A stretch of 64,000 nucleotides of DNA from NCBI GenBank assembly GCA_946541575.1, contig CAMNJQ010000051.1:12985-76984 (forward strand), given 5' to 3'. Numbering within the stretch: position 1 is the stretch's first letter; every line of letters starts with the position of its first letter. This stretch comes from an uncultured Clostridium sp. GTDB taxonomy: Bacteria > Bacillota_I > Bacilli_A > RF39 > UBA660. This document shows positions 1 through 64,000 of the stretch, in pieces. The notes beneath the pieces were generated by a model. It made no database searches, was not told where the DNA came from, and was given only the letters and a program-made list of their open reading frames with translations. The translations under genes were made by a program, and so were the position numbers.

Positions 1-1
1 G

Positions 2-874
2 ATGTTTTTAAGTATAATCTTTGCATTACTTGTAGTTATATTTTGGGCAACTGGTGAGATAAGCTATTCTAAATTAAGTCATAGATTAGATAGAGCAAAT
101 GTATATATGTACCAATATTTAACTAGAGCAATAATTTATCTATTTGTAGTATTAATATTCGATATTAGTTTATTTTCTACATTTAACATTGATACATTTT
201 TAATATTCTTACCTATAATATTATGTGACTTATTTGCATCATATGTTGTAAATATTGCTGTATCTAATGGAAAACTTTCTGTAGTAAGCCCAATAATGGC
301 AGCATACCCAATAGTAGATATCTTTTTGGGAATTATCTTACTAAAAGAGAAAATAGGATTTATAGAAATGCTATTATCAATTGTAATTGCCATAGCTATA
401 ATACTTCTAGCTAAAAATCAGAAAAAGTCAAAGAATGCACCTCATCCATTAAAAGGAATAATTTTTTCTGTTATATATATGCTTTTAGTTGCGTTTTCAG
501 TATACTTTGAAAAAGGAGCTTATATTGATAATTTTTCAATATATCAATTATATTTTTATAAGGGAATAGTATATTTTTTTACAAGCATTTTCTTTATGAC
601 TATTATTGGTATATCACCAGTTAAATTAAAAAAGCCAAACATGGATATTATTAAAGGAACAGCAATCACACCAATTGGAAATGTACTAAATTCTTTCGCA
701 TTGAATTTTGGAAATATGATTGTTGTAACCCCAATTAGTTCAATGTATTCAGTACTTACAACGTATGCAAGTAGAAAAGTATTAAATGAAAAAATATCTA
801 TAAAAGAAAGTATTTGCATATCAATCATACTATTTGGAACAATTACTCTAATAATATGTGGATTAATACCTTAG
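2..874 (+). CDS. DMT/EamA-like multi-pass membrane transporter (5' end cut by window edge)
   Basis: The ORF is open to the window edge. It has about 10 hydrophobic helices arranged as two similar halves, consistent with the drug/metabolite transporter superfamily. There is no catalytic motif to confirm the call. Confidence 0.45.
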   Translation: MFLSIIFALLVVIFWATGEISYSKLSHRLDRANVYMYQYLTRAIIYLFVVLIFDISLFSTFNIDTFLIFLPIILCDLFASYVVNIAVSNGKLSVVSPIMAAYPIVDIFLGIILLKEKIGFIEMLLSIVIAIAIILLAKNQKKSKNAPHPLKGIIFSVIYMLLVAFSVYFEKGAYIDNFSIYQLYFYKGIVYFFTSIFFMTIIGISPVKLKKPNMDIIKGTAITPIGNVLNSFALNFGNMIVVTPISSMYSVLTTYASRKVLNEKISIKESICISIILFGTITLIICGLIP

Positions 875-879
875 GATGA

Positions 880-1070
880 GAAAATGAAAAGAAAAAAATT
901 AATGGAGCTGGATATGGAATCGTTTTAGCATCACAAAAAAAATAGCCAATAGTGGTGTTGGAATAATTTATTCTAATAATGAAAGTAATAATAAAAATTT
1001 TACAAAATATATAAAAGAAAATGATGCCCATGAATTAATTAATAAGGAAAAAGAATATTATAAAAAATAA
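880..1070 (+). pseudogene. Possible frameshifted remnant of a Rossmann/SDR-like N-terminus
   Basis: Three short reading frames can be joined: MKRKK.., ..INGAGYGIVLASQKK and IANSGVGIIYSNNES...YYKK. The joins fall at an A7 run (892-898) and an A8 run (935-942). The GxGxxG-like motif resembles the start of the intact SDR gene downstream. A terminator follows at 1116-1140. Confidence 0.25.
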
Positions 1071-1115
1071 TTGATGGAATTCCTAATATAACAAAAGTAG
1101 TATATATATCTAAAG

Positions 1116-1140
1116 GAACTAATATTTAGTTCTTTTTCTT
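1116..1140 (+). terminator. Rho-independent terminator
   Basis: Hairpin GAACTAA-TAT-TTAGTTC followed by a T-run. Confidence 0.5.
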
Positions 1141-1168
1141 TTTAAAGCTTTAAAACGATATTTAAATT

Positions 1169-1177
1169 TGCTATAAT
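1169..1177 (+). promoter_or_regulatory. Extended -10 promoter element (TGcTATAAT) for the SDR gene
   Basis: TG-n-TATAAT lies 17 nt upstream of the ATG at 1194. Confidence 0.45.
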
Positions 1178-1193
1178 ATCTTCGGTGATTTAA

Positions 1194-1913
1194 ATGAAAA
1201 ATGTATTAGTAACTGGTGGAGCAAGTGGGCTTGGAAAAGAAATTTGTAAAATATTTCAAAAAGAAGGATATAATGTATTGTTTATTTACAATAGTACAAC
1301 TCCAAATGAAGAATTAAATAAATGTCATGGGTATAAATGTAATTTATCAAATGAAGAAGAAATACTTAATACTTTAAGAAAGATTTATGAAGAACATAAA
1401 AAAGTTGATATCCTAATTAATAATGCTGCAATTGAAATAAATAAAGATATTAGTGAAAAAAGTAAATCAGACTTTATGAAAACTTTAGAGATTAATTTAG
1501 TAGCACCTTTTATTCTTTGCAAAGAAGTAGGTTCTAGAATGTATATGAACGGTTACGGAAGAATAATTAATATTTCTAGTAATAATTCAATAGATAAATA
1601 TGACCCTATAACTATTGATTATGATTCATCTAAAGCTGGACTTAATATATTAACAAAATGTTTTGCAGAAGAATATGCACCATTTGTGAATGTTAATGCT
1701 ATTGCGCCAGGTTGGATTTTAACAAATAAAATAAAAGAAATAGATGATAACTTAGATAATAAATTCATTGAAGAAGAAAGTAAAAAAATCTTATTAAATA
1801 GATTTGCAACTTGTGAAGATATAACAAACTTATTATTATTTCTAGCAAGCGATAAATCAAACTACATAAATGGCGAGATAATAAGAATAGATGGTGGAAA
1901 TTATGATAGATAA
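1194..1913 (+). CDS. Short-chain dehydrogenase/reductase (SDR) family oxidoreductase
   Basis: Has the N-terminal TGGASGLGKE cofactor motif (TGxxxGxG), an NNAA motif, the catalytic YDSSKAGLN (YxxxK) and a length of 239 aa. Confidence 0.85.
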   Translation: MKNVLVTGGASGLGKEICKIFQKEGYNVLFIYNSTTPNEELNKCHGYKCNLSNEEEILNTLRKIYEEHKKVDILINNAAIEINKDISEKSKSDFMKTLEINLVAPFILCKEVGSRMYMNGYGRIINISSNNSIDKYDPITIDYDSSKAGLNILTKCFAEEYAPFVNVNAIAPGWILTNKIKEIDDNLDNKFIEEESKKILLNRFATCEDITNLLLFLASDKSNYINGEIIRIDGGNYDR

Positions 1914-3141
1914 TAAAATTATAGAAATATTTAAGAAAAGCGAAGACGAAATAGATAAAGAGTTAAAAGAAATTGATAATCTTTGTTATTTTTATAGCAA
2001 TAAAGTTTTAAGTGCATTTAGGAATAACAATATTTCAGAAGTACATTTTAATTCAAGTACTGGATATGGATACAATGATATAGGAAGAGAAGCAATCGAA
2101 AAAGTTTTTAGTGAAGTTCTAGGAGGAGAAGATTCATTAGTAAGAAGTCAATTTATTTCTGGCAGTCATGCCTTAACAGTTACTTTGTTTGCCCTTTTAA
2201 GACCAAATGATACTTTATTAAGTATTACTGGAAAACCATATGATACTTTAGATGAAGTAATTGGAATAGTTGATAATCCTAGTTCTTTAAAATCATTTGG
2301 AGTTAATTATGAACAGATAGATTTAATTGATAATGACTTTGATTACAAATCAATAGAAGAAAAGCTTAATGAAAAGAAAATAAAAGTAATAGAAATTCAA
2401 AGGTCTAAAGGTTATTCAACAAGAAAAAGTTTAACATTAGATAAAATTGATAAAGTAATTGAGTTTATTAGAAAAATAGATAAAGATGTAATAATAATGA
2501 TAGATAATTGTTATTGTGAGTTTGTAGAGTATAAATCACCACTTGAAATAGATAATCCAGCAGATATAATTGTAGGATCGCTAATTAAAAATCTTGGTGG
2601 AGGAATTTCTCCAAATGGGGCATATGTTTCTGGTAAGAAAAAACTTATAGATCTAGTAGCCGATAGGTTAACTGTTCCAGGAGAAGGAAGAGAAGTTGGC
2701 CCAACTTTAGGAATAAATAGACTTATTTTACAAGGGTTGTTTATGGCTCCAAGTGTTGTATCATCTAGTTTAAAAACTGCTATTCTAACAAGTAAGGTTT
2801 TAGATAGTTTAGGATACGAAGTAGAGCCTAAATATAATGAAAAAAGAGCAGATATAGTGCAAAATATAATTTTTCATGATAGTGACAAGCTAATTAAATA
2901 TTGTCAAGGAATTCAAACAGGAAGTCCAATTGATTCAAATGTAACACCAATCCCATGGGATATGCCTGGTTATGTAGATAAAGTAATTATGGCAGCAGGA
3001 ACATTCACTCAAGGTTCATCGATAGAGATTTCTTGTGATGGACCAATAAGAGACCCTTATATTGCATATCAACAAGGAGGATTAACTTATGAATATGGAA
3101 AGATTGCAGTTATGTATGCTGTTTCTAATATTTTAAAATAA
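1903..3141 (+). CDS. ynbB: PLP-dependent YnbB / aluminium-resistance (Met gamma-lyase-like) family protein
   Basis: The stretch HFNSSTGYGYNDIGREAIEKVF...SGSHAL and the length of about 410 aa match my memory of the YnbB family. I chose the ATG at 1903 because GGTGGA lies 6 nt upstream. The ORF track start at 1891 is the alternative. Confidence 0.65.
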   Translation: MIDNKIIEIFKKSEDEIDKELKEIDNLCYFYSNKVLSAFRNNNISEVHFNSSTGYGYNDIGREAIEKVFSEVLGGEDSLVRSQFISGSHALTVTLFALLRPNDTLLSITGKPYDTLDEVIGIVDNPSSLKSFGVNYEQIDLIDNDFDYKSIEEKLNEKKIKVIEIQRSKGYSTRKSLTLDKIDKVIEFIRKIDKDVIIMIDNCYCEFVEYKSPLEIDNPADIIVGSLIKNLGGGISPNGAYVSGKKKLIDLVADRLTVPGEGREVGPTLGINRLILQGLFMAPSVVSSSLKTAILTSKVLDSLGYEVEPKYNEKRADIVQNIIFHDSDKLIKYCQGIQTGSPIDSNVTPIPWDMPGYVDKVIMAAGTFTQGSSIEISCDGPIRDPYIAYQQGGLTYEYGKIAVMYAVSNILK

Positions 3142-3168
3142 AGTGCCTAATTTGGCATTTTTCTTTTT
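3142..3168 (+). terminator. Weak rho-independent terminator
   Basis: AGTGCC-TAATTT-GGCATT hairpin followed by a T-rich tail. Confidence 0.35.
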
Positions 3169-3196
3169 ATATTTTCTATGATTTACTATAATTAAG

Positions 3197-3205
3197 TGTT
3201 ATAAT
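3197..3205 (+). promoter_or_regulatory. Extended -10 promoter (TGtTATAAT) for the 3238 operon
   Basis: GTGTTATAAT lies 33 nt upstream of the ATG. The same decamer occurs upstream of ftsK and dnaE. Confidence 0.5.
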
Positions 3206-3237
3206 AATATATATTAGTCTATATAGGTGGTGAGATA

Positions 3238-6200
3238 ATGGCATACGTTTCAAAAAATCATAAAAATGATCCTAACTTTAATAAAACTCAAAATATAAAT
3301 AATAAAAATAAGCCACCATTTTCTTCTTCTTCTTCAATAAAAAGTAACGGATACAATAATAATGGATACAAAGCAATCAATAATTATAATCAAGTGAATA
3401 ATGGAAATTTACAAAATAGACTAAATACTTTAAAAGAAAAGCAAAAAAAAGTAGCAGCAAAAAAAGCAATAAAAGCAGCAGCAACAGCAGTTAATCCACT
3501 TGTAGGAGGAGCAGCAGCAGAAGCTGCAATGAACACCCCAGCAGGAAAAAGAGTTCTAAATGCATATTCGAAAGGGGATTCTGCCTCAGAAAGTTTTAAT
3601 AACGCAAAAAAACAAATAATAAAAGAAAAAATAAGAACAAAGATTATTATGTATGCAATTCCATGGGCATTAGGATTGTTTGCAATAATTTTTTTAATAA
3701 TTCTAGTAGCATCTGTTTTTAAAAATGCAGATAGTCAAATATATAGTAATGAGAACAATGGTACAGTAGAGTCAGAATTGTATCATCTTACAGATAAGGA
3801 AAAAAATATATTTAAAGCTTATCCTGGATTATATGAAAAAATAACAAAAAAATCAAAAGAGATAAGTAATAAATACAAAATTGAAATTGATAGGTTTTTA
3901 ATAATAGCAACTTTAGTTGCACCAATTGAAAATGGACTAATTCAACCAGTTGATGACGGAAGCTGTGGGGAACAGGAATGCTATTATTTTAAAGGTGAAT
4001 CAAAAACATGGAGTGAATTTTTAGATTTATGGGGAGATCAATCAGAATTACTTGCGAAAATGCAAATTTTAACATTTGTAAATAAAGAATCTGCTAGAAG
4101 TAAAGGACTTACTTGTGGTAGTGAAGAAACAATGGAACAATATGCAAAAAATGATCTAGCAGTAAGAGAACATTATTTCTTATGGTGGTTAAATCCAATA
4201 AATTGGTTTAGTACTTTTAGGACAGCAGTAGATGCAGAATTAAATGCAAAATGTACTGAAGCCCCTAATGGGAAAACAATAGTACCTGATGTGCCAACTT
4301 TATCTACATCTCAAGGAATATATTATCTTTCATATGATGAAAATCAAAAAGAAGTGTTCGAAAAAGATTCAAATTCTGGTGGAGTTTATTTTTGGAATCT
4401 AGTAAATCCAAAGGGATTTATACACGAGTATTTAAAAGACTATTTGTCAAATGAATATAGTGAAGATTTGAATAAAAATTATGAAATAAATAAAGAAAAA
4501 ATAGTAGATATAACAAATTATATTTATGCATATTATGAATCAATTAGAAAAGATTGTGAAGAACACAAAGTAATAGAAAGCACTATAGAAGAAATAACTG
4601 TATACAATCCACCTTCAAAGCAAGCAACATATGGTGTTCCTGAAATGCAAACGATTAATTTTGAAGATCAATATATTGGTGGAGTGATGCTTGCTGAATA
4701 TAATTCGGGAGGGGAGGAAGCACTTAAAGCATTTGCAATACTTGCAAGAACAGAGGCAGTTGCTGTAGTAGGACTTGATGGTGCTAAACCAATTGAAAAT
4801 AGTTCTAATGTACAAAACTATAATCCTAATTATAGCCCTGAAAAATATCCTAAAATTGCCAAAGCAGTTGAAGAAACAAGAGGAATAGTAGTAGGAAAGT
4901 TTGAATCTCCTAAAGTATGGCATACAGAGTATGATGCTTTTTGTCCAGTTAAAAATGTATTAGAGAATGGTTTCTATTATTTAGATGATGAGCAACAAAA
5001 TCTTCCGATTAGTCCATCTGCATATGAAAACGTTGCTCACAAGGGGTTTATAAGCGCAGATAGTAAATATTTAGATTGCCCATGCTTTCAAAATAATCAT
5101 TCGCGTCCACATGACCCTGATGCAGAGGATGAAAATACGAGATATTACCACTCAAACTCTGAGCCACCAACTTATTTAGGAGGAACCCCACCTCAAGAAA
5201 CTAAGCCTGGATGTTGGACATTAAAGGGAAATACAAGAGTAAATGAAGATAATGAAACAGAATATGCCTGGAAGTATAAACCTAGTGGAGGACATGGTAG
5301 AGGAGCAAGTCAATATGGATTAACATATTTTGATGCATTTGGTTATGATCAAGATGCTTTAATAAGATTGTTCTTTAAAAGTGCAAATTTAAGAATGCTA
5401 TCTAGCTCATTACCAGATGGAAAATGTGATAATATTCCATATTATGAAGGAGAAACAACAGCAGCTAGTTATAGCGGTGAATCTAATTATAATGAAGATG
5501 TAGGTGGAGTTCCTCTAAATATGTCACTTAAAGAAGCACTTTCAAAGGAAGGTCATACAATAAGTGATTTAAATAATTGTATAGGAACAAGAGTAGAAAG
5601 TGCAGGTCTTGGAACCCGTGAGGCAGTAGTAGAAGCTGGAATGGGACTTCTTGAATGTACTATGAATTTAACAGGTGGATTTACCTATCCATATGATCAT
5701 AGAGGTGGCTATATAGGAGAAGGACTAAATCCTGATATCATAGGTAAAATGGGAGTTAATAGTAAATGGGGAGAATATGCAAGTTATGCTACAGGCTGTA
5801 GTGGTGGAGCACCATGTAGATTAGGACTAAATTGTGCTAACTATGTTCGTTGGTCAATGTGTAATGGTGGAATGGACTTATGCTCTAGAGGTTCAACATT
5901 CGCAACAGGAATGGCAGGCGTTAATTCAAATGAAAATTATTTTCCAGGAGCTATTAGAGTAAGGTTGTCCCCTTCATTTTCTGTACTTTCAGGATCTTTG
6001 CCAAACGCAAATAGAGAAAGTGTATTAGACATGATAAAACCAGGTGATGTATTATATTCTGATCATGGAGGATCAGGAAATCATGTTATGTTAATAGTAG
6101 GAACAGACTCAAGTTATATTACCATTGCAGAAAATGGAAGAAAAACAAGAAAAATATCTCACAGTGAATTAACCTCTGGAAATATGACGTATGTAGTTTT

Positions 6201-6264
6201 ATTATTAGATGATTATTATGCAAATGAATCAAATAAAAACCATTTATCATATCCTGATATATAA
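3238..6264 (+). CDS. Membrane-anchored bifunctional cell-wall hydrolase (SpoIID/LytB-like domain plus C-terminal NlpC/P60-like domain)
   Basis: The N-terminus is Asn-rich and cytoplasmic, followed by a single TM segment (IIMYAIPWALGLFAIIFLIILVASVF). SpoIID-like motifs are GVMLAEYNSGGEEALKAFAILARTEAVA and GGHGRGASQYG. NlpC/P60-like motifs are Cys in GLNCANYVRW and His in GNHVMLIVG. The SD is strong (GGTGGTGAG). Confidence 0.6.
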   Translation: MAYVSKNHKNDPNFNKTQNINNKNKPPFSSSSSIKSNGYNNNGYKAINNYNQVNNGNLQNRLNTLKEKQKKVAAKKAIKAAATAVNPLVGGAAAEAAMNTPAGKRVLNAYSKGDSASESFNNAKKQIIKEKIRTKIIMYAIPWALGLFAIIFLIILVASVFKNADSQIYSNENNGTVESELYHLTDKEKNIFKAYPGLYEKITKKSKEISNKYKIEIDRFLIIATLVAPIENGLIQPVDDGSCGEQECYYFKGESKTWSEFLDLWGDQSELLAKMQILTFVNKESARSKGLTCGSEETMEQYAKNDLAVREHYFLWWLNPINWFSTFRTAVDAELNAKCTEAPNGKTIVPDVPTLSTSQGIYYLSYDENQKEVFEKDSNSGGVYFWNLVNPKGFIHEYLKDYLSNEYSEDLNKNYEINKEKIVDITNYIYAYYESIRKDCEEHKVIESTIEEITVYNPPSKQATYGVPEMQTINFEDQYIGGVMLAEYNSGGEEALKAFAILARTEAVAVVGLDGAKPIENSSNVQNYNPNYSPEKYPKIAKAVEETRGIVVGKFESPKVWHTEYDAFCPVKNVLENGFYYLDDEQQNLPISPSAYENVAHKGFISADSKYLDCPCFQNNHSRPHDPDAEDENTRYYHSNSEPPTYLGGTPPQETKPGCWTLKGNTRVNEDNETEYAWKYKPSGGHGRGASQYGLTYFDAFGYDQDALIRLFFKSANLRMLSSSLPDGKCDNIPYYEGETTAASYSGESNYNEDVGGVPLNMSLKEALSKEGHTISDLNNCIGTRVESAGLGTREAVVEAGMGLLECTMNLTGGFTYPYDHRGGYIGEGLNPDIIGKMGVNSKWGEYASYATGCSGGAPCRLGLNCANYVRWSMCNGGMDLCSRGSTFATGMAGVNSNENYFPGAIRVRLSPSFSVLSGSLPNANRESVLDMIKPGDVLYSDHGGSGNHVMLIVGTDSSYITIAENGRKTRKISHSELTSGNMTYVVLLLDDYYANESNKNHLSYPDI

Positions 6265-6282
6265 AACTTATGAGGAGCAAAT

Positions 6283-6993
6283 ATGAAGAAAAAAATTATT
6301 ATATGCATACTTTTAATAATATTAATGACTGGATGCAGTGCAAACTATAAAATTAAAATAAGTGACGGATTTGTTGAAGAAGCATTTAATGTTACTGAAA
6401 ATAATATGAGTATTGTTAATATTAAAGATGAATCTGGAAGAAGTTTTATAGATTATTCAAAACTTTATGGAAATGATTACAATCTTTATACTAGTTTTTA
6501 CAATTTGTATGCTGATGAAGGTTGTGCAAATAATTGTGATATATATGGAAAAACTTATATTAATAATGAATCAAATGTAGGATTTGAGCTATATCATAAA
6601 TTTAAAATTGATGAATATAAAGATTCATCATTAGCAAATGAATTACTGCCAGGATTTACAGCATATTACGATGAAAAAGATTTAATAATAAATGGTGGTA
6701 ATAATTGGAATTTTTTAGATTCTTATGAGTATTTAGATGAAATAACTATAGAGATTGAAACAGATTATAAAGTAAAAGAAACAAATGGTACAAAAAAAGA
6801 TAATTCATATATATGGAAAATAAAAAAGAATAATACAAATTCTAATATTTATATTGCTTTAGATACAACTAATAAAAATGATAATAAGAAAGAAACAAAG
6901 TCTTTTATAGTATTATTACTATTAATAATAGCTATTTTAACAATTATTTCATATTTATATTTTATGAAAAATAAAAATCAAAAAGATATATAA
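6283..6993 (+). CDS. Lipoprotein with C-terminal TM anchor, unknown function
   Basis: Has a lipobox (LMTGC) and a C-terminal hydrophobic helix (FIVLLLLIIAILTIISYLYF). The SD is GAGGAG. Confidence 0.6.
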   Translation: MKKKIIICILLIILMTGCSANYKIKISDGFVEEAFNVTENNMSIVNIKDESGRSFIDYSKLYGNDYNLYTSFYNLYADEGCANNCDIYGKTYINNESNVGFELYHKFKIDEYKDSSLANELLPGFTAYYDEKDLIINGGNNWNFLDSYEYLDEITIEIETDYKVKETNGTKKDNSYIWKIKKNNTNSNIYIALDTTNKNDNKKETKSFIVLLLLIIAILTIISYLYFMKNKNQKDI

Positions 6994-7053
6994 TAGTTTA
7001 AAAAAAAGCAAATATATGATATCATTTATAATGATTAGAGGATGTGAATTAAT

Positions 7054-9585
7054 ATGAAATTTAAATTCGTAGCAACACCAAAAGATGTTATGATTTTTGG
7101 CATTTTTGCGTTGTTTTTACTATACGTAGTTGCAATAGCAGTACTTAATATTCCACTACTTGCTGCTACTGGGACTTTTTATGGATTAAATCCAATAGAA
7201 GCATTTTCTCCTGAATATATTTCATACACTTTATTTATTTATCTTATTGCTTTGATTGGGCTTATATTAAGTGTTAATTCGTATTTCTTTGAATTTCAAG
7301 AAGGATTTGGACTAAAAATAAGTGATTCAAGCAGCGGAGGATATAGTAGTTGGGCAAAAGCTAAAGATATTAAAGAAGACAAAGGTGTAAAAAGAATTGT
7401 TGCATCAGCTTCAAAAGTAGATGCAGCAGGTACACCTCTAATTAGTAATGGTAAAGAATTATGGGTAGATGATGGAGAATATCATACTCTTGTAATAGGA
7501 GCTACTGGTAGTGGTAAAACTCAAAATACAATTTTACCAACAATTAAAGTTTTAGCCAAAAAAGGTGAATCAGTAATTGTTACAGACCCTAAAGGTGAAA
7601 TATATGAAAAAGCAGGTGGATTATTAAAGAAAAATGGATACAAAATAATCCTATTAAATTTCCGTAATCCACAAAATGGTAATACTTGGAATCCTCTAGA
7701 ATTACCGTATAGATTATATAAAAATGGTAATCAAGATAAAGCAATAGAATTACTTGATGACTTAGCTCTTAACATCTTATATGATGAAACAAATACTAAT
7801 AGCGATCCATTCTGGGAAAAAACAGCAGCAGATTATTTTTCAGGTATTGCACTTGCAATGTTTGAAGATACTACTGAGGATAAAATTAACATTAATAGTA
7901 TTAATATGACTGCAACTGTTGGAGAAGATAAATTTGGTGGATCAACATATATAAAAGAATATTTTAGTTATAAAGATCCTGCTAGTGCAGCTTATGTAAA
8001 TGCAAGTGGTACTGTTATGGCACCATCTGAAACTAAAGGTGGAATCATCTCAGTATTTAAACAAAAAGTTAAATTATTTGCATCTCGTGAAAACTTATCT
8101 GAAATGTTAAGTTATAGTGACTTTTCTATGGATAATATTGGAAAAGAACCTACCGCAGTATTTATAATTATTCAAGATGAAAAAAGAACATACCATCCTT
8201 TGGCCACAATTTTAATTAAACAAATTTACGAAACTTTAATTGATGTTGCACAAGAAAACGGAGGAAAACTTCCATGTAGAACAAATTTCTTACTTGATGA
8301 GTTTGCTAACATGCCACCTTTAAAAGATGTTACAACCATGATAACAGCAGCTCGTTCAAGGCAAATAAGATTTACGATGATTATTCAAAACTTTGCACAA
8401 TTAAATAAAGTATATGGAAAAGATGATGCAGAGACTATAAAAGGAAACTGTGGAAACATAATTTACCTTATATCAACTGAGCTAGCAGCACTAGAAGAAA
8501 TTAGTAAGCTATGTGGTGAAAAGAAATCTAAAAAAGATGATAAGACTGCTTCAACGCCTTTAGTAACAGTAAGTGATTTACAACGTATGAAACAGTTTGA
8601 TCAAATATTACTAAGATTAAGAAAAAATCCGTTTAAAACCTCTTTTGTACCTGATTTTAAAATTGATTGGGGAAATTCAGTACCAACAAAAGTAGAGTAC
8701 CCAGTAAGAGAAAAAAGAAAAGTTGAAATATTTGATATAAGAGAATTCGTAAAAGAAAAGAAAAATCAAAAAATTAATGAAATGATGGCATCAATAGGGC
8801 AAGAATCATCAAGCGGAGGATTTAACACCCCAATAGGAGGAACAAGACCTACTTTTGCTCCACCAAATGGACTATTTAATGATTCGGTTCCACAAATGCC
8901 ATTTCAAAGGAAACAACCTGAAATATCTGTCAATGACTTAGTAAAGAAAATTGATGAAAAACTTGCTGAAATTGAAAAAGAAGAGGAAGAAGCTAAGAAA
9001 AAGAAAGAAGCTGAAGAAAAGAAAAAAGACGAAAGAAAAATTTCTCCAGCTGATGAAACAAAAGAAATTATTAATAATATTGAAATAAATAATTATAAAA
9101 AAGATCAAGATCTTGAAATACCAGAAGCAAAAGTTGAAAACATACCTAAAAAATCATCAATTATTGATTATAATAAAGCAAGTAATGTTGAAATGTTAGA
9201 TGATGACTTATCTCTATCAAGTGAAGAGATTGAAAGAAAAGTTAATGAAAAATTATCTAATTCTAAAAACAAAGTTGAAATCAATAAAAATATAGAAAAA
9301 GATATAGAAAATGATATTGAAAAAGATATAGAAAGAAAAATCAATGAGAAAATACAAAAAGAGATTAATGATAAATTAAGACAACAAATTGATGAAGCAA
9401 TAGAAGAAAAAGTTGATGAAAAACTTAATAATTATAATTATGAGCCATATGAAGTAAATGATGAAGATGAAGAATTAATTGACAATTATAATAATAAAAA
9501 GAGTAATTTTAAGCCAACTTCAACTATTAAACTTGATGATGTTGCAGATGATGAAAAATTCTTTGATGATTTCTTTGATGATTAA
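7054..9585 (+). CDS. VirD4/TraG-family type IV coupling protein-like ATPase with long acidic/Lys-rich C-terminal tail
   Basis: Two N-terminal TM helices are followed by Walker A (GATGSGKTQ). The stretch TDPKGEIYE..NTWNPLE and the LLDEFANMP Walker B region are typical of T4CPs. The last 275 aa or so are low-complexity E/K/D/N-rich. Confidence 0.8.
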   Translation: MKFKFVATPKDVMIFGIFALFLLYVVAIAVLNIPLLAATGTFYGLNPIEAFSPEYISYTLFIYLIALIGLILSVNSYFFEFQEGFGLKISDSSSGGYSSWAKAKDIKEDKGVKRIVASASKVDAAGTPLISNGKELWVDDGEYHTLVIGATGSGKTQNTILPTIKVLAKKGESVIVTDPKGEIYEKAGGLLKKNGYKIILLNFRNPQNGNTWNPLELPYRLYKNGNQDKAIELLDDLALNILYDETNTNSDPFWEKTAADYFSGIALAMFEDTTEDKININSINMTATVGEDKFGGSTYIKEYFSYKDPASAAYVNASGTVMAPSETKGGIISVFKQKVKLFASRENLSEMLSYSDFSMDNIGKEPTAVFIIIQDEKRTYHPLATILIKQIYETLIDVAQENGGKLPCRTNFLLDEFANMPPLKDVTTMITAARSRQIRFTMIIQNFAQLNKVYGKDDAETIKGNCGNIIYLISTELAALEEISKLCGEKKSKKDDKTASTPLVTVSDLQRMKQFDQILLRLRKNPFKTSFVPDFKIDWGNSVPTKVEYPVREKRKVEIFDIREFVKEKKNQKINEMMASIGQESSSGGFNTPIGGTRPTFAPPNGLFNDSVPQMPFQRKQPEISVNDLVKKIDEKLAEIEKEEEEAKKKKEAEEKKKDERKISPADETKEIINNIEINNYKKDQDLEIPEAKVENIPKKSSIIDYNKASNVEMLDDDLSLSSEEIERKVNEKLSNSKNKVEINKNIEKDIENDIEKDIERKINEKIQKEINDKLRQQIDEAIEEKVDEKLNNYNYEPYEVNDEDEELIDNYNNKKSNFKPTSTIKLDDVADDEKFFDDFFDD

Positions 9586-9603
9586 TTAAAGTGGGGTGAG
9601 GTA

Positions 9604-10230
9604 ATGAAAAAAGTATTAATTTTAATAATGATTTTTTCAATATTTTTACCTGTAAAAACAAATGCAAATGAAACAAAAAGTGATACAGTTTCATTAAACA
9701 ATTGTGTAGATGCTAGTTCTGCAAGATTTATGCTAGGATTACATGAAATTAAAGTAAAGTTTATTGCTATTGAATCAGATGAAATAATTAAAGATGATGA
9801 AACTGATGAAATAAATGAAAACTTAGTAAGCGATTATGTTTGTGAAATGCTAAAAAGTGCCAAACAAATAAAAATAGAATATGAGCCTAAAGCACCAAAA
9901 GAAGACAAATATGGAAGAATTCAAGCATGGGTATTTGTAGACAATGTATTATTACAGGAAGATTTAGTAAGTATAGGCTATGCTAAAATAATGTATATGG
10001 AAGATGACTATTTATATGCTAATAAATTAAAAGAAGCTCAAAACAAAGCAAAAGAAATGAATTTAGGAATATGGAAAGACAAAAAAGAGGAAGAAAATCA
10101 TGTTGAACCTGAAAAAACTATTAAGGAAGAAAAGCCCAAAGGATTTTTTGAGTCAATAATAGACTTTTTTAAAAATTTGTTTAAAAGTTTATTATCGTTC
10201 ATAGATGATTTAATTAATAACATATTGTAA
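9604..10230 (+). CDS. Secreted/anchored thermonuclease (SNase) family nuclease
   Basis: Has a signal peptide (MKKVLILIMIFSIFLPVKTNA) and an SNase-like core (KYGRIQAWVFVDNVLLQEDLVSIGYAKI). The C-terminal tail is amphipathic. Confidence 0.75.
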   Translation: MKKVLILIMIFSIFLPVKTNANETKSDTVSLNNCVDASSARFMLGLHEIKVKFIAIESDEIIKDDETDEINENLVSDYVCEMLKSAKQIKIEYEPKAPKEDKYGRIQAWVFVDNVLLQEDLVSIGYAKIMYMEDDYLYANKLKEAQNKAKEMNLGIWKDKKEEENHVEPEKTIKEEKPKGFFESIIDFFKNLFKSLLSFIDDLINNIL

Positions 10231-10241
10231 AGGATTTAAAA

Positions 10242-11168
10242 ATGAAAAATAATTATATAATCGTTTCAAATGATAAAATAACAATCGATACTCGAGTAAA
10301 AAAAATTATAGAAGAAAAAAAAATAACTGATTATGAATTGATTAAATATACATATCCTGATAATTCAATTGATGATGTAATAGAAGAATTAAATACTTAC
10401 AATTTTTTAGCAAATACTAAAGTAGTTATTTTTCTTGAGTGTAGCTTTCTTAATAAAGAAAGCGATAAAAGTATAAAGAATTTAAAGAAATATCTTGAAA
10501 TTCCATCTGAAAACATTCTAATTATGACAAATGATATTTTAAGTGATTCTAAAGATATTAAAGAATTGATTTCTAAAAATACAGAGGTATTGGATAATAA
10601 AATATCCTCAGAAGTATTAATCAAAAACAATTTGGAAAATTATAAAATGGAAAACAAGACCGTTAAATATTTAGCAGAGTATTGTTTATACAATAATGAA
10701 AAAATAATTAATGAACTTGAAAAATTAAAATGTTATAAATATAGTGAATCTGATAAAAATATATCTATAGAAGATATTAATTTGATTGTTATGAGAGATT
10801 ATGATGATGATATATTTGATTTAGTTAATGCAATTGCGACAAGAAATAAAAATAAAGCAATTGACTTATATAAAAGAATTTCTAGAAAAGAAAAAGACTC
10901 AATAAATATTATCGCAAGTGTGTCTGGAAGTATAAGAAACTTATTTAGTGTAAAAATATTATTAGAAAGAAAAACAAAACCAAATGAAATATCAAATATT
11001 TTAGGAATCAAGCCATATGCAGTTCAAATTGCATCTGAAAATTGTAACAATTATAGTAAAAAGAAATTATTATATCTTCTTGATACATTAGCAGATATTG
11101 ACTATAAATCTAAAAGTGGTAATGGAAAAAGCAATTCGTTATTTGAAATGTTTCTACTAGAACTATAG
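10242..11168 (+). CDS. holA: DNA polymerase III delta subunit
   Basis: The 308-aa length fits. The N-terminal clamp-loader-like region is followed by IFDLVNAIATRNKNKAIDLYKRI and a C-terminal LLDTLADIDYKSKSG pattern, both typical of HolA. Confidence 0.7.
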   Translation: MKNNYIIVSNDKITIDTRVKKIIEEKKITDYELIKYTYPDNSIDDVIEELNTYNFLANTKVVIFLECSFLNKESDKSIKNLKKYLEIPSENILIMTNDILSDSKDIKELISKNTEVLDNKISSEVLIKNNLENYKMENKTVKYLAEYCLYNNEKIINELEKLKCYKYSESDKNISIEDINLIVMRDYDDDIFDLVNAIATRNKNKAIDLYKRISRKEKDSINIIASVSGSIRNLFSVKILLERKTKPNEISNILGIKPYAVQIASENCNNYSKKKLLYLLDTLADIDYKSKSGNGKSNSLFEMFLLEL

Positions 11169-11181
11169 GAGGTAGTAAAAT

Positions 11182-12405
11182 ATGTTGAAAAAAGCAATAT
11201 CATTTTCAATAATAATATTATTATTATTTTTAGCATATCAATATGGAATAAATTTTCTAAAGAAGAATCATACAATTAGCTATTCAATAGAAAAAGAAGA
11301 AAGTTTTAAAATTGAAGAAAATTATATTAAAAACTCAAATAATGATTATTATTTGATAAAAGTAACTAATAATGATAAAAATGAATTTATTTTTGATATT
11401 AATAATTTATTTAATAAACAAAAGCAAATTGTAGAAGATGTATCTGTATATGAAGATAATGGTTGGTATTGTTTATCATTAATTTATAAAAATAAGAAAA
11501 AGTCTTCAATTCCTTTATGTGAAAAAGAAGGAACTATTTATTCATATAATTATGCAAAAAACAATATTAATTTAGATGATTTTATTTCAAAATTACCAAA
11601 TATTGAGTCAGACGGACAATATAAAGATGCTGGAAATAGTGGAAATGGGTTTAATAAAGGTTACTTAGATGATGATGAGACAATGATTTTTTACAAATAT
11701 AAAAATTTATCAATAATAACCAATAAAATTGAAAACAACGTAAATTTTTCAAGTGAAGATCAATATAAGAATATTTTAGGTTCTGCCGTAGGGAAATTTT
11801 ATATAATACCAAAATATACATCTAATGCGACTGTAAAAGAATATATTAAGTATGACTTTGAAGCAAATACTAAAAATATTATTTCGTTTAATGCAGAAAT
11901 ATCAAAACAATCTTCTTACATTAATGGTGTATATGAAGGAAAATTATACATATTCGATAAAAGTACATTAACACAATACGAAATTGACCCTTATAATGAC
12001 AAAACAATTGTTACTGGTAATAAAGATAAAGATGCAATAGCAATTATAAATGGTGAAGAAAAAAATATTTCAGTATATGAAATGAATGAGAAAAATATAG
12101 TTTTTACGCCAAACTTAGATATATATAGCAAAATAAAATATGATAGTATTTATCCTTTTGATGAATTTGCTATTTATACAAGTAATGGAAATATGAATAA
12201 AGTTTATAATAAGTATCCAGATAATTCGATAGTACTTATTAATGATTCAGATGTAAAAGAAATAAAAGCAACGAATAATAGTATATATTATATTAAAGAT
12301 GATACTTTGTATAAATATAATAAAAATGGTATTTTTGTAATTACTAAGTCAAACGAATTGAAATACAATAATGAAAATATTTATGATATATTCTTAAATA
12401 ATTAA
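11182..12405 (+). CDS. N-terminally anchored extracytoplasmic protein, unknown function
   Basis: The SD is strong (AGGAGG). One N-terminal TM helix is present. It starts 13 nt after holA and is followed by a terminator. Confidence 0.55.
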   Translation: MLKKAISFSIIILLLFLAYQYGINFLKKNHTISYSIEKEESFKIEENYIKNSNNDYYLIKVTNNDKNEFIFDINNLFNKQKQIVEDVSVYEDNGWYCLSLIYKNKKKSSIPLCEKEGTIYSYNYAKNNINLDDFISKLPNIESDGQYKDAGNSGNGFNKGYLDDDETMIFYKYKNLSIITNKIENNVNFSSEDQYKNILGSAVGKFYIIPKYTSNATVKEYIKYDFEANTKNIISFNAEISKQSSYINGVYEGKLYIFDKSTLTQYEIDPYNDKTIVTGNKDKDAIAIINGEEKNISVYEMNEKNIVFTPNLDIYSKIKYDSIYPFDEFAIYTSNGNMNKVYNKYPDNSIVLINDSDVKEIKATNNSIYYIKDDTLYKYNKNGIFVITKSNELKYNNENIYDIFLNN

Positions 12406-12429
12406 GTACTAAATAATAGTACTTTTTTT
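12405..12429 (+). terminator. Rho-independent terminator ending the 3238-12405 operon
   Basis: AGTACT-AAATAAT-AGTACT hairpin followed by T7. Confidence 0.55.
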
Positions 12430-12489
12430 CTTTATGCTCTTTATTATAATAAAAAAATATTGTATACTAAATAATATAGGGTGATAGTG

Positions 12490-14133
12490 ATGATATTAAA
12501 GAAACCATATGCATTTTTAATAAAGCATTTTAGAATAATTCATGCTTTTTTATTAGTATTTGCATCGTATTTAATTTATAGATCACAAAATATAGCATCT
12601 TCATTTGATAGATATATAAATAATAAGCAAAGAATAACATCAATAATCAATGATTTAGATGGTATTGTTAATGTGATGATGTATATTATAATTGCTTTAA
12701 CTATAATAATTATTTCCGCAGTTATTTATTTGCTGAAATATAAAAAGAAACCAATTATTTTTTATATTTCAACAATTGGAATTTATATAATTGTTTTAAT
12801 TTCTTATATATATGCATCAACATTCTTTGAATCATTAAGATTTGAAACACCAGACTTAAGAATTGTTAATATATTAAAAGATGTATATCATGTAATAGTA
12901 TTAGTTCAAATACCAATAATAGTTTTATTTTTTATTAGAATGGTTGGATTTGATGTAAGGAAATTTGATTTTAAAAAAGATTTACTTGATTTAGGAGTAG
13001 ATGAAAAAGACAACGAGGAGTATGAAGTAAGTTTTGAACTTGATAGAGATACAATCCAATCATTTGTTAAAAAAAGTATTAGAATGAGCAAATATTTTTA
13101 TAAAGAAAATGGATTGATATTTAGAATTATTGAAATAGTACTTGCTGTTTTAATATTAACATTTGTAATTGGAATAATATCTTCAAGAGAAGTAATTTAT
13201 AAAGAAGGACAAACATTTGAAACAAATTATTACAATGCTAAAGTTGTAGAAACATACAAAACGTATAATGATTCATCAGGTAACAAGATTAGTAATAGTT
13301 TCTTTTATGTTATTGCTAAAATAAAATATAATAATATTACATCTAATGCATATACAATAAATACAAATAATATAATGTTATCATATGGTGAGGAATCGGT
13401 TAAACCAACTTCAGAATTTAATAATAAAATAACTGAATTTGGAGTTAACTATAATGGACAAGTATTAAATCCTTATGAAACAAGAGAATTTGTTTTTGTC
13501 TTTGAAGTCCCAAAAGAGTATTATGAATCTAATTTATTAATAAAATATTTATATAATATTAAATTTAAGAAAAATAGTTCAGAATCTGAATACGAATATA
13601 GAAAAATAAAAGTAGTTCCTAAAAAAATTGATAATAATAAAGAAACAATATCAACTAAATCATTAGGTGAAGAATTATCGTTTAATGGAAGCTTATTAGG
13701 AGATACAACTATTAAAATAAATGATATAAAGATGAATGATACATTTTTCTACAATGTAACAAAATGTATAGGAAAAACATGCGATTCGAAATTAAATACA
13801 ATAACTTCAAGACAAACAACTCAATTTGATTTAACATTAATGCGAATTAACTTTAATTTAAAATTTGATAGAGATAAATTGAGTGAATATTATAATAATT
13901 CAAAGTTTATAGAGCAATATGGAAGTATTAGATTTGAAATTGATGGTAAAGAATATAACAACAGACTATCATTAGTAGATGTTACTCCAATTAAAACTAA
14001 TGATTATGTATTTATTGAAATTAGAGACAAAGTTAAAAATGCTGATAAAATTTATATGGATTTTACAATAAGAGATAAAGTTTTTACATATATACTAAAA
14101 GATAATAAAAAAGAAGAAACAAAAGCTGAATAA
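12490..14133 (+). CDS. Polytopic membrane protein with large C-terminal extracytoplasmic domain, unknown function
   Basis: The N-terminal 230 aa or so contain 4-5 TM helices, followed by a beta-rich domain. I chose the ATG at 12490 because AGGGTGA lies 5 nt upstream. The ORF track GTG at 12481 is the alternative. Confidence 0.55.
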   Translation: MILKKPYAFLIKHFRIIHAFLLVFASYLIYRSQNIASSFDRYINNKQRITSIINDLDGIVNVMMYIIIALTIIIISAVIYLLKYKKKPIIFYISTIGIYIIVLISYIYASTFFESLRFETPDLRIVNILKDVYHVIVLVQIPIIVLFFIRMVGFDVRKFDFKKDLLDLGVDEKDNEEYEVSFELDRDTIQSFVKKSIRMSKYFYKENGLIFRIIEIVLAVLILTFVIGIISSREVIYKEGQTFETNYYNAKVVETYKTYNDSSGNKISNSFFYVIAKIKYNNITSNAYTINTNNIMLSYGEESVKPTSEFNNKITEFGVNYNGQVLNPYETREFVFVFEVPKEYYESNLLIKYLYNIKFKKNSSESEYEYRKIKVVPKKIDNNKETISTKSLGEELSFNGSLLGDTTIKINDIKMNDTFFYNVTKCIGKTCDSKLNTITSRQTTQFDLTLMRINFNLKFDRDKLSEYYNNSKFIEQYGSIRFEIDGKEYNNRLSLVDVTPIKTNDYVFIEIRDKVKNADKIYMDFTIRDKVFTYILKDNKKEETKAE

Positions 14134-14222
14134 ATCAGAAATCTTCTTCTTTTTATTTTATACTATATGTGATAGAATTAATTTGTTTTGAGTAAAATTT
14201 AATATTAGTAGGTGAATATAAT

Positions 14223-15956
14223 ATGATAAAAAAGCTATTAAAATCTGTAAGAGAATATAAAAAATATGCAATATTAACTCCATTGTTTGTAACATTTGAA
14301 GTAATACTTGAAGTTTTAATTCCGCTTTTAATGAGTAAAATTATAGATGATGGATTTGGAGCAGGGAATATGTCTATAGTGTACATCACAGGACTTATAC
14401 TTATTATTTGCTCGATAATATCACTTGCATGTGGAATACTATCAGGAGTGAATGGTGCTAAAGCATCAACAGGATTTGCAAGTAATCTAAGACATGATTT
14501 ATATCATAAAGTTCAAGACTTTTCTTTTTATAATATAGATAAATTTTCTACAAGTAGTTTGATTACAAGATTAACTACAGATGTAAGCAATGTACAATTT
14601 GCATTTCAAATGATAATTAGAATTGCTGTAAGAGCTCCTTTGATGCTAATAACTAGTGTTTTATTTTCCTTTTTTATTAGTCCAAAACTTGCTTTAATTT
14701 ACTTACTTATTGTACCAATACTAGGAATTTCATTACTTTTTATTGCAATTAAAGCACATCCAATAATGAAAAGAGTGTTTGAAACATATGATGATTTAAA
14801 TAATGTGGTTGAAGAAAACGTAAATGCTATTAGAGTAGTAAAATCATTTACCCTAGAAGAGGAAGAAGAAAGAAAATTTAAAAATGTTTCAAAAACTATA
14901 CATGATTTATTTGTTAAAGGGGAAAAAATAATTGCATTAAACAGTCCAATTATGCAATTTTGTATGTATTTATCTATCATGCTAATATCATGGTTTGGAG
15001 CACATATAATTGTAAATACTGGTGCAAGTGAATTAACGACAGGAAACTTAATGACATTATTTACTTATACTATTCAAATATTAGGAAGCTTAATGATGCT
15101 TTCAATGATATTTGTTATGATTATTATTTCAAAAGCTAGTGTAGAACGTATAGTAGAAGTTTTAGATGAAACTCCTGATATTACTAATCCTAAAAATCCA
15201 ATTACAAAAGTATTAGATGGAAGTATAAAATTTTCAAATGTATCTTTCAGCTATGTTAAAGATAAAAATAAAGAAGTATTAAAAAATATAGATTTAGAAA
15301 TAAAAAGTGGTGAAACAATTGGTGTTATTGGTGGAACAGGAAGTGGAAAATCTAGTTTTGTTAATTTGATTCCACGTTTATATGATGTAACCGATGGTGA
15401 TCTTTTAGTTGGAGGAAATAATGTAAAAGATTATGATTTGAAAATACTAAGAGATGAAGTTTCATGTGTTCTTCAAAAAAATGTTTTATTTAGTGGAACT
15501 GTAATAGAAAACATATTATGGGGAGATGAGAATGCTTCTTTTGAAGAAGTTGTAAGGGTATGCAAATTAGCCCAAGCAGATAGTTTTATAAACGAATTAA
15601 AAGATGGATACAACACTTTTATAGAAGAAGGTGGAACCAATGTATCTGGAGGTCAAAAACAAAGATTATGTATTGCAAGAGCTTTACTAAAAAAACCCAA
15701 AATTTTAATATTAGATGATTCGACAAGCGCAGTAGATACAAGAACAGATAAATTAATTCAAGATGCTTTTAAAAAAGAAATTCCAAATACAACAAAAATA
15801 ATAATTGCCCAAAGAATCTCAAGTGTTGAAAATGCAGATAGAATAATAGTACTTGATAACGGACAAATTAGTGGAATAGGTACTCATAAAGAATTATTAA
15901 AGAAAAATAAAATATATAAAGAAGTATATGACTCTCAAGTAAAGGGAAGTGATTAA
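14223..15956 (+). CDS. ABC exporter, fused permease/ATPase subunit A (heterodimeric multidrug-type)
   Basis: A six-helix TMD is followed by Walker A (GGTGSGKSS), the signature VSGGQKQR and Walker B (ILILDDSTSAVD). Confidence 0.85.
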   Translation: MIKKLLKSVREYKKYAILTPLFVTFEVILEVLIPLLMSKIIDDGFGAGNMSIVYITGLILIICSIISLACGILSGVNGAKASTGFASNLRHDLYHKVQDFSFYNIDKFSTSSLITRLTTDVSNVQFAFQMIIRIAVRAPLMLITSVLFSFFISPKLALIYLLIVPILGISLLFIAIKAHPIMKRVFETYDDLNNVVEENVNAIRVVKSFTLEEEEERKFKNVSKTIHDLFVKGEKIIALNSPIMQFCMYLSIMLISWFGAHIIVNTGASELTTGNLMTLFTYTIQILGSLMMLSMIFVMIIISKASVERIVEVLDETPDITNPKNPITKVLDGSIKFSNVSFSYVKDKNKEVLKNIDLEIKSGETIGVIGGTGSGKSSFVNLIPRLYDVTDGDLLVGGNNVKDYDLKILRDEVSCVLQKNVLFSGTVIENILWGDENASFEEVVRVCKLAQADSFINELKDGYNTFIEEGGTNVSGGQKQRLCIARALLKKPKILILDDSTSAVDTRTDKLIQDAFKKEIPNTTKIIIAQRISSVENADRIIVLDNGQISGIGTHKELLKKNKIYKEVYDSQVKGSD

Positions 15957-15958
15957 AA

Positions 15959-17824
15959 ATGAAAGATAAGCATAAATTTGAAATAAAAAAAGGAACAATA
16001 AAAAGATTATTCTCTTATCTTGGGAAATATAAATATAAATTGTTAATAGTATTTGTATGTATTATAATCAGTGCGATTGCTGGTGTTTTAGGATCGTTAT
16101 TCTTACAAACTTTAATAGATGATAATATTTTACCAATGTTAGAAACTAATTCCAATGATTATTCACCATTGTTGAATGCAGTATTAAAAATGTCATTAAT
16201 ATATGTTGTTGGTATTATTTCAACTTATACTTATAATATTTTAATGACTATAGTTGCTCAAGGAGTATTAAGAGACATAAGAGATGAAATGTTTGTTAAA
16301 ATGGAACAATTACCAATAAAGTATTTTGATACTCATACTCATGGTGATATTATGAGTAGATATACAAATGATGCTGATACTTTAAGACAAATGATAAGTC
16401 AAAGTATTCCAAATATGATTTCTAGTGTAATAACAATAATTGCAGTTGTAATATCTATGTTTTATTTAAATATTTTATTAACATTATTCGTTTTATTATT
16501 TTCAATAATTACTATATTTGTAACAAGAATTATAGCAAGAAGAAGTGCAAGCCACTTTATAAAAGGTCAAAAAAGTTTAGGAAAACTTAATGGATATGTC
16601 GAAGAAATGCTAAATGGTCAGAAAGTTATTAAAGTATTTACTCATGAAAAAACAGCAAAAGAGAACTTTGACAAATTAAATGAAGAATTGAGAAATGACG
16701 CATATAATGCTAACAAATTTGCAAATATTACAATGCCTGTAGCAGGAAATTTAGGATATTTAGAATATGTACTAGTAGCAGTTATAGGTGCGATATTAAA
16801 TAGTAGCGGTAGCAGTTTAATATCTATTGGAGTAATTGTATCATTTTTGCACCTAACAAGAAGTTTCCAACAACCTGTTAATCAAGTTACAAATCAACTA
16901 AATTCAATAATAATGGCTTTAGCAGGTTCATCAAGAATTTTTGAAATGATGGATGAAGAAAAAGAACAAGATAATGGCTATGTAACACTAGTAAAAGTAA
17001 AAGAAAAAAATGGAAAATATGTTGAATCAAAAGATGGATTATGGGCATGGAAACATCCTCATCATGATGGGACTTTAGAATATGTTTTATTAAAAGGAAA
17101 AATAGAACTAAATGGAGTAGATTTTTCATATACTAGAGGAAAACAAATCTTATATAATATTTCCATGTATGCTAAACCTGGACAAAAGATAGCTTTAGTA
17201 GGAGCAACAGGTGCTGGAAAAACTACAATAACTAACTTAATTAATAGATTTTATGATATAGAAGATGGAAAAATAAGATTTGATGGAATTAATATTAACA
17301 AAATTAAAAAGCAAGATTTAAGAAGAAGCATAGGTATGGTTTTACAGGATGTATTTTTATTTACTGGAACTATTAAAGACAATATTAAATATGGAAACCC
17401 AAATGCAACAAACAATGATGTAATAAATGCATGTAAACTTGCAAATGCACATGATTTCATAATGATGCTTCCAAAAGGATATGACACTATGCTAACTGGT
17501 AATGGTCAAGAACTATCACAAGGACAAAGGCAATTATTATCAATAGCACGTGTTGCAATAACAAATCCTCCAGTAATGATTTTAGATGAAGCTACAAGTT
17601 CTATTGATACAAGAACAGAAAAAATAGTACAAGACGGAATGGATAAGTTAATGGAAGGAAGAACAGTATTTGTAATTGCTCATAGATTATCAACAGTAAG
17701 AAATTCAAAGGCAATAATGGTAATGGAACATGGTAAAATAATTGAAAGAGGAAATCATGATGATTTAATAAAGCAAAAAGGAGAGTACTATAAGCTTTAC
17801 ACTGGTGCTTTTGAATTAGAATAG
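15959..17824 (+). CDS. ABC exporter, fused permease/ATPase subunit B
   Basis: Has a TMD, Walker A (GATGAGKTT), the signature LSQGQRQL and Walker B (VMILDEATSSID). It starts 2 nt after subunit A. Confidence 0.85.
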   Translation: MKDKHKFEIKKGTIKRLFSYLGKYKYKLLIVFVCIIISAIAGVLGSLFLQTLIDDNILPMLETNSNDYSPLLNAVLKMSLIYVVGIISTYTYNILMTIVAQGVLRDIRDEMFVKMEQLPIKYFDTHTHGDIMSRYTNDADTLRQMISQSIPNMISSVITIIAVVISMFYLNILLTLFVLLFSIITIFVTRIIARRSASHFIKGQKSLGKLNGYVEEMLNGQKVIKVFTHEKTAKENFDKLNEELRNDAYNANKFANITMPVAGNLGYLEYVLVAVIGAILNSSGSSLISIGVIVSFLHLTRSFQQPVNQVTNQLNSIIMALAGSSRIFEMMDEEKEQDNGYVTLVKVKEKNGKYVESKDGLWAWKHPHHDGTLEYVLLKGKIELNGVDFSYTRGKQILYNISMYAKPGQKIALVGATGAGKTTITNLINRFYDIEDGKIRFDGININKIKKQDLRRSIGMVLQDVFLFTGTIKDNIKYGNPNATNNDVINACKLANAHDFIMMLPKGYDTMLTGNGQELSQGQRQLLSIARVAITNPPVMILDEATSSIDTRTEKIVQDGMDKLMEGRTVFVIAHRLSTVRNSKAIMVMEHGKIIERGNHDDLIKQKGEYYKLYTGAFELE

Positions 17825-17852
17825 AAAGATTTAAGATAATCTTTCTTTTTTT
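17823..17852 (+). terminator. Rho-independent terminator of the ABC operon
   Basis: AGAAAGATT-loop-AATCTTTCT hairpin followed by T7. Confidence 0.6.
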
Positions 17853-17871
17853 GTTAATAATTTTAATTTAG

Positions 17872-17900
17872 TTGACATAAAATGGAATATATTATAAAAT
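17872..17900 (+). promoter_or_regulatory. Sigma-A-type promoter for tRNA-Cys
   Basis: TTGACA-N17-TAAAAT ends about 15 nt before the tRNA 5' end. Confidence 0.5.
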
Positions 17901-17914
17901 TATTAATATGTGAT

Positions 17915-17988
17915 GGGTCTATAGCCAAGTGGTAAGGCATGGGACTGCAACTCCCCGATCGTTGGTTCAAATCCGACTAGGCCCTCCA
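17915..17988 (+). tRNA. tRNA-Cys (GCA)
   Basis: I folded the cloverleaf by hand. The acceptor pairs GGGTCTA with TAGGCCC, the anticodon loop is CTGCAAC, and the T-arm is GTTGG-TTCAAAT-CCGAC. CCA is encoded and the length is 74 nt. Confidence 0.85.
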
Positions 17989-18032
17989 TAATGAATTTTG
18001 CTCAAATATCAAATATTTGGGCTTTGATAAAA

Positions 18033-18061
18033 AGCTAATCCAAATGGATTAGCTTTTTTTA
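18033..18061 (+). terminator. Rho-independent terminator after tRNA-Cys
   Basis: AGCTAATCCA-AA-TGGATTAGCT hairpin followed by T7. Confidence 0.65.
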
Positions 18062-18125
18062 TAAAAAGAAATGTGTTACAATATATATGTCACTAAAAAA
18101 TATACAATTAATAGGAGTATATTTT

Positions 18126-18620
18126 ATGAAAGTAATAATAAAATTCCTTTTTTTTACTTTATTTATTTTTGCTATAACAAGCTGTAATAAACATAAAATA
18201 GAAATGATTATTCCAGAAGATATATCCGCAGATGAATTATTAAAAATATATTTTGATGGATTTTATTATGTAGAACAAAATAAAATTGTAAGTGTGTTTC
18301 CAGATTTTATGAAAAACATTAAAGAAAATGAATTTTCACAAGTTTTGTTGGAAAAGAATAATAATGATATGAAAGACGAATATGGTGATAATTTTCAAAT
18401 ATCATACACAATAGTTGATAAAGAGAAAACATCTGATGTAGTATTTGAAAGTATAAAAAAATACGTCAAAAATTACGAAAATTTTGTTGAACCAAAAGAA
18501 TGCTACTTGCTAAATGGCATACTAGACATCAAAGGCTCAAAAAAGACGTCTAGCATAATATTTAACGGAGAAATTGCTTATTGTAATTTTGATGGAAAAT
18601 GGAGATTAATAAATGGATAA
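18126..18620 (+). CDS. Small lipoprotein, unknown function
   Basis: An AGGAG SD precedes the ATG at 18126. A signal peptide is followed by a lipobox (ITSC). The ORF track start at 18087 is probably too far upstream. Confidence 0.55.
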   Translation: MKVIIKFLFFTLFIFAITSCNKHKIEMIIPEDISADELLKIYFDGFYYVEQNKIVSVFPDFMKNIKENEFSQVLLEKNNNDMKDEYGDNFQISYTIVDKEKTSDVVFESIKKYVKNYENFVEPKECYLLNGILDIKGSKKTSSIIFNGEIAYCNFDGKWRLING

Positions 18621-18650
18621 AAGTAAAATAAAAGAGAAAGGAATGATTAT

Positions 18651-19151
18651 ATGATATTTACTTTTAATAAACTATATACTAATAAGGAAGAAGTAGAAAA
18701 GCATGAATTAAATACACCATTTGAAACAGCAGCAGTACTTGCAAATATTTTATGTAGCTACAATAAAGAAAACAAAAATAATTTTTATGAAATGTTACAG
18801 GTTCTTATGGGAGATATTCAACCTATATCTAATTTATTAAAGCAACAAATCGATGATAGAATGAGTCAAAATAATAAAATGGATTATATTGGCGCTTCAT
18901 ATTTTAAAGGTGCAACAGTTGAAAATAACTACACACCAAATGTACCTTATGAAATTGAAATAAAGGAAAATCCATATTCATATGATAATGAAGGATATGC
19001 TAGATTATTTTTAAAAAGTGCTGGAGCTGATAGTGAAAGACCAGTAACTTTTAGAAAAACAAAAGAAGGGAAATGGTTGCTTTGGAGTGACTCAGTATTA
19101 GGACTATTAGCTGATATTAGACCAAAGAAAAATGACAATCCATGGAGTTAA
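18651..19151 (+). CDS. Hypothetical cytoplasmic protein (166 aa)
   Basis: The ORF has an AAAGGAA SD-like element. I recognise no motif. Confidence 0.45.
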   Translation: MIFTFNKLYTNKEEVEKHELNTPFETAAVLANILCSYNKENKNNFYEMLQVLMGDIQPISNLLKQQIDDRMSQNNKMDYIGASYFKGATVENNYTPNVPYEIEIKENPYSYDNEGYARLFLKSAGADSERPVTFRKTKEGKWLLWSDSVLGLLADIRPKKNDNPWS

Positions 19152-19152
19152 A

Positions 19153-19178
19153 AAGAAGCTCAAATTTAGAGCTTCTTT
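19153..19178. terminator. Bidirectional terminator between convergent genes
   Basis: GAAGCTC-loop-GAGCTTC hairpin flanked by an A-run on one side and a T-run on the other. Confidence 0.6.
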
Positions 19179-19180
19179 TC

Positions 19181-19819
19181 TTATAAAAAATTATTATATT
19201 TATCGTAAAAACTCTCTTGAGTTTTTATTGAACTTTTTCTTTTAATTTTTAATACAACTTTTATATGTTCTTTATCTTTGTCAAATTGAACAATATAGTT
19301 TCCGTCAGAGTCATATAAGAAATACAAGTATTTTTTATATGACTCTTCTGGCTCTAATTTATCTGCATAAAAAACAGATTCATCAAAATAGCCAGCTACT
19401 TCATCTAATTCCTGTTTTGAAGGACCATAAATAGTATAATCATAAATATTTAAAATATGTTCTTCATCGCTTTTATTTTTAATTGTTACTGGAACTTTAA
19501 CTACTAATTCATTAAAATAGTTTGAATACTTATTAGTAATTCTTTCAAAACTATAAGAACTGCTAAATACTATTTCTAAATCATCAAATTCAAATAATTC
19601 ATTTGTAGTAAAAGTATTATTTAATTCTTTTACATCGATTTTAGGAAGCGAATCAAAAAAGACAACTTTTTCATTCTTACTGAAGAAAAGTGAAATCATA
19701 ATTGCTTGTTCTATGATAAGCAAAAATATTATTATGCTAAGAATAATAAAGCATCTTTTATAATAAATATTATCATTTTTCTTCCTATTTTTCTTTTTTT
19801 TATTGCTTTTTTTATTCAT
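19181..19819 (-). CDS. N-terminally anchored extracytoplasmic protein, unknown function
   Basis: A highly basic N-terminus and one TM helix are followed by a beta-rich domain that is loosely DUF4352-like. This is one of only three minus-strand genes in the window. Confidence 0.5.
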   Translation of the reverse strand: MNKKSNKKKKNRKKNDNIYYKRCFIILSIIIFLLIIEQAIMISLFFSKNEKVVFFDSLPKIDVKELNNTFTTNELFEFDDLEIVFSSSYSFERITNKYSNYFNELVVKVPVTIKNKSDEEHILNIYDYTIYGPSKQELDEVAGYFDESVFYADKLEPEESYKKYLYFLYDSDGNYIVQFDKDKEHIKVVLKIKRKSSIKTQESFYDKYNNFL

Positions 19820-19922
19820 AGCAACACCTCGAGTGATACTATAACAAAAAAATTAAAAAAAATCTATTTTTTTTGGGAAAAAAGTCTATAAACATCTAAT
19901 AATTATATTGAGGAGGTGAATA

Positions 19923-22013
19923 ATGAAAAAATATGAATGTGTCTTACAAGATGGTCCAAAGGATTGTGGAATTTGCGCACTACTTACTATCATAAAAGCT
20001 CATGGTGGGTTAGTTTCAAAAGAATACCTAAGAAATCTAACCAATACGACTTCTAATGGTGTAAATGCTTTTCAATTACTAGAAGCTGGTAAGAAAATAG
20101 GTTTCTATACACAAGGGGTTAATGGTGATGTTTTAAAAATAGAAGATAAATATTTACCTTGTATTGCACATGTAATAATCGATAAAAAATATAAACATTT
20201 TGTTGTAATTCATAAAATAGATAGAAAAAATAATAATGTTATTATTGCTGATCCATCCAGAGGAATAATAAAGATAGATATTGATAAGTTTAAAAGTATT
20301 TCTACAAATAATTATTTATTTTTTATACCAAATAAAAATATCCCAATAATGAAAAGTAATAATTTAATAAAGAACAAAATAAATGAATTTATAAATAATA
20401 ATAAAAAAATACTTTTAACAATTCTTTTCTTTTCAATACTATATACAATTGCAAATATTGTATTATCATTTAATTTCCAATTTGTAATCGATAAGGCAGT
20501 ATCATTTTATTCAAAAGAAAATTTAGCGATTATAATAATGATTCTATTAATAATCTATCTATTAAAAATTATTTTAGAATTTTTTAGAGAAAGATTAATA
20601 AATTTTATAGGAAACAAAATTAGTTTTATATTAATTAACGATTCATTGAATCATATTTTATCACTTCCTATTTTGTACTTTAAGAATAGAACTACTGGTG
20701 AGGTTTTATCAAGAATTTCTGATTTGGATGAATTGAAGGAAATAATATGCTCTTTTGTTGTTACAGTTTTTGTTGATTTATTAATAACAGTATTTTCAAT
20801 AATAGTATTATTATGTATTTCTACAAAATTATCATTAATATTAATAATTGTAATTATATTTTATTCAGTTATAACAATAATATATAATAGGTTACTATAT
20901 AATAACATTAATGATATAAAAGAAAAAAATGCTTTAGTAAATTCAACTTTAATTGAAACAATAAATGGAGCAAATACTATTAAAGAGTTAAACATACTAG
21001 AATCATTTAAAGAAAACTTTTCAATTATCTATAACTCATATTTAAATACTAGTTATAAATTAAATGAGAGACTAAATAAAAAACAACTTATAGATAATAT
21101 TGTTTTCAGTATAATGTCATTACTGATACTAAAGTTTGGAGGAGAGTTAGTAATCAATAATGAACTAAAACTATCTAGTTTAATATCTTTTAATAGCATA
21201 GTGTTATATAATCTATCTTCGATAAAAAATTTATTAAATTTTGATATTTTAATAAAAAAGACAAAAATAATTATTGAAAGAATTAATGAATTACTAAATA
21301 TAAAAGAAGAAAAATTATATTTTGATCTTAATCCAATAAAGAATTTATGTGGTTCTATACGAATTAATGGATTATCGTATAAAATAAATGACATGACTAT
21401 TATCAATAACTTTAGTACAACAATAGAATTAGGTAAAAAAGTACTAATAACAGGTAGTTCTGGATGTGGAAAAAGTACTTTGGCTAAGATTCTATCAGGT
21501 TTTCTTGAGGTAAAAAGAAATAAAGTGTTTATTGGAAATAATGACATAAATGATTATAATTTATGGAATTTAAGAGAACAAATAACTTATGTTTCTCAAA
21601 ACGAATATTTATTTAATAGCTCTTTATACGAAAATATTAACTTAAAAAAAACACGTGATAAAAATAGAGTAATAGATATTTCTAAATGTATGTTGATTGA
21701 CGAAATTGCTTCTAAAAATAAAAGCGGATATGAAATGTTACTTGAAGAAAATGCAAGTAATATAAGTGGAGGAGAAAGGCAAAGAATAATACTTGCACGA
21801 ACATTTTTAAAAAATAGTAACATATACATTTTAGATGAAACATTTAGTGAAATAAACATTGACAAAGAAAGAACAATATTGAAAAATATTTTTGAAAAAT
21901 TTAAAGATAAAACGATAATAGTTATTTCTCATAGATATGATAATAATGATTTATATGATGAAATCTACAATATGGAGAATTATGGAAATAGAAACATTTC
22001 AAAAGAATATTAA
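19923..22013 (+). CDS. Bacteriocin-processing ABC exporter with N-terminal C39 peptidase domain
   Basis: The N-terminal motif QDGPKDCGICAL carries the C39 catalytic Cys. A six-helix TMD is followed by Walker A (GSSGCGKST), the signature ISGGERQR and Walker B (IYILDE). The SD is GAGGAGGTGA. Confidence 0.85.
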   Translation: MKKYECVLQDGPKDCGICALLTIIKAHGGLVSKEYLRNLTNTTSNGVNAFQLLEAGKKIGFYTQGVNGDVLKIEDKYLPCIAHVIIDKKYKHFVVIHKIDRKNNNVIIADPSRGIIKIDIDKFKSISTNNYLFFIPNKNIPIMKSNNLIKNKINEFINNNKKILLTILFFSILYTIANIVLSFNFQFVIDKAVSFYSKENLAIIIMILLIIYLLKIILEFFRERLINFIGNKISFILINDSLNHILSLPILYFKNRTTGEVLSRISDLDELKEIICSFVVTVFVDLLITVFSIIVLLCISTKLSLILIIVIIFYSVITIIYNRLLYNNINDIKEKNALVNSTLIETINGANTIKELNILESFKENFSIIYNSYLNTSYKLNERLNKKQLIDNIVFSIMSLLILKFGGELVINNELKLSSLISFNSIVLYNLSSIKNLLNFDILIKKTKIIIERINELLNIKEEKLYFDLNPIKNLCGSIRINGLSYKINDMTIINNFSTTIELGKKVLITGSSGCGKSTLAKILSGFLEVKRNKVFIGNNDINDYNLWNLREQITYVSQNEYLFNSSLYENINLKKTRDKNRVIDISKCMLIDEIASKNKSGYEMLLEENASNISGGERQRIILARTFLKNSNIYILDETFSEINIDKERTILKNIFEKFKDKTIIVISHRYDNNDLYDEIYNMENYGNRNISKEY

Positions 22014-22407
22014 AAACATTGATATAGATTTAAAACCGTATTTAATAGTGGTTGCTATTCTTTTAAGTACATTATTTTTATTTGTATTATTTAATAAAGG
22101 CTTTTCTGATTATTTTCTAGTAACTTCAAAAGTTAAAAATAATAAAGTTATTATAGTTGTTGAAGATGAAAAATTGGAAAAAATTGTTAATAGTCAAAAT
22201 TTGATTATAGGAAAGGATACATTTACTTACAAAGTTGAAGAAATCAACGATTATATATACGAAAATATTTTGCTCAAAGAAGTAACAATCGAAATAAAAG
22301 ACTTAAATGAGGACAAAAAAATTGAAAATAACATATTAAAGCTAAAAATAATTACAGGTAAAACAAATATTTTAAATTATTTAATAAAACTAATTAAGGG
22401 GGAATGA
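21982..22407 (+). CDS. Small membrane-anchored accessory protein of the bacteriocin exporter (truncated HlyD-like?)
   Basis: The start MEIETF.. at 21982 has a GGAG upstream and overlaps the exporter 3' end. One TM helix is present. The C-terminus GKTNILNYLIKLI resembles the C-terminal end of HlyD/ComB-type accessory proteins. Confidence 0.45.
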   Translation: MEIETFQKNIKNIDIDLKPYLIVVAILLSTLFLFVLFNKGFSDYFLVTSKVKNNKVIIVVEDEKLEKIVNSQNLIIGKDTFTYKVEEINDYIYENILLKEVTIEIKDLNEDKKIENNILKLKIITGKTNILNYLIKLIKGE

Positions 22408-22410
22408 ATT

Positions 22411-22554
22411 ATTAAAGAAATAGGAAAAGAACAACTAGAAAATATAAATGGAGGAGGACTTTCACTTTTAGGAATTGCAGGAATCGTTTCAGGAGCAGTA
22501 TTTTTAATAGGAGTATTTGATGGTTATGTAAGACCATTGAAATGTAACGAATAG
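22411..22554 (+). CDS. Double-glycine-leader bacteriocin precursor A (not in ORF track)
   Basis: The translation is (I)KEIGKEQLENINGG followed by GLSLLGIAGIVSGAVFLIGVFDGYVRPLKCNE. The leader is a classic LExIxGG type and the mature peptide is GxxxG-rich. No ATG, GTG or TTG is available in frame. An ATT at 22411 lies 7 nt after AAGGGGGA. Confidence 0.55.
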   Translation: MKEIGKEQLENINGGGLSLLGIAGIVSGAVFLIGVFDGYVRPLKCNE

Positions 22555-22556
22555 AT

Positions 22557-22724
22557 ATGGAGCATTTAAATAGAAATCAACTTTTAGATATAGATGGTGG
22601 CTTTTCTCTTTCTGGAACAATAATTAATGCATTTTCTAATGGAATTAAAACAATACTTGAAGTTGGAAGAAGCTTAGGAACAGCATTAAGAAGAACGAAA
22701 GAGGATAAAATGTGCAGTCTATAG
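22557..22724 (+). CDS. Double-glycine-leader bacteriocin precursor B (not in ORF track)
   Basis: The translation is MEHLNRNQLLDIDGG followed by FSLSGTIINAFSNGIKTILEVGRSLGTALRRTKEDKMCSL. The ATG lies 2 nt after the stop of peptide A, which suggests translational coupling. Confidence 0.65.
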   Translation: MEHLNRNQLLDIDGGFSLSGTIINAFSNGIKTILEVGRSLGTALRRTKEDKMCSL

Positions 22725-22755
22725 GTAAAAAAATATTAAAAAACAAAAAAATAAT

Positions 22756-22920
22756 AATGCAAATAATATCTGCTCCCATAGCCATTTATATAGCTAATAT
22801 ATTAATAATTACTTTATTTCGATTAGGTAATTATTTAGGAACATTTTTAAGAAATTTATATTATATTGTAGTTTGTTTGAAATAGTACCATTTAAAATGG
22901 TACTATTTTTAATGATATAG
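22756..22920 (+). CDS. Possible bacteriocin immunity peptide (small hydrophobic ORF, not in ORF track)
   Basis: The translation is MQIISAPIAIYIANILIITLFRLGNYLGTFLRNLYLYCSLFEIVPFKMVLFLMI. It occupies the position typical for an immunity gene. It has no good SD and its 3' end overlaps the terminator hairpin, so support is weak. Confidence 0.3.
22884..22910 (+). terminator. Rho-independent terminator of the bacteriocin locus
   Basis: Near-perfect palindrome AGTACCATTT/AAATGGTACT followed by ATTTTT. Confidence 0.6.
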
Positions 22921-22996
22921 ACAATAATAAATCGTTATTAAATCTTGTTTTTCTTTTTTTATACTAGTATAATTATCTTATGATAGTAGGTGTGAT

Positions 22997-24235
22997 ATGA
23001 GAAATATTTATACAGGTATTGATCTTGGTAGTGATAGAATTAAAATTGTAGTAGCTGAACTAATTAAAGATAAATTTCAAGTGTTAGCATCAACTAGCGT
23101 TAAGTCTTCAGGAATAAAAAAGGGGCTAGTTGTAGACAACGAAGTAGCTCTAATGTCTTTAAATAAGGCTATAGACGAGATTGAAAAAATATTAGGCATA
23201 AGAATTGATAAAGCAATAGTAACTGTTCCAGCTAACAATAGAAGCATTAAAGTGGTTTCTGGAACAATTGACACAAATGGTGCAATAAATGGTAAGGATA
23301 TTGTTTCTGTTTTGCAAACATCTGCTGAAGGACAAATTGAAGATAACAATGAATTAGTGTCAATAATTCCAATAATGTTCACTACAGATGAAAATAAATA
23401 TACGAAAGACCCAATTGGTATAACTGCTGATAAACTATCTGTCAAAGCACTTCTAGCAACAGCACCAAAAAAGCAGATATATGATTATTTAAAAGTTTTT
23501 AATGATGCAAATATAGATGTTATAGATATAACATTTAATTGTATTGGGGATTATTACGAAGCACACGATAAAGATACTGATGAATCTATTGGAGCAATAG
23601 TTAATATTGGACATGAAAAAACGGATGTTTCAATATTTAATAAAGGTATTTTAATAAAAAATAATATATTTAATTTAGGAAGTAAAAACATAGATAATGA
23701 CATAACATATATTTTTGGAACTGATGCGAATACGTCTAGAGAATTAAAGGAAAAATTTGGACAGGCTAATAAAAAAATAGCAGATGTTAATGAAGTGTTA
23801 GAATTTGAGCTAGACAATGGAGAAAAGAAGTCAATCAATCAATTCGAGATTACAGAAGTTATTGAAGCAAGAATTATGGAGCTATTAAATCTTGCTAAAA
23901 AAGAAATTAATGACTTAACAAAAAGAAAAATTAGTTATATAATTGTAACAGGTGGTATTTCGGAGTTAATGGGATTTAACTACGACGTAGAAAGTGTTTT
24001 TGGACTTGAAGCAAAAGTATTAAACATTACAAGTATGGGAATTAGAAATAATATGTTCTCTAGTTCTATCGGAATAATAAAATATTTTCATGAAAAAATG
24101 CAATTGAGACAAAAAGAAATATCATTAATAGATAAAACTAAAATAAATGAGATTGAGCAAGGGAAACATAGTATGCTTGACTTTTCTGAAGATACATTTA
24201 TTAGTAAAATATTTGGATATTTTACTGATAACTAA
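22997..24235 (+). CDS. ftsA: Cell division protein FtsA
   Basis: Has an actin-fold N-terminus (IYTGIDLGSDRIKIVVAE). The length is 412 aa, it lies directly upstream of ftsZ, and the C-terminus is amphipathic. Confidence 0.9.
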   Translation: MRNIYTGIDLGSDRIKIVVAELIKDKFQVLASTSVKSSGIKKGLVVDNEVALMSLNKAIDEIEKILGIRIDKAIVTVPANNRSIKVVSGTIDTNGAINGKDIVSVLQTSAEGQIEDNNELVSIIPIMFTTDENKYTKDPIGITADKLSVKALLATAPKKQIYDYLKVFNDANIDVIDITFNCIGDYYEAHDKDTDESIGAIVNIGHEKTDVSIFNKGILIKNNIFNLGSKNIDNDITYIFGTDANTSRELKEKFGQANKKIADVNEVLEFELDNGEKKSINQFEITEVIEARIMELLNLAKKEINDLTKRKISYIIVTGGISELMGFNYDVESVFGLEAKVLNITSMGIRNNMFSSSIGIIKYFHEKMQLRQKEISLIDKTKINEIEQGKHSMLDFSEDTFISKIFGYFTDN

Positions 24236-24247
24236 GGAGGGATATAG

Positions 24248-25384
24248 ATGTTTGGTGGATTAGAAATGGACCAACTAGCCAAAATTAAAGTTATTGGTAT
24301 AGGTGGCGGCGGTGGAAATGCCATTAATAGCATGGTTGACACAGGAGTAAAAGGCGTAGAATTTATTGCTGCAAACACAGATTTGCAGGTTTTGAATACA
24401 TCAAAAGCAGATGTTAAGATTCAACTTGGTAAGACTGGATTAGGAGCAGGTGCTAAGCCTGAAATAGGAAAAGAAGCCGCAGTAGAAGCAAAAAAAGAAA
24501 TAGAAGATGCATTAAAAGGTGCAGACATGGTTTTTATCACTTGTGGAATGGGTGGAGGAACCGGTTCTGGAGCTGCTCCAATAGTTGCTGAAATAGCTCA
24601 AGGTTTAGGTGCTCTTACGGTTGCAATTGTAACAAAACCATTCACTTTTGAAGGAAGAAAAAGAATGGAAAATGCATTAGTAGCAATTGATGAACTAAAA
24701 AAACATGTTGATACTTTAATTGTTATTCCAAATGATAGATTAAGAGAAATAATAGATAAAACAACTCCAATGTTAGAAGCATTTAAAGAAGTTGATAATG
24801 TGTTACGTAGAGGAGTACAATCAATAACTGATTTGATTGCAGTTGTAGGACTTGTTAACCTTGACTTTGCAGATGTTAAGGCAGTTATGGAAAAATCTGG
24901 AAATGCAATAATAGGAATTGGTATTGGTATGGGTGAAGAACGTGCTATTGAAGCTGCTAAACAAGCAGTATCATCTCCACTTCTTGAAACTTCTATTTCT
25001 GGAGCAACAGATGCTATTATAAATATAACAGGTGGAATGAATTTAACTTTGTTTGAAGCTGAGCAAGCAGCAGAAGTAGTAAGAGCAGCATCTAATACTG
25101 ATATAAATACTATTTTTGGTTCAGTAATAAATGAAAATTTAACTGATGAAGTAATAGTAACAGTTATTGCTACTGGTTTTGATAAAAATAAAGAACAAGA
25201 GCAACCACAACCACAGCACAAACAAACTATAGCCCAAGCTAATCCTACAGTACAACCAATTAGAAGAACAAGAAGTGAATCATTAGTTCAAGAACCACAA
25301 AAAATAGAAAAATTGTCTGATGATGACAATGATGGTGATGATAGTAAATATGATATTCCATCATTCTTAAGGCCAAATTATTAG
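24248..25384 (+). CDS. ftsZ: Cell division GTPase FtsZ
   Basis: Has [11 protein letters not shown] and the tubulin signature [12 protein letters not shown]. The C-terminal peptide DIPSFLR is conserved. The SD is AAGGAGGG. Confidence 0.97.
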
Positions 25385-25407
25385 AAATCGAAAGATTTCT
25401 TTTTTTA
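25383..25407 (+). terminator. Rho-independent terminator after ftsZ
   Basis: AGAAATC-GAAA-GATTTCT hairpin followed by T7. Confidence 0.6.
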
Positions 25408-25437
25408 TTTGTATTTATGTAAAAAAAAGATTAATTG

Positions 25438-25446
25438 TGTTATAAT
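25438..25446 (+). promoter_or_regulatory. Extended -10 promoter (TGtTATAAT) for ftsK
   Basis: The 12-mer TTGTGTTATAAT is identical to the one upstream of dnaE. It lies 25 nt before the ATG at 25471. Confidence 0.5.
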
Positions 25447-25470
25447 CAATATGTAGACTGGAGTGATAAA

Positions 25471-27777
25471 ATGGCAAAAAGAAAGAAAAGAAGAAAAAAG
25501 GATAATGAAAAATCACTTGAATTAAGACCAGAAGTATATGGTGTAATATTAATATTACTTTCAATACTTTCTTTTGGTGCTGGTAAACCACTAGGCTTTA
25601 TTGGAAAAATGGCAAGATGCTTTGCGGTTTTTCTATTTGGTTCATTTGATTGGTTATTTATAGCAACAATATTTTTTATTGGAGTATTTTTACTATTTAA
25701 AGGAAGTGCACCATCATTTTGGTCAAAAAAATTTATTGGATTATTATTCGTTGCAATAGGATTATTAGTATTTGCACATATTAAATATATAACTAATATA
25801 GAAGGAGGAGTTAGCGCAATTTATGACACTTCTATAAAAGATTTAACAGAAACATTTGAATTAATAAAAAGTGGTGCTAATTTTACTCCTCCAGGTGGTG
25901 GAATAATTGGCTGTAGTATTGCTGTAGCATTTAATATGCTATTCGCTATTACAGGGACAAAAATAGTATCAGTTTTATTTATAGTAGTTGGTACTTGCTT
26001 CTTTACTGGATTTTCAATTAGAGAATTTTTTGATACTGCAACAGAAAAAGGTAAAAATTTAATTTCTAAAGAAAAGAAAGAACACAAAGAAAATGAAGAA
26101 GAAAAACAAGAGGATGATGAATCTGTTGTAATTATAAATGATACAAACGAGCCTAAAGAACAAAAAACAGAGGAACCAAAATTAGTAATATCAAGTATAG
26201 ATGAATTAAAGAAAATGGATAAAGAAGTAAAAGAAGAAAATATTGAAAGTCTTTTAACAGATGAGTATGTGGATGAACAAAAAAATGAAGATTATGTAAA
26301 ACCTTCAAATTATAAACTACCAACATTATCTCTTCTTAAAGATGTTGATAAAAAGAAAAATGGTAATAATCAAGCAGTTATAGAAAAGAATATAAACATC
26401 ATTGAGAAAACACTTAGAGATTTTGGAATAATAGGAAAAGTTGTAGAAGTAAATTCAGGACCGGCTGTTACTCAATATGAAATGGAGCTACAAACAGGTA
26501 CTAAGTTAAGCAAATTATTAAGTATTAATAAAGAAATATCTTTGTCTTTAGCGAAAAAAGATGTAAGAATTGAAGCACCAATTCCAGGAAAAAGTACAGT
26601 AGGTATTGAAGTTCCAAATGAAACAGTATCTCCTGTTTCCTTAAAAGAAATACTTGAAAATGTACCACAAAATAAAGTAAATAGTAAATTATTAGTAGCA
26701 CTTGGAAAAAATATAATGGGTAAAGCAAAATTTGCTGAAATAGACAAAACTCCACATTTACTTGTAGCAGGATCAACAGGTTCAGGAAAATCTGTTTGTA
26801 TAAATTGTATAATTGCTTCTATTTTGATGAGATGCAAACCAGATGAAGTAAAACTAGTTTTAGTAGACCCTAAAAAAGTAGAATTATCTATGTATAATGG
26901 TATTCCACATCTTTTAATGCCAGTTGTAACAGATGCTAAAAAAGCTAATGTAGCATTACAAAAAATGGTTGATGAAATGGAAAGAAGATATGACGAGCTA
27001 GAAGAAAAAAATGTAAGAAATATAGCAAGTTATAATGAATGGGTTGATAAAGAAAATGCAGTTAGAAGTGATGAGGATAAAATTAAGAAAATGCCTTACA
27101 TCGTAGTTATTGTAGATGAGTTAGCTGACTTGATGATGGTTGCAGGTAAAGAAGTTGAAGACTCAATTATGAGAATAACTCAAAAAGCACGTGCTGCAGG
27201 AATTCATTTAATTGTTGCTACTCAAAGACCATCAACTGATGTTATTACTGGAGTTGTAAAAGCAAATATTCCATCGCGTATATCATTTGCAGTTTCAAGT
27301 GGAATTGACTCACGTACAATTTTAGATGCTGTAGGAGCAGAAAAACTTTTAGGAAAAGGTGACATGCTATTCTTACCAATGGGAGAATCATCACCAGAAA
27401 GAATTCAAGGAGCTTATGTATCTGATGCGGAACTAGAAGCATTAGTAGACTATACCGTAAAACAACAAAAAGCTCAATATGAAGAAAAATACATGAATCT
27501 TGAATCTGCAAAAGAGCAAGGAAATGCTGGAGGGGAAGTACATTCTCCAAATGAGGAATATGATGATCCGTTATATGATGAAATAGTAACATATGTAATA
27601 GAAAGCCAAAAAGCTAGCGCATCTTTATTACAGAGAAGATTTAAGCTAGGATATAATAGAGCTGCAAGAATTATTGATCTATTAGAAGAAAGAGGAATAA
27701 TTGGAGCTCAGAATGGTTCTAAACCGAGAGAAGTATTAGTTAAATTAGATGGAACTAACGAAGATGAAAATGTGTAA
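25471..27777 (+). CDS. ftsK: DNA translocase FtsK/SpoIIIE
   Basis: The N-terminus has 4-5 TM helices followed by an acidic linker. The motor domain has Walker A (GSTGSGKS) and Walker B (VVIVDELADL). A C-terminal gamma winged-helix is present (LLQRRFKLGYNRAARIIDLLEERGI). The start is at MAKRKK.. with a GGAG SD. The upstream MCYN.. extension in the ORF track is promoter sequence. Confidence 0.93.
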   Translation: MAKRKKRRKKDNEKSLELRPEVYGVILILLSILSFGAGKPLGFIGKMARCFAVFLFGSFDWLFIATIFFIGVFLLFKGSAPSFWSKKFIGLLFVAIGLLVFAHIKYITNIEGGVSAIYDTSIKDLTETFELIKSGANFTPPGGGIIGCSIAVAFNMLFAITGTKIVSVLFIVVGTCFFTGFSIREFFDTATEKGKNLISKEKKEHKENEEEKQEDDESVVIINDTNEPKEQKTEEPKLVISSIDELKKMDKEVKEENIESLLTDEYVDEQKNEDYVKPSNYKLPTLSLLKDVDKKKNGNNQAVIEKNINIIEKTLRDFGIIGKVVEVNSGPAVTQYEMELQTGTKLSKLLSINKEISLSLAKKDVRIEAPIPGKSTVGIEVPNETVSPVSLKEILENVPQNKVNSKLLVALGKNIMGKAKFAEIDKTPHLLVAGSTGSGKSVCINCIIASILMRCKPDEVKLVLVDPKKVELSMYNGIPHLLMPVVTDAKKANVALQKMVDEMERRYDELEEKNVRNIASYNEWVDKENAVRSDEDKIKKMPYIVVIVDELADLMMVAGKEVEDSIMRITQKARAAGIHLIVATQRPSTDVITGVVKANIPSRISFAVSSGIDSRTILDAVGAEKLLGKGDMLFLPMGESSPERIQGAYVSDAELEALVDYTVKQQKAQYEEKYMNLESAKEQGNAGGEVHSPNEEYDDPLYDEIVTYVIESQKASASLLQRRFKLGYNRAARIIDLLEERGIIGAQNGSKPREVLVKLDGTNEDENV

Positions 27778-27780
27778 AAT

Positions 27781-27803
27781 GGCTAAATTATTTAGCCTTT
27801 TTT
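27781..27803 (+). terminator. Rho-independent terminator after ftsK
   Basis: GGCTAAA-TTA-TTTAGCC hairpin followed by T6. Confidence 0.6.
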
Positions 27804-27820
27804 GACAAAAGGAGGTTTAT

Positions 27821-28531
27821 ATGTCAACACCACATATCGAATCAAAAAAAGATGATATTGCAAAAGTAGTTTTAATGCCAGGAGATCCATTACGTGCAAA
27901 GTTTATTGCTGAACATTTCTTAGATAATTATAAATTAGTAAATTCAGTAAGAAATATGTATGGATATACTGGGTATTACAAAGACCACAAAGTTACAGTT
28001 TTTGCATCAGGAATGGGAATGCCTAGCGTAGGTATTTATTCGTATGAGTTATTTAAATTCTATGATGTCGATACGATTATTAGAATTGGATCAGCAGGAG
28101 CTTATACAGACAAATTAAATCTATATGATGTCTTTTTAGTTGAAGAATCATATTCAGAATCATCCTATGCAAAAACTCAAAATGGAGAAAATAGTAATAT
28201 TTTATTTCCAAGTAAAAAGGTTAATGATAAAATAGAAACAATTGCTAATGAATTATCTATCCCTATAAAAAAAGGAATAGTACATAGTAGTGATGTCTTT
28301 TATAAAGAAAATGATAATTTTAAAGAATTATACGAAAAGCATAATTGTCAAGCAGTAGAAATGGAGACTTTTGCATTGTTTCATAATGCAAAAGTATTAA
28401 ATAAAAATGCAAGCGCTTTAGTGACTATTTCAGATAGTTTAGTTACAAATGAAAAGACTACTAGTGAAGAAAGAGAAAAAAACTTTACAGAAATGGTTAA
28501 ATTAGCTCTAGACACTGCTATACAATTATAA
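27821..28531 (+). CDS. deoD: Purine nucleoside phosphorylase, DeoD type
   Basis: Has TPHIESKKDDIAKVVLMPGDPLRAKFIAE, SGMGMPS and the EMET motif. The length is 236 aa. Confidence 0.88.
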   Translation: MSTPHIESKKDDIAKVVLMPGDPLRAKFIAEHFLDNYKLVNSVRNMYGYTGYYKDHKVTVFASGMGMPSVGIYSYELFKFYDVDTIIRIGSAGAYTDKLNLYDVFLVEESYSESSYAKTQNGENSNILFPSKKVNDKIETIANELSIPIKKGIVHSSDVFYKENDNFKELYEKHNCQAVEMETFALFHNAKVLNKNASALVTISDSLVTNEKTTSEEREKNFTEMVKLALDTAIQL

Positions 28532-28570
28532 AAGTTAAGAAAAAGACCATAATAATATAGAGGTGATAAA

Positions 28571-29833
28571 GTGGAATATATCAAGAAAAAGTTACCATCG
28601 TATAATCTTCATATGATTAAAACAGAAAAATTTAAAACTACAAATATTGAAGTGCTTTTTTGTAAAGATATAAAAAAAGAAGAAGTAACAATTACAAATT
28701 TTTTAACGTCTATAATGCTATATTCTTCAAAAAAATATAATAATAGAATAAAACTATCTCATAAAGTCGAAGACCTATATGCGGCTAGAATTTTTACAAA
28801 TTGTTATAGAATTGGTAACCAATACACGATTGATTTCACAATGAAGATATTAAATGATAAATTTAGTGAAGAAGGACTATTTGAACAATCAATAGAATTA
28901 CTTAAAGAGATTATATTTAATCCAAACGTTGAAAATGGATTATTCGATGAAAAGAGTTTTAATATCGTAAAAAATGACGAAAAATCGCAAATTGAAAGAC
29001 TTCAAGAAGATAGAAAAAGATATGCTGGATTACGTTTACTTGAATTAACAGATAGTGATGCTGACTTTGCTATTAATTTGAAAGGATACAAAAAAGATTT
29101 AGATAAAATAACAAGAAATAATTTATATGAATATTATAAAAAGATTATAGAATGTGAAAAAATAGACATTTTCGTAATTGGAGACATTGATTTTGAAAAA
29201 GTTGAGAAAATAATATCAAACAATATTAACTTTCCACTAATGAGAAAAAAAGATGATTTTAAAATGTATAAATGGAAAGAAAAAAAAGAGAAAATAAATG
29301 AAATAATAGAAAGTGATGATACAAATCAAGCAAAGTTATCAATCGCTTGTAGAATGGAAGATATAACAGAATTTGAAAGAAATTATGTATTGAGCTTATA
29401 TAACATAATTTTGGGAGGTTCATCTGACTCAAAGTTTTTTAAAAACATTAGAGAGAAATTTTCATTGTGCTATTATATTTCATCAAGTCCACTTAGATTA
29501 GATAATTTACTTACCATTTCTTCAGGTATAACCAAGGATAACTATTCTAAAGTTATGATTCTAATCAATAAGGAAATGGATGACATGAAAAAGGGAAACA
29601 TAACTGACGAAGAGATAGAAAAAGCAAAAAAGTTTTATTTGACTTCACTTGAAGAGATAGAAGATAATCCATCACAAATAATTAATGTTTATTATTCAAT
29701 GGATAAATTTAACATTGGAAATATTGAAGAAAGAAAAAATAATATCTTAAAAATCACTAGAGAAGATTTGGTTAAACTTGCTAATAAGATATCTATAGAT
29801 ACAATTTTCTTATTAGGTGGTGACAAAAAATGA
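28571..29833 (+). CDS. M16 (pitrilysin) family peptidase-like protein, non-catalytic partner
   Basis: The size and fold pattern fit the M16 family, but there is no HxxEH motif. It has a GTG start after GAGGTGA and overlaps the next M16 gene by 4 nt. Confidence 0.65.
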   Translation: MEYIKKKLPSYNLHMIKTEKFKTTNIEVLFCKDIKKEEVTITNFLTSIMLYSSKKYNNRIKLSHKVEDLYAARIFTNCYRIGNQYTIDFTMKILNDKFSEEGLFEQSIELLKEIIFNPNVENGLFDEKSFNIVKNDEKSQIERLQEDRKRYAGLRLLELTDSDADFAINLKGYKKDLDKITRNNLYEYYKKIIECEKIDIFVIGDIDFEKVEKIISNNINFPLMRKKDDFKMYKWKEKKEKINEIIESDDTNQAKLSIACRMEDITEFERNYVLSLYNIILGGSSDSKFFKNIREKFSLCYYISSSPLRLDNLLTISSGITKDNYSKVMILINKEMDDMKKGNITDEEIEKAKKFYLTSLEEIEDNPSQIINVYYSMDKFNIGNIEERKNNILKITREDLVKLANKISIDTIFLLGGDKK

Positions 29834-31110
29834 AAAATCAGCAGATTAAAGGATTAAACATTAATGTTTATACAGAAGAATTAGTGAATGGATTAAAAAT
29901 AATTCTAATTCCATTTTCTGATAGAAATAATTATTATATTGAATATTTAACTAAATATGGAGAAGAAATAACTGAATTTAAATCTTTGAGTAACAATAAG
30001 CGTATTAAAGTTCCTTATGGAGTAGCTCATTTTCTCGAACATAAAATGTTTGAGCAAGAAGATGGTATGGATCCTTTTTCTTTTTATTCGAAAAGCGGTG
30101 CTGATGCAAATGCTTCAACAGGTTACAAAACAACTTCGTATACATTAGAGGGAGTTACTGCTATAGAAGAAAACTTAAACTATTTATTAGATTGTGTTAA
30201 TAGCCCATTTTTTACTGATAAAAACGTAGAAAAGGAAAAAGGAATAATAATTGAAGAATTAAATATGTATAAGGATCAGCCTGAAAATAAACTTTATGAA
30301 GCAAATAATAAAGCAGTATTTTTCAAACACCCATTTAGAAGAGATGTAGGTGGAACTCCTACAAGTGTTAGAAAAATTACTAAAGAAACATTATATGAAT
30401 GCTATAATACTTTTTATCAACCAAATAATATGATACTTGCGATTGCAGGAAATTTTGAAATAAATAAAGTACTAAAAGTGATAAAGTCAAATGAAAAATT
30501 AAACGCAAAAAAAGGAAAACAAGAAATAAAAACTTATAAGATTAAAGAGCCAATAGAAGTAAGAAAAAAAGAGACATCATTAAAAATTAAAAATCTAATT
30601 CTTCCAAAGTTTGTATTAACTTTTAAAACGAAAATAGAACTAAAAAATGGACTTGAAAAATATAAAACTGCTTTATGTACAGATATTTTATTATACATTT
30701 TGTTTGGAATGTCATCTGAATTTAGAGAAAAAATGCTTGAAAAAGAATTATATAGTTTACTATATTCTTCATCAGTAATTGTGGATGATTTGTTTTTAAT
30801 TGAATTTGTAGCTGAATCTAAAAAACCTTTAGAGTTTAGACATGAAATATTAGAACAATTAAAAAATACTAAAATTTCAAAAGAAGATGTTGAAAGAGTT
30901 AAAAAAGTAAAAATATCAATAGAAGTTATGGAAACAGACAAACCATATAGAATGTTGGATATGGTTATGGATCAATTAACTGAATATGGTGAGATTATTT
31001 ACAATAAAATGGATATTATTAGGAATATTACCTATGAAGATATAATTGCTGTTAGAAATAAGATCAGCTTTGATAATTACTCATACACAATAGGATATCC
31101 AAAAAAATAG
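29830..31110 (+). CDS. M16 (pitrilysin) family zinc peptidase, catalytic partner
   Basis: Has the inverted zinc motif HFLEHKMFE (HxxEH). The length is 426 aa. Confidence 0.8.
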   Translation: MKNQQIKGLNINVYTEELVNGLKIILIPFSDRNNYYIEYLTKYGEEITEFKSLSNNKRIKVPYGVAHFLEHKMFEQEDGMDPFSFYSKSGADANASTGYKTTSYTLEGVTAIEENLNYLLDCVNSPFFTDKNVEKEKGIIIEELNMYKDQPENKLYEANNKAVFFKHPFRRDVGGTPTSVRKITKETLYECYNTFYQPNNMILAIAGNFEINKVLKVIKSNEKLNAKKGKQEIKTYKIKEPIEVRKKETSLKIKNLILPKFVLTFKTKIELKNGLEKYKTALCTDILLYILFGMSSEFREKMLEKELYSLLYSSSVIVDDLFLIEFVAESKKPLEFRHEILEQLKNTKISKEDVERVKKVKISIEVMETDKPYRMLDMVMDQLTEYGEIIYNKMDIIRNITYEDIIAVRNKISFDNYSYTIGYPKK

Positions 31111-31133
31111 TTATAAAAGAAAGATGTGGATTT

Positions 31134-32105
31134 ATGCTAATAGAAAATAAAAATGTATTTTTTAATTTGGATTTAATAGAAAAATTAATTAATGACGGGA
31201 AAGTGGTTGTCTTTACATTAAATAAGTCAATGGGTGGAAAAGAAATAATAAGTTGGAACACTGGTAAACGATTTTTTCCTAAAGAAATGAGTGAAGAATC
31301 GCTTAGGATAGGGTACTTATTAGAAAATGCAAGAAAAGTAGGCCTTGATGATTTAGCAATGCCAGATCAACCATTAAATGACAAGTTAATAGAAGATTGT
31401 CACGAACTGACAACGGAAGAAATAATAGGATATTACGATACAGAAATTGCAAGAAAGCAAGGAACTTTGTGGAATGTAGATAAAAATTTTAATGCAATAT
31501 TCATGGCTAAAAATACTCATGATGAAGTTTTAAAAAAAAGTGGTAGAAATGTTTCGCTAGTTTTTCCTTGTGCTGATTGCGCCGTTGTAAGATTTTATGA
31601 TCCAGAACATGATGTAATAGGTATTACTCATTCAGATGCAGTTCATACTGGACAAAAAATAATTCCAAAATGTGTTCTATATATGAAAGAAAAATTTGGG
31701 ACAGATATAAGCAAATTGCAAGTTTTTGTAGGTGCTTTTGCATTTGAAGGCTGGACATATGATAAACTACCAGACTTTGCAAGTGAAAAAGACAAAGATG
31801 GAAAAATTATTGGAATTAATAGTGAATGGGAGAAATATATTGTACCAGATAAAGGAAAGTACTTAATAAATTATGGTGATAAAATATTTGATCAATTATT
31901 GATTAGTGGTATAAACATTGATAATTTATACATAAGTCCAGATAACACCCTAACAAACGATAATTATTTTTCTAATTCAAGAAGTTTCAACTCTAGAATA
32001 GATGGAATAGCTACTTATAGAGAAGGAAGAAATTTAGTAGGAATAACTTTCTCAAAAAAGGAAATAATTGATTCTATGAAAAAACAACATATAATAATGA
32101 AGTAG
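31134..32105 (+). CDS. Divergent YfiH/PgeF (DUF152, laccase-domain)-like protein with N-terminal extension
   Basis: The stretch VFPCADCAVVRFYDPEHDVIGITHSDAVHTG resembles the conserved tADCvPv...aHaGWrG core of YlmD/YfiH. An extra N-terminal region of about 100 aa is present. The position between ftsZ and sepF matches ylmD. Confidence 0.45.
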   Translation: MLIENKNVFFNLDLIEKLINDGKVVVFTLNKSMGGKEIISWNTGKRFFPKEMSEESLRIGYLLENARKVGLDDLAMPDQPLNDKLIEDCHELTTEEIIGYYDTEIARKQGTLWNVDKNFNAIFMAKNTHDEVLKKSGRNVSLVFPCADCAVVRFYDPEHDVIGITHSDAVHTGQKIIPKCVLYMKEKFGTDISKLQVFVGAFAFEGWTYDKLPDFASEKDKDGKIIGINSEWEKYIVPDKGKYLINYGDKIFDQLLISGINIDNLYISPDNTLTNDNYFSNSRSFNSRIDGIATYREGRNLVGITFSKKEIIDSMKKQHIIMK

Positions 32106-32116
32106 AGGATTATAAA

Positions 32117-32476
32117 ATGGATTATACATATAATATTTTAAATGAAGTATATGAATGGATGATTTCTAAAAAAAAGAATGTTGAAGTTAGAATTCTAAAA
32201 GAAAAATCAAAAATGATTCAAGAAAATGATTATATAACTTTCTATAATCAAGATGATAAAGAAAAGTTTGTAAAAGTAAAAGTAATAAAAAAAGAATTGT
32301 TTGACACGACAGATGACTTATTATCTAGATATAATGTAAATAGAATAATGCCAAATCATACTGAAAAAGATTTAAAAGAACTATTAAAAAACATTTATGG
32401 AGACAAATTAAATCAAGAAAAACTAGTTGCGTTTGAATTTGAGTACATAAATAGCGATTTAGATATAAAAAAATAA
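32117..32476 (+). CDS. ASCH domain protein
   Basis: The pattern is KKKNVEVRILKEKSKMIQENDYITF...VKVKVIKKELFDTTDDLL...YG...LVAFEFEYI. It is typical of small ASCH (PUA-like) proteins. Confidence 0.6.
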   Translation: MDYTYNILNEVYEWMISKKKNVEVRILKEKSKMIQENDYITFYNQDDKEKFVKVKVIKKELFDTTDDLLSRYNVNRIMPNHTEKDLKELLKNIYGDKLNQEKLVAFEFEYINSDLDIKK

Positions 32477-32548
32477 TAAAAAAATAAACTAAAAAATATT
32501 TTTTTAGTTTTTTTTATGCTATAATAATATAGAATAGGTGAGAATAAA

Positions 32549-34324
32549 ATGGATAATTTGGGAAATATAGTTGATATTGATGGAAGTTTTGTAATTTTAA
32601 AAATTGGTTTTGATGTGTCAAAATATTCTAATTTAATGAACGTTCATGTTGTTTTTGATGATGGTTCAAAGAAAATTATAGGTGAAATTTTAAAAGTTAC
32701 TACAGAAGAATTGATGGTAGGTATAGTAGGAGAAATAAACGATAATAAGTTTGTTCCTGGAATTAGTTCTAAGCCTTCTTTCGCTTCAAAAGTGAGAATA
32801 GTAAACATGCAAGAATTGTCATTAATTTTAGGCCCTTCTGAAATAGAAGATAGCGATCATCTATATTTAGGAAAATCTTCTGTTTACAATAACTACAAAA
32901 TCCATATTGATGTTAATAGCTTTTTTAGTAATCATTTTGCCATTTTAGGAAACACAGGAAGTGGTAAAAGTTGTACATTTGCTAGAATAATTCAAAATAT
33001 TTTCACAACCTCAAAATACTTACCAGTAAATGCTAGTATATTTGTATTTGATGCCTATGGTGAATATAAAAATGCTTTCTCATTTTTACACCAGTTTAAT
33101 CCAAGTTTAAACTATAAATCTTATACTACAAACTTGCAAAAATTAGATGGTGAGTTATTAAGAATTCCACTCTGGCTTCTCGACGTAGATGATATTGCAT
33201 TACTATTAGGAGCAACAGAGTCAAGTCAATTACCAATAATAGAGAAATCATTAAAACTTGTTCCAATATTAAAATCAACTGATGAAAATTCAACAATACT
33301 AAAAAATGATATTTTAGCAAGAGCAATATTGGATATTTTACAAAGTGGCAAAGATTCAATTAAAATAAGAGACCAAATTACTGCAGTATTATCAACGTTT
33401 CATACTGAATTGTTAAATTTAGATAGTCAAATAATACAACCTGGATATGTTAGATCATTAAAACAATGTTTATATGTAGATAATTCAGGAAAAATGCAAG
33501 AAATGGAATTGGTTGTTAACTTTATTCAAACTTTTCAAAGCGATGGACTTGAAATACCAAATCCTAAAGGAAATGTTATGTATGACTTGTCAGATTTAGA
33601 GCAAGCCCTTGAATTTGCACTTATATCTGAAGGAGTTTTAAAAAGTGATAAAGTATTTGATTATGCTAATATATTATCAGTAAGGTTACATACATTAGCT
33701 AATGGAGAATACAAAGAATATTTTAAATATCCTAATATGGTTACAAAGAGTGGTTATGTAAGAGATTTAATGACAATTGACTCAAATTCAAAAGCACAAC
33801 TTATTGGATTTAATATCAACTATGTAGATGATAGAATTGCAAAATCAATGACAAAAATAATATCTAAAATGCTTTTCGATGTTGCTGTTAATAGTGATAA
33901 TAGAGGAAAATTTCCATTCCATATTATAATAGAAGAAGCTCATAGATATGTTCAAAAAGATATCGATTTAGAATTACTAGGATATAATATTTTTGATAGA
34001 ATTACAAAAGAGGGAAGAAAGTATGGTGTAATACTTGGATTAATAACACAAAGACCTAGTGAACTAAGTGAAACAAGTATTTCGCAGTGTTCTAATTTTA
34101 TAGTACTTAGAACACTGCATCCAAAAGATTTGCAATATATTAAAGAGATGGTTCCAAATGTAACAGATGAAATATTAGCGATTTTAAAAACATTGCAACC
34201 AGGAAGTGCAATAGCATTCGGAAGTGCATTTAGAGTACCAGTTTCAGTAAAAATAGATTTACCAAATCCACAACCATATAGCTATAATAGTGATATAGCT
34301 AAAATATGGTATGCATTAAATTAA
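32549..34324 (+). CDS. HerA/DUF87-like FtsK-HerA superfamily ATPase
   Basis: The N-terminal beta-barrel-like region is HAS-barrel style. Walker A is GNTGSGKS and the Walker B/sensor region is FHIIIEEAHRYV. ITQRPSELS is also present. The gene has its own TATAAT and a GGTGAG SD after a T-rich stem. Confidence 0.7.
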   Translation: MDNLGNIVDIDGSFVILKIGFDVSKYSNLMNVHVVFDDGSKKIIGEILKVTTEELMVGIVGEINDNKFVPGISSKPSFASKVRIVNMQELSLILGPSEIEDSDHLYLGKSSVYNNYKIHIDVNSFFSNHFAILGNTGSGKSCTFARIIQNIFTTSKYLPVNASIFVFDAYGEYKNAFSFLHQFNPSLNYKSYTTNLQKLDGELLRIPLWLLDVDDIALLLGATESSQLPIIEKSLKLVPILKSTDENSTILKNDILARAILDILQSGKDSIKIRDQITAVLSTFHTELLNLDSQIIQPGYVRSLKQCLYVDNSGKMQEMELVVNFIQTFQSDGLEIPNPKGNVMYDLSDLEQALEFALISEGVLKSDKVFDYANILSVRLHTLANGEYKEYFKYPNMVTKSGYVRDLMTIDSNSKAQLIGFNINYVDDRIAKSMTKIISKMLFDVAVNSDNRGKFPFHIIIEEAHRYVQKDIDLELLGYNIFDRITKEGRKYGVILGLITQRPSELSETSISQCSNFIVLRTLHPKDLQYIKEMVPNVTDEILAILKTLQPGSAIAFGSAFRVPVSVKIDLPNPQPYSYNSDIAKIWYALN

Positions 34325-34390
34325 AATAATGCTTTAAAAAGAAAAAAATATGTGTTAGAATAAAAATGTATAAACTATGGAGGAATAATA

Positions 34391-34837
34391 ATGGCTTTTA
34401 ATAAATTTTTAGGAAAATTTACAGGAAACAATAATGATGACAATGATGATTCTTTAGATGAATTAGAAAATAATGATACTTTAGGTGGCATGGTAAAAAA
34501 AGACAATACAATGATTCTTTTGGAACCACGTGCATACTCTGAATCACAACAAATAGCAGATTATTTAAAAAGTAATTCTTCAGTTGTTGTAAATTTACGT
34601 AGAGTAACACCAGATCAAGCAAAAAGAATTGTAGATTTCTTAAGTGGTACAATTTATGCAATTGGTGGAGATTTACAAAAATTAGGTGGAGGAATATTCT
34701 TATGTACTCCAAATACAGTAAATGTTGAAGGAAAAATTAGTGACGAAGGCTTAAAAGGAAAAGATGCAAAACAAGCTAACAACAAAGTAAAAGCTCAAGG
34801 ACAAGAAGAACAAGAAGAAGACGAATTTAATTGGTAA
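34391..34837 (+). CDS. sepF: Cell division protein SepF
   Basis: The core ILLEPRAYSESQQIADYLKSNSSVVVNLRRVTPDQAKRIVDFLSGTIYAIGGDLQKLGGGIFLCTP is a canonical SepF domain. Confidence 0.88.
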   Translation: MAFNKFLGKFTGNNNDDNDDSLDELENNDTLGGMVKKDNTMILLEPRAYSESQQIADYLKSNSSVVVNLRRVTPDQAKRIVDFLSGTIYAIGGDLQKLGGGIFLCTPNTVNVEGKISDEGLKGKDAKQANNKVKAQGQEEQEEDEFNW

Positions 34838-34870
34838 TATAAACTCATATTAAAAAGCAGGTGATATAAT

Positions 34871-35302
34871 ATGGACAAGTTTACAGTAACCGAAAAAGGT
34901 TATAGTATAACTGAAGTAAACAAATTTATAGAAAATGTTATAAGTCAAACTGAAAATATGCTAGATAAAATGAAAAAGCAACAAAGAGAAGTAGAATTAC
35001 TAAAAAAAGAAATAGAAAACTATAAAAGAATTGAAAGTGATTTGAAATCAGCTTTATTTAGAGCAGAACAATCTAGCAATGAAATAAAGAAAATGGCTTA
35101 TGATGAAAAGAATACAATTATAGAAGATGCAAGAAGAAATGCTTCACGTATTATAAATGATGCTTTATTAAGAGCTGAAAAAATTGAATTAAAGACTGAT
35201 ACACTTGAAAGAAATATGAGAATTTTTAAGAAAAAATTAAAATTAGTTGTAGAACAACAATTATCTGTCATAGATGAAATAGAAGAGTTAGATTTAAAAT
35301 AA
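34871..35302 (+). CDS. DivIVA-domain protein
   Basis: The N-terminal motif FTVTEKGYSITEVNKFIENV matches the DivIVA motif F..rGY..eVd.fl. A coiled coil follows. Confidence 0.7.
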   Translation: MDKFTVTEKGYSITEVNKFIENVISQTENMLDKMKKQQREVELLKKEIENYKRIESDLKSALFRAEQSSNEIKKMAYDEKNTIIEDARRNASRIINDALLRAEKIELKTDTLERNMRIFKKKLKLVVEQQLSVIDEIEELDLK

Positions 35303-35314
35303 CTCTTTTTTTTT
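35284..35314 (+). terminator. Rho-independent terminator after the DivIVA-domain gene
   Basis: AGAGTTA-loop-TAACTCT hairpin followed by T9. Confidence 0.5.
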
Positions 35315-35324
35315 CAATAAAAAA

Positions 35325-35349
35325 GCTTTGATTATTTATTAATCAAAGC
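35325..35349 (-). terminator. Rho-independent terminator of rpmB (minus strand)
   Basis: GCTTTGATTA-loop-TAATCAAAGC hairpin. The T-run is on the minus strand. Confidence 0.55.
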
Positions 35350-35369
35350 AAATTTTATATTATTAAAAA

Positions 35370-35564
35370 TTATTCAGCCTCAGGATTTACTTTATCAGCT
35401 TTTCTAAAAGTTCTAATTTCCTTTGCACTCATTCTTACTCTAGTACCATCTTCAAGTCTAACAACTTGTAAATTTAAAGCTTGAGTACTATTTGTAGTAT
35501 TTAAAGCATGAGAACGAATTCTTTTACTTTTATTTGGTTTTCTACTAGATATATTTATAGCCAT
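35370..35564 (-). CDS. rpmB: 50S ribosomal protein L28
   Basis: The 64-aa sequence includes SHALNTTNSTQALNLQVVRLEDGTRVRMSAKEIRTFRK, which matches the L28 pattern. The SD is GGGAGG. Confidence 0.85.
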   Translation of the reverse strand: MAINISSRKPNKSKRIRSHALNTTNSTQALNLQVVRLEDGTRVRMSAKEIRTFRKADKVNPEAE

Positions 35565-35648
35565 AATAAGACCTCCCTTAAAATAAATTACTTGCTAGAT
35601 AACTTTATCATAAATTTTAGTTTTAGTCAAATGTTTTAAGTACATTTG

Positions 35649-35657
35649 TGTTATAAT
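35649..35657 (+). promoter_or_regulatory. Extended -10 promoter (TGtTATAAT) for dnaE
   Basis: TTGTGTTATAAT lies 22 nt before the ATG at 35679. Confidence 0.5.
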
Positions 35658-35678
35658 ACGATTAGGAGGGTTGCAATT

Positions 35679-38600
35679 ATGTATACACCATTATATGTAA
35701 AGAGTAATTATTCATTCTTATCAAGTTTAGTAAAAATTGATGAATTAATTAAAAGTTCTTTGGATAAAAAGATCAAAAGTATTGCATTATGTGATGATAA
35801 CATGATTGCGACTATGTATTTCTATAAAGAATGTATTAAAAATAATATTAAGCCAATTATTGGAGTAAACGTAAAGATAGACAATCAAGATGTTTTGTTC
35901 TATGCTAAAAATTTTGATGGATATAAAAATCTATTAAAAATAGTAACAGAAAAGGACAATTTGAATAATGAGATTATAAAGAATAATAGTGAAAACATAA
36001 TTAGTATAATTCCCTACAAGAGTATAGATTTATATAATAATTTGAAATCAATATTTGGAATAGTATATATTGGAGTTTCAAATAAAGAAGAAGAATTCTC
36101 TGCAAAAGAAATAGATAATAATATTACTTTTATTAATGAAGTTTTATATATTAATAAAAGTGATAGTAAATATTTCCGTTATGCAATAATGATGAGAGAT
36201 AAGAAAAATGTATTAGACGATATAACATATAGTGATAATAACAATTATTTATTAACATACGAAGAAGCAAATAAATTAGTTAGCAAAAAAGTAATAGATG
36301 AAACAAATAAAATTAGCGATATGTGTGATGTTAAATTTATTGAAGGGAAAAATAGAATACCACACTACGAAAATAAGTTTAATCTTTCGAGTAATGATTA
36401 TTTAACTAAGTTAAGCATACAAAGCCTAACATTAAGACTCCAAAATGAAGTGCCAGATGAATATAAGAAAAGATTGCTATATGAACTTGATATAATTAAT
36501 AAAATGAACTTTTCAGACTATTTCTTAATAGTATACGACTTTGTAAGATATGCTAAGAAAAATAAAATATTAGTAGGTCCAGGAAGAGGTAGCGCTGGAG
36601 GAAGTTTAGTCGCATACTCGTTAGGTATTATTGATGTTGATCCGATAAAATATGATTTATTATTCGAAAGATTTTTAAATCCAGGAAGGGTAACAATGCC
36701 CGATATTGATATAGACTTTCCAGATTTATATCGAGATCAAGTAATCAATTATACCAAAGAGAAATATGGAATAAAAAAAGTAGCAGGAATAGTAGCAGTA
36801 GGTACATTAAAAGCTAAAGCAGTTTTAGATGATGTAGCAAGAATTTTAAAAATTGATTCTACAAAAGTTGATAGATTAAAAAAATATATTGATCTTAATT
36901 CTAAACTAAAGGATCTGTATACAAATAATTTTGATTTTAAAAACATTATCGACAATGATGATAGGTTAACAAAATTATATGAGATTTCACTATTTTTTGA
37001 AGGATTTCCAAGAAATACAACAGTACATGCATCAGGAATAGTAATATCAAAAGATGACTTAGATGATATAGTTCCATTAATTAAACAAGAAGATAGTTAT
37101 ATAGCATCTTATGAAGGAGCATATTTAGAAGAATTAGGACTTTTAAAAATGGACTTTCTTGGAAATAGTAACCTTACAATAATAATGGAAATATTAAAAA
37201 GTATCAAAGAAAATGAAGGAATAGATATTAACTTTTTAGATATTCCACTAGATGATAAAGATACACTTAACTTATTTAATAAAGTATTTACAAATGGTAT
37301 ATTTCAATTTGAAAGTGACACAATGAAAAACTTATTGAAAAGACTTAATGTTACAAACTTCTTAGACATTGTGGCAGCAGATGCTTTAGTAAGACCAGGA
37401 CCTGATACCACAACATATATTGAAAGAAAAAAATCTAATACAAAAATAGACTATCCAAACAATGAATTAAAAAGAATATTAGAGCCTACTTATGGAGTTT
37501 TAGTATATCAAGAACAAATCATGCAAATTGCTAATGTTATGGCAGGATTTACTTTACAAGAAGCAGATATCTTAAGAAGAGCAATGTCAAAAAAGAAAAG
37601 AGATCTTTTAAAAGTACAGGAAGAAAAATTCATAAATGGAGCAATAAATAAAGGATATGAATATAAAATTGCAAAGTCATATTATGATGACATATTATCT
37701 TTTGCTGAATATGGCTTTAATAAATCACATGCAGTAGCATATTCTATGATTGCTTATAAAATGGGGTATTTAAAAGTACATTTCCCAAAATATTTTTACT
37801 TGAATTTGTTAACAATGATAATTGGAAAAGAGTCTAAAACATCATTAATAATTAGAGAAGCTAGAGCATTAGGAGTTGAGTTCTTATTACCTAATATAAA
37901 TAAAAGTACAGAAAAGTATGAAATAACTGATAAAGGAATATTATTTCCACTTTCTATGATAAAAAGTATTGGATTAAACACTGCAAGAGAAATTGTAAAA
38001 ATAAGAAAAGATGGTTTTAAGAATTTATTTGAATGCTTAACAAAATTATTAGAATTAAATATTAATAAAAAAACAATAGAACTACTTACATATGCTTCTT
38101 GTTTTGACTGCTTTAATTACAACAAAAAAACTATATTAGAAAATCTTGATAATTTACTTACATTTGCATATGTATCAAAAGGACTTCCTCTAGATATGAT
38201 AGAACATCCTAAAGTAGATATAAAAGAAGAATATGATCAGGTTTATCTAATGAATAAAGAAAAAGAAATATTTGGCTTCTATTTAAGTTATCATCCTACA
38301 TCAAAATATAAAGAAATTTATAAAGTATATAATTTAAATGATGTAAATAAATATATTGGTAGAATAATAGATACTATAGCAATGATTGATAAAATTAAAG
38401 TTCATAAAGATAAGAATGGAAAGGAAATGGCTTTTATTACGGGTAGTGATGAATTTGATTCAATAGAATATATATTCTTTTCTTCTGTGTATGAAACAAT
38501 TAAAGAGATAGAAAAAGGTAAAATTCTTTTAGTACAAGGAAAAGTAGAAAAAAGAACAAATATACAAATTATTGCAGAAAAAGCTAAAATAATTGGGTAA
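35679..38600 (+). CDS. dnaE: DNA polymerase III alpha subunit, DnaE type
   Basis: The PHP N-terminus is YTPLYVKSNYSFLSS. GPGRGSAGGSLVAYSLGI and PDIDIDF are present, and FNKSHAVAYS is also present. The start follows an AGGAGGG SD. Confidence 0.93.
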   Translation: MYTPLYVKSNYSFLSSLVKIDELIKSSLDKKIKSIALCDDNMIATMYFYKECIKNNIKPIIGVNVKIDNQDVLFYAKNFDGYKNLLKIVTEKDNLNNEIIKNNSENIISIIPYKSIDLYNNLKSIFGIVYIGVSNKEEEFSAKEIDNNITFINEVLYINKSDSKYFRYAIMMRDKKNVLDDITYSDNNNYLLTYEEANKLVSKKVIDETNKISDMCDVKFIEGKNRIPHYENKFNLSSNDYLTKLSIQSLTLRLQNEVPDEYKKRLLYELDIINKMNFSDYFLIVYDFVRYAKKNKILVGPGRGSAGGSLVAYSLGIIDVDPIKYDLLFERFLNPGRVTMPDIDIDFPDLYRDQVINYTKEKYGIKKVAGIVAVGTLKAKAVLDDVARILKIDSTKVDRLKKYIDLNSKLKDLYTNNFDFKNIIDNDDRLTKLYEISLFFEGFPRNTTVHASGIVISKDDLDDIVPLIKQEDSYIASYEGAYLEELGLLKMDFLGNSNLTIIMEILKSIKENEGIDINFLDIPLDDKDTLNLFNKVFTNGIFQFESDTMKNLLKRLNVTNFLDIVAADALVRPGPDTTTYIERKKSNTKIDYPNNELKRILEPTYGVLVYQEQIMQIANVMAGFTLQEADILRRAMSKKKRDLLKVQEEKFINGAINKGYEYKIAKSYYDDILSFAEYGFNKSHAVAYSMIAYKMGYLKVHFPKYFYLNLLTMIIGKESKTSLIIREARALGVEFLLPNINKSTEKYEITDKGILFPLSMIKSIGLNTAREIVKIRKDGFKNLFECLTKLLELNINKKTIELLTYASCFDCFNYNKKTILENLDNLLTFAYVSKGLPLDMIEHPKVDIKEEYDQVYLMNKEKEIFGFYLSYHPTSKYKEIYKVYNLNDVNKYIGRIIDTIAMIDKIKVHKDKNGKEMAFITGSDEFDSIEYIFFSSVYETIKEIEKGKILLVQGKVEKRTNIQIIAEKAKIIG

Positions 38601-38652
38601 ATAATTAATAATTGTGATATATTTATATATGTATATGGTTGGTGGTGAATAA

Positions 38653-39489
38653 ATGAACATACAATTTATAGTTAATGACTATTTACTAGCATGGAACTTA
38701 TTATTTAGACCTTCGATTTCCGAAGAAATACAAAAGCTTAAAGAGCGTTTATATAAAAACTATTCTAAAGAATATATGAAATTAAAAAATGAAAATGTTG
38801 AAATAATGAAATATACAAATGACTTTATTCCTGATGATGATTTAATATATAACTTTGTATTTGAAAGTGAAGAATTCAAATTAGTAAAAAAACAAACCGA
38901 TAAATATAGAAGATTTTTGATGAAAATATGGGATTCTCATCAAAAAGTAATTCAATCATCTTTGAAAGAATTATTACGATTTAAAGTAGAAGATAATTAC
39001 CAAATACTTGTAATTCATCCATATTTTGATAATGTAGAATTTTTAAAAAAGAATCCTAAGAAAAACATTGCATGGGGAAAAAGAGAAGATACAGAGGATG
39101 GATTAAAAGCCGTAATGAGAGTACTTTTTACTGCCATAAAATATGAACTAAATGATTACCAAGAAAATAATAGAGAAATCGTTACCGCAATAGAAGATCT
39201 TCTTGTAACAAATGAAATATACACAAGAATAGTAGGTTATTCTAAATATGATGAGGGAATAAAAAGACTTAAATTATTAAAAAAGCAATTATATCCATAT
39301 TGGTTAATGTATCAAGGCGCAGATAGAGAAGAATTAGTAAGTTACATGATGAGAGATAGAATGCCATTTGATATAGATAAATATCCAATAGAAAAAGGAC
39401 TTAGAAAAATAGATTTGAAAGAATTTATTGACTTTTGTTGTAATAATCAAAAATATATAATAAAGTTAAATGAACTTGATAATTTATAA
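38653..39489 (+). CDS. Hypothetical protein (278 aa) between dnaE and polC
   Basis: A clean ORF with a GGTGGTGA SD. It has no TM helix and I recognise no motif. Confidence 0.55.
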   Translation: MNIQFIVNDYLLAWNLLFRPSISEEIQKLKERLYKNYSKEYMKLKNENVEIMKYTNDFIPDDDLIYNFVFESEEFKLVKKQTDKYRRFLMKIWDSHQKVIQSSLKELLRFKVEDNYQILVIHPYFDNVEFLKKNPKKNIAWGKREDTEDGLKAVMRVLFTAIKYELNDYQENNREIVTAIEDLLVTNEIYTRIVGYSKYDEGIKRLKLLKKQLYPYWLMYQGADREELVSYMMRDRMPFDIDKYPIEKGLRKIDLKEFIDFCCNNQKYIIKLNELDNL

Positions 39490-39507
39490 ATAACAGAGAG
39501 GTAAAAT

Positions 39508-42500
39508 ATGGACGAAAAAATGCGTAAAATAATGACTAAAATCAACTTGAATGAATCATATTTCACTCTCTTTTCTAATGCAAAAATATGCAAAAATAAA
39601 ACAGATGAATTAAATAATATTATTTCAATAGATATATCAAATGATGGTGATATATCTTATGAAATGTATGATGAACTTGTTGATAAATTTTCATCTTTTT
39701 TTGATGAAGCTAAAGTCAATTTAAAAATAATAAATAATATAGATAAAAGTGATAATTTTCAAAAAAACTTTTATAAAATCATAGATAATAATTATGAAGA
39801 ATTACCTAATATCAAAGCTTTATTAGAAAAAATAGAAATAGTAGGTAATACAATAAATGTCAAAGTAGTTAATGAAAGAGAAAAACAAGATTTAGAAGAC
39901 GACTTGATGAAACTAAAAAAATATCTTTCCTCTTATGGTACTTCTTTTAATTCCTCAATTGACATAGATGACAATATTAGAATAGAAATAGAAGAACAAA
40001 TAGATAATGAATCAGTTGAAATAATGAGTAAACCTTATGTTCAATATGAACCAGTTAAAACTAGTTCTTTTCCTAGAAGAAGAAAAAAAGAAGTAGATGA
40101 AAAAACAATATTTGGTAATCTTATAAAAGATGATGAAGCAATTACAAAAATAAGTTCAATAGTTGGAGAAAATAATGATATTGTAATAGAAGCTAAAGTA
40201 TTTGGAACAGAAGAATTTATTCCACAAAGCAAAGCTTTTAAAATACTAACATTAAAAGTTAGTGATGGAACAGATAGTATTTTATGTAAGATTTTTGTAA
40301 GAGATGATGAATTATATGATGAATTAGTTAAAAAGACAAAACCAGGAACATGGATAAAACTAAAAGGAAGTACAAAATATGATGAATACTCAAAAAATGA
40401 ATTAGTACTTACTGCATATGACGTCTATGAATCAACAAAGAAAGATAAGAAATTAATTGATGATGCAGAAGAAAAAAGAGTAGAGTTACATGCACATACC
40501 ATGATGAGTCAAATGGATGCAGTAACAAAATTAGATCTTGATAAGCATACATGTGAATTAGTAACAAATGCAATAGAAATGGGCTATTCTGCAGTCGCAG
40601 TAACAGATCATTCGGGCTGTCAAGCATTTCCAATTGTTTACGAATTAATAACATCATCAAATAAAGGAAAAATAAAAAAATTAAAATCACAAAAAGAAGA
40701 ATTAGAAACAAAACTACAGCAAGAAGAAAATGAAGAAGAAAAAAAAGTTATAGAAAATGATTTAGAAAGTGTAAATCAAAAAATAAAAGATTTTAAAAAT
40801 TTTAAAGGAATATATGGAACTGAATTAACTCTAGTAGACGATACAGTTAATATAGTTTTAAGACCAACTGACTTAGATCTTTTAAACACAGAATATGTTG
40901 TATTTGATACAGAAACAACAGGATTTAATGCTGCTGGTGGAGATCAAATGATTGAAATTGGTGCAGTTAAAATTAAAAATGGTGAAATAATAGATACATT
41001 TGATGAACTAATTGATCCAAAAAGACCAATACCAAAGAAAATTACTGAATTAACTAATATTACTGATGAGATGGTAAAAGGTAAAGATAGTGAGGAAAAT
41101 GTAACAAAAAGGTTCCTTGAATGGACAAAAGATAGTCCTATGGTAGCACATAATGCAAAATTTGATGTTTCATTTATTGAAATGGCTATGAAAAAATACA
41201 ATCTAGGAGAATTTAAAAACACTGTAATTGATACATTAGAATTATCAAGAACACTTGATCAAGGCTTTGCAAGACATTCACTTTCTGCACTTGTATCAAG
41301 ATACAATGTTGAGTTTGATGAAGAAGGACACCATAGAGCAGACTACGATGCATTGGGAACTGCGAAAGTATTCCATAAAATGCTTTTAAAATTAGTAAAT
41401 CAGAACTTTAAAACAATTTCTGATTTAGATAGATTAATATCAAAAGATGAAATACATAAATTTGGAAGAACATTCCATTTTAATGCAATAGCATTAAACA
41501 AAAAAGGACTAAAAAATCTATTTAAAATTATTTCACTTGCAAATACTGTATATCTATATAAAACTCCTAGAATACTAAGAAGTAAGCTAGAAGAATTAAG
41601 AGAAGGGTTATTAGTCGGAAGCGGATGCTATAATTCAGAAGTCTTTATCGAAGCAAGAAGTAAAGAAGGAGAAGAACTTACTAACATAATTAATTTCTAT
41701 GATTATGTAGAAGTGCAACCACCAGAAGTTTATAATCATTTAATACAAACTAGTGATTTTAAAGATGAAAATGAATTATTAGAACACATTCAAAAAGTAA
41801 TAAATGCAACAAAAGAAGCAGGAAAAATAATAGTAGCAACTGGGGATGTTCATCATTTCTACAAAGAAGATAAGATATATCGTGAAGTAATAATTAATCA
41901 AAAGGTTCCTGGAGGTGGAAGACATCCTCTTGCAAGAAAAGAAATAACAGAGATTCCTTCACAACACTTTAGAACCACTAATGAAATGCTTAATGACTTT
42001 AATTTCTTAGATAAAGATTTAGCATATGAAATTGTAGTAAAAAATACAAACAAAATTGCTGATATGGTTGAAGAATTTGAAGTAATACCAGATACTGGAG
42101 GAATTCCTTTTTCACCTCGTGTAAAAAGTGATGATGGAAATAGTTATCTAGATTGTCCAAAAGTAGTTACAGATTTAGTATTTGATAAAGCTAAAGAGTG
42201 GTATGGAGATCCACTACCATATAATATTGAAGAACGTATAGCAAAAGAATTATATGGTGATATTGTATACAATATTTATAGTGAAAAAATTAAAAATGAA
42301 AATCCTGATATTAGTGATGAAGAGTTTAATAAATTAGTGTTTAGAGAAGTACATAATACAGTTATTAGTGGATTTGATAAAGTAAAAGAATTAGTTAGTG
42401 ACTATCTAAATAATAATTGGAATACTTTAAGAGAAAAATGGAAAGATGATGAAAAAGAATTAGAACTTAATGAAAAAAATTTAAATAAAAAATTAAAAAG

Positions 42501-44484
42501 TATGCTAGGAGGAATTATTGGTGGAGGATTTGATCCAATATACCTAATTGCTCAAAGACTAGTTAAACACTCAAATGATGATGGATATTTAGTTGGATCT
42601 CGTGGTTCTGTTGGATCAAGTTTAGTAGCAGGTCTAATGGGAATTTCAGAAGTAAATCCACTACCACCACACTATAGATGTACAAATTGTAAGAAAAGTA
42701 TTTTTGAAGATGAAGGAGGATCTCCTCTTGGAGCAACTTATTTATCAGGATTTGATTTACCAGATAAAAAATGTCCAAATTGTGGAACATCTATGCTTAA
42801 AGATGGACAAGATATTCCATTTGCAACATTCTTGGGATTTAATGCTGATAAAGTTCCAGACATAGATTTAAACTTTAGTGATTTGAATCAAGCTTCAGCT
42901 CATGAGTATACAAAAGTATTATTTGGAGTTGATAATGTTTATCGTGCTGGTACTATCGGAACAGTTGCGGATAAAACTGCATATGGTTTCGTTTTGGGCT
43001 TCTTTGAAGATAAAATAATGGATATAATTTCTGAAATAGCAAAGAGCCTTGATAAAACAGTAGAAGAATTATTATCAGTAGAAAAAAAAGAAAAAGTTAA
43101 TATAATTGCAAGAAAGTTTTTATTATTACAAGAAAAAATAAAAAAAGAAGTACCATCTAATATTGCAGGTCAATTTGATGAAATGGTAAGAAAAGTAAAA
43201 GAATATTCAAATATCAGAAGTGCAGAAATAGAAAGAATATCACTAGGTTGTGTTGGAGCAAAAAGAACAACAGGACAACATCCTGGCGGAATAGTTGTTG
43301 TACCTGATTATAAAGACGTATGTGAGTTTACACCATTTCAATTTCCTGCAGATGATCCAAATAGTGCATGGAGAACAACCCATTTCTCATATCATGCAAT
43401 TGACCAATGCCTTTTAAAACTAGATATATTAGGTCATTCCGATCCAACTCAGTTGCGTATGATTCAAGATTTAACTAAAACTGATATATTAAAAGTACCA
43501 ATGGATGATAAGGAAACAATGAGTATATTTTCATCAACAAAAGCCTTAGGAGTTACAACAGAACAAATTTTAAATAATACAGGAACATTAGGTATTCCTG
43601 AATTTGGTACTAATTTTACTATTTCTATGGTTGAAGATACAAAACCAAAAACGTTTGCAGAATTAATTAAAATATCTGGACTATCACATGGAACTGATGT
43701 TTGGACAGGGAATGCTCAAGAATTAATTAGAAATAATATTGTTCCATTTAAAGATGTTATAGGTTGTCGTGATGACATTATGGTATATCTAATTTATCAT
43801 GGACTACCTCCAATTAAAGCATTTAAAATAATGGAATTTGTTCGTAAAGGAAAAGCAAGTAAAGATCCTAAAACATGGGCAGAACATAAAGAAACTATGG
43901 AAAAAGCTGGAATAGAATCATGGTTCATTGACTCTTGTGAAAAAATAAAATACATGTTCCCTAAGGCTCATGCAGCAGCATATGTTACTAGTGCATTTAG
44001 AATTGCTTGGTATAAAGTTCATATGCCAGTATACTTTTATGCTTCATGGTTAACTTCAAAAGCAACTGATGTAGATGTTGAAGTTATGATGAGAGGATAT
44101 AATGATATAAGAGAAAAGATAATTGAAATACAAACTAAAGGATTTGATGCAACAAATAAAGAAACAGGACAACTTGAAAGTCTAAAAGTTTGTTTAGAAG
44201 CAACAGCAAGAGGAATTAACTTTGTACCTATTGATTTAAATAAAAGTAATGCAACTGTCTGGGGAGTAAAGGATGAAAATAACATTTACCCACCATTTTC
44301 AGCAATAGATGGCCTAGGTGATACCGTAGCAAAAGCAATTGTGGAAGAAAGAGAAAAAAGACCATTTACAAGTATTGAAGACTTACAAAAAAGAGCAAAA
44401 GTTTCCCAAACTTTACTAGATAAACTTAAGAGAATGAGAATATTAGATAATCTTGATGAATCTGATCAATTATCATTATTCTAA
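39508..44484 (+). CDS. polC: DNA polymerase III PolC type (1658 aa, unusually long)
   Basis: The PHP motif is ELHAHTMMSQMDA and the exonuclease motif is VVFDTETTG. A CxxC...CxxC zinc module and GSRGSVGSS are present, as are PDIDLNF, RTTGQHPGG and KAHAAAYV. Confidence 0.95.
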   Translation: MDEKMRKIMTKINLNESYFTLFSNAKICKNKTDELNNIISIDISNDGDISYEMYDELVDKFSSFFDEAKVNLKIINNIDKSDNFQKNFYKIIDNNYEELPNIKALLEKIEIVGNTINVKVVNEREKQDLEDDLMKLKKYLSSYGTSFNSSIDIDDNIRIEIEEQIDNESVEIMSKPYVQYEPVKTSSFPRRRKKEVDEKTIFGNLIKDDEAITKISSIVGENNDIVIEAKVFGTEEFIPQSKAFKILTLKVSDGTDSILCKIFVRDDELYDELVKKTKPGTWIKLKGSTKYDEYSKNELVLTAYDVYESTKKDKKLIDDAEEKRVELHAHTMMSQMDAVTKLDLDKHTCELVTNAIEMGYSAVAVTDHSGCQAFPIVYELITSSNKGKIKKLKSQKEELETKLQQEENEEEKKVIENDLESVNQKIKDFKNFKGIYGTELTLVDDTVNIVLRPTDLDLLNTEYVVFDTETTGFNAAGGDQMIEIGAVKIKNGEIIDTFDELIDPKRPIPKKITELTNITDEMVKGKDSEENVTKRFLEWTKDSPMVAHNAKFDVSFIEMAMKKYNLGEFKNTVIDTLELSRTLDQGFARHSLSALVSRYNVEFDEEGHHRADYDALGTAKVFHKMLLKLVNQNFKTISDLDRLISKDEIHKFGRTFHFNAIALNKKGLKNLFKIISLANTVYLYKTPRILRSKLEELREGLLVGSGCYNSEVFIEARSKEGEELTNIINFYDYVEVQPPEVYNHLIQTSDFKDENELLEHIQKVINATKEAGKIIVATGDVHHFYKEDKIYREVIINQKVPGGGRHPLARKEITEIPSQHFRTTNEMLNDFNFLDKDLAYEIVVKNTNKIADMVEEFEVIPDTGGIPFSPRVKSDDGNSYLDCPKVVTDLVFDKAKEWYGDPLPYNIEERIAKELYGDIVYNIYSEKIKNENPDISDEEFNKLVFREVHNTVISGFDKVKELVSDYLNNNWNTLREKWKDDEKELELNEKNLNKKLKSMLGGIIGGGFDPIYLIAQRLVKHSNDDGYLVGSRGSVGSSLVAGLMGISEVNPLPPHYRCTNCKKSIFEDEGGSPLGATYLSGFDLPDKKCPNCGTSMLKDGQDIPFATFLGFNADKVPDIDLNFSDLNQASAHEYTKVLFGVDNVYRAGTIGTVADKTAYGFVLGFFEDKIMDIISEIAKSLDKTVEELLSVEKKEKVNIIARKFLLLQEKIKKEVPSNIAGQFDEMVRKVKEYSNIRSAEIERISLGCVGAKRTTGQHPGGIVVVPDYKDVCEFTPFQFPADDPNSAWRTTHFSYHAIDQCLLKLDILGHSDPTQLRMIQDLTKTDILKVPMDDKETMSIFSSTKALGVTTEQILNNTGTLGIPEFGTNFTISMVEDTKPKTFAELIKISGLSHGTDVWTGNAQELIRNNIVPFKDVIGCRDDIMVYLIYHGLPPIKAFKIMEFVRKGKASKDPKTWAEHKETMEKAGIESWFIDSCEKIKYMFPKAHAAAYVTSAFRIAWYKVHMPVYFYASWLTSKATDVDVEVMMRGYNDIREKIIEIQTKGFDATNKETGQLESLKVCLEATARGINFVPIDLNKSNATVWGVKDENNIYPPFSAIDGLGDTVAKAIVEEREKRPFTSIEDLQKRAKVSQTLLDKLKRMRILDNLDESDQLSLF

Positions 44485-44506
44485 AAGAGCCATTCTCTTT
44501 TTTTGT
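44484..44506 (+). terminator. Weak rho-independent terminator after polC
   Basis: AAAGAG-loop-CTCTTT hairpin followed by a T-run. Confidence 0.35.
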
Positions 44507-44525
44507 TTACTAATTAATAACTTTA

Positions 44526-44534
44526 TGATATAAT
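44526..44534 (+). promoter_or_regulatory. Extended -10 promoter (TGaTATAAT) for the sigma paralog
   Basis: TG-n-TATAAT lies 26 nt upstream of the ATG at 44560. Confidence 0.45.
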
Positions 44535-44559
44535 ATGTTGAAATTAAAGGGGAATTTAT

Positions 44560-46692
44560 ATGAATAAGTATTTTACAAACCATATTAAAGATAATAAATA
44601 TTCTTATATTAAAGACCTAAACCTTTCAGAAGATGATCTTCAAGTTAAAAAAAATGATATTGAAAATATTGAATATGATGAAAATGATGATGAATTTAAT
44701 AATGAATATGATGATTTTGAGAATGGATTAAAAATCTATTTAAAAGAAATAAGTAATTATAAAGTCATGACTAGTGAAGAAGAAATTGAATTAGCAAAAA
44801 AAATCGAGAATAATGATAAATTAGCCGAAGAAGAATTTATAAATAGAAGTTTAAGACTGGTTCCAAAAATAGCCAAGAGATATATAAATAGAGGATTAGA
44901 TCTACAAGATTTAATTCAAGAAGGAAATATTGGATTATCTAAGGCAGTAAAAAAGTATGATTATAGAAAAGGATACAGATTTTCTACTTATGCAACCTAT
45001 TGGATAATGCAATCTATTTCTAGGGCAGTTTATTATAAAGGTAGAACAATTAAACTTCCATTACAAATTAGTGAGAAAATAGTTGTAATGAATAGATATA
45101 TGAACAACTATTATGCTAGATTTGGAAAAGAACCAGAAAGAGAAGAAATAGCAAAAGAACTTGATATTTCTCTTGAGGAAGTACCTGTTCTACTAAGTTG
45201 TAGAGAAAGAATTGAAAGTTTAAACACTGAAATTGAATATGGAACAGAAAATGTTTCGGAAAAAGAGTTATTAAATTCTATACCAGATGAAAATATAAAT
45301 ATCGAAGATGAGATTATATCAAAAATAGATATAATTGAAAGATTTAAAGAAGTATTTAAAACATTAGACATTCCTCAAAGAAATTTAGAAATGTTATTAA
45401 TGAGAGTAGGAGATAGCCAAACTGATTCACAGTCATATGAAGAAATTGGGAAAAAATTTGGCATGACATCTGAAAGAACAAGACAAATAATAAAACGAAC
45501 TCTAACTATTCTTAATCTTCCAAATAATAAAACATATGTTGAAAATTATATAAAAGGTTTTCAAGAAACTGAAGAAAAAGATAGCGGTGGATTTGCTGAA
45601 AATGGCAATGAGGAACTAAAACAATTAATAGATAAAGTAAAGGAAGAATGTAAGCTAAGTGATGTAGAAATGAATGTTTATATAATGAAACTTGGCTTAG
45701 AATATGGTAAACCAAATAGTTTTGATAATATTGCAAAACAACTAAATATAACAAAAGAAATTGCTAAAAAAACATACAATAAAGTATCATTTATAATTAA
45801 AGAAAACCCTGTTGCATATACAATTATAACTGGATATATTTCAAAATTAAGAGATGAGAAGAAAAAAGTAATAAAAAATAAAAATTTAAATATTATTGAG
45901 GAGATTTTTAATAATCCAAACTTAAACAAGCTTAAAGATTATTCAAACATGACAAAAAAAGAATTGGAAATAGTATCACTTAGGTATGGTTTAATAAACT
46001 ATAAGTATATTGAAATCAATAAAATTGCTGATTTATATGAGACACTACCACAAAATATTATTTATATTTTAAATAAAGCAACAAAAAAAATATATGATAA
46101 TCAACAAGCATTAAAATTATTTAATGATATGGTTTTAAATGATGAATCATTGCAAAAAAATGGTAATATTTCAAATCAGAAAACATTAGTTAATAAAAGA
46201 TTAGGTTGTACAAAAGAAGAATTAGAATCTGTTTTGGAATGTCTTTCACCATTAGAACTGATGCTATATTTAAGGGTAATAAAAAATGATCCAACAATAA
46301 TAAATGAAGAAAAAAAGGCTTTTGAGAATATAATACTAGTAAAATTAAAGGAAGCATTAGTAACTCAAAGATATAAAAAAGATAAAGCTAAAATAATTGA
46401 AAGTATCAAAAAAGAAAACATTAGTGTAAGTGTTATTCAAACAATGATAACATATATAAATGATTCGTCTTTTTCATCGCTACTTAATAAATTTGACTAT
46501 AAAGAATTAATATCTTTCATATTATATTATGGATTATATGATAACAATAGATATTCTATAGAAGATATTTCGAATTTCTTTGGATTAAAAATTGAAGAAG
46601 TAGATAATATAATAAAAAATATTTTAAAATCTTTAAGAGAAAACAAACTTACACATCAAGAAAATAAAAATAAAAGAATAATAAAAAAATAA
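44560..46692 (+). CDS. Sigma-70 family factor (regions 1.2-4) fused to a ~370-aa C-terminal array of extra region-4-like HTH modules
   Basis: Region 2 is [41 protein letters not shown] and region 3.0 is RTIKLPLQISEKI. Region 4.2 is SYEEIGKKFGMTSERTRQIIKRTL. Repeated sigma-4-like units follow: LSDVEMNVYIMKLGLEYGKPNSFDNIAKQLNITKEIAKKTYNKV, ELEIVSLRYGLINYKYIEINKIADLYETLPQNIIYILNKATKKI and YYGLYDNNRYSIEDISNFFGLKIEEVDNIIKNILKSL. Confidence 0.75.
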   Translation: MNKYFTNHIKDNKYSYIKDLNLSEDDLQVKKNDIENIEYDENDDEFNNEYDDFENGLKIYLKEISNYKVMTSEEEIELAKKIENNDKLAEEEFINRSLRLVPKIAKRYINRGLDLQDLIQEGNIGLSKAVKKYDYRKGYRFSTYATYWIMQSISRAVYYKGRTIKLPLQISEKIVVMNRYMNNYYARFGKEPEREEIAKELDISLEEVPVLLSCRERIESLNTEIEYGTENVSEKELLNSIPDENINIEDEIISKIDIIERFKEVFKTLDIPQRNLEMLLMRVGDSQTDSQSYEEIGKKFGMTSERTRQIIKRTLTILNLPNNKTYVENYIKGFQETEEKDSGGFAENGNEELKQLIDKVKEECKLSDVEMNVYIMKLGLEYGKPNSFDNIAKQLNITKEIAKKTYNKVSFIIKENPVAYTIITGYISKLRDEKKKVIKNKNLNIIEEIFNNPNLNKLKDYSNMTKKELEIVSLRYGLINYKYIEINKIADLYETLPQNIIYILNKATKKIYDNQQALKLFNDMVLNDESLQKNGNISNQKTLVNKRLGCTKEELESVLECLSPLELMLYLRVIKNDPTIINEEKKAFENIILVKLKEALVTQRYKKDKAKIIESIKKENISVSVIQTMITYINDSSFSSLLNKFDYKELISFILYYGLYDNNRYSIEDISNFFGLKIEEVDNIIKNILKSLRENKLTHQENKNKRIIKK

Positions 46693-46713
46693 TAAAAAAA
46701 TCTAATAAAAACT

Positions 46714-46747
46714 AGTCATTACCAAAAAATATGTAATGACTTTTTTA
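46714..46747 (+). terminator. Rho-independent terminator after the sigma paralog
   Basis: AGTCATTAC-loop-GTAATGACT hairpin followed by T6. Confidence 0.6.
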
Positions 46748-46771
46748 AGTTTTAAAAGAATTCGCAAACTT

Positions 46772-46801
46772 TTGACAATTATCCCAAAATTATTACATAA
46801 T
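46772..46801 (+). promoter_or_regulatory. Orphan sigma-A-type promoter
   Basis: TTGACA-N18-CATAAT. No credible ORF lies downstream before the terminator at 46988-47012. Confidence 0.4.
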
Positions 46802-46987
46802 TATTTTATATACTTAATTTATCAAAAGGAGATGATGAGTATAGAAGAAAGAGTAGTATAACAATTAAATATTTGAAAAACATAGTTAATAAAACTATTT
46901 AAAATTTATAAAAATAAATTTTGCTATAAGCATAAAACTTGTTAAAAAGAAATAAAGAAAGGAAGATGTTATCGAATAGTAACATAA

Positions 46988-47012
46988 AGTCGAGTAGCCC
47001 TCGACTTTTTTT
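46988..47012 (+). terminator. Rho-independent terminator (GC-rich stem) upstream of dnaG
   Basis: AGTCGAG-TAGCC-CTCGACT hairpin followed by T7. Confidence 0.65.
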
Positions 47013-47013
47013 G

Positions 47014-47041
47014 TTGAAATAATCTTTATTTGAAGTATAAT
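47014..47041 (+). promoter_or_regulatory. Sigma-A-type promoter for dnaG-rpoD-trmK
   Basis: TTGAAA-N16-TATAAT lies 21 nt before the dnaG ATG. Confidence 0.5.
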
Positions 47042-47062
47042 ATCTATGTAATAGGAGGAACT

Positions 47063-48793
47063 ATGGACAATCAAAATACAATTAATGAAATTAGAAGTAA
47101 AATAGATATTATAGAAATAATTGAAGAATATGTTCCTCTTACTAAAAAAGGTAAATATTATTGGGGAATATGTCCTTTTCATAATGATAAAAATCCTTCA
47201 ATGAGTGTTGATTCTGAAAGACAAACTTATACGTGTTGGAGTTGTCATAATAGTGGTAATGTTTTTAACTTTGTTGAACAAATAGAAAATATTTCATTTA
47301 GAGAAGCATTGGAAAAACTTGGAAATAGAGTAGGAATTCAATTAAATGGAATAAAAACTAACTATAATTCAAAATATAATCATTATTATGAAATATATGA
47401 TTTATCACAAAAGTTTTATCAATTAATGCTAAATACCGAAAAAGGCGATAAAGCAAAAGAATATTTAAAAAATCGTGGAATAGATGAAGAAACAATTAAA
47501 GAATTTGGAATTGGTCTTGCATTAAATGAAAAAGACAAGTTAATAAATTATTTAAAACAAAAAAGCTATGATATAAATACCTTAAATGATCTAGGACTTG
47601 CTAATAATGAAAATGATACTTTTATTAATAGAATTATGTTTCCTCTTGATGATAGAAATGGAAGAATAGTAGGGTTTTCAGGGCGTATTTATGATAATTC
47701 AAAAATGAGTAAATATATGAATACAAAAGAAACTCCAATATTTAAAAAAGGAACATGTCTATATCACTATAATGCTTCCAAAGAATTTGTAAGAGAAAGC
47801 AAATATGTAATAGTAATGGAAGGATTCATGGATGTAATAAGAGCATCAACTATAGGAATTAAAAATACTGTAGCACTTATGGGAACTGCATTAACTGAAG
47901 AAAATATATCTTTATTAAAGAAATTATCATTAAATATTTATTTATGTTTAGATGGTGATAAGCCAGGACAAGATAGTGATTTACATAATGGAGAACTACT
48001 TGAAAAAGCTGGATTTAATGTCAAAGTAGTAAGACTTACAAATGATGAAGATCCTGATTCATATATATTAAAATATGGAAAAGATAAATTTGTTTCACTT
48101 GTAGAAAATGCTTCTAATTATAGCGATTTTAAAATAGATAGCTTAAAGAATAATATCAATTTTGAAAGTGATAAAGATCTTTCAAATTATATTAATAAAG
48201 TAATAAAAGAAGTCTCTACAATTAAAGATGAAATTAGATGCGAAATTATTCTCAAAAAACTTGCAAAAGAAACAAATGTGAGTTATAATACACTAGAAAA
48301 AAAATTAAATGAGTACAAAAGTCTTGATGATGAAGGAAAAAAGAAAATAGAAGATAATCTTATTGAGAGAAAAAATGTAAAGAAAAATAAATATGAACGA
48401 GCATCACTAGAATTTATTTATTATATGCTTATAAATCCTGAAGTAATTAAAGTATATGATAATAAAAAGCTATATTTTATTGGTCCTTTATATAGAAATC
48501 TTGCTGCAGAGATTAGTTATTATTACCATGAGTATGGAGAAATAAATATCGCAGATTTTTACACTTATTTAAATGATAAGAAAGAGTTACTAGGCTTATT
48601 TAATGAAGTCCAACTTCTTGATCTTGAAAAAGAAATTAGTGATTCCACTATTATGGAGTATGTTAAAGTTATTAGTGATTATAATATTTCTGAGGAAATA
48701 AAAAAGCTTGAACAACTAATGAGGAAAGAAAATGATGAAGAAGAAAAGATAAAGTTATTGGAAAAGATTAGAAAGCTTAGAATTGGGGAGTGA
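47063..48793 (+). CDS. dnaG: DNA primase
   Basis: The zinc ribbon is [13 protein letters not shown]...[11 protein letters not shown]. The TOPRIM motifs are [10 protein letters not shown] and [10 protein letters not shown]. The start at MDNQN follows an AGGAGG SD. Confidence 0.93.
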
Positions 48794-48797
48794 AAGT

Positions 48798-49886
48798 ATG
48801 ATTGAAGAAATCAAAACTGTCGAAGAAAGAAAGAAAACATTAATCGAAAAAGGAAAAAAACAAGGATATGTTACTTATGAACAACTTGTAGATGAATTAA
48901 AAGGATTAGATGTAGATAGCGATACCCTTGATGATTTATATAATACATTAGTTGAAAATAGCATAGAAATTATAAGTGAAACTGCTGATAATGGAACAGA
49001 TGATGAAGATCCAGCTGGATTAATTGTAGAAGATTTAACTATGTCAAAAGACATAAAAATAAATGATCCAGTTAGAATGTACTTAAAAGAGATTGGTAGA
49101 ATTAATCTTCTTACTACTGATGAAGAATTTGAATATGCAAAACTTGCTGAACAAGGTGATGAATATGCAAAGAAAATGCTTGCAGAATCTAATCTTCGTC
49201 TTGTTGTAAGTATTGCTAAAAGATATGTTGGAAGAGGAATGCTTTTCCTTGATTTGATTCAAGAAGGAAACATTGGTCTTATGAAAGCAGTTGACAAGTT
49301 TGATCCATCAAAAGGGTATAAGTTTTCAACTTATGCAACATGGTGGATAAGACAAGCAATAACAAGAGCAATAGCAGACCAAGCAAGAACTATTCGTGTT
49401 CCTGTACATATGGTAGAAACAATCAATAAACTAGCTCGTGTTCAAAGACAACTTACACAAGAGCTAAATCGTGAACCTACTGAAGAAGAACTTGCAAAGA
49501 AATTAAATATTACTGTTGATAAAGTAAGAGAAGTATATAAAATATCCCAAGATCCAGTTTCTCTTGAAACTCCAATTGGTGAAGAAGATGACTCTCATTT
49601 AGGAGATTTTATTAAAGATGAAAGAACAATGTCTCCTGAAGAATATGCTACTGTTGAAATGTTAAAAGAAGAATTAGCAAGTGTTCTTTTAACATTAACT
49701 GATAGAGAAGAAAAAGTTCTAAGATTGAGATTTGGTCTTGATGATGGACAATGTAGAACACTAGAAGAAGTAGGACAAATATTTGGTGTAACACGTGAAA
49801 GAATTCGTCAAATTGAAGCTAAAGCATTAAGAAAATTAAGACATCCATCCCGTTCAAGAAAGCTAAAGGATTTCTTAATTGATTAA
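48798..49886 (+). CDS. rpoD: Primary RNA polymerase sigma factor
   Basis: Regions 1.2-4.2 are canonical. Examples are [61 protein letters not shown] and [29 protein letters not shown]. An ATG at 48798 follows GGGGAG. Confidence 0.95.
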
Positions 49887-50550
49887 AATAAGTGAAAGAC
49901 TTAAAACAGTTGCTAATTTAGTCTTAGAAGGAAAATCAAAAAAAATAATAGATGTAGGATGTGATCATGCATTACTAGATATTTATTTATTACAAAATGA
50001 TTCAACTCTAAAACTAGTAGCATCAGACAATAAAAAAGCACCATTAGAAAATGCTAGAAAGAATATTGAAAAATATTCTTTTTTAAATAAAATTGAAGTA
50101 TGTCTAAAAGATGGAATAGATAATATTGATAGTGATATAGATACTATTGTAATCGCAGGGATGGGTATGGAAACAATAGTAGAAATACTAGAAAACGGAA
50201 AAGAAAAATTAAGCAATATAAATAGAATGATAATATCTTCTAATAATAAGTATCTTGATTTAAGAAAAAGAATAATAAATCTTGGATTTAAAATAAAAGA
50301 AGAAGAGATAGTATTTGAAGACAATAAATACTACATAATAATTGAATTTGAAAAAGGAAAAGATACTTATTTAGAAAAAGAATTATTCTTTGGACCAATG
50401 CTTTTAAAAAAGAAGGGAAAATTATTCAAAAGTTATTATCAAACTATACTAAATGAAAAGGAAATGATATATAATTCTTTACCAGAAAATAATCAAAAAA
50501 AAGAATATTTAAAAAAAGAAATAGAATTACTTAATGAAGAAATTAAGTAA
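49879..50550 (+). CDS. trmK: tRNA (adenine22-N1)-methyltransferase TrmK-like
   Basis: The N-terminus [12 protein letters not shown]...[16 protein letters not shown] and [11 protein letters not shown] resemble TrmK/YqfN. Its position after rpoD matches Bacillus. It has a TTG start overlapping the rpoD stop. Confidence 0.65.
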
Positions 50551-50601
50551 TTCTTTTTTGTAAATTAATATGTAAATATATAAAAAAGAATATGAAATCT
50601 A

Positions 50602-50631
50602 TTGACCATACAAAAATATTAAAAATATAAT
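50602..50631 (+). promoter_or_regulatory. Sigma-A-type promoter for the pilin-LRR gene
   Basis: TTGACC-N18-TATAAT. Confidence 0.5.
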
Positions 50632-50652
50632 TTATCTATAATAGGAGAAAGT

Positions 50653-52722
50653 ATGGAAAAGAAAAAAGAAAGTACTACCAAAAAGAAAACTATTACTAAG
50701 AAGACTAATAACAAAAAGACAATTAAGAAAACAACTACAAGAAAAAACACAAAAAAGAAGAGTAAAGCATTCACATTAATTGAATTACTTGCAGTAATAA
50801 TAATACTTGGAATATTAATGATTATAGCAATTCCTAGTGTAACAACCTATATTAGTGACTCAAGAAAAAGTGCTTATATTGATACAGCTAAAAATATAGT
50901 AGGTGGAGCAAGAAATTTAGTAAATGAAGGTAAATTAGGAATGTATAATACTGATACAACATATTATCTTCCAGCTAAAATGATAAAAACAGAAACAGGA
51001 GATTTAAAATCTCCTTATGGGGAATTTACAGAAGCATATGTTGCAGTAACATTTGATGGAAAAGGATATGATTATTACTGGACAAGTACCGATACTACAG
51101 AACAAGGAATATATTTAACATCAGTGGATAAATTAGACAATGATAGAGTAGTCGCTGGAGTAAAAGAAATAAATACAGATGTTGCAATATGTAATAAAGA
51201 AAAGATTGTAATCTTTAATTCAGATGGAACAATTAAGGAGCAAAAAGAAGCAGATGATTGTATTGATAAAAATTTTTATTATGAAGTTGAGCCAAATAGA
51301 GAGATTACAGGAACTCTTATAGGTAATGATGATGATGTTTTTACTACATTTGGCTATAGAGTTGCGAGACATGGATTGGAAAGTATTACTTTCTTAAATC
51401 ATATTAATGTTCCTGATAATGCTATTGCTTCATGGGATGCATCTGTTGAACAAAATGGGTCAATTATGGCATGGTATACAAATGAAAACAATAATTTGTA
51501 TTATGAGTTGTATGTTGGACAGGAAGGAGGAGTTATAGCGCCTAAAGATTGTAGCTATTTATTTGATTTTACAGTAGAAGTTTCTAAAATAGACTTAACT
51601 TATTTTGATACTAGATATGTTGAAAATATGGATAAAATGTTTTATCGAGCAGGAAGAGATAATCCAGATTTTAAAATTATAGGTCTTTCTAATCTAAATA
51701 CAAAAAATGTTAAAAGTATGAGTAGAATGTTTTACGAAGCTTCTGAGAAAGCAAATTTTGATTATGATATTTCTAAATGGAATGTATCTAAGGTTGAAGA
51801 TATGTCATTAATGTTCTATTATACAGGTGTTTATTCATCCACATTTAGACTTGGTGATATTGGTCGTTGGAACGTATCTAATGTTAAAACTTTTTATTCA
51901 TTTTTTGCATCAGCTGGTAGAAATGCAACAACTTGGACAATAGGTGATTTATCTAGGTGGAATATCTCAAATGCAACTAATCTTTATGGCATGTTCAGTG
52001 ATGCAGGTTCGACAGCAACATCTTGGAATATTGGTGATTTAAGCAATTGGAATGTTTCTAATGCAACAAATATTGCTTTTATGTTTTATCATAGTGGACT
52101 ATCATCAAATTCATTTAACCTTGGAAATCTTGGTAGATGGGATGTATCTAAGGTTGAAGATATGAGCTCATTGTTTAATACAGCAGGAAAAAATGCAACA
52201 AACTGGTATGTTGGAGATTTAACAAATTGGGATGTTTCAAAAGTTACAAAAATGGGCTTCTTGTTCTATTATGCAGGCTATAATGCAAATAGCTGGAGTG
52301 TAGGAAATCTAAGCAATTGGGATGTTTCAAATGTAACGGATATGAGTGGAATGTTTGCATATTCTGGTTACAAAGCAGAAAATTGGAATATAGGAGAACT
52401 TACTAATTGGGATACTACAAAAGTTACAAATATGTATCGAATGTTTTTTGCAACAGGTAATCTTGCCGGAAATTGGAATAGTATTGGTTCGTTGAAAATT
52501 TATGCTTCCGACATTAGATCTATGTTTAGTCAGTGTACTCAGCCTAAAGTTACTCTTAAGCTTTATTCTAATCCATCTTCTTATAGTCAAGTCTTTCTTA
52601 ATTCAGCTACAAAAGAAGGCAGTTATATAATTATCGATTATTCAAGTAATGTTACTGTAGTCAACGCATTACTTAGAACAATAATTTATACTTCAAATGT
52701 TACTATTGGTAATAAAATATAA
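50653..52722 (+). CDS. Type IV pilin-like N-terminal domain fused to DUF285/BspA-type repeat surface protein
   Basis: A 39-aa Lys/Thr-rich leader precedes A|FTLIELLAVIIILGILMIIAIPS, a class III signal with Glu at +5. The C-terminal half has about 10 repeats of about 30 aa, with a pattern like LsNWdVSnVtdMsgMF..aG. Confidence 0.75.
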   Translation: MEKKKESTTKKKTITKKTNNKKTIKKTTTRKNTKKKSKAFTLIELLAVIIILGILMIIAIPSVTTYISDSRKSAYIDTAKNIVGGARNLVNEGKLGMYNTDTTYYLPAKMIKTETGDLKSPYGEFTEAYVAVTFDGKGYDYYWTSTDTTEQGIYLTSVDKLDNDRVVAGVKEINTDVAICNKEKIVIFNSDGTIKEQKEADDCIDKNFYYEVEPNREITGTLIGNDDDVFTTFGYRVARHGLESITFLNHINVPDNAIASWDASVEQNGSIMAWYTNENNNLYYELYVGQEGGVIAPKDCSYLFDFTVEVSKIDLTYFDTRYVENMDKMFYRAGRDNPDFKIIGLSNLNTKNVKSMSRMFYEASEKANFDYDISKWNVSKVEDMSLMFYYTGVYSSTFRLGDIGRWNVSNVKTFYSFFASAGRNATTWTIGDLSRWNISNATNLYGMFSDAGSTATSWNIGDLSNWNVSNATNIAFMFYHSGLSSNSFNLGNLGRWDVSKVEDMSSLFNTAGKNATNWYVGDLTNWDVSKVTKMGFLFYYAGYNANSWSVGNLSNWDVSNVTDMSGMFAYSGYKAENWNIGELTNWDTTKVTNMYRMFFATGNLAGNWNSIGSLKIYASDIRSMFSQCTQPKVTLKLYSNPSSYSQVFLNSATKEGSYIIIDYSSNVTVVNALLRTIIYTSNVTIGNKI
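51590..52470 (+). repeat. Coding tandem repeats (~90-nt period, ~10 units) of the DUF285/BspA-like module
   Basis: W[ND]VS[KN][VA] .. M...F motifs recur every 30 aa or so. Some units share DNA strings, for example TCTAAGGTTGAAGATATG near 51790 and 52150. Confidence 0.7.
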
Positions 52723-52732
52723 ATGTTATAAG

Positions 52733-52758
52733 AGAATTACATATTGTAATTCTTTTTT
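52733..52758 (+). terminator. Rho-independent terminator after the pilin-LRR gene
   Basis: AGAATTACA-TAT-TGTAATTCT hairpin followed by T6. Confidence 0.65.
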
Positions 52759-52800
52759 GTTATAAAAATAGAATAACTACATATACTCTAACAGAAGGGA

Positions 52801-53529
52801 ATGATTATGATGAATGAAATAGTATCTTTTTCTAAAGAAATAGATTTTAATAATATGTTAAATAAAATAACTTCAATATCGTTAGAACACACATTAATGA
52901 TTGAAAACTCATCAATAAAAGGAGATCTAATTGTATCAGGAAGTTATATACAAACAATTGCAAGTCAAATAGAAACACCATTTTCATACAAAATACCTGT
53001 AGAAATTGAATTGGATCAAAAATATGATTTAAGTAATGTAACTATTGATATAGATGACTTTACTTATGAAATAATTGATGAAAAAAAATTAAAAGTGAAT
53101 ATTGATTTATTAATAGATAAATTAGAAATAAAAAAAGATAATGAACCTATTGAACAACTTGATGATGAATTAGTATCAGTAAATGATTTATTTAAAGAAA
53201 CAGATGAGGAAAAGAAATTAGATATCCCGCTAACAAATGATATTGAAGAAAAAAAAGAAGATAAAATAGATAATAGTAACATTCAAGACAATAATGATAA
53301 GCAAGAAGAAAAAGATAAAGATGATGAAAAGCAAGAATCATTGTTTTCAAATTTAACATCAACTAATGAATCCTATACAACTTATAAAATATATATTGTA
53401 AAAGAAGAAGACACTTTAGAAAAAATTCTAGAAAAATATAGCATATCTAAACCTCAATTAGAGGAATACAATGATTTGACTAACATATCAAAAGGAACAA
53501 AACTAATTATTCCAAATAATAATGACTAA
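52801..53529 (+). CDS. SpoVID-like protein with C-terminal LysM domain
   Basis: The C-terminal LysM is YKIYIVKEEDTLEKILEKYSISKPQLEEYNDLTNISKGTKLIIP. The N-terminus SFSKEIDF..ITSISLEHTL...IKGDLIVSGSY resembles the SpoVID N-domain. The middle is acidic. The true start may be the ATG at 52807 or 52810. Confidence 0.45.
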   Translation: MIMMNEIVSFSKEIDFNNMLNKITSISLEHTLMIENSSIKGDLIVSGSYIQTIASQIETPFSYKIPVEIELDQKYDLSNVTIDIDDFTYEIIDEKKLKVNIDLLIDKLEIKKDNEPIEQLDDELVSVNDLFKETDEEKKLDIPLTNDIEEKKEDKIDNSNIQDNNDKQEEKDKDDEKQESLFSNLTSTNESYTTYKIYIVKEEDTLEKILEKYSISKPQLEEYNDLTNISKGTKLIIPNNND

Positions 53530-54370
53530 AATAAAAAAAATTGATAATTTAAAGATATTATACAAAGACAATAATAAAATATGTATAAAAAAATCAAATA
53601 GAAATATTAATAAACTTGAAAAGTACTTTATTTCAAAAGATTTTTCAAATTATATTCCAACAAAAATAATAAATGGTTATGAAATTAGAAATTTTATAGA
53701 TGAGGTACCAATTTCGAATGAAGATAAAATAACTGAATTAATTTATTTGATTTGTATACTTCATACAAAGACAACACATTATAAAAATATAGAATTAGAT
53801 AAAATAAAAACGTTCTATGAAAAAGAAACTAATGAAATTATTGAATTAAAAAAATATTATGAATTATTATTTGACAATTGCATATATCAATTTCTTCCAC
53901 CAAGCTTATATTTTTTAATTGAAAATATGTCTTTAATAATCAATTCTTTAGATAAAAGTAAAATTTATTTAGATAAATGGTATGAAATAGTAAAAGACAA
54001 GAAAAGAAAAAGAGTAGTATTAAATCATAATAACTTAAAGATTTCTAACATAATTATAGGGAATAAACCATATTTGATAAACTGGAATAAAGCAGTAGTT
54101 GATTACCCAATATATGACTTATTATCATTATTTAAAAACAACTATGAATTTATTGATATGATAGATATTTATAATATTTACTTATCAAAATATGGATTGC
54201 TTAAAGAAGAGAAAATGTTATTATATTCAAGCCTACTTAAAATTCAAAAAGTATCATTTGAAGACAATGAAATAGAAAACACAAAAAAAGCTACAGAAAT
54301 AATAAACTATTTAAAATCTATTAATAATTTCTTAAATAACAATATTGAACAAGATAAATGTAAGTGCTAA
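53522..54370 (+). CDS. CotS/YsxE-like phosphotransferase-fold protein (catalytic motif degenerate)
   Basis: VLNHNNLKISNIIIGNKPYLINWNKAVVDYPIYDL aligns with the APH/CotS HxDxxxxN...D motif, but reads H-N-N. It follows the SpoVID-like gene as ysxE does in Bacillus, overlapping it by 8 nt. Confidence 0.4.
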   Translation: MTKIKKIDNLKILYKDNNKICIKKSNRNINKLEKYFISKDFSNYIPTKIINGYEIRNFIDEVPISNEDKITELIYLICILHTKTTHYKNIELDKIKTFYEKETNEIIELKKYYELLFDNCIYQFLPPSLYFLIENMSLIINSLDKSKIYLDKWYEIVKDKKRKRVVLNHNNLKISNIIIGNKPYLINWNKAVVDYPIYDLLSLFKNNYEFIDMIDIYNIYLSKYGLLKEEKMLLYSSLLKIQKVSFEDNEIENTKKATEIINYLKSINNFLNNNIEQDKCKC

Positions 54371-54550
54371 TAATTCTAAAAAAAGAATTATAGCATTTAT
54401 TTTTGTTGTTACAAAAATTAAAATAAATGATTGATAAAAAATAACAATAATTAACATTAAAGTAAATGCAAGATATAAAATACTTCTTTTTCTTTTATTT
54501 TTACAAACTCTACATCTACAAAAAAGATTATGTTTTGATGATTTAAACAT
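54332..54550 (-). CDS. Small Cys-rich two-TM membrane protein
   Basis: The minus-strand SD is good (AGGTGATATA-ATG). The N-terminus is CRCRVCKNKRKR, followed by two hydrophobic helices. Its 3' end overlaps the YsxE-like gene by 39 nt. Confidence 0.4.
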   Translation of the reverse strand: MFKSSKHNLFCRCRVCKNKRKRSILYLAFTLMLIIVIFYQSFILIFVTTKINAIILFLELLALTFILFNIVI

Positions 54551-54605
54551 TATATCACCTAATATATTATATGTAGAGTTTTACATTATGTAATAAAAAA
54601 AAGAT

Positions 54606-54632
54606 TTGTAAATAGCCTTATTATGATATAAT
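54606..54632 (+). promoter_or_regulatory. Promoter with extended -10 (TGaTATAAT) for the second pilin-like gene
   Basis: TTGTAA-N15-(TGa)TATAAT. Confidence 0.45.
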
Positions 54633-54655
54633 TTATAATATATGGAGATGTTAAT

Positions 54656-56434
54656 ATGAAAAATAAAGGATTTACATTAATAGAATTAATAGCAGTTATT
54701 ATAGTAATGGGAATGATACTTTTAATAGTGTTTCCAGCAACATCTAGACTTTTAAGAGATAATGAAGAAAAAGAATATAAAAACTATTATGATATAGTTT
54801 CTGCAGGATTAGAGCAATATGCTAGAACAAGAAGAGATGATATTGGTGGAACTACAGGTAGTGGTTGTATTGATACCGTATTAGAAGCAAATAGTTATGG
54901 TATTAAAGATTTAATTGAGAATGATTATATTAAAGAATTTGAATTGGATAAAGAGTCAAAAGAAGCAGGAAGAAAGTATAAGAATGTAGAAAACTATGAA
55001 GGAGTTATTTGTAGAACACCACAAGAATTTGTTCCAGCAGAGCTAACTGATGCAGGAATTGATATGTCTAAAGAATATGTTGGAATGAGAATTGAAAACA
55101 ATGAAGGAAAAATTAAAACACAATTAAGTATGATTTGCAAGAAAAAGGGATCAAATAAAATAGAATATCAAAATTTAATTGAAAAGACAGAAACTTGTTC
55201 AAAATATGTTGCAGATATACAAAATTCACTAATTAAAACATTAATGGATAAAAAAACATCTGGTACATTCTTAGCAAATAATCCTGATGGTGATGATGAA
55301 TTCTATGTTAACGGAACATCAACAAATAATTATTTATGGTATTCAGGAAAAATGTGGAGAATTGTAAGTTATAATACTAATAATAAAACTATAAAATTAG
55401 TAACAGATGAAAATATAACAATAAGGCCATATAATTCAAATAATGATTATTATAGTAGTAATATTAGAGATTGGCTAAATGGAACATTTTTGAGTACTTT
55501 AAAGAATTCAAATAGATATTTACTTGAAAATGCAACATGGAACTATACGACTATAACACAAACAAATCCAACAAAACCTAGTTTGAGTTCTACTAAAGGA
55601 GATTATGTAGGAATGCTTAATTATTATGAATATAGTAAAGTAGGAGGATTCTTAAACAATGGTAAAAAATATTGGCTATTATCAAAGTCAAATGAAACTG
55701 ACGAAGCTTGGTATGTAAATCAAAATAACGGTCAAAAAGGAAATGTATCTAGCTTTATGGGAATAAGACCATCAGTTGTATTAAGACCAAATTTAACTGT
55801 ACTAAATGGTGGTGAAGGAACAGCAAATAATCCTTATATTTTAACTGGAGACATGAGCGCAAGCGCAGGAACTTACTTAAATACAAGATATGCTGGTGAA
55901 TATGTAAAATTTAATGATGTAGTATTTAGAATAATAGAAACAAGTGCAGAACATACAAAACTAATATCAGATACTACTATTCAAAATGATATTGAATTCC
56001 ATTACTTTGATAATAAATATTCAAATAATACAACAATAGGAAATGCTTTAATGACATGGGTAGAACCTGTTGATAATATGTTAACAGAAGCAAATTACTG
56101 TAGACAAAAGATAGAAACATCACAAATTAATCAATGTAGTATAGATGATGAAATAGCTCTTAAAGTTGCTATCCCAGCTATAGGAGATATGTTTACTGCA
56201 GATATTGATTCAGGTTTAGAATACTGGACAATGACAAATGCAGAAGATGAAATAGTTAATCCAGATACAGGTGAAACAATTGCAAAAATATATGTAGTTA
56301 AATCTAGTGATGCAACTTTACTAACAAAAGAAATAGAAGATAAATCAAATGTAAGAGCAGTTGTTTCAATAAAAAATACAGCAACAATTGTTGGTGGAAC
56401 TGGAACTAAGAATAGTCCTTATGAAATACAGTAG
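54656..56434 (+). CDS. Type IV pilin-like N-terminal domain fused to a large extracellular domain
   Basis: The prepilin signal is canonical: MKNKG|FTLIELIAVIIVMGMILLIVFP. The C-terminal part carries motifs such as YLWYSGKMWRIV, IRDWLNGTFL, YWLLS and IRPSVVL, which I associate loosely with DUF6273-type domains. A second related module follows (VVFRIIE...YWTMT...VRAVVSI). Confidence 0.65.
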   Translation: MKNKGFTLIELIAVIIVMGMILLIVFPATSRLLRDNEEKEYKNYYDIVSAGLEQYARTRRDDIGGTTGSGCIDTVLEANSYGIKDLIENDYIKEFELDKESKEAGRKYKNVENYEGVICRTPQEFVPAELTDAGIDMSKEYVGMRIENNEGKIKTQLSMICKKKGSNKIEYQNLIEKTETCSKYVADIQNSLIKTLMDKKTSGTFLANNPDGDDEFYVNGTSTNNYLWYSGKMWRIVSYNTNNKTIKLVTDENITIRPYNSNNDYYSSNIRDWLNGTFLSTLKNSNRYLLENATWNYTTITQTNPTKPSLSSTKGDYVGMLNYYEYSKVGGFLNNGKKYWLLSKSNETDEAWYVNQNNGQKGNVSSFMGIRPSVVLRPNLTVLNGGEGTANNPYILTGDMSASAGTYLNTRYAGEYVKFNDVVFRIIETSAEHTKLISDTTIQNDIEFHYFDNKYSNNTTIGNALMTWVEPVDNMLTEANYCRQKIETSQINQCSIDDEIALKVAIPAIGDMFTADIDSGLEYWTMTNAEDEIVNPDTGETIAKIYVVKSSDATLLTKEIEDKSNVRAVVSIKNTATIVGGTGTKNSPYEIQ

Positions 56435-56460
56435 ACAAAATTTAAAAAATGGAATATAAT
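56432..56460 (+). promoter_or_regulatory. Sigma-A-type promoter for the T-box leader
   Basis: TAGACA-N17-TATAAT. Confidence 0.5.
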
Positions 56461-56465
56461 ACGAT

Positions 56466-56691
56466 TAATTACGTTGAAGTTGAGGAGTATACTATTTAAG
56501 TTTAAAGAGAGTTAGTGATTGGTGAAAACTAATAACTGGTTAGTAGAAGGTAGCAACTGAGTAGAATTTCTAAGTAAATAGGAAATATCCGCATTACTGC
56601 GTTAAAGTTTTGAGAGTGCAATTAATTGTTGCAAAATAAGGTGGTACCGCGGTAAACTCGTCCTTAAATATAGTTAAGGAGGAGTTTTTTT
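56466..56691 (+). promoter_or_regulatory. T-box riboswitch leader, probable Val specifier (GUA at 56550-56552)
   Basis: An AGAGA box (56506-56510) and a distal-loop-like TGGTGAAAA are present, with an F-box-like GCGTTA. The T-box sequence is AAATAAGGTGGTACCGCG (56635-56652). A terminator hairpin at 56656-56685 is followed by a T-run. valS lies downstream. Confidence 0.8.
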
Positions 56692-57453
56692 ATGAAGAAA
56701 AAGAGTGAATTAGCTTTTGATAGATATTTATCAAATTACGACAAAAGAGTTAAAGAAATTAGATTTAAATATTCTCATTCTTATCGAGTGGAAAAATTAA
56801 TGAAAAAATTAGCTATATCTTTAAACCTATCAAAAGAAGAAATAAAAATAGCTGAATTAATTGGATTATTACATGATATAGGAAGATTTGAGCAAATAAG
56901 AAAATATGGTCAAAGTTCCGATGTTAAAACAGGAACTGACCATGCAGATGAAAGTTGTGTTTTTTTATTTGAAGAAGGTCATATAAGAGATTTTATTGAT
57001 GATAATAGATATGACAAAATAATTAAAGATGCTATAAAAAATCATAATAAAATTAAAATAGAAGAAAATATAAAAGATAAAAGTTTATTATTTGCTAAAA
57101 TGATAAGAGATATGGATAAAGTCGACATTTATCGAGTCTTAGCTGAAGAATATACTGAAATATTTAATAAAGATGAAATTAGTAAAAAAGTATATGAATC
57201 ATTTATGAAACATGAAACAGTTGACAGCAAGGATAGAAAAACAATAACTGATGATATTTATGCTCACGTTGCATTTATATATGATATAAATTTTGAAGAG
57301 AGTTTTAAAATTTTAGAAGAAACAAATAATTTTAAAGATTATTTAAAAACTATTATAATTGGAAAGAAAAGTGAAAAAGAATACATTGAAAATAATAAAT
57401 ATTTTAATGAACTTATTAATGAAATAAATAATTATATAGAAAAAGATAATTAA
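56692..57453 (+). CDS. HD-domain phosphohydrolase
   Basis: Has H..(YSHSYRV) and LLHDIGRFEQ (the HD motif), followed by GTDHADES. The length is 253 aa. Confidence 0.7.
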   Translation: MKKKSELAFDRYLSNYDKRVKEIRFKYSHSYRVEKLMKKLAISLNLSKEEIKIAELIGLLHDIGRFEQIRKYGQSSDVKTGTDHADESCVFLFEEGHIRDFIDDNRYDKIIKDAIKNHNKIKIEENIKDKSLLFAKMIRDMDKVDIYRVLAEEYTEIFNKDEISKKVYESFMKHETVDSKDRKTITDDIYAHVAFIYDINFEESFKILEETNNFKDYLKTIIIGKKSEKEYIENNKYFNELINEINNYIEKDN

Positions 57454-57467
57454 AGAAAGAGGAAATT

Positions 57468-60002
57468 ATGAAAGAATTGGATACTAAATACAATCATTTA
57501 GAAGTAGAAAAAGACAAATATGAAAAATGGTTAAATAAAGGATATTTTAAATGTGATGAAAAAAGTAATAAAAAACCATTTTGTATAGTTTTACCACCAC
57601 CTAATGTTACTGGTGTATTACATCTTGGACATGCATGGGATGTTGCACTTCAAGATATAATAATTAGATATAAAAAAATGGAAGGCTATGATACTTTATG
57701 GCTTCCCGGAATGGATCATGCTGCAATTGCTACTGAAGCAAAAGTAGTTAAAAGATTAAAAGATAAAGGAATTAATAAATATGAATATGGAAGAGAAAAG
57801 TTCCTTGAAGCATGTTGGGATTGGACAAATGAACATGGAAGTATTATTAGAGAACAATGGGCTAAATTAGGAGTATCGCTTGATTATTCAAAGGAAAGAT
57901 TTACTCTTGATGAAGGACTATCTCAAGCAGTAAAGAAGGTATTTGTAGATTATTATAATAAAGGACTTATTTATAGAGGAGAAAAAATCATAAACTGGGA
58001 TCCAGCTGCCCAAACTGCTTTATCTAATGAAGAAGTTATTTATAGCGAAGAAAAGAGTGCATTTTATCATTTAAAATATAAATTAGAAGATAGTGATGAA
58101 TATATAGATGTTGCAACAACACGTCCTGAAACTTTATTTGGTGATACAGCAGTTGCAGTTAATGAAAAAGATAAAAGATATAAAAAATTTGTAGGAAAAA
58201 ATGTAATTCTTCCAATAGTAGGTAAAAAAATACCAATTATTACTGATGAACATGCAGATATGACTAAAGGAACTGGTGCCGTAAAAATAACTCCAGCTCA
58301 TGACCCTAATGACTTTGAAGTAGGAAATAGACACAACCTTGAAAGAGTAGTATGTATTAATGATGATGCAACTATGAATGAAAATGCGGGAAAATATTGT
58401 GGTATGACACGTGAAAAATGTCGTGAAGAGTTACTTAAAGACTTAGAAAAAGAAGGTTTATTATTACAAGTAGAACCATTAGTTCATGAAGTAGGACACA
58501 GCGAAAGAACTGGAGTAATGGTAGAACCAATGATTAAAAAACAATGGTTCGTAAAAATGAGACCACTAGCAGATAGAGTTTTAGAAAATCAAAAAATAAA
58601 AGATAAAAAGGTAAATTTTGTACCATCAAGATATGAAAAAATAATGAATCACTGGATGGAAATAACTTATGACTGGTGTATATCACGTCAATTATGGTGG
58701 GGACATAGAATACCTGCATGGTATAAAGAAGATAAAATATATGTTGGACTCGAACCACCAAAAGAAGAAGGATGGGTACAAGATGAAGATGTATTAGATA
58801 CATGGTTTTCAAGTGCTTTATGGCCTTTTGCAACATTAGGGTGGCCAAATGATACAGAATTACTAAAAAGATACTATCCAAATAATGTATTAGCAACAGG
58901 ATATGATATTATTCCTTTTTGGGTTAATAGAATGACTTTTCAAGGAGAAGAAATTTTAGGAGAAAGACCATTTGAAGATTGTTTAATACATGGATTAATT
59001 AGAGATAAACAGGGAAGAAAATTTTCTAAATCTCTTGGAAATGGAATAGATCCATTTGATATGGTACAATTGTATGGAGCTGATGCTTTAAGATACTATC
59101 TTGCAACAGATGTAGCACCAGGAACTGATATGAGATTTGATGAAGAAAAAATAAAGGCTACTTGGAATTATATAAATAAGATATGGAATGCTTCAAGATT
59201 TGTACTAACAAATATAGATGATTTAAAAGAAATTAGTTTAATTAATCTTAAACCAGAAGATAAATGGATTCTTACTAAATTTGAAAAAACATTACATACT
59301 GTAAAAAAATATATGGATAAATATGAATTTAATAATGCAGGTGCAGCAATATATGAATTCACATGGAATTATTTTTGCGATTACTATATAGAAATGGCAA
59401 AATATTCAATTGATACAAACTCAACAAAATCAACATTATGTTACGTTTTAACAGGTATTTTAAAGATGCTACAACCGTTTATGCCATACGTAACTGATGA
59501 AATTTATAATATGCTTCCAGTAAAAGATAGCGAAGATATAATGATTTCTGAATATCCAAAATATACAAAAAAATATATATTTGAAATAGAAGAAAAAGCA
59601 GTGGATGATTCAGTTGAATTTATTAAAGCATTTAGAAATATGAAAGCAGAAAATAACATTACTAAAGATATGAAAGTTATGTTTGATACAGATGATGATA
59701 ATGATTTAATCGTAAAAATGTTAAAGATTAAAGAAAATATAGTAAAGAAACCATTAGGAATAAAATCATATAAAGTATTTTCTGCCAGAACAAAAGCAAC
59801 AATTTTCTTTGAAAAAATAGAAACAGAATCAGAAAAATTATTAAAAGAAACACAAATAAAAGCTTTGGAGTTATCTATTGCTAGAAGAGAAAAACTATTA
59901 TCTAATGAAAATTATGTAAACAAAGCACCTAAAAATATAGTTGAATTAGATAGACAAAAGCTAGAAGAAGAAAAGAAAAAATTAGAAGAATTAAGAAAAT
60001 AG
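57468..60002 (+). CDS. valS: Valine--tRNA ligase
   Basis: The HIGH region is PPPNVTGVLHLGHA and the KMSKS region is KFSKSLGN. ValRS-type editing domain blocks are present (TTRPETLFGDTAVAV, KITPAHDPNDFEVG). The C-terminus is a coiled coil. Confidence 0.95.
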   Translation: MKELDTKYNHLEVEKDKYEKWLNKGYFKCDEKSNKKPFCIVLPPPNVTGVLHLGHAWDVALQDIIIRYKKMEGYDTLWLPGMDHAAIATEAKVVKRLKDKGINKYEYGREKFLEACWDWTNEHGSIIREQWAKLGVSLDYSKERFTLDEGLSQAVKKVFVDYYNKGLIYRGEKIINWDPAAQTALSNEEVIYSEEKSAFYHLKYKLEDSDEYIDVATTRPETLFGDTAVAVNEKDKRYKKFVGKNVILPIVGKKIPIITDEHADMTKGTGAVKITPAHDPNDFEVGNRHNLERVVCINDDATMNENAGKYCGMTREKCREELLKDLEKEGLLLQVEPLVHEVGHSERTGVMVEPMIKKQWFVKMRPLADRVLENQKIKDKKVNFVPSRYEKIMNHWMEITYDWCISRQLWWGHRIPAWYKEDKIYVGLEPPKEEGWVQDEDVLDTWFSSALWPFATLGWPNDTELLKRYYPNNVLATGYDIIPFWVNRMTFQGEEILGERPFEDCLIHGLIRDKQGRKFSKSLGNGIDPFDMVQLYGADALRYYLATDVAPGTDMRFDEEKIKATWNYINKIWNASRFVLTNIDDLKEISLINLKPEDKWILTKFEKTLHTVKKYMDKYEFNNAGAAIYEFTWNYFCDYYIEMAKYSIDTNSTKSTLCYVLTGILKMLQPFMPYVTDEIYNMLPVKDSEDIMISEYPKYTKKYIFEIEEKAVDDSVEFIKAFRNMKAENNITKDMKVMFDTDDDNDLIVKMLKIKENIVKKPLGIKSYKVFSARTKATIFFEKIETESEKLLKETQIKALELSIARREKLLSNENYVNKAPKNIVELDRQKLEEEKKKLEELRK

Positions 60003-60076
60003 TAATTTGTTATGATTAGATGATATAACAAAATATAGCTAATGTAATTAAATTTAATAGAAAATAGAGGTATAAA

Positions 60077-60478
60077 ATGAAAAGAAAAATTATAAGTTTA
60101 ATTGGAATAGGATGTGGAGCATTATTATTAACTGGATGCGGAGATAATAATTCACACATATTATCATGTACGCAAAAGACAGATGGACAAGAAACAACAA
60201 TAACAATTAACTACAATGAAGATGAAACAAAGGCAAAATCAATTAAAGTGGAGACAATAGTAGATGTTGCAGAAGAGTCTGATGAAATAATAGAACTAAT
60301 AAAAAAAGAACTAGAAAGTAGATGCGATAAGTATGAAGCTAAAAGCTGTAAAGTAACTATAGACGATAAAAAGTTATTAATGGCAATTGAAGAAGCCCCT
60401 GAAAATTCTGATTATGGTTCCCAATCTCTTAAAGATGTGAAAAAAAGCATAACATCATCAGGGTATGAATGTAAATAA
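60077..60478 (+). CDS. Small lipoprotein (paralog of 61490-61915)
   Basis: Has a lipobox (LLTGC), LSC shortly after the lipobox, and a C-terminus ending GYECK. Confidence 0.6.
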   Translation: MKRKIISLIGIGCGALLLTGCGDNNSHILSCTQKTDGQETTITINYNEDETKAKSIKVETIVDVAEESDEIIELIKKELESRCDKYEAKSCKVTIDDKKLLMAIEEAPENSDYGSQSLKDVKKSITSSGYECK

Positions 60479-60489
60479 AAGGAGGATAT

Positions 60490-61095
60490 ATGAAAAAAAA
60501 GAGAACAATATTTTTCTTAATATGTTGTATTATGGTAATTTCATTAGTAGGTTGTGGTAACACAAATGAAAAAGAAGAGGTAAAAGATAAATTTTCAAAT
60601 GTTGAAAAAGTAAACATCGAAATAGAAAATTATGGAACTATTAGTTTGGATTTGTATCCAGATATTGCACCAATAACAGTTGAAAATTTCCTTACATTAG
60701 TAAAAAGTAAATTTTATGACGGACTTACTTTTCATAGAATAATAGATGGATTTATGATTCAAGGAGGAGATCCTCTAGGTACAGGACATGGTGGAAGTGA
60801 AAAGAGAATTAAAGGTGAATTTAGTGCTAATGGAGTTAATAATATTTTAAAGCACCAACGTGGAATTATTTCTATGGCAAGAAGTCCATATGACTTCAAC
60901 TCAGCTAGTAGTCAATTCTTTATTGTCCAAACTACATATCCATCATTAGATGGACAATATGCAGCATTTGGAAAAGTAACAAATGGAATGGATATTGTTG
61001 ACAAAATATGTAAAGAGACAAAAGTCGAAGATAATAATGGAACAGTATTAAAAGAAAATCAACCTAAGATTACTAGAATTTATGTAGTAGAATAG
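60490..61095 (+). CDS. Cyclophilin-type peptidyl-prolyl isomerase, lipoprotein
   Basis: Has a lipobox (LVGCG) and the cyclophilin core FHRIIDGFMIQGGDPLGTGHGGS with SQFFIV. Confidence 0.88.
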   Translation: MKKKRTIFFLICCIMVISLVGCGNTNEKEEVKDKFSNVEKVNIEIENYGTISLDLYPDIAPITVENFLTLVKSKFYDGLTFHRIIDGFMIQGGDPLGTGHGGSEKRIKGEFSANGVNNILKHQRGIISMARSPYDFNSASSQFFIVQTTYPSLDGQYAAFGKVTNGMDIVDKICKETKVEDNNGTVLKENQPKITRIYVVE

Positions 61096-61104
61096 AAGGC
61101 TTAG

Positions 61105-61464
61105 ATGATTTTAATTGAGTATCCCAAGTGTTCTACTTGTAAAAGAGCTAAGAAATTTTTAGATGATAATAGTATAAAATACATTGAAAGAAATATTAAA
61201 GATGAAAATCCAACAAAAGATGAATTAAAAGATTTTATTTTTAGAAGTGGAAAAGAAATAAATAAGTTGTTTAATACAAGTGGAGTTTCATATAGAGAAA
61301 ATAATTTAAAAGAAAAAATAAAATTAATGACTAATGAAGAAAAAATAGAGTTATTATCTACAGATGGTATGCTAGTAAAAAGGCCAATTTTAATTACAAA
61401 TGAAAAAGTATTTATTGGATTTAATGAAAAAGAATGGAATATAATAAAATTAGATACAAAATAA
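61105..61464 (+). CDS. ArsC/Spx/MgsR-family (YffB-like) thioredoxin-fold protein
   Basis: The N-terminus is CSTCKRAKKFLDDNSIKYIERNI. LFNTSGVSYRE and LVKRPILI are also present. The length is 119 aa. Confidence 0.7.
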   Translation: MILIEYPKCSTCKRAKKFLDDNSIKYIERNIKDENPTKDELKDFIFRSGKEINKLFNTSGVSYRENNLKEKIKLMTNEEKIELLSTDGMLVKRPILITNEKVFIGFNEKEWNIIKLDTK

Positions 61465-61489
61465 AGTATCAAAATTGAAAGAGGAAAAT

Positions 61490-61915
61490 ATGAAAAAGAA
61501 ATATTTAGTATTAGTAGTGGGAATAGTACCATTATTAACAGCATGTGGATCATCTAACACATTAAGTTGTGTAAGAAACTCAGATGGTGCTTTAATGGAA
61601 AGAATTGTCGAATTTGATAGTAAAGGTGAAAAAGTTACAGATGCATTAGTTAACTATTCGATTGATCTTTCTGGCGAAGATTTAGATGAATATGGCTGCG
61701 AAAGTATGGAAGAATGTCTAGACGAATTTGCAAAAGAATTAGATGACTGCAAAGAAGATAAAAATTATTATGATTGCAAAATTGCAAAAAGAACAAAAAA
61801 CAGCATGACAATTCAAGCAAAAGTAGTTCAAGAAGTGCTTGAAAATGAATTTAAAAATAAAAACTATGATGAAGTAAAAGAAATGTTAGAAGAGGAAGGC
61901 CTAGAATGTAAATAA
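61490..61915 (+). CDS. Small lipoprotein (paralog of 60077-60478)
   Basis: An ATG at 61490 follows AGAGGA. It has a lipobox (LLTACG), LSC after the lipobox, and a C-terminus ending GLECK. Confidence 0.6.
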   Translation: MKKKYLVLVVGIVPLLTACGSSNTLSCVRNSDGALMERIVEFDSKGEKVTDALVNYSIDLSGEDLDEYGCESMEECLDEFAKELDDCKEDKNYYDCKIAKRTKNSMTIQAKVVQEVLENEFKNKNYDEVKEMLEEEGLECK

Positions 61916-61980
61916 GAGGCAATCTTCTTTTTTATTTGCTTTATCATAAATAAAATTATATAATTTTTTTAGGTGATATT

Positions 61981-62922
61981 ATGAATAGATTAAAAGTTGT
62001 TTTTATGGGAACACCAGATTTTAGTGTACCTGTTTTAAAAGGTTTAATTGATAATTATAATGTAGTAGGAGTTGTTACTCAACCAGATAAAGAAGTTGGA
62101 AGACACAAAGAGTTATCATTTTCTCCAATTAAGAAATTAGCATTAGAACATAATATTAAAGTTGTACAGCCAGAAAAAGTTAGAATTGAATTCAATGATA
62201 TATTAAAACTTGAACCAGATATTATTATAACTTGTGCTTATGGACAAATAATACCAGTAGAAATTCTAGATTATCCTAAATTTGGATGCATAAATGTACA
62301 TGCATCTCTACTACCAAAATATAGAGGTGGTGCTCCTATTCATCATGCAATAATAAATGGTGAAAAAGAAACTGGAATTACTATTATGTATATGGCGCCA
62401 GGGATGGACGATGGAGATATTATTTCACAAGAAAAAGTTGAAATAAAAGAAAATGAAACATTAGGTGAATTACATGATGTTTTAAGTAATTTAGGTGCAA
62501 AGCTCCTTTTAGAAACATTACCAAGCATAATAAATGGCACAAATAAAAGAATTAAACAAGATGAATCTAAGGTAACTTTTGCTAAAATAATAAAAAAAGA
62601 AGATGAAATAATTGACTTTAATGACAAAGCACTAAATGTTCACAATAAAATAAGAGGATTAAGTCCTTTTCCTGGAGCTTATGGAGTATTAAATAATAAA
62701 AGAATAAAAATATATAAAACAAAAGTAATTAAAGATAGTTCTAATACAGAGCCTGGGACAATTATTAAAGTTGAAAAAGATGGAATATATGTCAAAACAA
62801 AAGATAATGCAATAGTAATTGAAGAACTAAAAATAGAAGGAAAAAAATTAATGAGTGTTAAAGAGTTCTTGAACGGAGTAAAGAAAGAAGAATTACTAAA
62901 TCAAAAATTTGGAAAAGAGTAA
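61981..62922 (+). CDS. fmt: Methionyl-tRNA formyltransferase
   Basis: Has VVFMGTPDFSVPVL, NVHASLLPKYRGGAPIHHAI and a C-terminal OB-like domain. The length is 313 aa. Confidence 0.92.
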   Translation: MNRLKVVFMGTPDFSVPVLKGLIDNYNVVGVVTQPDKEVGRHKELSFSPIKKLALEHNIKVVQPEKVRIEFNDILKLEPDIIITCAYGQIIPVEILDYPKFGCINVHASLLPKYRGGAPIHHAIINGEKETGITIMYMAPGMDDGDIISQEKVEIKENETLGELHDVLSNLGAKLLLETLPSIINGTNKRIKQDESKVTFAKIIKKEDEIIDFNDKALNVHNKIRGLSPFPGAYGVLNNKRIKIYKTKVIKDSSNTEPGTIIKVEKDGIYVKTKDNAIVIEELKIEGKKLMSVKEFLNGVKKEELLNQKFGKE

Positions 62923-62928
62923 AAAAAT

Positions 62929-63711
62929 ATGGATTATAATGAATATAATAGTAATGGTAATAAAAAGAAAATAAATATTTCTGGAATACTGGGTGATAGA
63001 CAAAAAAGAGCATGGTTGATTCTTAGTATTTATTTATTATTCATTTTTATCTTGATTGCAATGGTTAGAAGTTCTTATTCAAACAGTAATGTAGAATCAA
63101 ATAAAGATAGTGTATCAAATAATAAAGAATTAAAAGATCAAAAAAGCGAAGTAAATAATGAAATATTAAAAGAAGAAAAAGATGAATTAGATAATTTATT
63201 CTCTTTTATAGACCAAAATAACTATAATTTTGATTTTGTATTAAATTATAACAATGATGAATATATTACGAAAGGGAAAAGATATAACAATAAATTTGAA
63301 TTTTCTTATTCAAACAAAGAACAAAGCATTAGCTTTATAGGAACAGAAACAAATTTAAAAATGAAGAAGGATGATAGCTATATTAATATAGTATTTCCTT
63401 ATACGTACTTTAATTATTTTGATAATAACTTAATTAAGAAAATAATAAGAGATTCATCTTACAATGAAATAAATAAAACATATGAAATCACTTCAAGTAA
63501 ATTAAATAATTTGTTGAATTTAAGTAAAGAAGAAAATGATTTAAGTATTAATACTATTGAATTAGAAACAAAAAATAATAGAGTAGTTGGCATAAAAATA
63601 GACTTTTCTAATGCATTAAAACAAATTGATTCAACTGAAAATACAGCTAAAATAAGTCTAAATTATTCAAATTTTGGCTTAATTGATGATTTTAATGCTT
63701 CTTTTGAATAA
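62929..63711 (+). CDS. N-terminally anchored extracytoplasmic protein, unknown function
   Basis: One TM helix (AWLILSIYLLFIFILIAMV) is present. It starts 6 nt after fmt. Confidence 0.5.
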   Translation: MDYNEYNSNGNKKKINISGILGDRQKRAWLILSIYLLFIFILIAMVRSSYSNSNVESNKDSVSNNKELKDQKSEVNNEILKEEKDELDNLFSFIDQNNYNFDFVLNYNNDEYITKGKRYNNKFEFSYSNKEQSISFIGTETNLKMKKDDSYINIVFPYTYFNYFDNNLIKKIIRDSSYNEINKTYEITSSKLNNLLNLSKEENDLSINTIELETKNNRVVGIKIDFSNALKQIDSTENTAKISLNYSNFGLIDDFNASFE

Positions 63712-63727
63712 AAAAATAAAAAAAAAC

Positions 63728-63756
63728 TTGCAAAAATTTAGACAATAGTATATACT
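63728..63756 (+). promoter_or_regulatory. Sigma-A-type promoter for the tRNA cluster
   Basis: TTGCAA-N17-TATACT lies about 35 nt before tRNA-Ile. Confidence 0.5.
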
Positions 63757-63791
63757 TTAGAAGTACGGCTGATTTGAAAGCTGAATGATGT

Positions 63792-63868
<77 letters not shown>

Positions 63869-63875
63869 GTTTTTT

Positions 63876-63952
63876 GCCTCAATAGCTCAGTCGGTTAGAG
63901 CACTTGACTGTTAATCAAGGGGTCCTAGGTTCAAGTCCTAGTTGGGGCGCCA
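63876..63952 (+). tRNA. tRNA-Asn (GTT)
   Basis: The acceptor pairs GCCTCAA with TTGGGGC and the anticodon loop is CTGTTAA. The T-arm is CTAGG-TTCAAGT-CCTAG. CCA is encoded. Confidence 0.88.
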
Positions 63953-63959
63953 TTTTTTT

Positions 63960-64000
63960 GGCCAGTTGGTGAAGTGGCTTAACACACCGCCCTTTCACGG
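63960..64000 (+). tRNA. tRNA-Glu (TTC), 3' part cut by window end
   Basis: GGCCAGTTGGTGAAGTGGCTTAACACACCGCCCTTTCACGG matches the 5' half of Firmicute tRNA-Glu. The anticodon loop is CTTTCAC. Confidence 0.7.

Follow-up and report, generated by a model that had tools for sequence, protein, structure and literature searches.

The four genes at 3238-10230 of the window (the whole stretch of DNA that was analysed, 64,000 nt) are assigned, on domain matches and the gene order of relatives, to the distal part of a monoderm-type (MPF-FATA-like) T4SS that appears to be chromosomally fixed across a large lineage of uncultured gut and rumen Bacilli. They encode a cell-wall hydrolase, a lipoprotein, a VirD4-type coupling ATPase (T4CP) and an SNase-fold protein. 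It is considered probable that they constitute a split-off distal half of this chromosomal T4SS, that the system is still functional, and that the adjacency of the module to holA is incidental. The initial annotation had recognized the hydrolase, lipoprotein and VirD4-like ATPase genes as T4SS genes and had regarded the module as domesticated in the chromosome rather than carried on an ICE or plasmid; both points are borne out, the former by domain matches and the synteny of relatives and the latter by the housekeeping genes that flank the module.

The module opens a run of six tightly packed plus-strand ORFs over 3238-12405, for which the ORF list, the coordinates and the intergenic gaps (18, 60, 18, 11 and 13 nt) proved identical to those first reported. 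The features of the region are as follows:

3140..3161, plus strand: terminator-like hairpin (8-bp stem with 3 GC pairs, T-run; scanner call)
3196..3204, plus strand: extended -10 element TGTTATAAT, read directly in the sequence
after TGTTATAAT and ahead of the ATG at 3238, plus strand: ribosome-binding site AGGTGGTGAG, read directly
3238..6264, plus strand: TM-anchored cell-wall hydrolase, 1008 aa (SpoIID PF08486, E 5e-9)
6283..6993, plus strand: lipoprotein, 236 aa, with C-terminal TM anchor (lipobox LMTGC and TM read in the translation)
7054..9585, plus strand: VirD4-type T4CP, 843 aa (T4SS-DNA_transf, E 6e-62)
9559..9582, plus strand: C-terminal FFDDFFDD motif of the T4CP (FFDDFF in 79/79 full-length relatives)
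9604..10230, plus strand: signal-peptide SNase-fold protein, 208 aa, with C-terminal amphipathic/hydrophobic tail (PF00565)
10242..11168, plus strand: holA, DNA polymerase III delta subunit (TIGR01128, 177 bits against a cut-off of 80)
11182..12405, plus strand: orf407, 407 aa, with N-terminal TM helix and all-beta extracellular region
12404..12431, plus strand: weak AT-rich hairpin AAGTACTA-N5-TAGTACTT with T-run (8-bp stem, read directly)
12481..14133, plus strand: orf550, polytopic membrane protein, 550 aa

The hairpin at 3140-3161 closes the upstream methionine gamma-lyase gene and is the 5' boundary of the unit. The extended -10 element previously placed at 3197 is readable, but it is without statistical support because promoter-like matches in this AT-rich DNA (26% GC) occur at chance level, with 106 found against 94 expected. 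Likewise, the terminator proposed at 12405 corresponds to an AT-rich hairpin with a T-run that was missed by the terminator scanner; it may possibly mark the operon end. No internal terminator was seen between the six genes in the terminator scan, and the GC content is not anomalous. The translations of the module show its lipobox, signal peptide and N-terminal TM helices.

The hydrolase combines a SpoIID-like lytic transglycosylase module with a C-terminal NlpC/P60-like papain-fold domain. This architecture had been proposed earlier, and while its SpoIID part stands, the NlpC/P60 match is weak and falls short of the Pfam cut-off (E 4e-3); the domain is matched by five of seven hydrolase orthologues, and the best PDB match for the domain is CwlO, with an alignment that spans the catalytic-Cys motif (Cys/His motif). 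Its orthologues sit after VirB4 in relatives, its dN/dS is 0.17, and it is read as the VirB1-type component of the T4SS. The lipoprotein, for which a Pfam search of the 236 aa gave no match, is a fast-evolving surface component (dN/dS 0.61) encoded between the hydrolase and the T4CP; in approximately every second relative, its position is filled by a protein of ~260 aa that is anchored at the N-terminus and is not homologous to it. The best fold match of its AF2 model (pLDDT 81.6) is LppM of M. tuberculosis (2nc8, E 4.7e-7), and this predicted LppM-like fold is a newly found detail. A VirB8/NTF2 fold was also considered for the lipoprotein and, as far as the model indicates, is ruled out by LppM being the best match instead.

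The T4CP exceeds the cut-off of the NCBIfam 'VirD4-like, CD1115 family' model (302 bits against 250) and, besides two N-terminal TM helices and a long linker of low complexity, has a Walker A motif at residue 149 (GATGSGKT). Its identity to relatives is 67-89% among the best 80 of 458 related stretches. The motor domain is the most constrained gene product of the neighbourhood, with a dN/dS of ~0.03, computed between two species having the split described below in common, compared to 0.11 for holA and 0.06 for ABC transporters; these values are comparative only because dS is near saturation (1.0-1.6). Strong purifying selection on the hydrolase, lipoprotein and VirD4-like ATPase genes is supported. 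The FFDDFF of the C-terminal tail was also found in T4CP representatives of 50-61% identity and was missing from the inspected T4CPs of 48% identity or less; its apparent universality within the T4CP family is a newly found detail, and the FFDDFFDD tail is presumed to be a docking motif. The closest plasmid T4CP, only 31% identical, is encoded by pCLL of C. botulinum, a conjugative plasmid of the MOBP type whose component set is similar.

What had been described as a secreted SNase nuclease does possess a signal peptide and the SNase fold (40 bits against PF00565, cut-off 21; PDB match to staphylococcal nuclease, E 6e-11), but in the clade of the window several canonical catalytic residues are replaced (D21 to S, R35 to K, D40 to E and T41 to S), a newly found detail; the clade-B orthologues L018 and L024 retain DGDT...R...DTPE. 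The dN/dS is 0.12. This surface protein would more likely bind nucleic acid than degrade it. Its gene is missing beside the T4CP in most clades.

The assignment of the module derives from its relatives, the 458 related stretches having been found in species-representative genomes (one genome per species). Gene order was compared across 80 loci, of which 67 had enough upstream DNA, and in 63 of these 67 species loci the T4CP lies downstream of genes for T4SS-pilin-like, VirB6/TrbL-like, VirB3-like, TrsD-like and VirB4 proteins, the last with an identity of at least 76.7%. The usual order begins with a pilus-type T2SSE-ATPase cluster (directly upstream of the T4SS in at least 30 loci), T4SS-pilin-like, DUF6273-like, in some cases a second pilin, and VirB6/TrbL-like genes, and continues with VirB3-like, TrsD-like, VirB4, hydrolase, small membrane protein or lipoprotein, and T4CP genes; VirB4 and the T4CP are separated by the same hydrolase and a small membrane protein in every near relative and in the majority of loci. 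VirB4 was assigned with the NCBIfam models Mbov_0397 (346 bits) and CD1110 (170 bits), and its best 120 database matches have identities of 87-100% to the query; the upstream families were assigned as T4SS_pilin and TrbL_4. The hosts are uncultured low-GC gut and rumen Bacilli, comprising hundreds of species, with small genomes of ~1.3 Mb (contigs of 1.28-1.32 Mb, including one that was deposited as a chromosome), in which the T4SS is embedded among housekeeping genes. IS elements occur near some of the related clusters. Synteny classes coincide with tiers of T4CP identity, and T4CP identity co-varies with that of the neighbouring holA (rho 0.78, p 0.0075); from these classes and the co-divergence with linked genes, we infer that the T4SS is inherited vertically.

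In the species of the window and its nearest relative (L091, 94% identical), the cluster is interrupted between VirB4 and the hydrolase gene, and its distal part now lies behind SDR and methionine-gamma-lyase genes. Breaks at or near this junction were also found in other species; complementary VirB4-half loci without the hydrolase (L089/L090, L100, L102 and L106) and other T4CP-side breaks (L006, L016, L031 and L055) were identified. The split is a derived state common to the species of the window and one close relative. A T4SS-pilin homologue (47% identity, E 8e-26) is located ~120 nt past the end of the window on the same contig, and inspection of ~84 kb of this 109.5-kb contig revealed no VirB4, VirB6 or VirB3 gene. 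Among contigs of the rumen metagenome project that produced L002, the locus with the T4CP of the window, the closest candidate (L099) belongs to the species of L015 (94% DNA identity). The cluster first broke after VirB4, and a later loss of a bPH_3 gene placed the SNase gene 11 nt from holA. The split T4SS would still function, given that the T4CP motor is so constrained and that the pilin homologue has been kept on the contig.

No sequence feature identifying a substrate was found in the cluster. The closest parallels of this T4SS are the chromosomal T4SS of Patescibacteria and the archaeal Ced system. The former descends from MPF-FATA systems, in most cases has no relaxase and is required for epibiotic growth (PMC12102498), a parallel that lends weight to exaptation for a non-DNA task, namely the delivery of proteins or effectors, or the uptake of material from neighbouring cells, in a dependent or epibiotic lifestyle, with the genes of the window as the wall-opening and substrate-recruiting part. 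Such a role, the main alternative and possible but rather unlikely, accords with the chromosomal location and lineage-wide occurrence of the T4SS, near which no relaxase was seen, with the small genomes and the pilus-type ATPase cluster upstream, and with the catalytic degeneracy of the SNase-fold protein. However, the Patescibacteria T4CP is mostly encoded apart from virB4 and is not essential (PMC12102498), whereas the VirD4-family T4CP of these Bacilli is both tightly linked and the most constrained component; moreover, CD1115-type T4CPs are otherwise known from DNA conjugation, and no effector-like gene is recognizable in the cluster.

The initial annotation had instead proposed a VirB4-less and relaxase-less DNA translocation device made up of the ATPase, the nuclease and the wall hydrolase, domesticated within a holA operon in the position of comEC and serving uptake or export of DNA. 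The tight gaps without a visible internal terminator, the strong constraint on the T4CP, the lack of VirB4, relaxase and integrase genes in the window, and the failure to find a ComEC family match in the ~84 kb of contig inspected are in keeping with this proposal, but it is largely refuted by the synteny of relatives and must be deemed very improbable. The same genes are contiguous with VirB4, VirB6, VirB3 and pilin genes there, such that the module in the window would be the detached half of a complete T4SS and its split a derived one with a pilin gene kept, while the loss of nuclease catalytic residues also argues against the proposal. Synteny of comEC and holA is known from Bacillus; no counterpart of it was found in any of the ~170 related loci fetched. 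The comEC-slot argument itself fails because only the nearest ~14 species, which form one sub-clade, have holA after the T4SS, and because its contact with the SNase gene stems from the loss of bPH_3. In those species, bPH_3, with or without a thioredoxin-like gene, rather than a T4SS gene precedes holA, and in L091 the SNase gene and holA are still separated by bPH_3; direct contact is a species-specific feature attributed to a recent bPH_3 deletion. Other clades have, after the T4CP, genes for rhodanese, RmuC, TrpRS, trigger factor, Lon or TypA. Hence, holA is a housekeeping neighbour outside the T4SS; its co-transcription with the module is plausible, even probable, because of the 11-nt gap, but would be functionally incidental.

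Two further genes accompany holA. For orf407, which has no Pfam or NCBIfam match and for which a single-sequence AF2 model was unusable (pLDDT 43), 24 relatives have a homologue downstream of the T4CP region, with identities that track those of the T4CP (rho 0.89). Its equivalence to the ~400-aa DUF6273-like protein that other clades encode after the T4CP was ruled out, as the two are non-homologous. The product of orf550, also without a Pfam match, is always found with orf407 in relatives (rho 0.87 with T4CP identity), and the gene probably has its own promoter. Together, holA, orf407 and orf550 are taken to be syntenic neighbours of the T4SS module.

A currently mobile ICE or integrated plasmid spreading horizontally among these Bacilli would explain why the cluster shares its components with Firmicute conjugation systems and why the flanks of the cluster vary between clades, yet it is more improbable still. 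As the initial annotation had stated, the window has no VirB4, relaxase, integrase or att repeat: tblastn with the T4SS proteins of relatives gave no match to VirB4 or its partners in the 64,000 nt, no att-like direct repeats flank the module, and neither relaxase nor integrase is present in the Pfam annotation (precomputed or direct, covering almost all called genes) from ~10 kb upstream to ~32 kb downstream of the window. The loci of relatives do carry VirB4, but no relaxase, integrase or replication gene was found in the annotated flanks, the relaxase having been sought within ~10 kb of the clusters at a handful of loci. The correspondence of synteny classes with T4CP identity tiers, the tracking of holA by T4CP identity, the distance to the nearest plasmid T4CP and the occurrence of hundreds of related stretches among one-per-species genomes also speak against mobility. 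Least probable is a decaying, non-functional ICE remnant, as might be suggested by the incomplete cluster in the window, the lost bPH_3 gene, the degenerate SNase residues and the IS elements near some related clusters, given four intact ORFs, a T4CP motor dN/dS of 0.03 between two split-bearing species, retention of the T4SS in hundreds of species with well-conserved VirB4, and core-gene flanks of typical GC without att repeats.

The favoured reading thus remains that of a chromosomal T4SS, split in this species and still functional. The hydrolase would open the peptidoglycan to let the channel pass, and the T4CP, through its ATPase and invariant C-terminal FFDDFF tail, would recruit and energise a substrate. 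Although the SNase partner has a degenerate active site and is missing beside the T4CP in most clades, the system is tentatively viewed, on the model of archaeal Ced or of chromosomal transfer in mycoplasmas, as a domesticated conjugation machine that may serve cell-to-cell DNA exchange within this lineage.

The six + strand ORFs of the module (3238-12405; hydrolase, lipoprotein, T4CP, SNase-like protein, holA and orf407) and the gaps of 18, 60, 18, 11 and 13 nt between them were recovered exactly as in the initial annotation. Most of its domain calls were likewise reproduced by profile search (SpoIID, VirD4-type ATPase, SNase and holA, the last with 177 bits against TIGR01128, for which the cut-off is 80), whereas the NlpC/P60 call stayed below threshold; the lipoprotein, orf407 and the following orf550 (12481-14133) matched no family in these searches. 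Homology of orf407 with the ~400-aa DUF6273-like protein located 3' of the T4CP elsewhere was rejected at an hhalign probability of 25%, and a single-sequence AF2 model of orf407 (pLDDT 43) was unusable. Three sequence signals accompany the operon:

3140-3161, + strand: terminator hairpin that ends the upstream methionine gamma-lyase gene
3196-3204, + strand: promoter-like element TGTTATAAT, with a strong ribosome-binding site downstream
3' of orf407, + strand: weak AT-rich hairpin followed by a T-run, read from the sequence

Transcript boundaries that fit these signals are plausible rather than demonstrated, since promoter-like matches occur at chance level in DNA of 26% GC, where a scan for promoters and terminators is uninformative.

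The window, a portion of a 109.5-kb sheep-rumen metagenome scaffold with a GC content of ~26% and nearly all genes on the + strand, is otherwise composed of core chromosome (ftsA, ftsZ, ftsK, sepF, divIVA, dnaE, polC, dnaG, sigA, leuS, tRNAs and a T-box). Families of VirB4, relaxase and integrase were absent from it, as initially annotated, and likewise from ~10 kb upstream and ~32 kb downstream, by annotation and homology searches; the window contained no VirB6-like, VirB3/PrgI-like or TrsD-like protein, and no att-like direct repeats were found to bracket the module. A HerA/DUF87-type ATPase (591 aa; 32549-34324), which together with a preceding 119-aa ORF occupies 32117-34324 between a PgeF-like gene and sepF/divIVA, was considered as a hidden VirB4 and rejected, being HerA/FtsK-like, situated in a division cluster and dissimilar to the VirB4 of relatives. 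Elsewhere in the window, DnaE-type (973-984 aa, 35646-38600) and PolC-type (1658 aa, 39508-44484) alpha subunits of DNA polymerase III are encoded within 9 kb, with a 278-aa ORF of no family between them, and a sigma-70-family ORF of unusual length (710 aa, 44560-46692) is found just 5' of dnaG and of a sigA of normal size (362 aa). A Peptidase_C39 ABC transporter of the bacteriocin-exporter type (19923-22013) adjoins small ORFs without families, a protein with SpoVID-N and LysM domains (52801-53529) represents a sporulation-type domain in a small-genome lineage, and a T-box leader (132 bits; 56465-56668) precedes an HD-domain gene and leuS.

The VirD4-type coupling ATPase (T4CP) belongs to the VirD4 family (PF02534, E 6e-62) and scored 302 bits against the CD1115 family model NF045973 (cut-off 250). 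It has TM helices at the N-terminus, and its Walker A motif, GATGSGKT, is at residue 149. Its C-terminal tail carries the motif FFDDFF (window 9559-9582; also the C-termini encoded at the related loci L003-L082), which all 79 full-length T4CPs of the family carried at the very C-terminus or a few residues before it, preceded by a variable, low-complexity linker of 150-400 aa that is hypervariable and acidic/lysine-rich. The motif was retained in representatives of 50-61% identity and missing from the inspected T4CPs at 48% identity or less. It is specific to the family and looks like a motif by which a conserved partner docks. P0140, the nearest outgroup T4CP, is 48% identical and is encoded on a contig too short to show its gene context.

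The hydrolase, which corresponds to the VirB1 component of a T4SS, is a TM-anchored protein of 1008 aa with a SpoIID domain (E 5e-9). Its C-terminal domain is NlpC/P60-like at sub-threshold level; a profile search of the PDB gave a sub-threshold match to CwlO, and the single sequence matched nothing in the PDB. Hydrolases of other clades bear different C-terminal domains, as judged by eye from their translations. For the lipoprotein, the AF2 model (pLDDT 81.6) matched the fold of Mycobacterium tuberculosis LppM by Foldseek; LppM, too, combines a lipobox with a TM anchor at the C-terminus. The lipoprotein was the one candidate examined as a VirB8-like (NTF2-fold) component, and it was rejected because the PDB profile search was empty and neither VirB8, TcpC nor PrgL was among the top fold matches. 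In about half of the relatives, its position is held by a non-homologous, N-terminally anchored protein.

The fourth gene had been described as a secreted nuclease. Its product has the fold, the sequence family and the secretion of staphylococcal nuclease (40 bits in Pfam; staphylococcal nuclease in the PDB, E 6e-11), but differs from it in the catalytic set: residues D21, D40, T41, E43, R35 and R87 of S. aureus nuclease A correspond to S, E, S, E, K and R, respectively. Only R87 and E43 are thereby retained in the window copy, and E43 is variable among close orthologues. The replacement of D21, R35, D40 and T41 in the window's clade makes a nuclease role doubtful, and the protein would more probably bind nucleic acid at the cell surface, or be a strongly altered enzyme, than act as a standard nuclease. 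Two SNase orthologues of clade B, the group of relatives that includes L018 and L024, have the canonical DGDT...R...DTPE arrangement (D, D, T, E, R, R), and an SNase-fold partner is attached to the T4SS in two clades.

With each species represented by one genome, a scan identified 458 stretches encoding relatives of the T4CP. The best 80 of these, with T4CPs 67-89% identical over 560 residues, were all from uncultured MAGs labelled Bacilli, Tenericutes or Erysipelotrichaceae, of guts and rumens. In nearly all of these loci, gene-order analysis placed a series of T4SS genes 5' of those for the hydrolase, a small membrane protein and the T4CP. The products of this series are as follows:

~110 aa, often with a second of ~127 aa: T4SS_pilin (PF18895) proteins
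~400 aa: DUF6273-like protein
550-730 aa: TrbL/VirB6-like polytopic protein (TrbL_4, E 9e-7)
~105 aa: VirB3-like protein
183-184 aa: TrsD-like protein, matching the N-terminus of VirB4 (PF26593)
595-599 aa: VirB4 ATPase

In 67 loci, the sequence 5' of the T4CP extended for 8 kb or more, and in 63 of these it contained VirB6, VirB3, TrsD and VirB4. The conservation of VirB4 is extraordinary: its identity was at least 76.7% across the species of those loci (range 77-94%), and the best 120 database matches had 87-100% identity to the query. The best NCBIfam model for these VirB4 proteins was the Mbov_0397 ATPase of mycoplasma ICEs (346 bits), followed by the CD1110 family; the match to the CedD model was weak (E 1.4e-9). 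The relatives' cluster is therefore a monoderm-type T4SS with its full set of genes, and the window contains its distal part only.

In at least 30 loci of several clades (e.g., L092:1-5007 and L039:2-2000), the T4SS is directly preceded by a pilus-type gene cluster with ORFs for an RcpC/SAF-like protein, a T2SSE ATPase (436 aa), two polytopic proteins, a pilin-like protein (56 aa), a 147-aa protein and a TadZ-like protein (313 aa). The name "Tad" is tentative for this cluster, as Pfam supported the T2SSE ATPase and none of its other genes. The window itself encodes two very large type-IV-pilin-like proteins, at 50653-52722 (689 aa, DUF285) and 54656-56434 (592 aa, DUF6273), both with an N-terminal methylation motif; DUF6273-like proteins also occur within the T4SS clusters of relatives.

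The T4SS of this lineage is chromosomal and apparently inherited vertically. It is flanked by housekeeping genes, which in one clade are those for rhodanese, DedA, RmuC, TrpRS, trigger factor and Lon, in another those for TypA and ProRS (read from translations), and in the window's own holA, and tiers of T4CP identity coincide with classes of synteny. The identity of the T4CPs to that of the window co-varies with that of the neighboring holA (rho 0.78, p 0.0075), orf407 (rho 0.89) and orf550 (rho 0.87), and the closest plasmid-borne T4CP, from the conjugative (MOBP) plasmid pCLL of Clostridium botulinum, shares only 31% identity. The annotated flanks of relatives contained no family of relaxases, integrases or replication proteins, nor was there any relaxase family in the Pfam annotation of the window's contig region or in the flanks of L081, L017, L015 and L092, four related loci. 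The T4SS thus resembles known domesticated systems in being chromosomal and conserved throughout its lineage, with no cognate relaxase in the cluster.

Given this organization, the proposal of a DNA translocation system that operates without VirB4 was not borne out: the same genes adjoin VirB4 in relatives, and its absence here reflects a broken cluster. In the window's species, genes for an SDR protein and methionine gamma-lyase precede the hydrolase gene, and the nearest relative, L091 (T4CP 94% identical), has the same junction, so that the break predates the divergence of the two. Clusters are broken in other species too, several of them at the same junction of VirB4 and hydrolase, with breaks on the T4CP side in L006, L016, L031 and L055 and on the VirB4 side, where VirB4 is followed by unrelated genes, in L089/L090, L100, L102 and L106. 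Evidently, this T4SS tolerates separation of its channel module from the module of hydrolase and T4CP. The recurrent breaks may have been caused by IS elements. IS-type genes lie in or beside related T4SS clusters (UPF0236 transposase, L094:3448-4851; IS605 OrfB HTH, L097:3318-3944), and a SpoIIIAH-domain protein is encoded directly after VirB4 in one split locus (L089:4789-5292).

Estimates of selection on the split module are as follows:

Table. dN/dS between the window's species and L091; dS is near saturation (1.0-1.6), and the values are comparative only.
T4CP motor domain: 0.03
ABC transporters: 0.06
holA: 0.11
SNase-like gene: 0.12
Hydrolase: 0.17
Lipoprotein: 0.61

These comparative values indicate that the split hydrolase-T4CP module is not decaying, and that the SNase-like gene, at 0.12, is still constrained. 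Moreover, although no small membrane protein of VirB2 or T4SS-pilin type was found inside the window, a T4SS-pilin homologue of 161 aa with a signal peptide is encoded at L087:11196-11681, equivalent to approximately window 64124-64609, ~120 nt past the 3' end; it follows tRNA-Ile and tRNA-Asn genes (63792-63952) and lies ~52 kb from the hydrolase-T4CP module. The protein is 47% identical (E 8e-26) to the relatives' second T4SS pilin, which is PF18895-positive, and had no Pfam match of its own at E 0.01. Its presence on the same contig suggests that the T4SS genes have been dispersed in the genome, not lost. A VirB4 of the window's genome was not found in ~12.5-96 kb of the contig, and none of the closest VirB4 proteins (P0274, P0292 and P0278) came from a sample known to hold that contig. 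Among scanned metagenome contigs, L099, the one from the same AUXO01 project as L002, was considered as the VirB4 half of this genome and dismissed, since its DNA is 94% identical to L015 and hence from another species.

The adjacency of the module to holA had been interpreted as occupation of the position normally held by comEC. In Bacillus subtilis, the neighborhood is comEA-comEB-comEC / holA, and there, as here, genes for a membrane machine that translocates DNA precede holA; the genes upstream are, however, non-homologous to those of the module, and no ComEC domain was present in the inspected contig, the annotation of which contained no Competence, ComEC or ComEA family. Only in the nearest ~14 species does holA lie 3' of the T4SS, in the order T4CP, SNase-like, (thioredoxin/TraF-like), bPH_3, holA, orf407 and orf550. 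The next clade has the string thioredoxin, bPH_3, orf407 and orf550 without holA, and further clades have none of these genes 3' of the T4CP. The bPH_3 gene, retained in L091, was lost in the window's species, giving rise to the 11-nt junction between the SNase-like gene and holA. The idea of a comEC slot is thus unsupported, with bPH_3, thioredoxin-like and SNase-like genes preceding holA in relatives and the adjacency confined to one sub-clade; co-transcription of the module with holA is still likely, but recent and incidental.

Among the closest described counterparts are the monoderm conjugative T4SSs (MPF-FATA class) of Firmicute plasmids and ICEs, such as those of C. botulinum pCLL and the C. 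difficile CTn-type elements (CD1115/CD1110). They have in common with the lineage's T4SS a T4CP, VirB6-, VirB3- and TrsD-like proteins, VirB4, an NlpC/P60-type wall hydrolase and small pilin-like membrane proteins, and like it they lack outer-membrane components; pCLL has a comparable set of components in a different gene order. These plasmid and ICE systems are carried on mobile elements, whereas that of the lineage is chromosomal, lineage-wide and co-diverging with its neighbors, and no relaxase, integrase or replication gene was seen near it. It further differs in having the T4CP at the 3' rather than the 5' end of the cluster, a family-specific FFDDFF tail on this ATPase and a SpoIID-like module in the hydrolase. 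The mycoplasma ICEs (CDS5 TraG, CDS17 TraE/VirB4 and CDS14 lipoprotein), compared here together with mycoplasma chromosomal transfer, also include a surface lipoprotein within the transfer cluster, and the host lineage consists of Mollicutes-related Bacilli, several of its MAGs having been deposited as Tenericutes or Mycoplasmatota. Yet the relatives' VirB4, for which Mbov_0397 was the best model, fell below the cut-off of that family (590 bits), no DDE transposase was seen, and the site is fixed rather than random. These organisms have a cell wall, and hence a hydrolase is present, unlike in the mycoplasma ICEs. As a further similarity, mycoplasma ICEs are not known to have a canonical relaxase.

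Two domesticated systems bear on function. The archaeal Ced/Ted DNA import machinery, which acts with Ups pili, is of conjugation type, chromosomal and vertically inherited (PMC9905601). Together with a type IV pilus system, Ced provides for within-species DNA exchange, the direction of which is established as import (PMC9905601). The pairing with a pilus has a parallel in the pilus-type cluster upstream of the lineage's T4SS, but Ced is without a VirD4-type T4CP, which the latter has. The T4SS of Patescibacteria is derived from MPF-FATA and encoded in the chromosome; it is widely conserved across a lineage of reduced genomes, in which a relaxase is mostly lacking (PMC12102498). It has TrsD-, PrgI/VirB3-, VirB6- and VirB2-like parts near VirB4, associated type IV-like pili, and peptidoglycan hydrolases encoded downstream of virB4 (PMC12102498). 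These features are shared by the lineage's T4SS, which is known from its genes alone and belongs to a different phylum. The Patescibacteria T4SS is essential for epibiotic growth, and a non-DNA role has been proposed for it (PMC12102498); such a role is the main alternative for the lineage described here, and a chromosomal, mostly relaxase-less and MPF-FATA-derived system provides its precedent (PMC12102498). The T4CP, however, is usually unlinked and dispensable in Patescibacteria, whereas most species of the lineage have it linked, and it shows the strongest constraint of the genes compared.

With somewhat less than even confidence, we lean toward DNA exchange between cells as the function of the lineage's T4SS, on the grounds of its tightly linked VirD4/CD1115-type T4CP, its conjugative closest homologues, a VirB4 nearest to the mycoplasma ICE ATPases and the SNase-fold partner in two clades. 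For such exchange, the hydrolase would open the wall, the T4CP would serve as substrate receptor and motor with a VirB4/VirB6/VirB3 channel encoded elsewhere, and the FFDDFF tail may provide a site for an adaptor. Of the initial reading of the module, its T4SS-derived, chromosomal and selected nature stands, but a VirB4-less system is unsupported, the comEC slot fails and the nuclease is doubtful; the evidence supports the window genes as the distal module of a monoderm T4SS domesticated in the chromosome. A broader proposal, more speculative and rather unlikely, is that an order-level lineage of uncultured, small-genome Bacilli permanently domesticated a complete, pilus-coupled monoderm conjugation machine, with ATPases conserved at the level of housekeeping proteins, for routine cell-to-cell exchange (relaxase-free DNA transfer or uptake from partners) as a counterpart to the Ced and Patescibacteria systems; FFDDFF would then be a docking site for substrate or adaptor, and the de-activated SNase-fold protein a nucleic-acid receptor.

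Every component is a recognizable T4SS part, and the type of machine is already known. No description of this lineage's T4SS was found in the searched literature on Erysipelotrichales and on RFN20 and RF39, GTDB orders to which the lineage may belong, and its chromosomal, apparently relaxase-less, vertical and split-tolerant status, the family-specific T4CP tail and the linkage of T4SS and pilus cluster were likewise absent from the literature searched. The window itself represents an ordinary outcome of cluster fragmentation, and the broader interest lies in the lineage-wide T4SS, for which, if its status is confirmed, the FFDDFF tail and the SNase-like protein would offer concrete experimental handles. 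On the same condition, this would be the second bacterial reduced-genome lineage, after Patescibacteria, with a conjugation-derived T4SS as a core function and, unlike Patescibacteria, with a T4CP that is retained and tightly constrained, and it would bear on the DNA exchange or neighbor dependence of abundant uncultured Bacilli of the gut and rumen.

Follow-up and report, generated by a model that had tools for sequence, protein, structure and literature searches.

A sigma-70-family protein with four additional region-4-derived domains, and its tailed relatives in uncultured gut and rumen Bacilli

Introduction

The 710-amino acid product of the gene at positions 44560..46692 (+ strand) is very probably a genuine sigma-family protein bearing four extra domains derived from sigma region 4. 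These domains occupy a tail of 380 amino acids past the sigma core, and bring the number of region-4-type domains in the whole protein to five. Judged by its sequence, the protein is an alternative sigma-70-family initiation factor, paralogous to the housekeeping RpoD encoded beside it. Its tailed relatives make up a lineage-specific, fast-evolving and apparently undescribed family, which occurs in uncultured Bacilli of the gut and rumen.

Region 4 of sigma binds the -35 promoter element, the beta flap, most class II activators and many anti-sigma factors. To our knowledge, all well-studied sigma-70 proteins contain exactly one region 4. A conserved family with multiple copies, in which the terminal copy exceeds the working region 4 in conservation, implies that sigma is regulated, or engages promoters, in a way not yet described. 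Members occur widely among the abundant, uncultured Bacilli of gut and rumen (MAGs labelled Bacilli, Tenericutes or Erysipelotrichaceae). The architecture had been put forward as novel, and a literature search for sigma factors with a tandem region-4 tail agrees with this, as it returned no description of one and no source that names these proteins.

The gene and its flanking signals

The gene is a complete open reading frame with an ATG start, located between polC upstream and dnaG-rpoD downstream, and so adjoins the primary sigma operon as originally reported. The genuine RpoD is encoded 2 kb downstream by ORF 48783-49886. The rpoB gene is not within the 64-kb window, that is, the whole stretch of DNA analysed.

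A hairpin with a U-run right behind the polC stop codon divides polC from the sigma gene (44483..44501, + strand; RNA fold -4.1 kcal/mol, z -3.2). It is followed by a promoter-like TTTACT-17-TATAAT sequence with a TG upstream of the -10 element (extended -10; 44506..44534, + strand, 10/12 consensus matches), and the RBS AAAGGGGA lies between this site and the ATG at 44560. At the other end, 22 nt past the stop codon, a 9-bp stem with a 10-nt loop and a following U-run form a terminator-like hairpin (46714..46741, + strand; -8.6 kcal/mol, z -4.66), which was missed by the consensus scan because its loop exceeds 8 nt. Of the promoter and terminator that had been assigned to this gene, the latter is upheld by the hairpin; the extended -10 sequence is present and is a consensus match only, since shuffled sequence yields at least as many promoter-like matches (22.3, versus 20 in the real sequence). 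The flanking sequence supports a separate transcription unit for the sigma gene, just upstream of dnaG-rpoD.

A complete sigma-70 core

The sigma-70 core was delimited to residues 56-330 (44725..45549, + strand) by Pfam, by identity to the resident RpoD and by AlphaFold2. Four Pfam domains occur in the order characteristic of the sigma-70 family and above their curated thresholds, namely Sigma70_r1_2 at residues 57-87 (39.7 bits, cut-off 22), r2 at 94-157 (61.0 bits, cut-off 24), r3 at 172-226 (39.4 bits, cut-off 25.3) and r4 at 277-316 (55.6 bits, cut-off 24.1), where the canonical region 4 domain comprises residues 259-325. The region 3.2 linker (residues ~217-258) is modelled with low confidence. 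BLASTP aligns the core to the neighbouring RpoD with 38% identity over residues 57-331 (E 6e-55), and the recognition residues of regions 2.4 and 4.2 are mostly kept. The complete sigma-70 initially placed at about residues 50-320 is thus confirmed.

The protein falls outside the primary sigma factors: it scores 235 bits with the RpoD/SigA model NF006666 against a cut-off of 572, whereas ORF 48783-49886 scores 600. Its acidic N-terminus (residues 1-55; 44560..44724, + strand) has a net charge of -11 by charge count and is predicted to be disordered. Region 1.1 (Pfam Sigma70_r1_1) was not detected in this protein, whereas the neighbouring RpoD has it. Also missing is an N-domain of ~200 amino acids that most family members carry.

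Four region-4-derived modules in the tail

The original prediction was of a continuation of about 370 residues with at least three extra region-4-like units; the stretches that it quoted correspond to modules A, B and D, and the diverged module C had been missed. All four were delimited by profiles and AlphaFold2. Module A (residues 350-416; 45607..45807, + strand) is a sigma-4-like four-helix HTH. From it a single long alpha-helix of ~35 residues and net charge +5 by charge count, predicted by AlphaFold2 (residues 417-451; 45808..45912, + strand), leads to module B (residues 446-516; 45895..46107, + strand), a sigma-4-like HTH whose recognition helix is not basic. Module C (residues 541-606; 46180..46377, + strand) is a strongly diverged sigma-4 derivative, out of which a long helix (residues 582-618) continues in the AlphaFold2 model. 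The sigma-4-like HTH at the end of the tail is module D (residues 626-707; 46435..46680, + strand), whose last helix is extended.

Homology of the modules to region 4 is most apparent from profiles made from family tail modules alone and run against 177,635 PDB sequences. These matched sigma region 4 at 34.5 bits for module A (E 1.3e-7), 34.5 bits for B (E 1.4e-7), 22.6 bits for C (E 7e-4) and 36.3 bits for D (E 3.4e-8). Sigma region 4 was the top PDB match for profiles B, C and D, and for A it came next after a designed HTH-repeat protein with five weak repeat matches. Tail-only seed HMMs also matched region 4 of the resident RpoD (A 24.6, B 28.0, D 17.4 and C 13.0 bits). The domain count therefore holds with the family profiles, which recover all four extra modules; Pfam Sigma70_r4 alone stays just below its cut-off on the tail (23.0 versus 24.1 bits, E 5.8e-5), with its best stretch in D.

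Structure prediction is in agreement with the original proposal. The AlphaFold2 model of the tail has a mean pLDDT of 81, with 85-97 for the modules, and the helix pattern of canonical region 4 is seen in A, B and D. In a Foldseek search with this model, the best-ranked PDB matches were all sigma factors, and included chimeras of sigmaA region 4 and the beta-flap tip (probability 1.00, TM(target) 0.5-0.6, rmsd 2.4-3.8 Å), with weak E-values of 0.02-0.3 and with matches not split by module. The models are based on alignments of 9 and 15 sequences and do not confidently predict inter-domain geometry (pTM 0.28 and 0.44); any docking by module D, and any reach of the tail to upstream DNA, is consequently something that we infer.

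A second complete sigma factor within the tail was also considered, and was rejected in favour of repeated region-4 units, as the tail gave no region-2 or region-3 profile signal. RpoD region 3+4 forms weak BLASTP alignments to tail residues 377-520 and 574-693, and the global Foldseek TM of the tail to full sigmaA is only 0.16-0.18.

DNA-contact residues differ between the modules

The modules had been regarded as equivalent -35-recognition-like units, a view contradicted by their residues at the positions of R584, E585, R586, R588 and Q589 in E. coli sigma70. Canonical region 4 of the 710-residue protein reads S-E-R-R-Q and so keeps the last four of these. Module A reads K-E-I-K-K, with basic and acidic residues kept, and the family consensus of module C reads l-p-k-k-r; a basic P-K-M-K-R of this consensus aligns to the sigma-4 recognition helix, and a K/R-rich stretch ends the module. 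Modules B (P-Q-N-I-Y) and D (I-E-E-D-N) are therefore without DNA-reading side chains, the contact arginines being replaced in D. As potential -35 readers, canonical region 4 approximately qualifies, A and C do so in part, and B and D do not. The family mean net charge is -2.3 for D, +1.2 for C and +3.7 for canonical sigma-4; within the 710-residue protein itself the net charges of the modules are small (+2 to -2).

Because the DNA-contact arginines are lost from D despite its high conservation, this module is, from its sequence, probably a protein-docking mimic of sigma-4 and not a -35 reader. The basic module C could contact nucleic acid. We favour modules with divided tasks over an array in which every unit is a -35 reader. 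The latter would be a multipartite promoter reader, in which all extra modules are sequence-specific and read repeated -35-like elements upstream in the promoter. Such a reader would be consistent with the region-4-homologous HTH fold of all four modules, the K-E-I-K-K of A and the rigid helical spacers between modules. It is nevertheless improbable, given the loss of contact residues in B and D and the family-wide acidity of D, the free variation of the A contact positions among proteins with the full A-B-C-D array (sequences read by eye), and a conservation of D that is too high for paralogues expected to differ in promoter specificity.

A family of tailed sigma factors

A genome scan with a five-sequence tail alignment recovered homologues of the protein from 78 or more species-level genomes, which represent uncultured Bacilli/"Tenericutes". 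The 78 loci represent a lower bound, because this alignment keys on the D motif and the source genome of the 710-residue ORF was itself not recovered. An exhaustive HMMER search was required, as the tail is of low complexity and rich in K, E and N, which swamps the candidate list of word-indexed searches and left them with essentially nothing.

The common tail of the family consists of module C, in 1 to about 12 copies, and a terminal D, so that sigma factors across the family have between 2 and about 14 region-4-derived domains. Only six proteins, the 710-residue protein and five homologues, have the full A-B-C-D array, in the same order, with A-B as an insertion; the products of all sigma genes observed between polC and dnaG are among them, and the six are 26-49% identical to each other. 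The 710-residue protein belongs to the C-D-tailed family, with C at 541-606 scoring 69 bits with the seed HMM and 26.6 bits with the expanded HMM, and D at 626-707 scoring 93 and 65 bits, respectively; the expanded-HMM scores are the fairer ones because this sequence was in the seed alignment. Its C and D both diverge from the rest of their module families: the RYG-DL-NP motif is missing from C, and D shares only 17-37% identity with its counterparts in the other A-B-C-D proteins.

Among 45 long members, mean pairwise identity is 62% for sigma2, 52% for D, 47% for sigma4, 43% for region 1.2, 39% for C, 38% for sigma3 and 29% for the N-domain. Within the tail of these members conservation is highest in module D, which is second overall to sigma2 and above canonical region 4. 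Together with the module order kept in the six A-B-C-D proteins, these values speak for a real family under constraint. The linker between C and D is low-complexity and varies between 19 and 150 amino acids across the family. C-D also occurs behind ECF-like sigma2+sigma4 cores, for example in the short member P0019, and as stand-alone proteins, and is therefore an autonomous cassette.

An artefact of assembly or frameshift that fused two genes, or a decaying paralogue with neutral repeat debris for a tail, is highly improbable and can be regarded as largely refuted. A non-functional gene would fit with the truncated and split relatives that exist (L026, L024 and L067), and with the absence from this protein of the N-domain present in most others. 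Against this, the same 710-residue ORF is intact, letter for letter, in two independent assemblies; module order is kept across the six proteins, which share 26-49% identity; structure prediction is highly confident for the modules; and D exceeds canonical region 4 in conservation. A proposed link between the N-domain and the tail via split genes found no support: L067 is the remnant of an internal deletion, and in L071 the stand-alone C-D protein has a neighbouring gene that does not encode an N-domain.

Across the 78 loci no operon partner is conserved, and only generic ABC transporter ATPases recur as neighbours; a TPR protein lies behind some short variants, at four or five loci. Several tailed-sigma paralogues can adjoin each other. 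No conserved anti-sigma-like neighbour was found around these loci, which bears on the idea that the tail is itself an intramolecular anti-sigma mimic. By analogy with region 1.1 or the extensions of ECF41/42-type sigma factors, the extra region-4 copies, above all D, might fold onto the core or compete for the beta-flap tip, so that sigma would be inactive until a signal frees the tail. The acidic and conserved D on its flexible linker of variable length, the absence of region 1.1, and the presence of sigma-4/flap-tip chimeras among the best structural matches would all be consistent with this. We consider such a mimic unlikely, if less so than a multipartite reader: stand-alone C-D proteins are not attached to any sigma core that they could inhibit, one-to-one masking fits poorly with the 1 to about 12 copies of C, and the models show no confident intramolecular packing.

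A hypervariable sigma gene between conserved flanks

The gene of the 710-residue sigma shares 37% identity with its counterpart at locus L081, and nucleotide similarity between the two is confined to region 2. Its flanking genes are 71-98% identical (orf278 93%, polC 86%, dnaG 83% and rpoD 98%). All pairs of syntenic sigmas are only 26-37% identical.

Hypervariability between conserved flanks, the low identity of syntenic pairs, and a copy number of one or two per locus could point to an arms race. Region-4 copies would then act as decoys that titrate phage or plasmid proteins targeting sigma region 4 (AsiA-/Rsd-like appropriators), or the sigma island would be a rapidly replaced, defence-linked cassette under diversifying selection. 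This connection is improbable too, and slightly more so than a multipartite reader. The neighbourhood of the sigma gene contains no defence genes; the PADLOC and NCBIfam models of the anti-phage protein MzaA match the sigma core only (199.7 versus 800 bits); and searches for a phage homologue of the tail were negative, both by tblastn against 50,697 phage records and by a fold search of BFVD, which gave nothing at E 0.001. A phage origin was likewise rejected, as PHROGs match the sigma core only. Relaxed constraint is another possible reason for the extreme divergence at this locus.

Proposed role of the tail

Our preferred explanation, which we hold tentatively, is that of an alternative sigma factor with its tail as a cis-acting arm. 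The core would bind RNA polymerase and read -10/-35-type promoters in the usual manner. Within the arm, the modules would divide the labour between them. Module C, and also A in the small A-B-C-D group, would use the long helical spacers to make extra contacts of low specificity with nucleic acid upstream of the -35 element. The terminal D, with its acidic 'recognition' helix, would read no DNA and would instead dock as a sigma-4 mimic onto a conserved protein partner. This partner could be a regulator, or else offer a surface normally bound by region 4, for which the beta-flap tip is a candidate. By way of all these contacts, the tail would adjust the timing and the sites of action of the tailed sigma. 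This specific division of labour is more doubtful than the cis-acting arm as a whole.

A further possibility, a little more doubtful again, is that C-D is a portable cassette in which D docks on the RNA polymerase flap, a second polymerase or a shared regulator, while degenerate C, A and B modules grip upstream DNA. If true, promoter selectivity or sigma competition would be wired in a new way into the sigma subunit itself, and in bacteria with small genomes the cassette would take the place of separate activators or anti-sigma factors. It would evolve, within a hypervariable island beside rpoD, at the pace of an arms race. As the modules are small, separable and confidently predicted, these hypotheses are testable with recombinant proteins.

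Comparison with known systems

The 710-residue sigma shares regions 1.2, 2.1-2.4, 3 and 4.1-4.2, in the same order, with the housekeeping and group-2 sigma factors (RpoD/SigA). Unlike these, it has no region 1.1 and ends in the 380-residue tail with its four extra region-4-derived domains.

In ECF41, ECF42 and ECF56, a fused C-terminal extension regulates sigma in cis (PMC7730460). The 710-residue sigma resembles these in its covalent C-terminal extension and in the absence of an adjacent anti-sigma gene. However, the ECF extensions are SnoaL-like or TPR domains and not copies of region 4, and the full RpoD-like core, including regions 1.2 and 3, places the protein outside the ECF group. Only short relatives such as P0019 fit an ECF-type core, with sigma2 and sigma4 followed by C-D.

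MzaA of the MZA anti-phage system (NF041931, PDLC02203) is also an unusually long sigma-70-family protein, and was among the better profile matches. The 710-residue protein is not an MzaA, as its score of 199.7 bits against a cut-off of 800 comes from the core only, and its neighbours are polC and dnaG with no MZA partner genes. The profile match places the core of MzaA at its C-terminus, and the extra length of MzaA is therefore N-terminal.

Arrays of region-4-like HTH units are found in two further uncharacterised proteins from the same search, P0007 (938 amino acids) and P0015 (1692 amino acids). Their repeats are uniform and near-canonical (162.8 bits to Pfam r4 for P0015), and the C and D types are absent. 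For P0007, neither Pfam nor inspection of the sequence shows a sigma core, and in P0015, from reading of the sequence, the array is N-terminal to an ECF-like sigma.

The sigma core and its chromosomal context

The ORF at 44560–46692 on the forward strand, which carries nearly all genes of this window of ∼26% G+C, encodes a 710-residue protein in which the Pfam profiles Sigma70_r1_2 (residues 57–87), Sigma70_r2 (94–157), Sigma70_r3 (172–226) and Sigma70_r4 (277–316) all score above their gathering thresholds. The protein belongs to the sigma-70 family, with the complete core described in the original prediction. Across regions 1.2 to 4.2 this core is 38% identical to the product of ORF 48783–49886, which possesses region 1.1, scores 600 bits against the RpoD equivalog model (cut-off 572) and is the genuine primary sigma factor (the resident RpoD).

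The genes are arranged in the order dnaE, a 278-aa ORF, polC, the sigma gene, dnaG, rpoD and trmK. The adjacent dnaE and polC genes span 35646–44484, the ORF between them has no Pfam match, and PolC is long (1658 aa). The mechanical starts of ORFs 47030–48793 and 48783–49886 are probably too long; the most likely starts are ATG 47063 for dnaG, preceded by the ribosome-binding site AGGAGGA, and ATG 48798 for rpoD, and both of these starts are also the ones called on the source scaffold.

A 109-kb ENA scaffold and an independent NCBI metagenome contig both contain this 710-aa ORF in identical form, which disposes of the earlier concern that two genes had been fused during assembly. An artefact or a decaying gene is a very remote explanation.

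Region-4-derived modules of the tail

The C-terminal tail contains module A (residues 350–416), module B (446–516), module C (541–606) and module D (626–707). With Pfam alone the evidence was borderline: measured against the Sigma70_r4 cut-off of 24.1 bits, the isolated tail (336–710) reached 23.0, the last unit being its best stretch. Relatives were therefore gathered. HMMs built from tail-module seeds containing no canonical region 4 match region 4 of the resident RpoD at 24.6 (A), 28.0 (B) and 17.4 bits (D), and at 13.0 bits for C, in the 4.1 helix only. When larger module profiles were run against all PDB sequences, sigma region 4 was the top match for B (34.5 bits, E = 1.4e-7), for D (36.3 bits, E = 3.4e-8) and for C (22.6 bits, E = 7e-4, over the full length of the 1TTY domain); for A it ranked (34.5 bits, E = 1.3e-7) just below a designed HTH-repeat protein, whose match is made up of five weak repeats. 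Cross-scores among the seed HMMs suggest that A and B are nearer to D than to canonical region 4.

An AlphaFold2 model of the tail from 15 sequences (mean pLDDT 81; modules 85–97) repeats the canonical region 4 helix pattern in A, B and D. Module C is predicted to have three short helices and then one of 35 residues, a second helix of that length connects A to B, and residues 331–348, 531–541 and 611–619 are predicted to be disordered. Only sigma factors appear among the best Foldseek matches of this model in the PDB, including sigmaA-region-4/flap-tip chimeras (probability 1.00, TM(target) 0.5–0.6, rmsd 2.4–3.8 Å); the E-values are weak (0.02–0.3), as expected for a 70-residue domain within a multi-domain query. 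In total the protein carries five domains of the region-4 type, the canonical one plus four extra, where the original prediction counted at least three extra units and gave as examples those now termed A, B and D.

Distribution and architectures of the family

A phmmer search run exhaustively over 1.84 billion representative proteins returned 18 hits, and the phylogenetic distribution, which the original prediction had left to be established, emerged from a scan of a species-representative genome collection keyed on the D motif. This yielded 78 loci in 78 contigs, nearly all from metagenome-assembled genomes labelled uncultured Bacilli, Tenericutes or Erysipelotrichaceae, recovered from gut samples (human, rabbit, rumen and others); Clostridium sp. 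CAG:524 and Candidatus Faecisoma merdavium are among them.

All members of the family alignment share the sigma core, followed by a tail of up to four module types; most also carry an N-domain of ∼200 aa, absent from the window protein. In a module-HMM census most members consist of N-domain, RpoD-like core, C and D, and the copy number of C ranges from one to ∼12, as in a 1691-aa sigma (L068, 3249–8324) with ∼12 tandem copies and a truncated ORF (L065, 14–1885) with six. Short members (440–510 aa, e.g. protein P0019) join an ECF-like core of regions 2 and 4 to C-D. Stand-alone C-D proteins of 233–262 aa, with no sigma core within or beside them, occur at three loci (L071, 7983–8771; L078, 8001–8702; L048, 7962–8690), so that the tail cassette is found as a gene of its own as well.

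Six proteins, P0004 and P0014 among them, have the full A-B-C-D array. The other four, for which the genomic context was examined, all lie between polC and dnaG: the window protein, two adjacent proteins in locus L081 (P0002, of 885 aa, and one of 937 aa), and a 949-aa gene product in locus L003. A 730-aa L003 gene, also between polC and dnaG, has three extra region-4-like modules and neither C nor D.

A TPR-containing protein of 328–349 aa is encoded 22–260 nt downstream of short ECF-like C-D-tailed sigmas (L006, L011), an 851-aa member (L005) and a split gene (L026), with a TPR-containing protein likewise in L077; it may be a partner of this subgroup.

Putative roles of the modules

In an alignment of the modules with E. 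coli sigma70, residues were compared at positions R584/E585/R586/R588/Q589, which contact the −35 element. The resident RpoD reads R-E-R-R-Q here and the canonical region 4 of the window protein S-E-R-R-Q, followed by K-E-I-K-K in A, P-Q-N-I-Y in B and I-E-E-D-N in D. The D family consensus is acidic at these positions (IE..EV.ETTKK), and the last helix of D exceeds that of sigma region 4 in both length and hydrophobicity. Opposite T-R-E-R-I-R-Q, the C consensus has l-p-k-i-k-r, forming a conserved PKMKRLL helix with a K/R-rich stretch after it. Averaged over the family, net charge is +3.7 in canonical region 4, +1.2 in C and −2.3 in D, and the C-D linker is 19–150 aa long and rich in E/K/S/N.

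Mean pairwise identity among 45 long members is 62% for region 2, 52% for D, 47% for region 4, 43% for region 1.2, 39% for C, 38% for region 3 and 29% for the N-domain. D thus ranks second in conservation, behind region 2, which speaks for a binding partner that is itself conserved. We infer that D is a protein-interaction domain rather than a −35 reader, and C, together with A in the small A-B-C-D group, plausibly binds nucleic acid. Of the tandem −35-recognition-like domains proposed originally, the region-4 homology holds for all four, but the −35-reading role probably does not extend to D. A uniform array of −35-like readers serving multipartite promoters seems improbable, being disfavoured both by the residue patterns found in B and D and by how well D is conserved between paralogues.

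As a tentative scheme, the core would function like any conventional alternative sigma factor, C and A on their helical spacers would add upstream contacts of low specificity, and D would dock on a conserved partner, possibly a surface to which region 4 usually binds, thereby setting the activity or placement of the sigma. Autoinhibition in cis, with a tail module mimicking region 4, is rather less likely than this docking scheme.

A hypervariable island between polC and dnaG

Between the window and L081, amino-acid identity is 78% for DnaE, 93% for the 278-aa ORF, 86% for PolC, 83% for DnaG, 98% for RpoD and 71% for TrmK; it is 37% between the window sigma and the syntenic P0002, and nucleotide similarity of the sigma gene is limited to ∼290 nt of region 2. 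Every pair of syntenic long sigmas is 26–37% identical, and the number of sigma genes in the stretch varies from one in the window (44560–46692) to two each in L081 (8001–13497) and L003 (4326–9392). On these alignments the polC–dnaG stretch is a hypervariable sigma island, explained either by very rapid divergence or by a cassette that has been replaced repeatedly. Hypervariability is also the one observation in favour of a decoy or arms-race cassette; no link to defence or phage was found, and we regard this reading as improbable, marginally more so than the promoter-reader array.

Transcription signals and the block upstream of dnaG

A hairpin with U-run lies 3′ of polC (44483–44501), followed by a promoter-like TTTACT-17-TATAAT with an upstream TG (44506–44534), the ribosome-binding site AAAGGGGA before the sigma-gene ATG and, beyond the gene, a 9-bp hairpin with U-run (46714–46741). 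The unit looks monocistronic. Of the extended −10 promoter and terminator predicted for it, the latter is matched by the terminator-like hairpin; promoter-like matches in this AT-rich window are no commoner than in shuffled sequence, and the promoter therefore stands as a consensus match only.

The intergenic region between the sigma gene and dnaG contains a conserved non-coding block (46755–47041), with no match in an Rfam search. It comprises a promoter-like TTGACA-18-CATAAT (46772–46801), a ribosome-binding site with a nine-codon mini-ORF, MMSIEERVV (46832–46861), a strong hairpin with U-run (46986–47008; −13.5 kcal/mol, z −4.6) and a promoter-like TTGAAA-16-TATAAT for dnaG (47014–47041). 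The start, length and stop position of the mini-ORF are preserved in L081 (MMSIEEVKI) and L003 (MKHIEENVV), and nucleotide identity over 46755–46945 (86% to L081, 79% to L003) is on a par with the flanking coding genes. Lying ahead of dnaG-rpoD, the block could be a leader or attenuator, or else a small RNA.

Other features of the window

A 1008-aa protein (3238–6264) has a SpoIID domain at residues 471–552 and an HTH stretch (169–219) matching the A and B profiles at ∼19–20 bits. ORFs 50653–52722, 52801–53529 and 54656–56434 encode two proteins in which an N-terminal methylation motif like that of type IV pilins is joined to DUF285 repeats or to DUF6273, and one SpoVID-N/LysM protein; with the SpoIID protein, these suggest a cell-walled, possibly sporulating organism. 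A T-box leader (132 bits) upstream of ORF 56692–57453 and genes for tRNA-Cys, tRNA-Ile and tRNA-Asn are also present (jointly, 56465–56668, 17915–17988 and 63792–63952).

Comparison with known systems

The window protein, a sigma-70 paralogue whose tail consists of four domains derived from region 4, belongs to a conserved family; the finding is real and broader than originally reported. In the literature searched, with subscription journals mostly outside, we found neither a description of a sigma factor with tandem region-4 domains, in agreement with the original prediction, nor a name for the C-D-tailed family. A conserved tail of this kind on a sigma-70 protein appears previously undescribed, although absence of a description is not proof. 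It should surprise specialists in transcription; the hosts are uncultured, and recombinant domains make the hypotheses testable.

Among known classes, RpoD/SigA was rejected, as the protein scores only 235 bits against the equivalog cut-off of 572 and Pfam finds no region 1.1; ECF identity was rejected because regions 1.2 and 3 are present, and MzaA was likewise rejected. Uniform arrays of Sigma70_r4 repeats occur in P0007 and P0015, which are also uncharacterised. The nearest functional analogy is with ECF sigmas bearing fused C-terminal regulatory domains, whose folds are unrelated to those of the tail described here.

Follow-up and report, generated by a model that had tools for sequence, protein, structure and literature searches.

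The analysed window is a 64,000-nt stretch of contig C51 from an uncultured gut bacterium with a small genome, represented by a Bacilli-type MAG (completeness 94%, contamination 6.6%). On the forward strand the ORF at 50653-52722 (window coordinates, as throughout) encodes 689 aa, and both coordinates and product match the first-pass annotation of the sequence exactly. The features considered below are as follows.

50499..51170, forward strand: 5' cassette with a second copy elsewhere, comprising the final ~50 nt of trmK plus promoter, leader and pilin module; 85% identical to C54:4175-3488
50602..50631, forward strand: sigma-70-like promoter, TTGACC (-35), 18-nt spacer, TATAAT (-10), a consensus match only
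50643..50648, forward strand: Shine-Dalgarno AGGAGA, with GGAG core at 50644-50647, then 5 nt (50648-50652), then ATG
50653..52722, forward strand: modular prepilin coding sequence, 689 aa, stop codon counted; AlphaFold2 mean pLDDT 90
50653..50769, forward strand: K/T-rich leader peptide, residues 1-39, with Ala(-1); presumed cleavage after Ala39
50770..50925, forward strand: alpha-1 helix, residues 40-91 (AlphaFold2 helix at 42-91)
50926..51264, forward strand: globular beta-sheet head, residues 92-204 (strands at 102-204 in the model)
51265..51369, forward strand: linker, residues ~205-239, a low-confidence part of the model (pLDDT ~51-69 around residues 205-230)
51370..52719, forward strand: DUF285/PARCEL repeat module, residues 240-689, with repeats at residues 318-615 (51604-52497)
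54656..56434, forward strand: second pilin-like gene, 592 aa, leader MKNKG, DUF6273 module, given for context only

Among all promoter-like sequences within 50300-54800, TTGACC-18-TATAAT is the top match, agreeing with the consensus at 11/12 positions. A GGAG-type Shine-Dalgarno sequence precedes the ATG in all long-leader paralogues of the genome (11/11). Initiation at a downstream codon, which would give a shorter leader, was considered and rejected: the reading frame contains no further ATG, GTG or TTG from 50653 up to the cleavage site. The placement of promoter and Shine-Dalgarno sequence immediately 5' of 50653 also disfavours it. Thus, with the ATG at 50653 as the sole in-frame start and both signals ahead of it, the 39-aa leader is taken to be truly translated. 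The gene carries its own promoter and represents an insertion specific to its lineage. The second pilin-like gene is syntenic in 9/10 sister genomes; the first-pass annotation drew no connection between the two.

The region following the leader is recognised by Pfam N_methyl (PF07963 / IPR012902; 28.9 bits against a cut-off of 21.2) and by NCBIfam IV_pilin_GFxxxE (TIGR02532; 21.8 against 16.3). It runs FTLIELLAVIIILGIL..., with Glu at +5, and the first ~25 residues of alpha-1 form the hydrophobic alpha-1N segment, in which Phe+1, Glu+5, Gly+14 and Pro+22 (F1, E5, G14 and P22) are invariant among homologues. Profile comparison matches alpha-1 of solved pilins such as PilE1, PilA and MshA with E = 1e-8 to 1e-9, the similarity being confined to this helix. 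Modelled alone, the pilin module yields an alpha-1 helix of ~50 residues and a beta-sheet head with pLDDT of 93. The head is conserved throughout the pilin-module family and has no Pfam family in a permissive Pfam scan. Foldseek against PDB reports no significant match for either the full model or the pilin module alone, so the "pilin fold" of the head is based on topology alone.

According to Pfam, the C-terminal module belongs to DUF285 (PF03382), scoring 167.4 bits against a cut-off of 25 (E = 1.3e-49), and it also exceeds the NCBIfam threshold for the PARCEL repeat (TIGR02167; 68.8 against 30). With both N_methyl and DUF285 above their cut-offs, the central proposal of the first-pass annotation, a type IV pilin N-terminus with Glu+5 fused to DUF285 repeats, holds, and the DUF285 profile search that it had suggested as a check is passed clearly. 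Its estimate of about 10 repeats over ~350 aa needs partial correction: there are exactly 10 W[ND][VT]SxVxxMxxMF repeats with a strict 30-residue period (residues 318-615), which span ~300 aa, while the whole C-terminal module comprises ~450 aa. The model of this module has a regular strand/short-helix pattern with pLDDT of 95-98, and a PDB sequence search with it found no solved relative. Among the homologues found, DUF285 modules are joined to pilin, TasA/camelysin-like (PF12389), vWA or Listeria-Bacteroides-repeat N-terminal parts.

Conservation along the protein is highly uneven. A 29-aa alpha-1N stretch is identical in ten paralogues, with on average 13/87 nt differing and every difference synonymous. 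Gene conversion was rejected as the source of this identity, since the DNA differs at ~15% of positions, synonymously only. Residues +1 to +29 are the same in paralogues with long leaders ending in Ala and in those with short leaders ending in Gly, and the same mature N-terminus occurs in the genome behind short MKNKKG leaders. Between close paralogues pN/pS equals 0.29-0.79 for the leader and 0-0.08 for alpha-1N. Judged from these substitution patterns, alpha-1N is conserved far more strictly than a simple membrane anchor should require.

The leader (residues 1-39, MEKKKESTTKKKTITKKTNNKKTIKKTTTRKNTKKKSKA) contains 17 K and 10 T, has a net charge of +16, ends in Ala and is disordered in the AlphaFold2 model (pLDDT <50). 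The cleavage-site context is ...KKKSKA/FTLIELLAVIIILGILMIIAIP (slash at the presumed cut), that is, a hydrophilic leader with a Gly-or-Ala end followed by ~21 hydrophobic residues with Glu5, in line with the definition of the leader end as "Gly or Ala" in reviews (PMC8179133, PMC10191384), which was used here for recognition. Published pilin leaders are 6-26 aa long (PMC4471445); the 39-aa leader falls outside this range, as the first-pass annotation suspected when calling it exceptionally long, and literature searches found no precedent for pilin leaders of 30-50 aa. Its further concern that Ala(-1) conflicts with a near-invariant Gly is not borne out. In Streptococcus pneumoniae ComGC, mass spectrometry places cleavage after Ala15, followed by N-methylation (PMC3694846), and Ala(-1) is present in ~7% of 111 related pilins from other species, some with 5-aa leaders.

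Within the genome, Ala(-1) and the long leader are fully linked (11/11 vs 0/13, p = 4e-7), and the association extends outside it with an odds ratio of ~8.8. This linkage is explicable if the -1 codon moves together with the leader cassette. On the tree of pilin modules, 14 leader-type changes are needed for 15 long/Ala rows, clustering no more than shuffled labels do, and this scatter rules out a single origin of long/Ala leaders. The simplest view is that the long K/T-rich extension is disposable and under weak constraint, and that it spreads through recombination and carries Ala(-1) along.

As for the assembly machinery, the first-pass annotation correctly reported that the window holds no PilB, PilC, PilD or ComG genes, and it had reasoned that a genome without a prepilin peptidase or assembly ATPase would speak against a pilin. 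Both are encoded elsewhere in the genome. Contig C19 carries its single prepilin peptidase, PilD (C19:11819-12616; PF01478 match, four-Cys N-domain and GGGDVK motif), and PilC, a platform protein with two PF00482 domains best typed as GspF/PilC. Contig C13 encodes the PilB/GspE-type ATPase (PF00437 match, 416 bits; best typed GspE/PilB), and two minor-pilin-like genes adjoin pilB. A search of the genome for PilM and PilT detected neither. The single PilM_2 match was taken as FtsA from its position beside a presumed ftsZ, with no domain-scan confirmation. A second, Tad-like locus lies on C50, and hence it is not certain which machine does the assembling.

The protein thus combines a pilin module, a domain not specific to type IV pili (DUF285) and a low-confidence linker (~205-239), which is the composition of a modular pilin. 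With a probability of roughly 0.6, based on sequence profiles and structure models, the gene product would be a modular type IV pilin, processed by PilD and acting as a minor or tip subunit that presents an adhesin. The tip-adhesin-like minor pilin suggested by the first-pass annotation is therefore kept as the best reading. The prepilin would be inserted in the membrane with its polybasic leader facing the cytoplasm; PilD would then cut after Ala39 and probably N-methylate Phe40, and the mature 650-aa protein would enter a PilB/PilC-built type IV filament through the invariant alpha-1N. The bulk of the mature protein suggests a low-abundance or tip subunit. On such a filament, the solenoid of ten DUF285 repeats would be displayed through a flexible linker as a putative adhesin module. 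Counted against a pilin is that one machine would serve 24 pilin-like proteins, mostly bulky.

A close known parallel is provided by Streptococcus sanguinis, in which the modular pilins PilB (pilin + vWA) and PilC (pilin + lectin) are described (PMC8179133); modular pilins act as adhesins, probably at the tip, as in the case of S. sanguinis PilB (Raynaud et al. 2021, PMC8179133). Both systems share an N-terminal class III signal with a small pilin module, a short linker and a bulky binding module, as well as a monoderm host (Bacilli), and a minor/tip adhesin role is expected here too. However, here a DUF285 repeat solenoid forms the payload, the pilin head lacks both a Pfam family and a Foldseek match, the leader has 39 K/T-rich residues with an Ala end rather than the 7 aa of S. 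sanguinis PilB, and instead of 2 genes in a pil cluster there are 24 scattered genes with their own promoters. The N_methyl-DUF285 architecture itself is already catalogued in the 2021 modular-pilin census (pair IPR012902-IPR005046 in Dataset S1 of PMC8179133), and only the very long K/T-rich leader is unusual.

S. pneumoniae ComGC, the major pilin of the competence pilus, likewise has a class III signal of Bacilli with a leader ending in Ala, but it is a small major pilin whose leader has 15 aa and whose assembly depends on ComGA/ComGB. Competence models stay below their cut-offs here (ComGC 28.4 bits vs 75, ComGE 19.7 vs 49), and the protein does not appear to be a competence pseudopilin (ComGC-G). 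Type IVb pilins such as TcpA and CofA (leaders of 15-30 aa) also have longer-than-usual leaders, and ETEC has CofB, a large minor pilin bearing additional domains at the tip (PMC8179133). In contrast to type IVb, the alpha-1N is T4a-like (FTLIE, G14, P22), and the low-complexity leader exceeds even these lengths. Only Proteobacteria have T4bP (PMC10191384), and the T4a-like alpha-1N, the scattered genes and the Bacilli-type host would all place the protein outside this class. DUF285/PARCEL/'BspA family' proteins of Mycoplasma and Firmicutes share the repeat type and a presumed surface-binding role; they are, however, lipoproteins or carry classical signals, whereas the repeats here sit on a pilin module.

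The gene is no singular oddity but a member of a large paralogous family. The 1.6 Mb genome contains 24 class III genes, 11 of which have leaders of 30-49 aa, all ending in Ala; among genus relatives, the number of pilin-module copies ranges from 8 to 56 per genome. Payloads of the paralogues are DUF285, LRR_5, CBM_2, Hint or DUF6273, and small module-only pilins exist as well (e.g., C14:4967-5698 and, in sister genomes, ~225-aa copies in tandem). Family members lie dispersed and have individual promoters. The 5' cassette listed above recurs on C54 with the same promoter (~100 nt with 3 differences), joined there to another C-terminal module. Similarity to the C54 paralogue stops at 51170, just ahead of the linker. 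The trmK tail in the cassette is native to TrmK of sister genomes, which makes the C51 locus the donor and C54 the recipient. Duplication of the 5' cassette (promoter, leader and pilin module) combined with exchange of the 3' module is the best explanation for how the family diversifies.

Among the other readings, the most serious, though unlikely, is surface display without long pili: the protein would be processed by PilD and then kept in the membrane or in a short, wall-spanning pseudopilus-like stub, with the class III signal and a minimal PilB/PilC set serving as a general surface-display route comparable with the archaeal bindosome or the type II secretion pseudopilus. The family size and the predominance of large members are difficult to reconcile with a classical pilus, and the detectable machinery is minimal, with PilM and PilT not found. 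The Sulfolobus bindosome offers a precedent for class III-signal surface proteins outside pili (PMC3047682). Its sugar-binding substrates resemble the present protein in being large functional surface proteins that bear a prepilin-type signal and have a minimal assembly system of their own; unlike it, they are archaeal and follow other peptidase rules, and with no homology beyond signal type the likeness is an analogy only. The frozen alpha-1N with Glu5, Gly14 and Pro22, however, corresponds to a filament-packing requirement, the module-only small pilins could build a filament shaft, and three sortases in the genome offer another display route.

Improbable is the possibility that the protein is an uncleaved signal-anchor, with the class III segment as its transmembrane anchor, the leader kept as a cytoplasmic tail, and Ala(-1) together with leader length blocking PilD. 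The strict co-occurrence of Ala(-1) and long leaders would fit it, as would the +16 tail, which would keep the N-terminus intracellular, and the description of the terminal leader residue as critical to processing (PMC4471445). Documented cleavage of ComGC after Ala nevertheless shows that this residue is no bar, and the linkage can be accounted for by the position of the -1 codon inside the leader cassette. Moreover, a simple anchor has no need for the extreme purifying selection on residues shared with short-leader/Gly paralogues, and repeated leader-type switches on the same module, along with weak leader constraint, point to a peptide that is discarded more than to a tail with a function. 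The anchor role that the first-pass annotation offered as its alternative is thus disfavoured.

A long shot is that the long K/T-rich leader with its Ala end forms a distinct, selected subclass of class III signals, serving as a cytoplasmic handle or kinetic gate that slows or orders PilD processing. If this were true, a minimal machine facing 8-56 competing payload pilins per genome could load given adhesin subunits at given times, e.g., filament-priming tip subunits, and the freed +16 peptide might itself have a function. Should the leader regulate processing, this would be relevant to the question of how type IV machinery selects among many pilins.

The chance that the gene is a phase-variable adhesin, switched on and off by slipped-strand mispairing at slippery poly-A tracts of the Lys-rich leader as in contingency loci, is close to nil: membership of a large surface-protein gene family whose 5' coding region is rich in A, in a genome of 26% G+C, would suit it, but the longest A-run in the leader is at most 6 vs 10.7 expected (P = 0.0006) and AAG codons make up 36% in leaders vs 18% genome-wide (p = 3e-8), so that selection removes slippery tracts rather than keeps them.

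Beyond one more example of a known architecture, the locus adds modestly to what is documented: leaders of 30-49 aa, longer than those on record, recur in the family and go with Ala(-1); in their mobility and weak constraint these leaders act like cassettes; and the duplication of a cassette with payload swap is clear. In uncultured small-genome gut Bacilli the family occupies a striking share of coding capacity, with 24 genes here and as many as 56 in a relative with a genome of 1.6 Mb, and all members combine one pilin module with an interchangeable surface payload. The family is probably a major determinant of the attachment of these gut and rumen bacteria to hosts, food particles or other microbes.

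According to Pfam, the open reading frame at 50653-52722 (+), a product of 689 aa as described in the first-pass annotation, combines a pilin-type N-terminus (N_methyl, 28.9 bits, cut-off 21.2) with the proposed DUF285 match (167 bits, E = 1.3e-49). NCBIfam reports PARCEL repeat and prepilin-type domain matches as well, and the protein scores far under each cut-off for the ComGC, GspG, and PilA equivalogs. The tandem repeats, earlier put at about 10, number exactly ten, with a strict 30-residue period over residues 318-615. The 39-aa K/T-rich leader ending in Ala is likewise confirmed (17 Lys, 10 Thr, net charge +16), and is directly followed by FTLIELLAVIIILGIL, with Glu at +5. No in-frame start other than the ATG at 50653 exists, and an AGGAGA Shine-Dalgarno and a promoter lie just before it, so the leader is truly translated.

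50602-50631 (+), sigma-70-like promoter, TTGACC-18-TATAAT, best match of the region

In the AlphaFold2 model, built with 42 homologues (mean pLDDT 90), residues 1-38 are disordered, residues 42-91 form one helix of pilin alpha-1 length, residues 102-204 form a beta-sheet head, and the C-terminal part is a regular repeat solenoid up to the C-terminus, with a linker of low model confidence at about residues 205-225. The pilin module (alpha-1 and head) modelled by itself has a pLDDT of 93. As Foldseek against the PDB gives no significant match for the full model or the pilin module alone, no Pfam family is found for the head, and the module profile aligns to solved pilins over alpha-1 only, the head is lineage-specific and the "lollipop" architecture a predicted one. 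No solved relative of the DUF285 module was found by sequence.

As for the pilus machinery, the genome-wide check proposed in the first-pass annotation (MAG of 1.6 Mb, 77 contigs, about 26% G+C, 94% complete, with the window on contig C51) returned one prepilin peptidase (contig C19, 265 aa, four-Cys N-terminal domain and GGGDVK motif) adjoined by a two-domain PilC, and a PilB/GspE-type ATPase on contig C13 with two minor-pilin-like genes beside it. NCBIfam types the ATPase as PilB/GspE-like and the platform as PilC/GspF-like, rather than ComGA/ComGB-like. No PilT was found in the genome; the sole PilM_2 match was read as FtsA by its position next to a presumed ftsZ. Both PilB and PilC have low-complexity extensions, which seem to be a frequent feature of this pilus machinery: at the C-terminus of PilB (C13:7049-8599) about 120 residues are K/D/E-rich (…KDKDKDKDKEKSKEKEKDKDKDKDKDKKKK), and at the N-terminus of PilC (C19:12629-14326) about 160 are Q/P/N-rich. 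A second, Tad-like type IV filament locus lies on contig C50 (about 14400-23100), so the PilB/PilC set is only a candidate machine for these pilins. Its 866-aa VirB11/TadA-like ATPase has a C-terminal tail of about 13 tandem 14-aa repeats (PVAEVA[AT]QPVVPVQ). Judged by eye from translations, the genes around it encode two polytopic membrane proteins as well as Flp-like (71 aa), TadE-like, and CpaB/CpaE-like proteins. A search of the genome gave no prepilin peptidase besides the one on C19. Three sortases are also encoded.

Gly at -1 had been regarded as near-invariant and required by prepilin peptidases, which does not hold: 8 of 111 related pilins from species-representative genomes have Ala(-1), some with 5-aa leaders. 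Class III leaders are defined as ending in "Gly or Ala" (PMC8179133, PMC10191384), and mass spectrometry shows S. pneumoniae ComGC to be cut after Ala15 and then N-methylated (PMC3694846). Ala(-1) in Bacilli pilins is thus a normal minority variant.

A genome-wide motif scan gives 24 class III genes, 11 with leaders of 30-49 aa, each ending in Ala and each after a GGAG-type Shine-Dalgarno, and 13 with short leaders, each ending in Gly. The paralogues have a conserved ~150-aa pilin module in common and carry DUF285, BspA-type LRR_5, CBM_2, Hint, DUF6273, or unassigned domains as payloads. These repeats break the assembly, several copies being found at contig ends. Module copies number 8-56 per genome across the genus (17/17 genomes, 1.0-1.9 Mb; 56 matches in the 1.6 Mb of sister genome G003), about 15 in family and order relatives, and 0-3 in most other lineages of the class. 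In-frame stops, 1-3 each, occur in a number of sister-genome copies (e.g. in G003), which suggests frequent pseudogenisation or turnover. Named hosts of homologues are uncultured "Bacilli / Erysipelotrichaceae / Mollicutes" MAGs from gut, rumen, and cecum. In sister genome G001, four tandem pilin genes lie at 9000-13250 of that genome's contig C51, and in three of them the leader is K/T-rich, 39-41 aa long, and has Ala as its last residue (METKKKTTTTKKSATAKK…KKKA). In the paralogue at C41:19925-22138 (-), which has a 46-aa leader with Ala(-1), the pilin module is followed by a Cys-rich stretch and, at the C-terminus, a Hint domain. This arrangement recalls self-cleaving proteins of the polymorphic-toxin type, and homologue P0077 ends in a similar way.

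In 10/10 sister genomes trmK directly precedes a spoVID-like/ysxE-like pair, followed in 9/10 by a short-leader pilin of 553-588 aa, then HD and valS. This pilin is orthologous to another gene of the window:

54656-56434 (+), second pilin-like gene, 592 aa, leader MKNKG, DUF6273 module

Since the DUF285 pilin gene is absent from all ten of these loci, it is a lineage-specific insertion; the second pilin, by contrast, belongs to the core genes. The nearest paralogue of the DUF285 pilin gene lies on contig C54, with 85% identity across 50499 to 51170. The matching stretch takes in the final ~50 nt of trmK along with promoter, leader, and pilin module, and ends at the module boundary. In sister genomes the tail common to both copies belongs natively to TrmK, so the locus in the window is the donor of the duplicated 5' cassette. 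The C54 copy gained a different payload and displaced the C-terminus of an unrelated gene:

C54:4123-5286 (-), chimeric 387-aa gene, last 12 residues a transplanted TrmK tail that arrived with the pilin 5' cassette

Elsewhere in the window, the 710-aa product of 44560-46692 carries sigma-70 regions 1.2, 2, 3, and 4 within about 320 N-terminal residues; the other ~390 aa form a C-terminal extension without a Pfam match. The genes dnaG and rpoD lie just downstream. The product of 19923-22013 is an ABC transporter that has a C39 peptidase domain at its N-terminus, as is typical of exporters of bacteriocins or double-glycine peptides.

Leader length varies continuously from 4 to 52 aa among homologues; leaders in the literature have 6-26 aa (PMC4471445), and our search of it found no precedent for pilin leaders of 30-50 aa. 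Long leaders and Ala(-1) always go together in this genome (p = 4e-7); elsewhere the pooled odds ratio for their association is about 8.8, among related sequences that are not independent. On the mature-module tree leader classes are scattered (14 changes for 15 long/Ala rows, which does not improve on shuffled labels), and one short/Gly copy of this genome has a 44-aa/Ala homologue as its sister. Pairs of close paralogues have pN/pS values of 0-0.08 in alpha-1N, the hydrophobic first part of alpha-1, compared with leader values of 0.29-0.79 and head values of 0.42-0.55. Ten copies have an identical 29-aa mature N-terminus with a mean of 13/87 nucleotides differing, all synonymous, which excludes gene conversion as the cause and indicates purifying selection. 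In several pairs synonymous divergence is lower in the leader than in alpha-1N, which suggests a mosaic ancestry. The leader would move by recombination within the invariant alpha-1N DNA, carrying the -1 codon along, and such linkage may explain the Ala association. It behaves as a translated, loosely constrained cassette, and the long K/T-rich form is an undocumented, apparently weakly constrained variant feature.

With a probability of roughly 60%, the protein is processed by PilD and serves as a modular minor or tip pilin that presents its DUF285 module as an adhesin. Display of the adhesin without long pili is a rather doubtful second reading, and retention as an uncleaved signal anchor is unlikelier still. 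A poly-A phase switch is highly improbable, since 36% of the lysines in leaders are encoded by AAG vs 18% genome-wide (p = 3e-8) and the longest A-run in this leader is 6 vs 10.7 expected; slippery A-tracts are avoided in leaders. The N_methyl-DUF285 architecture, common among 2,710 homologues, is already catalogued (IPR012902-IPR005046, Dataset S1 of the 2021 modular-pilin census, PMC8179133). On the leading reading, the protein would resemble S. sanguinis PilB, an established case of such a pilin presenting an adhesin, and would be cleaved, methylated, and polymerised before binding.
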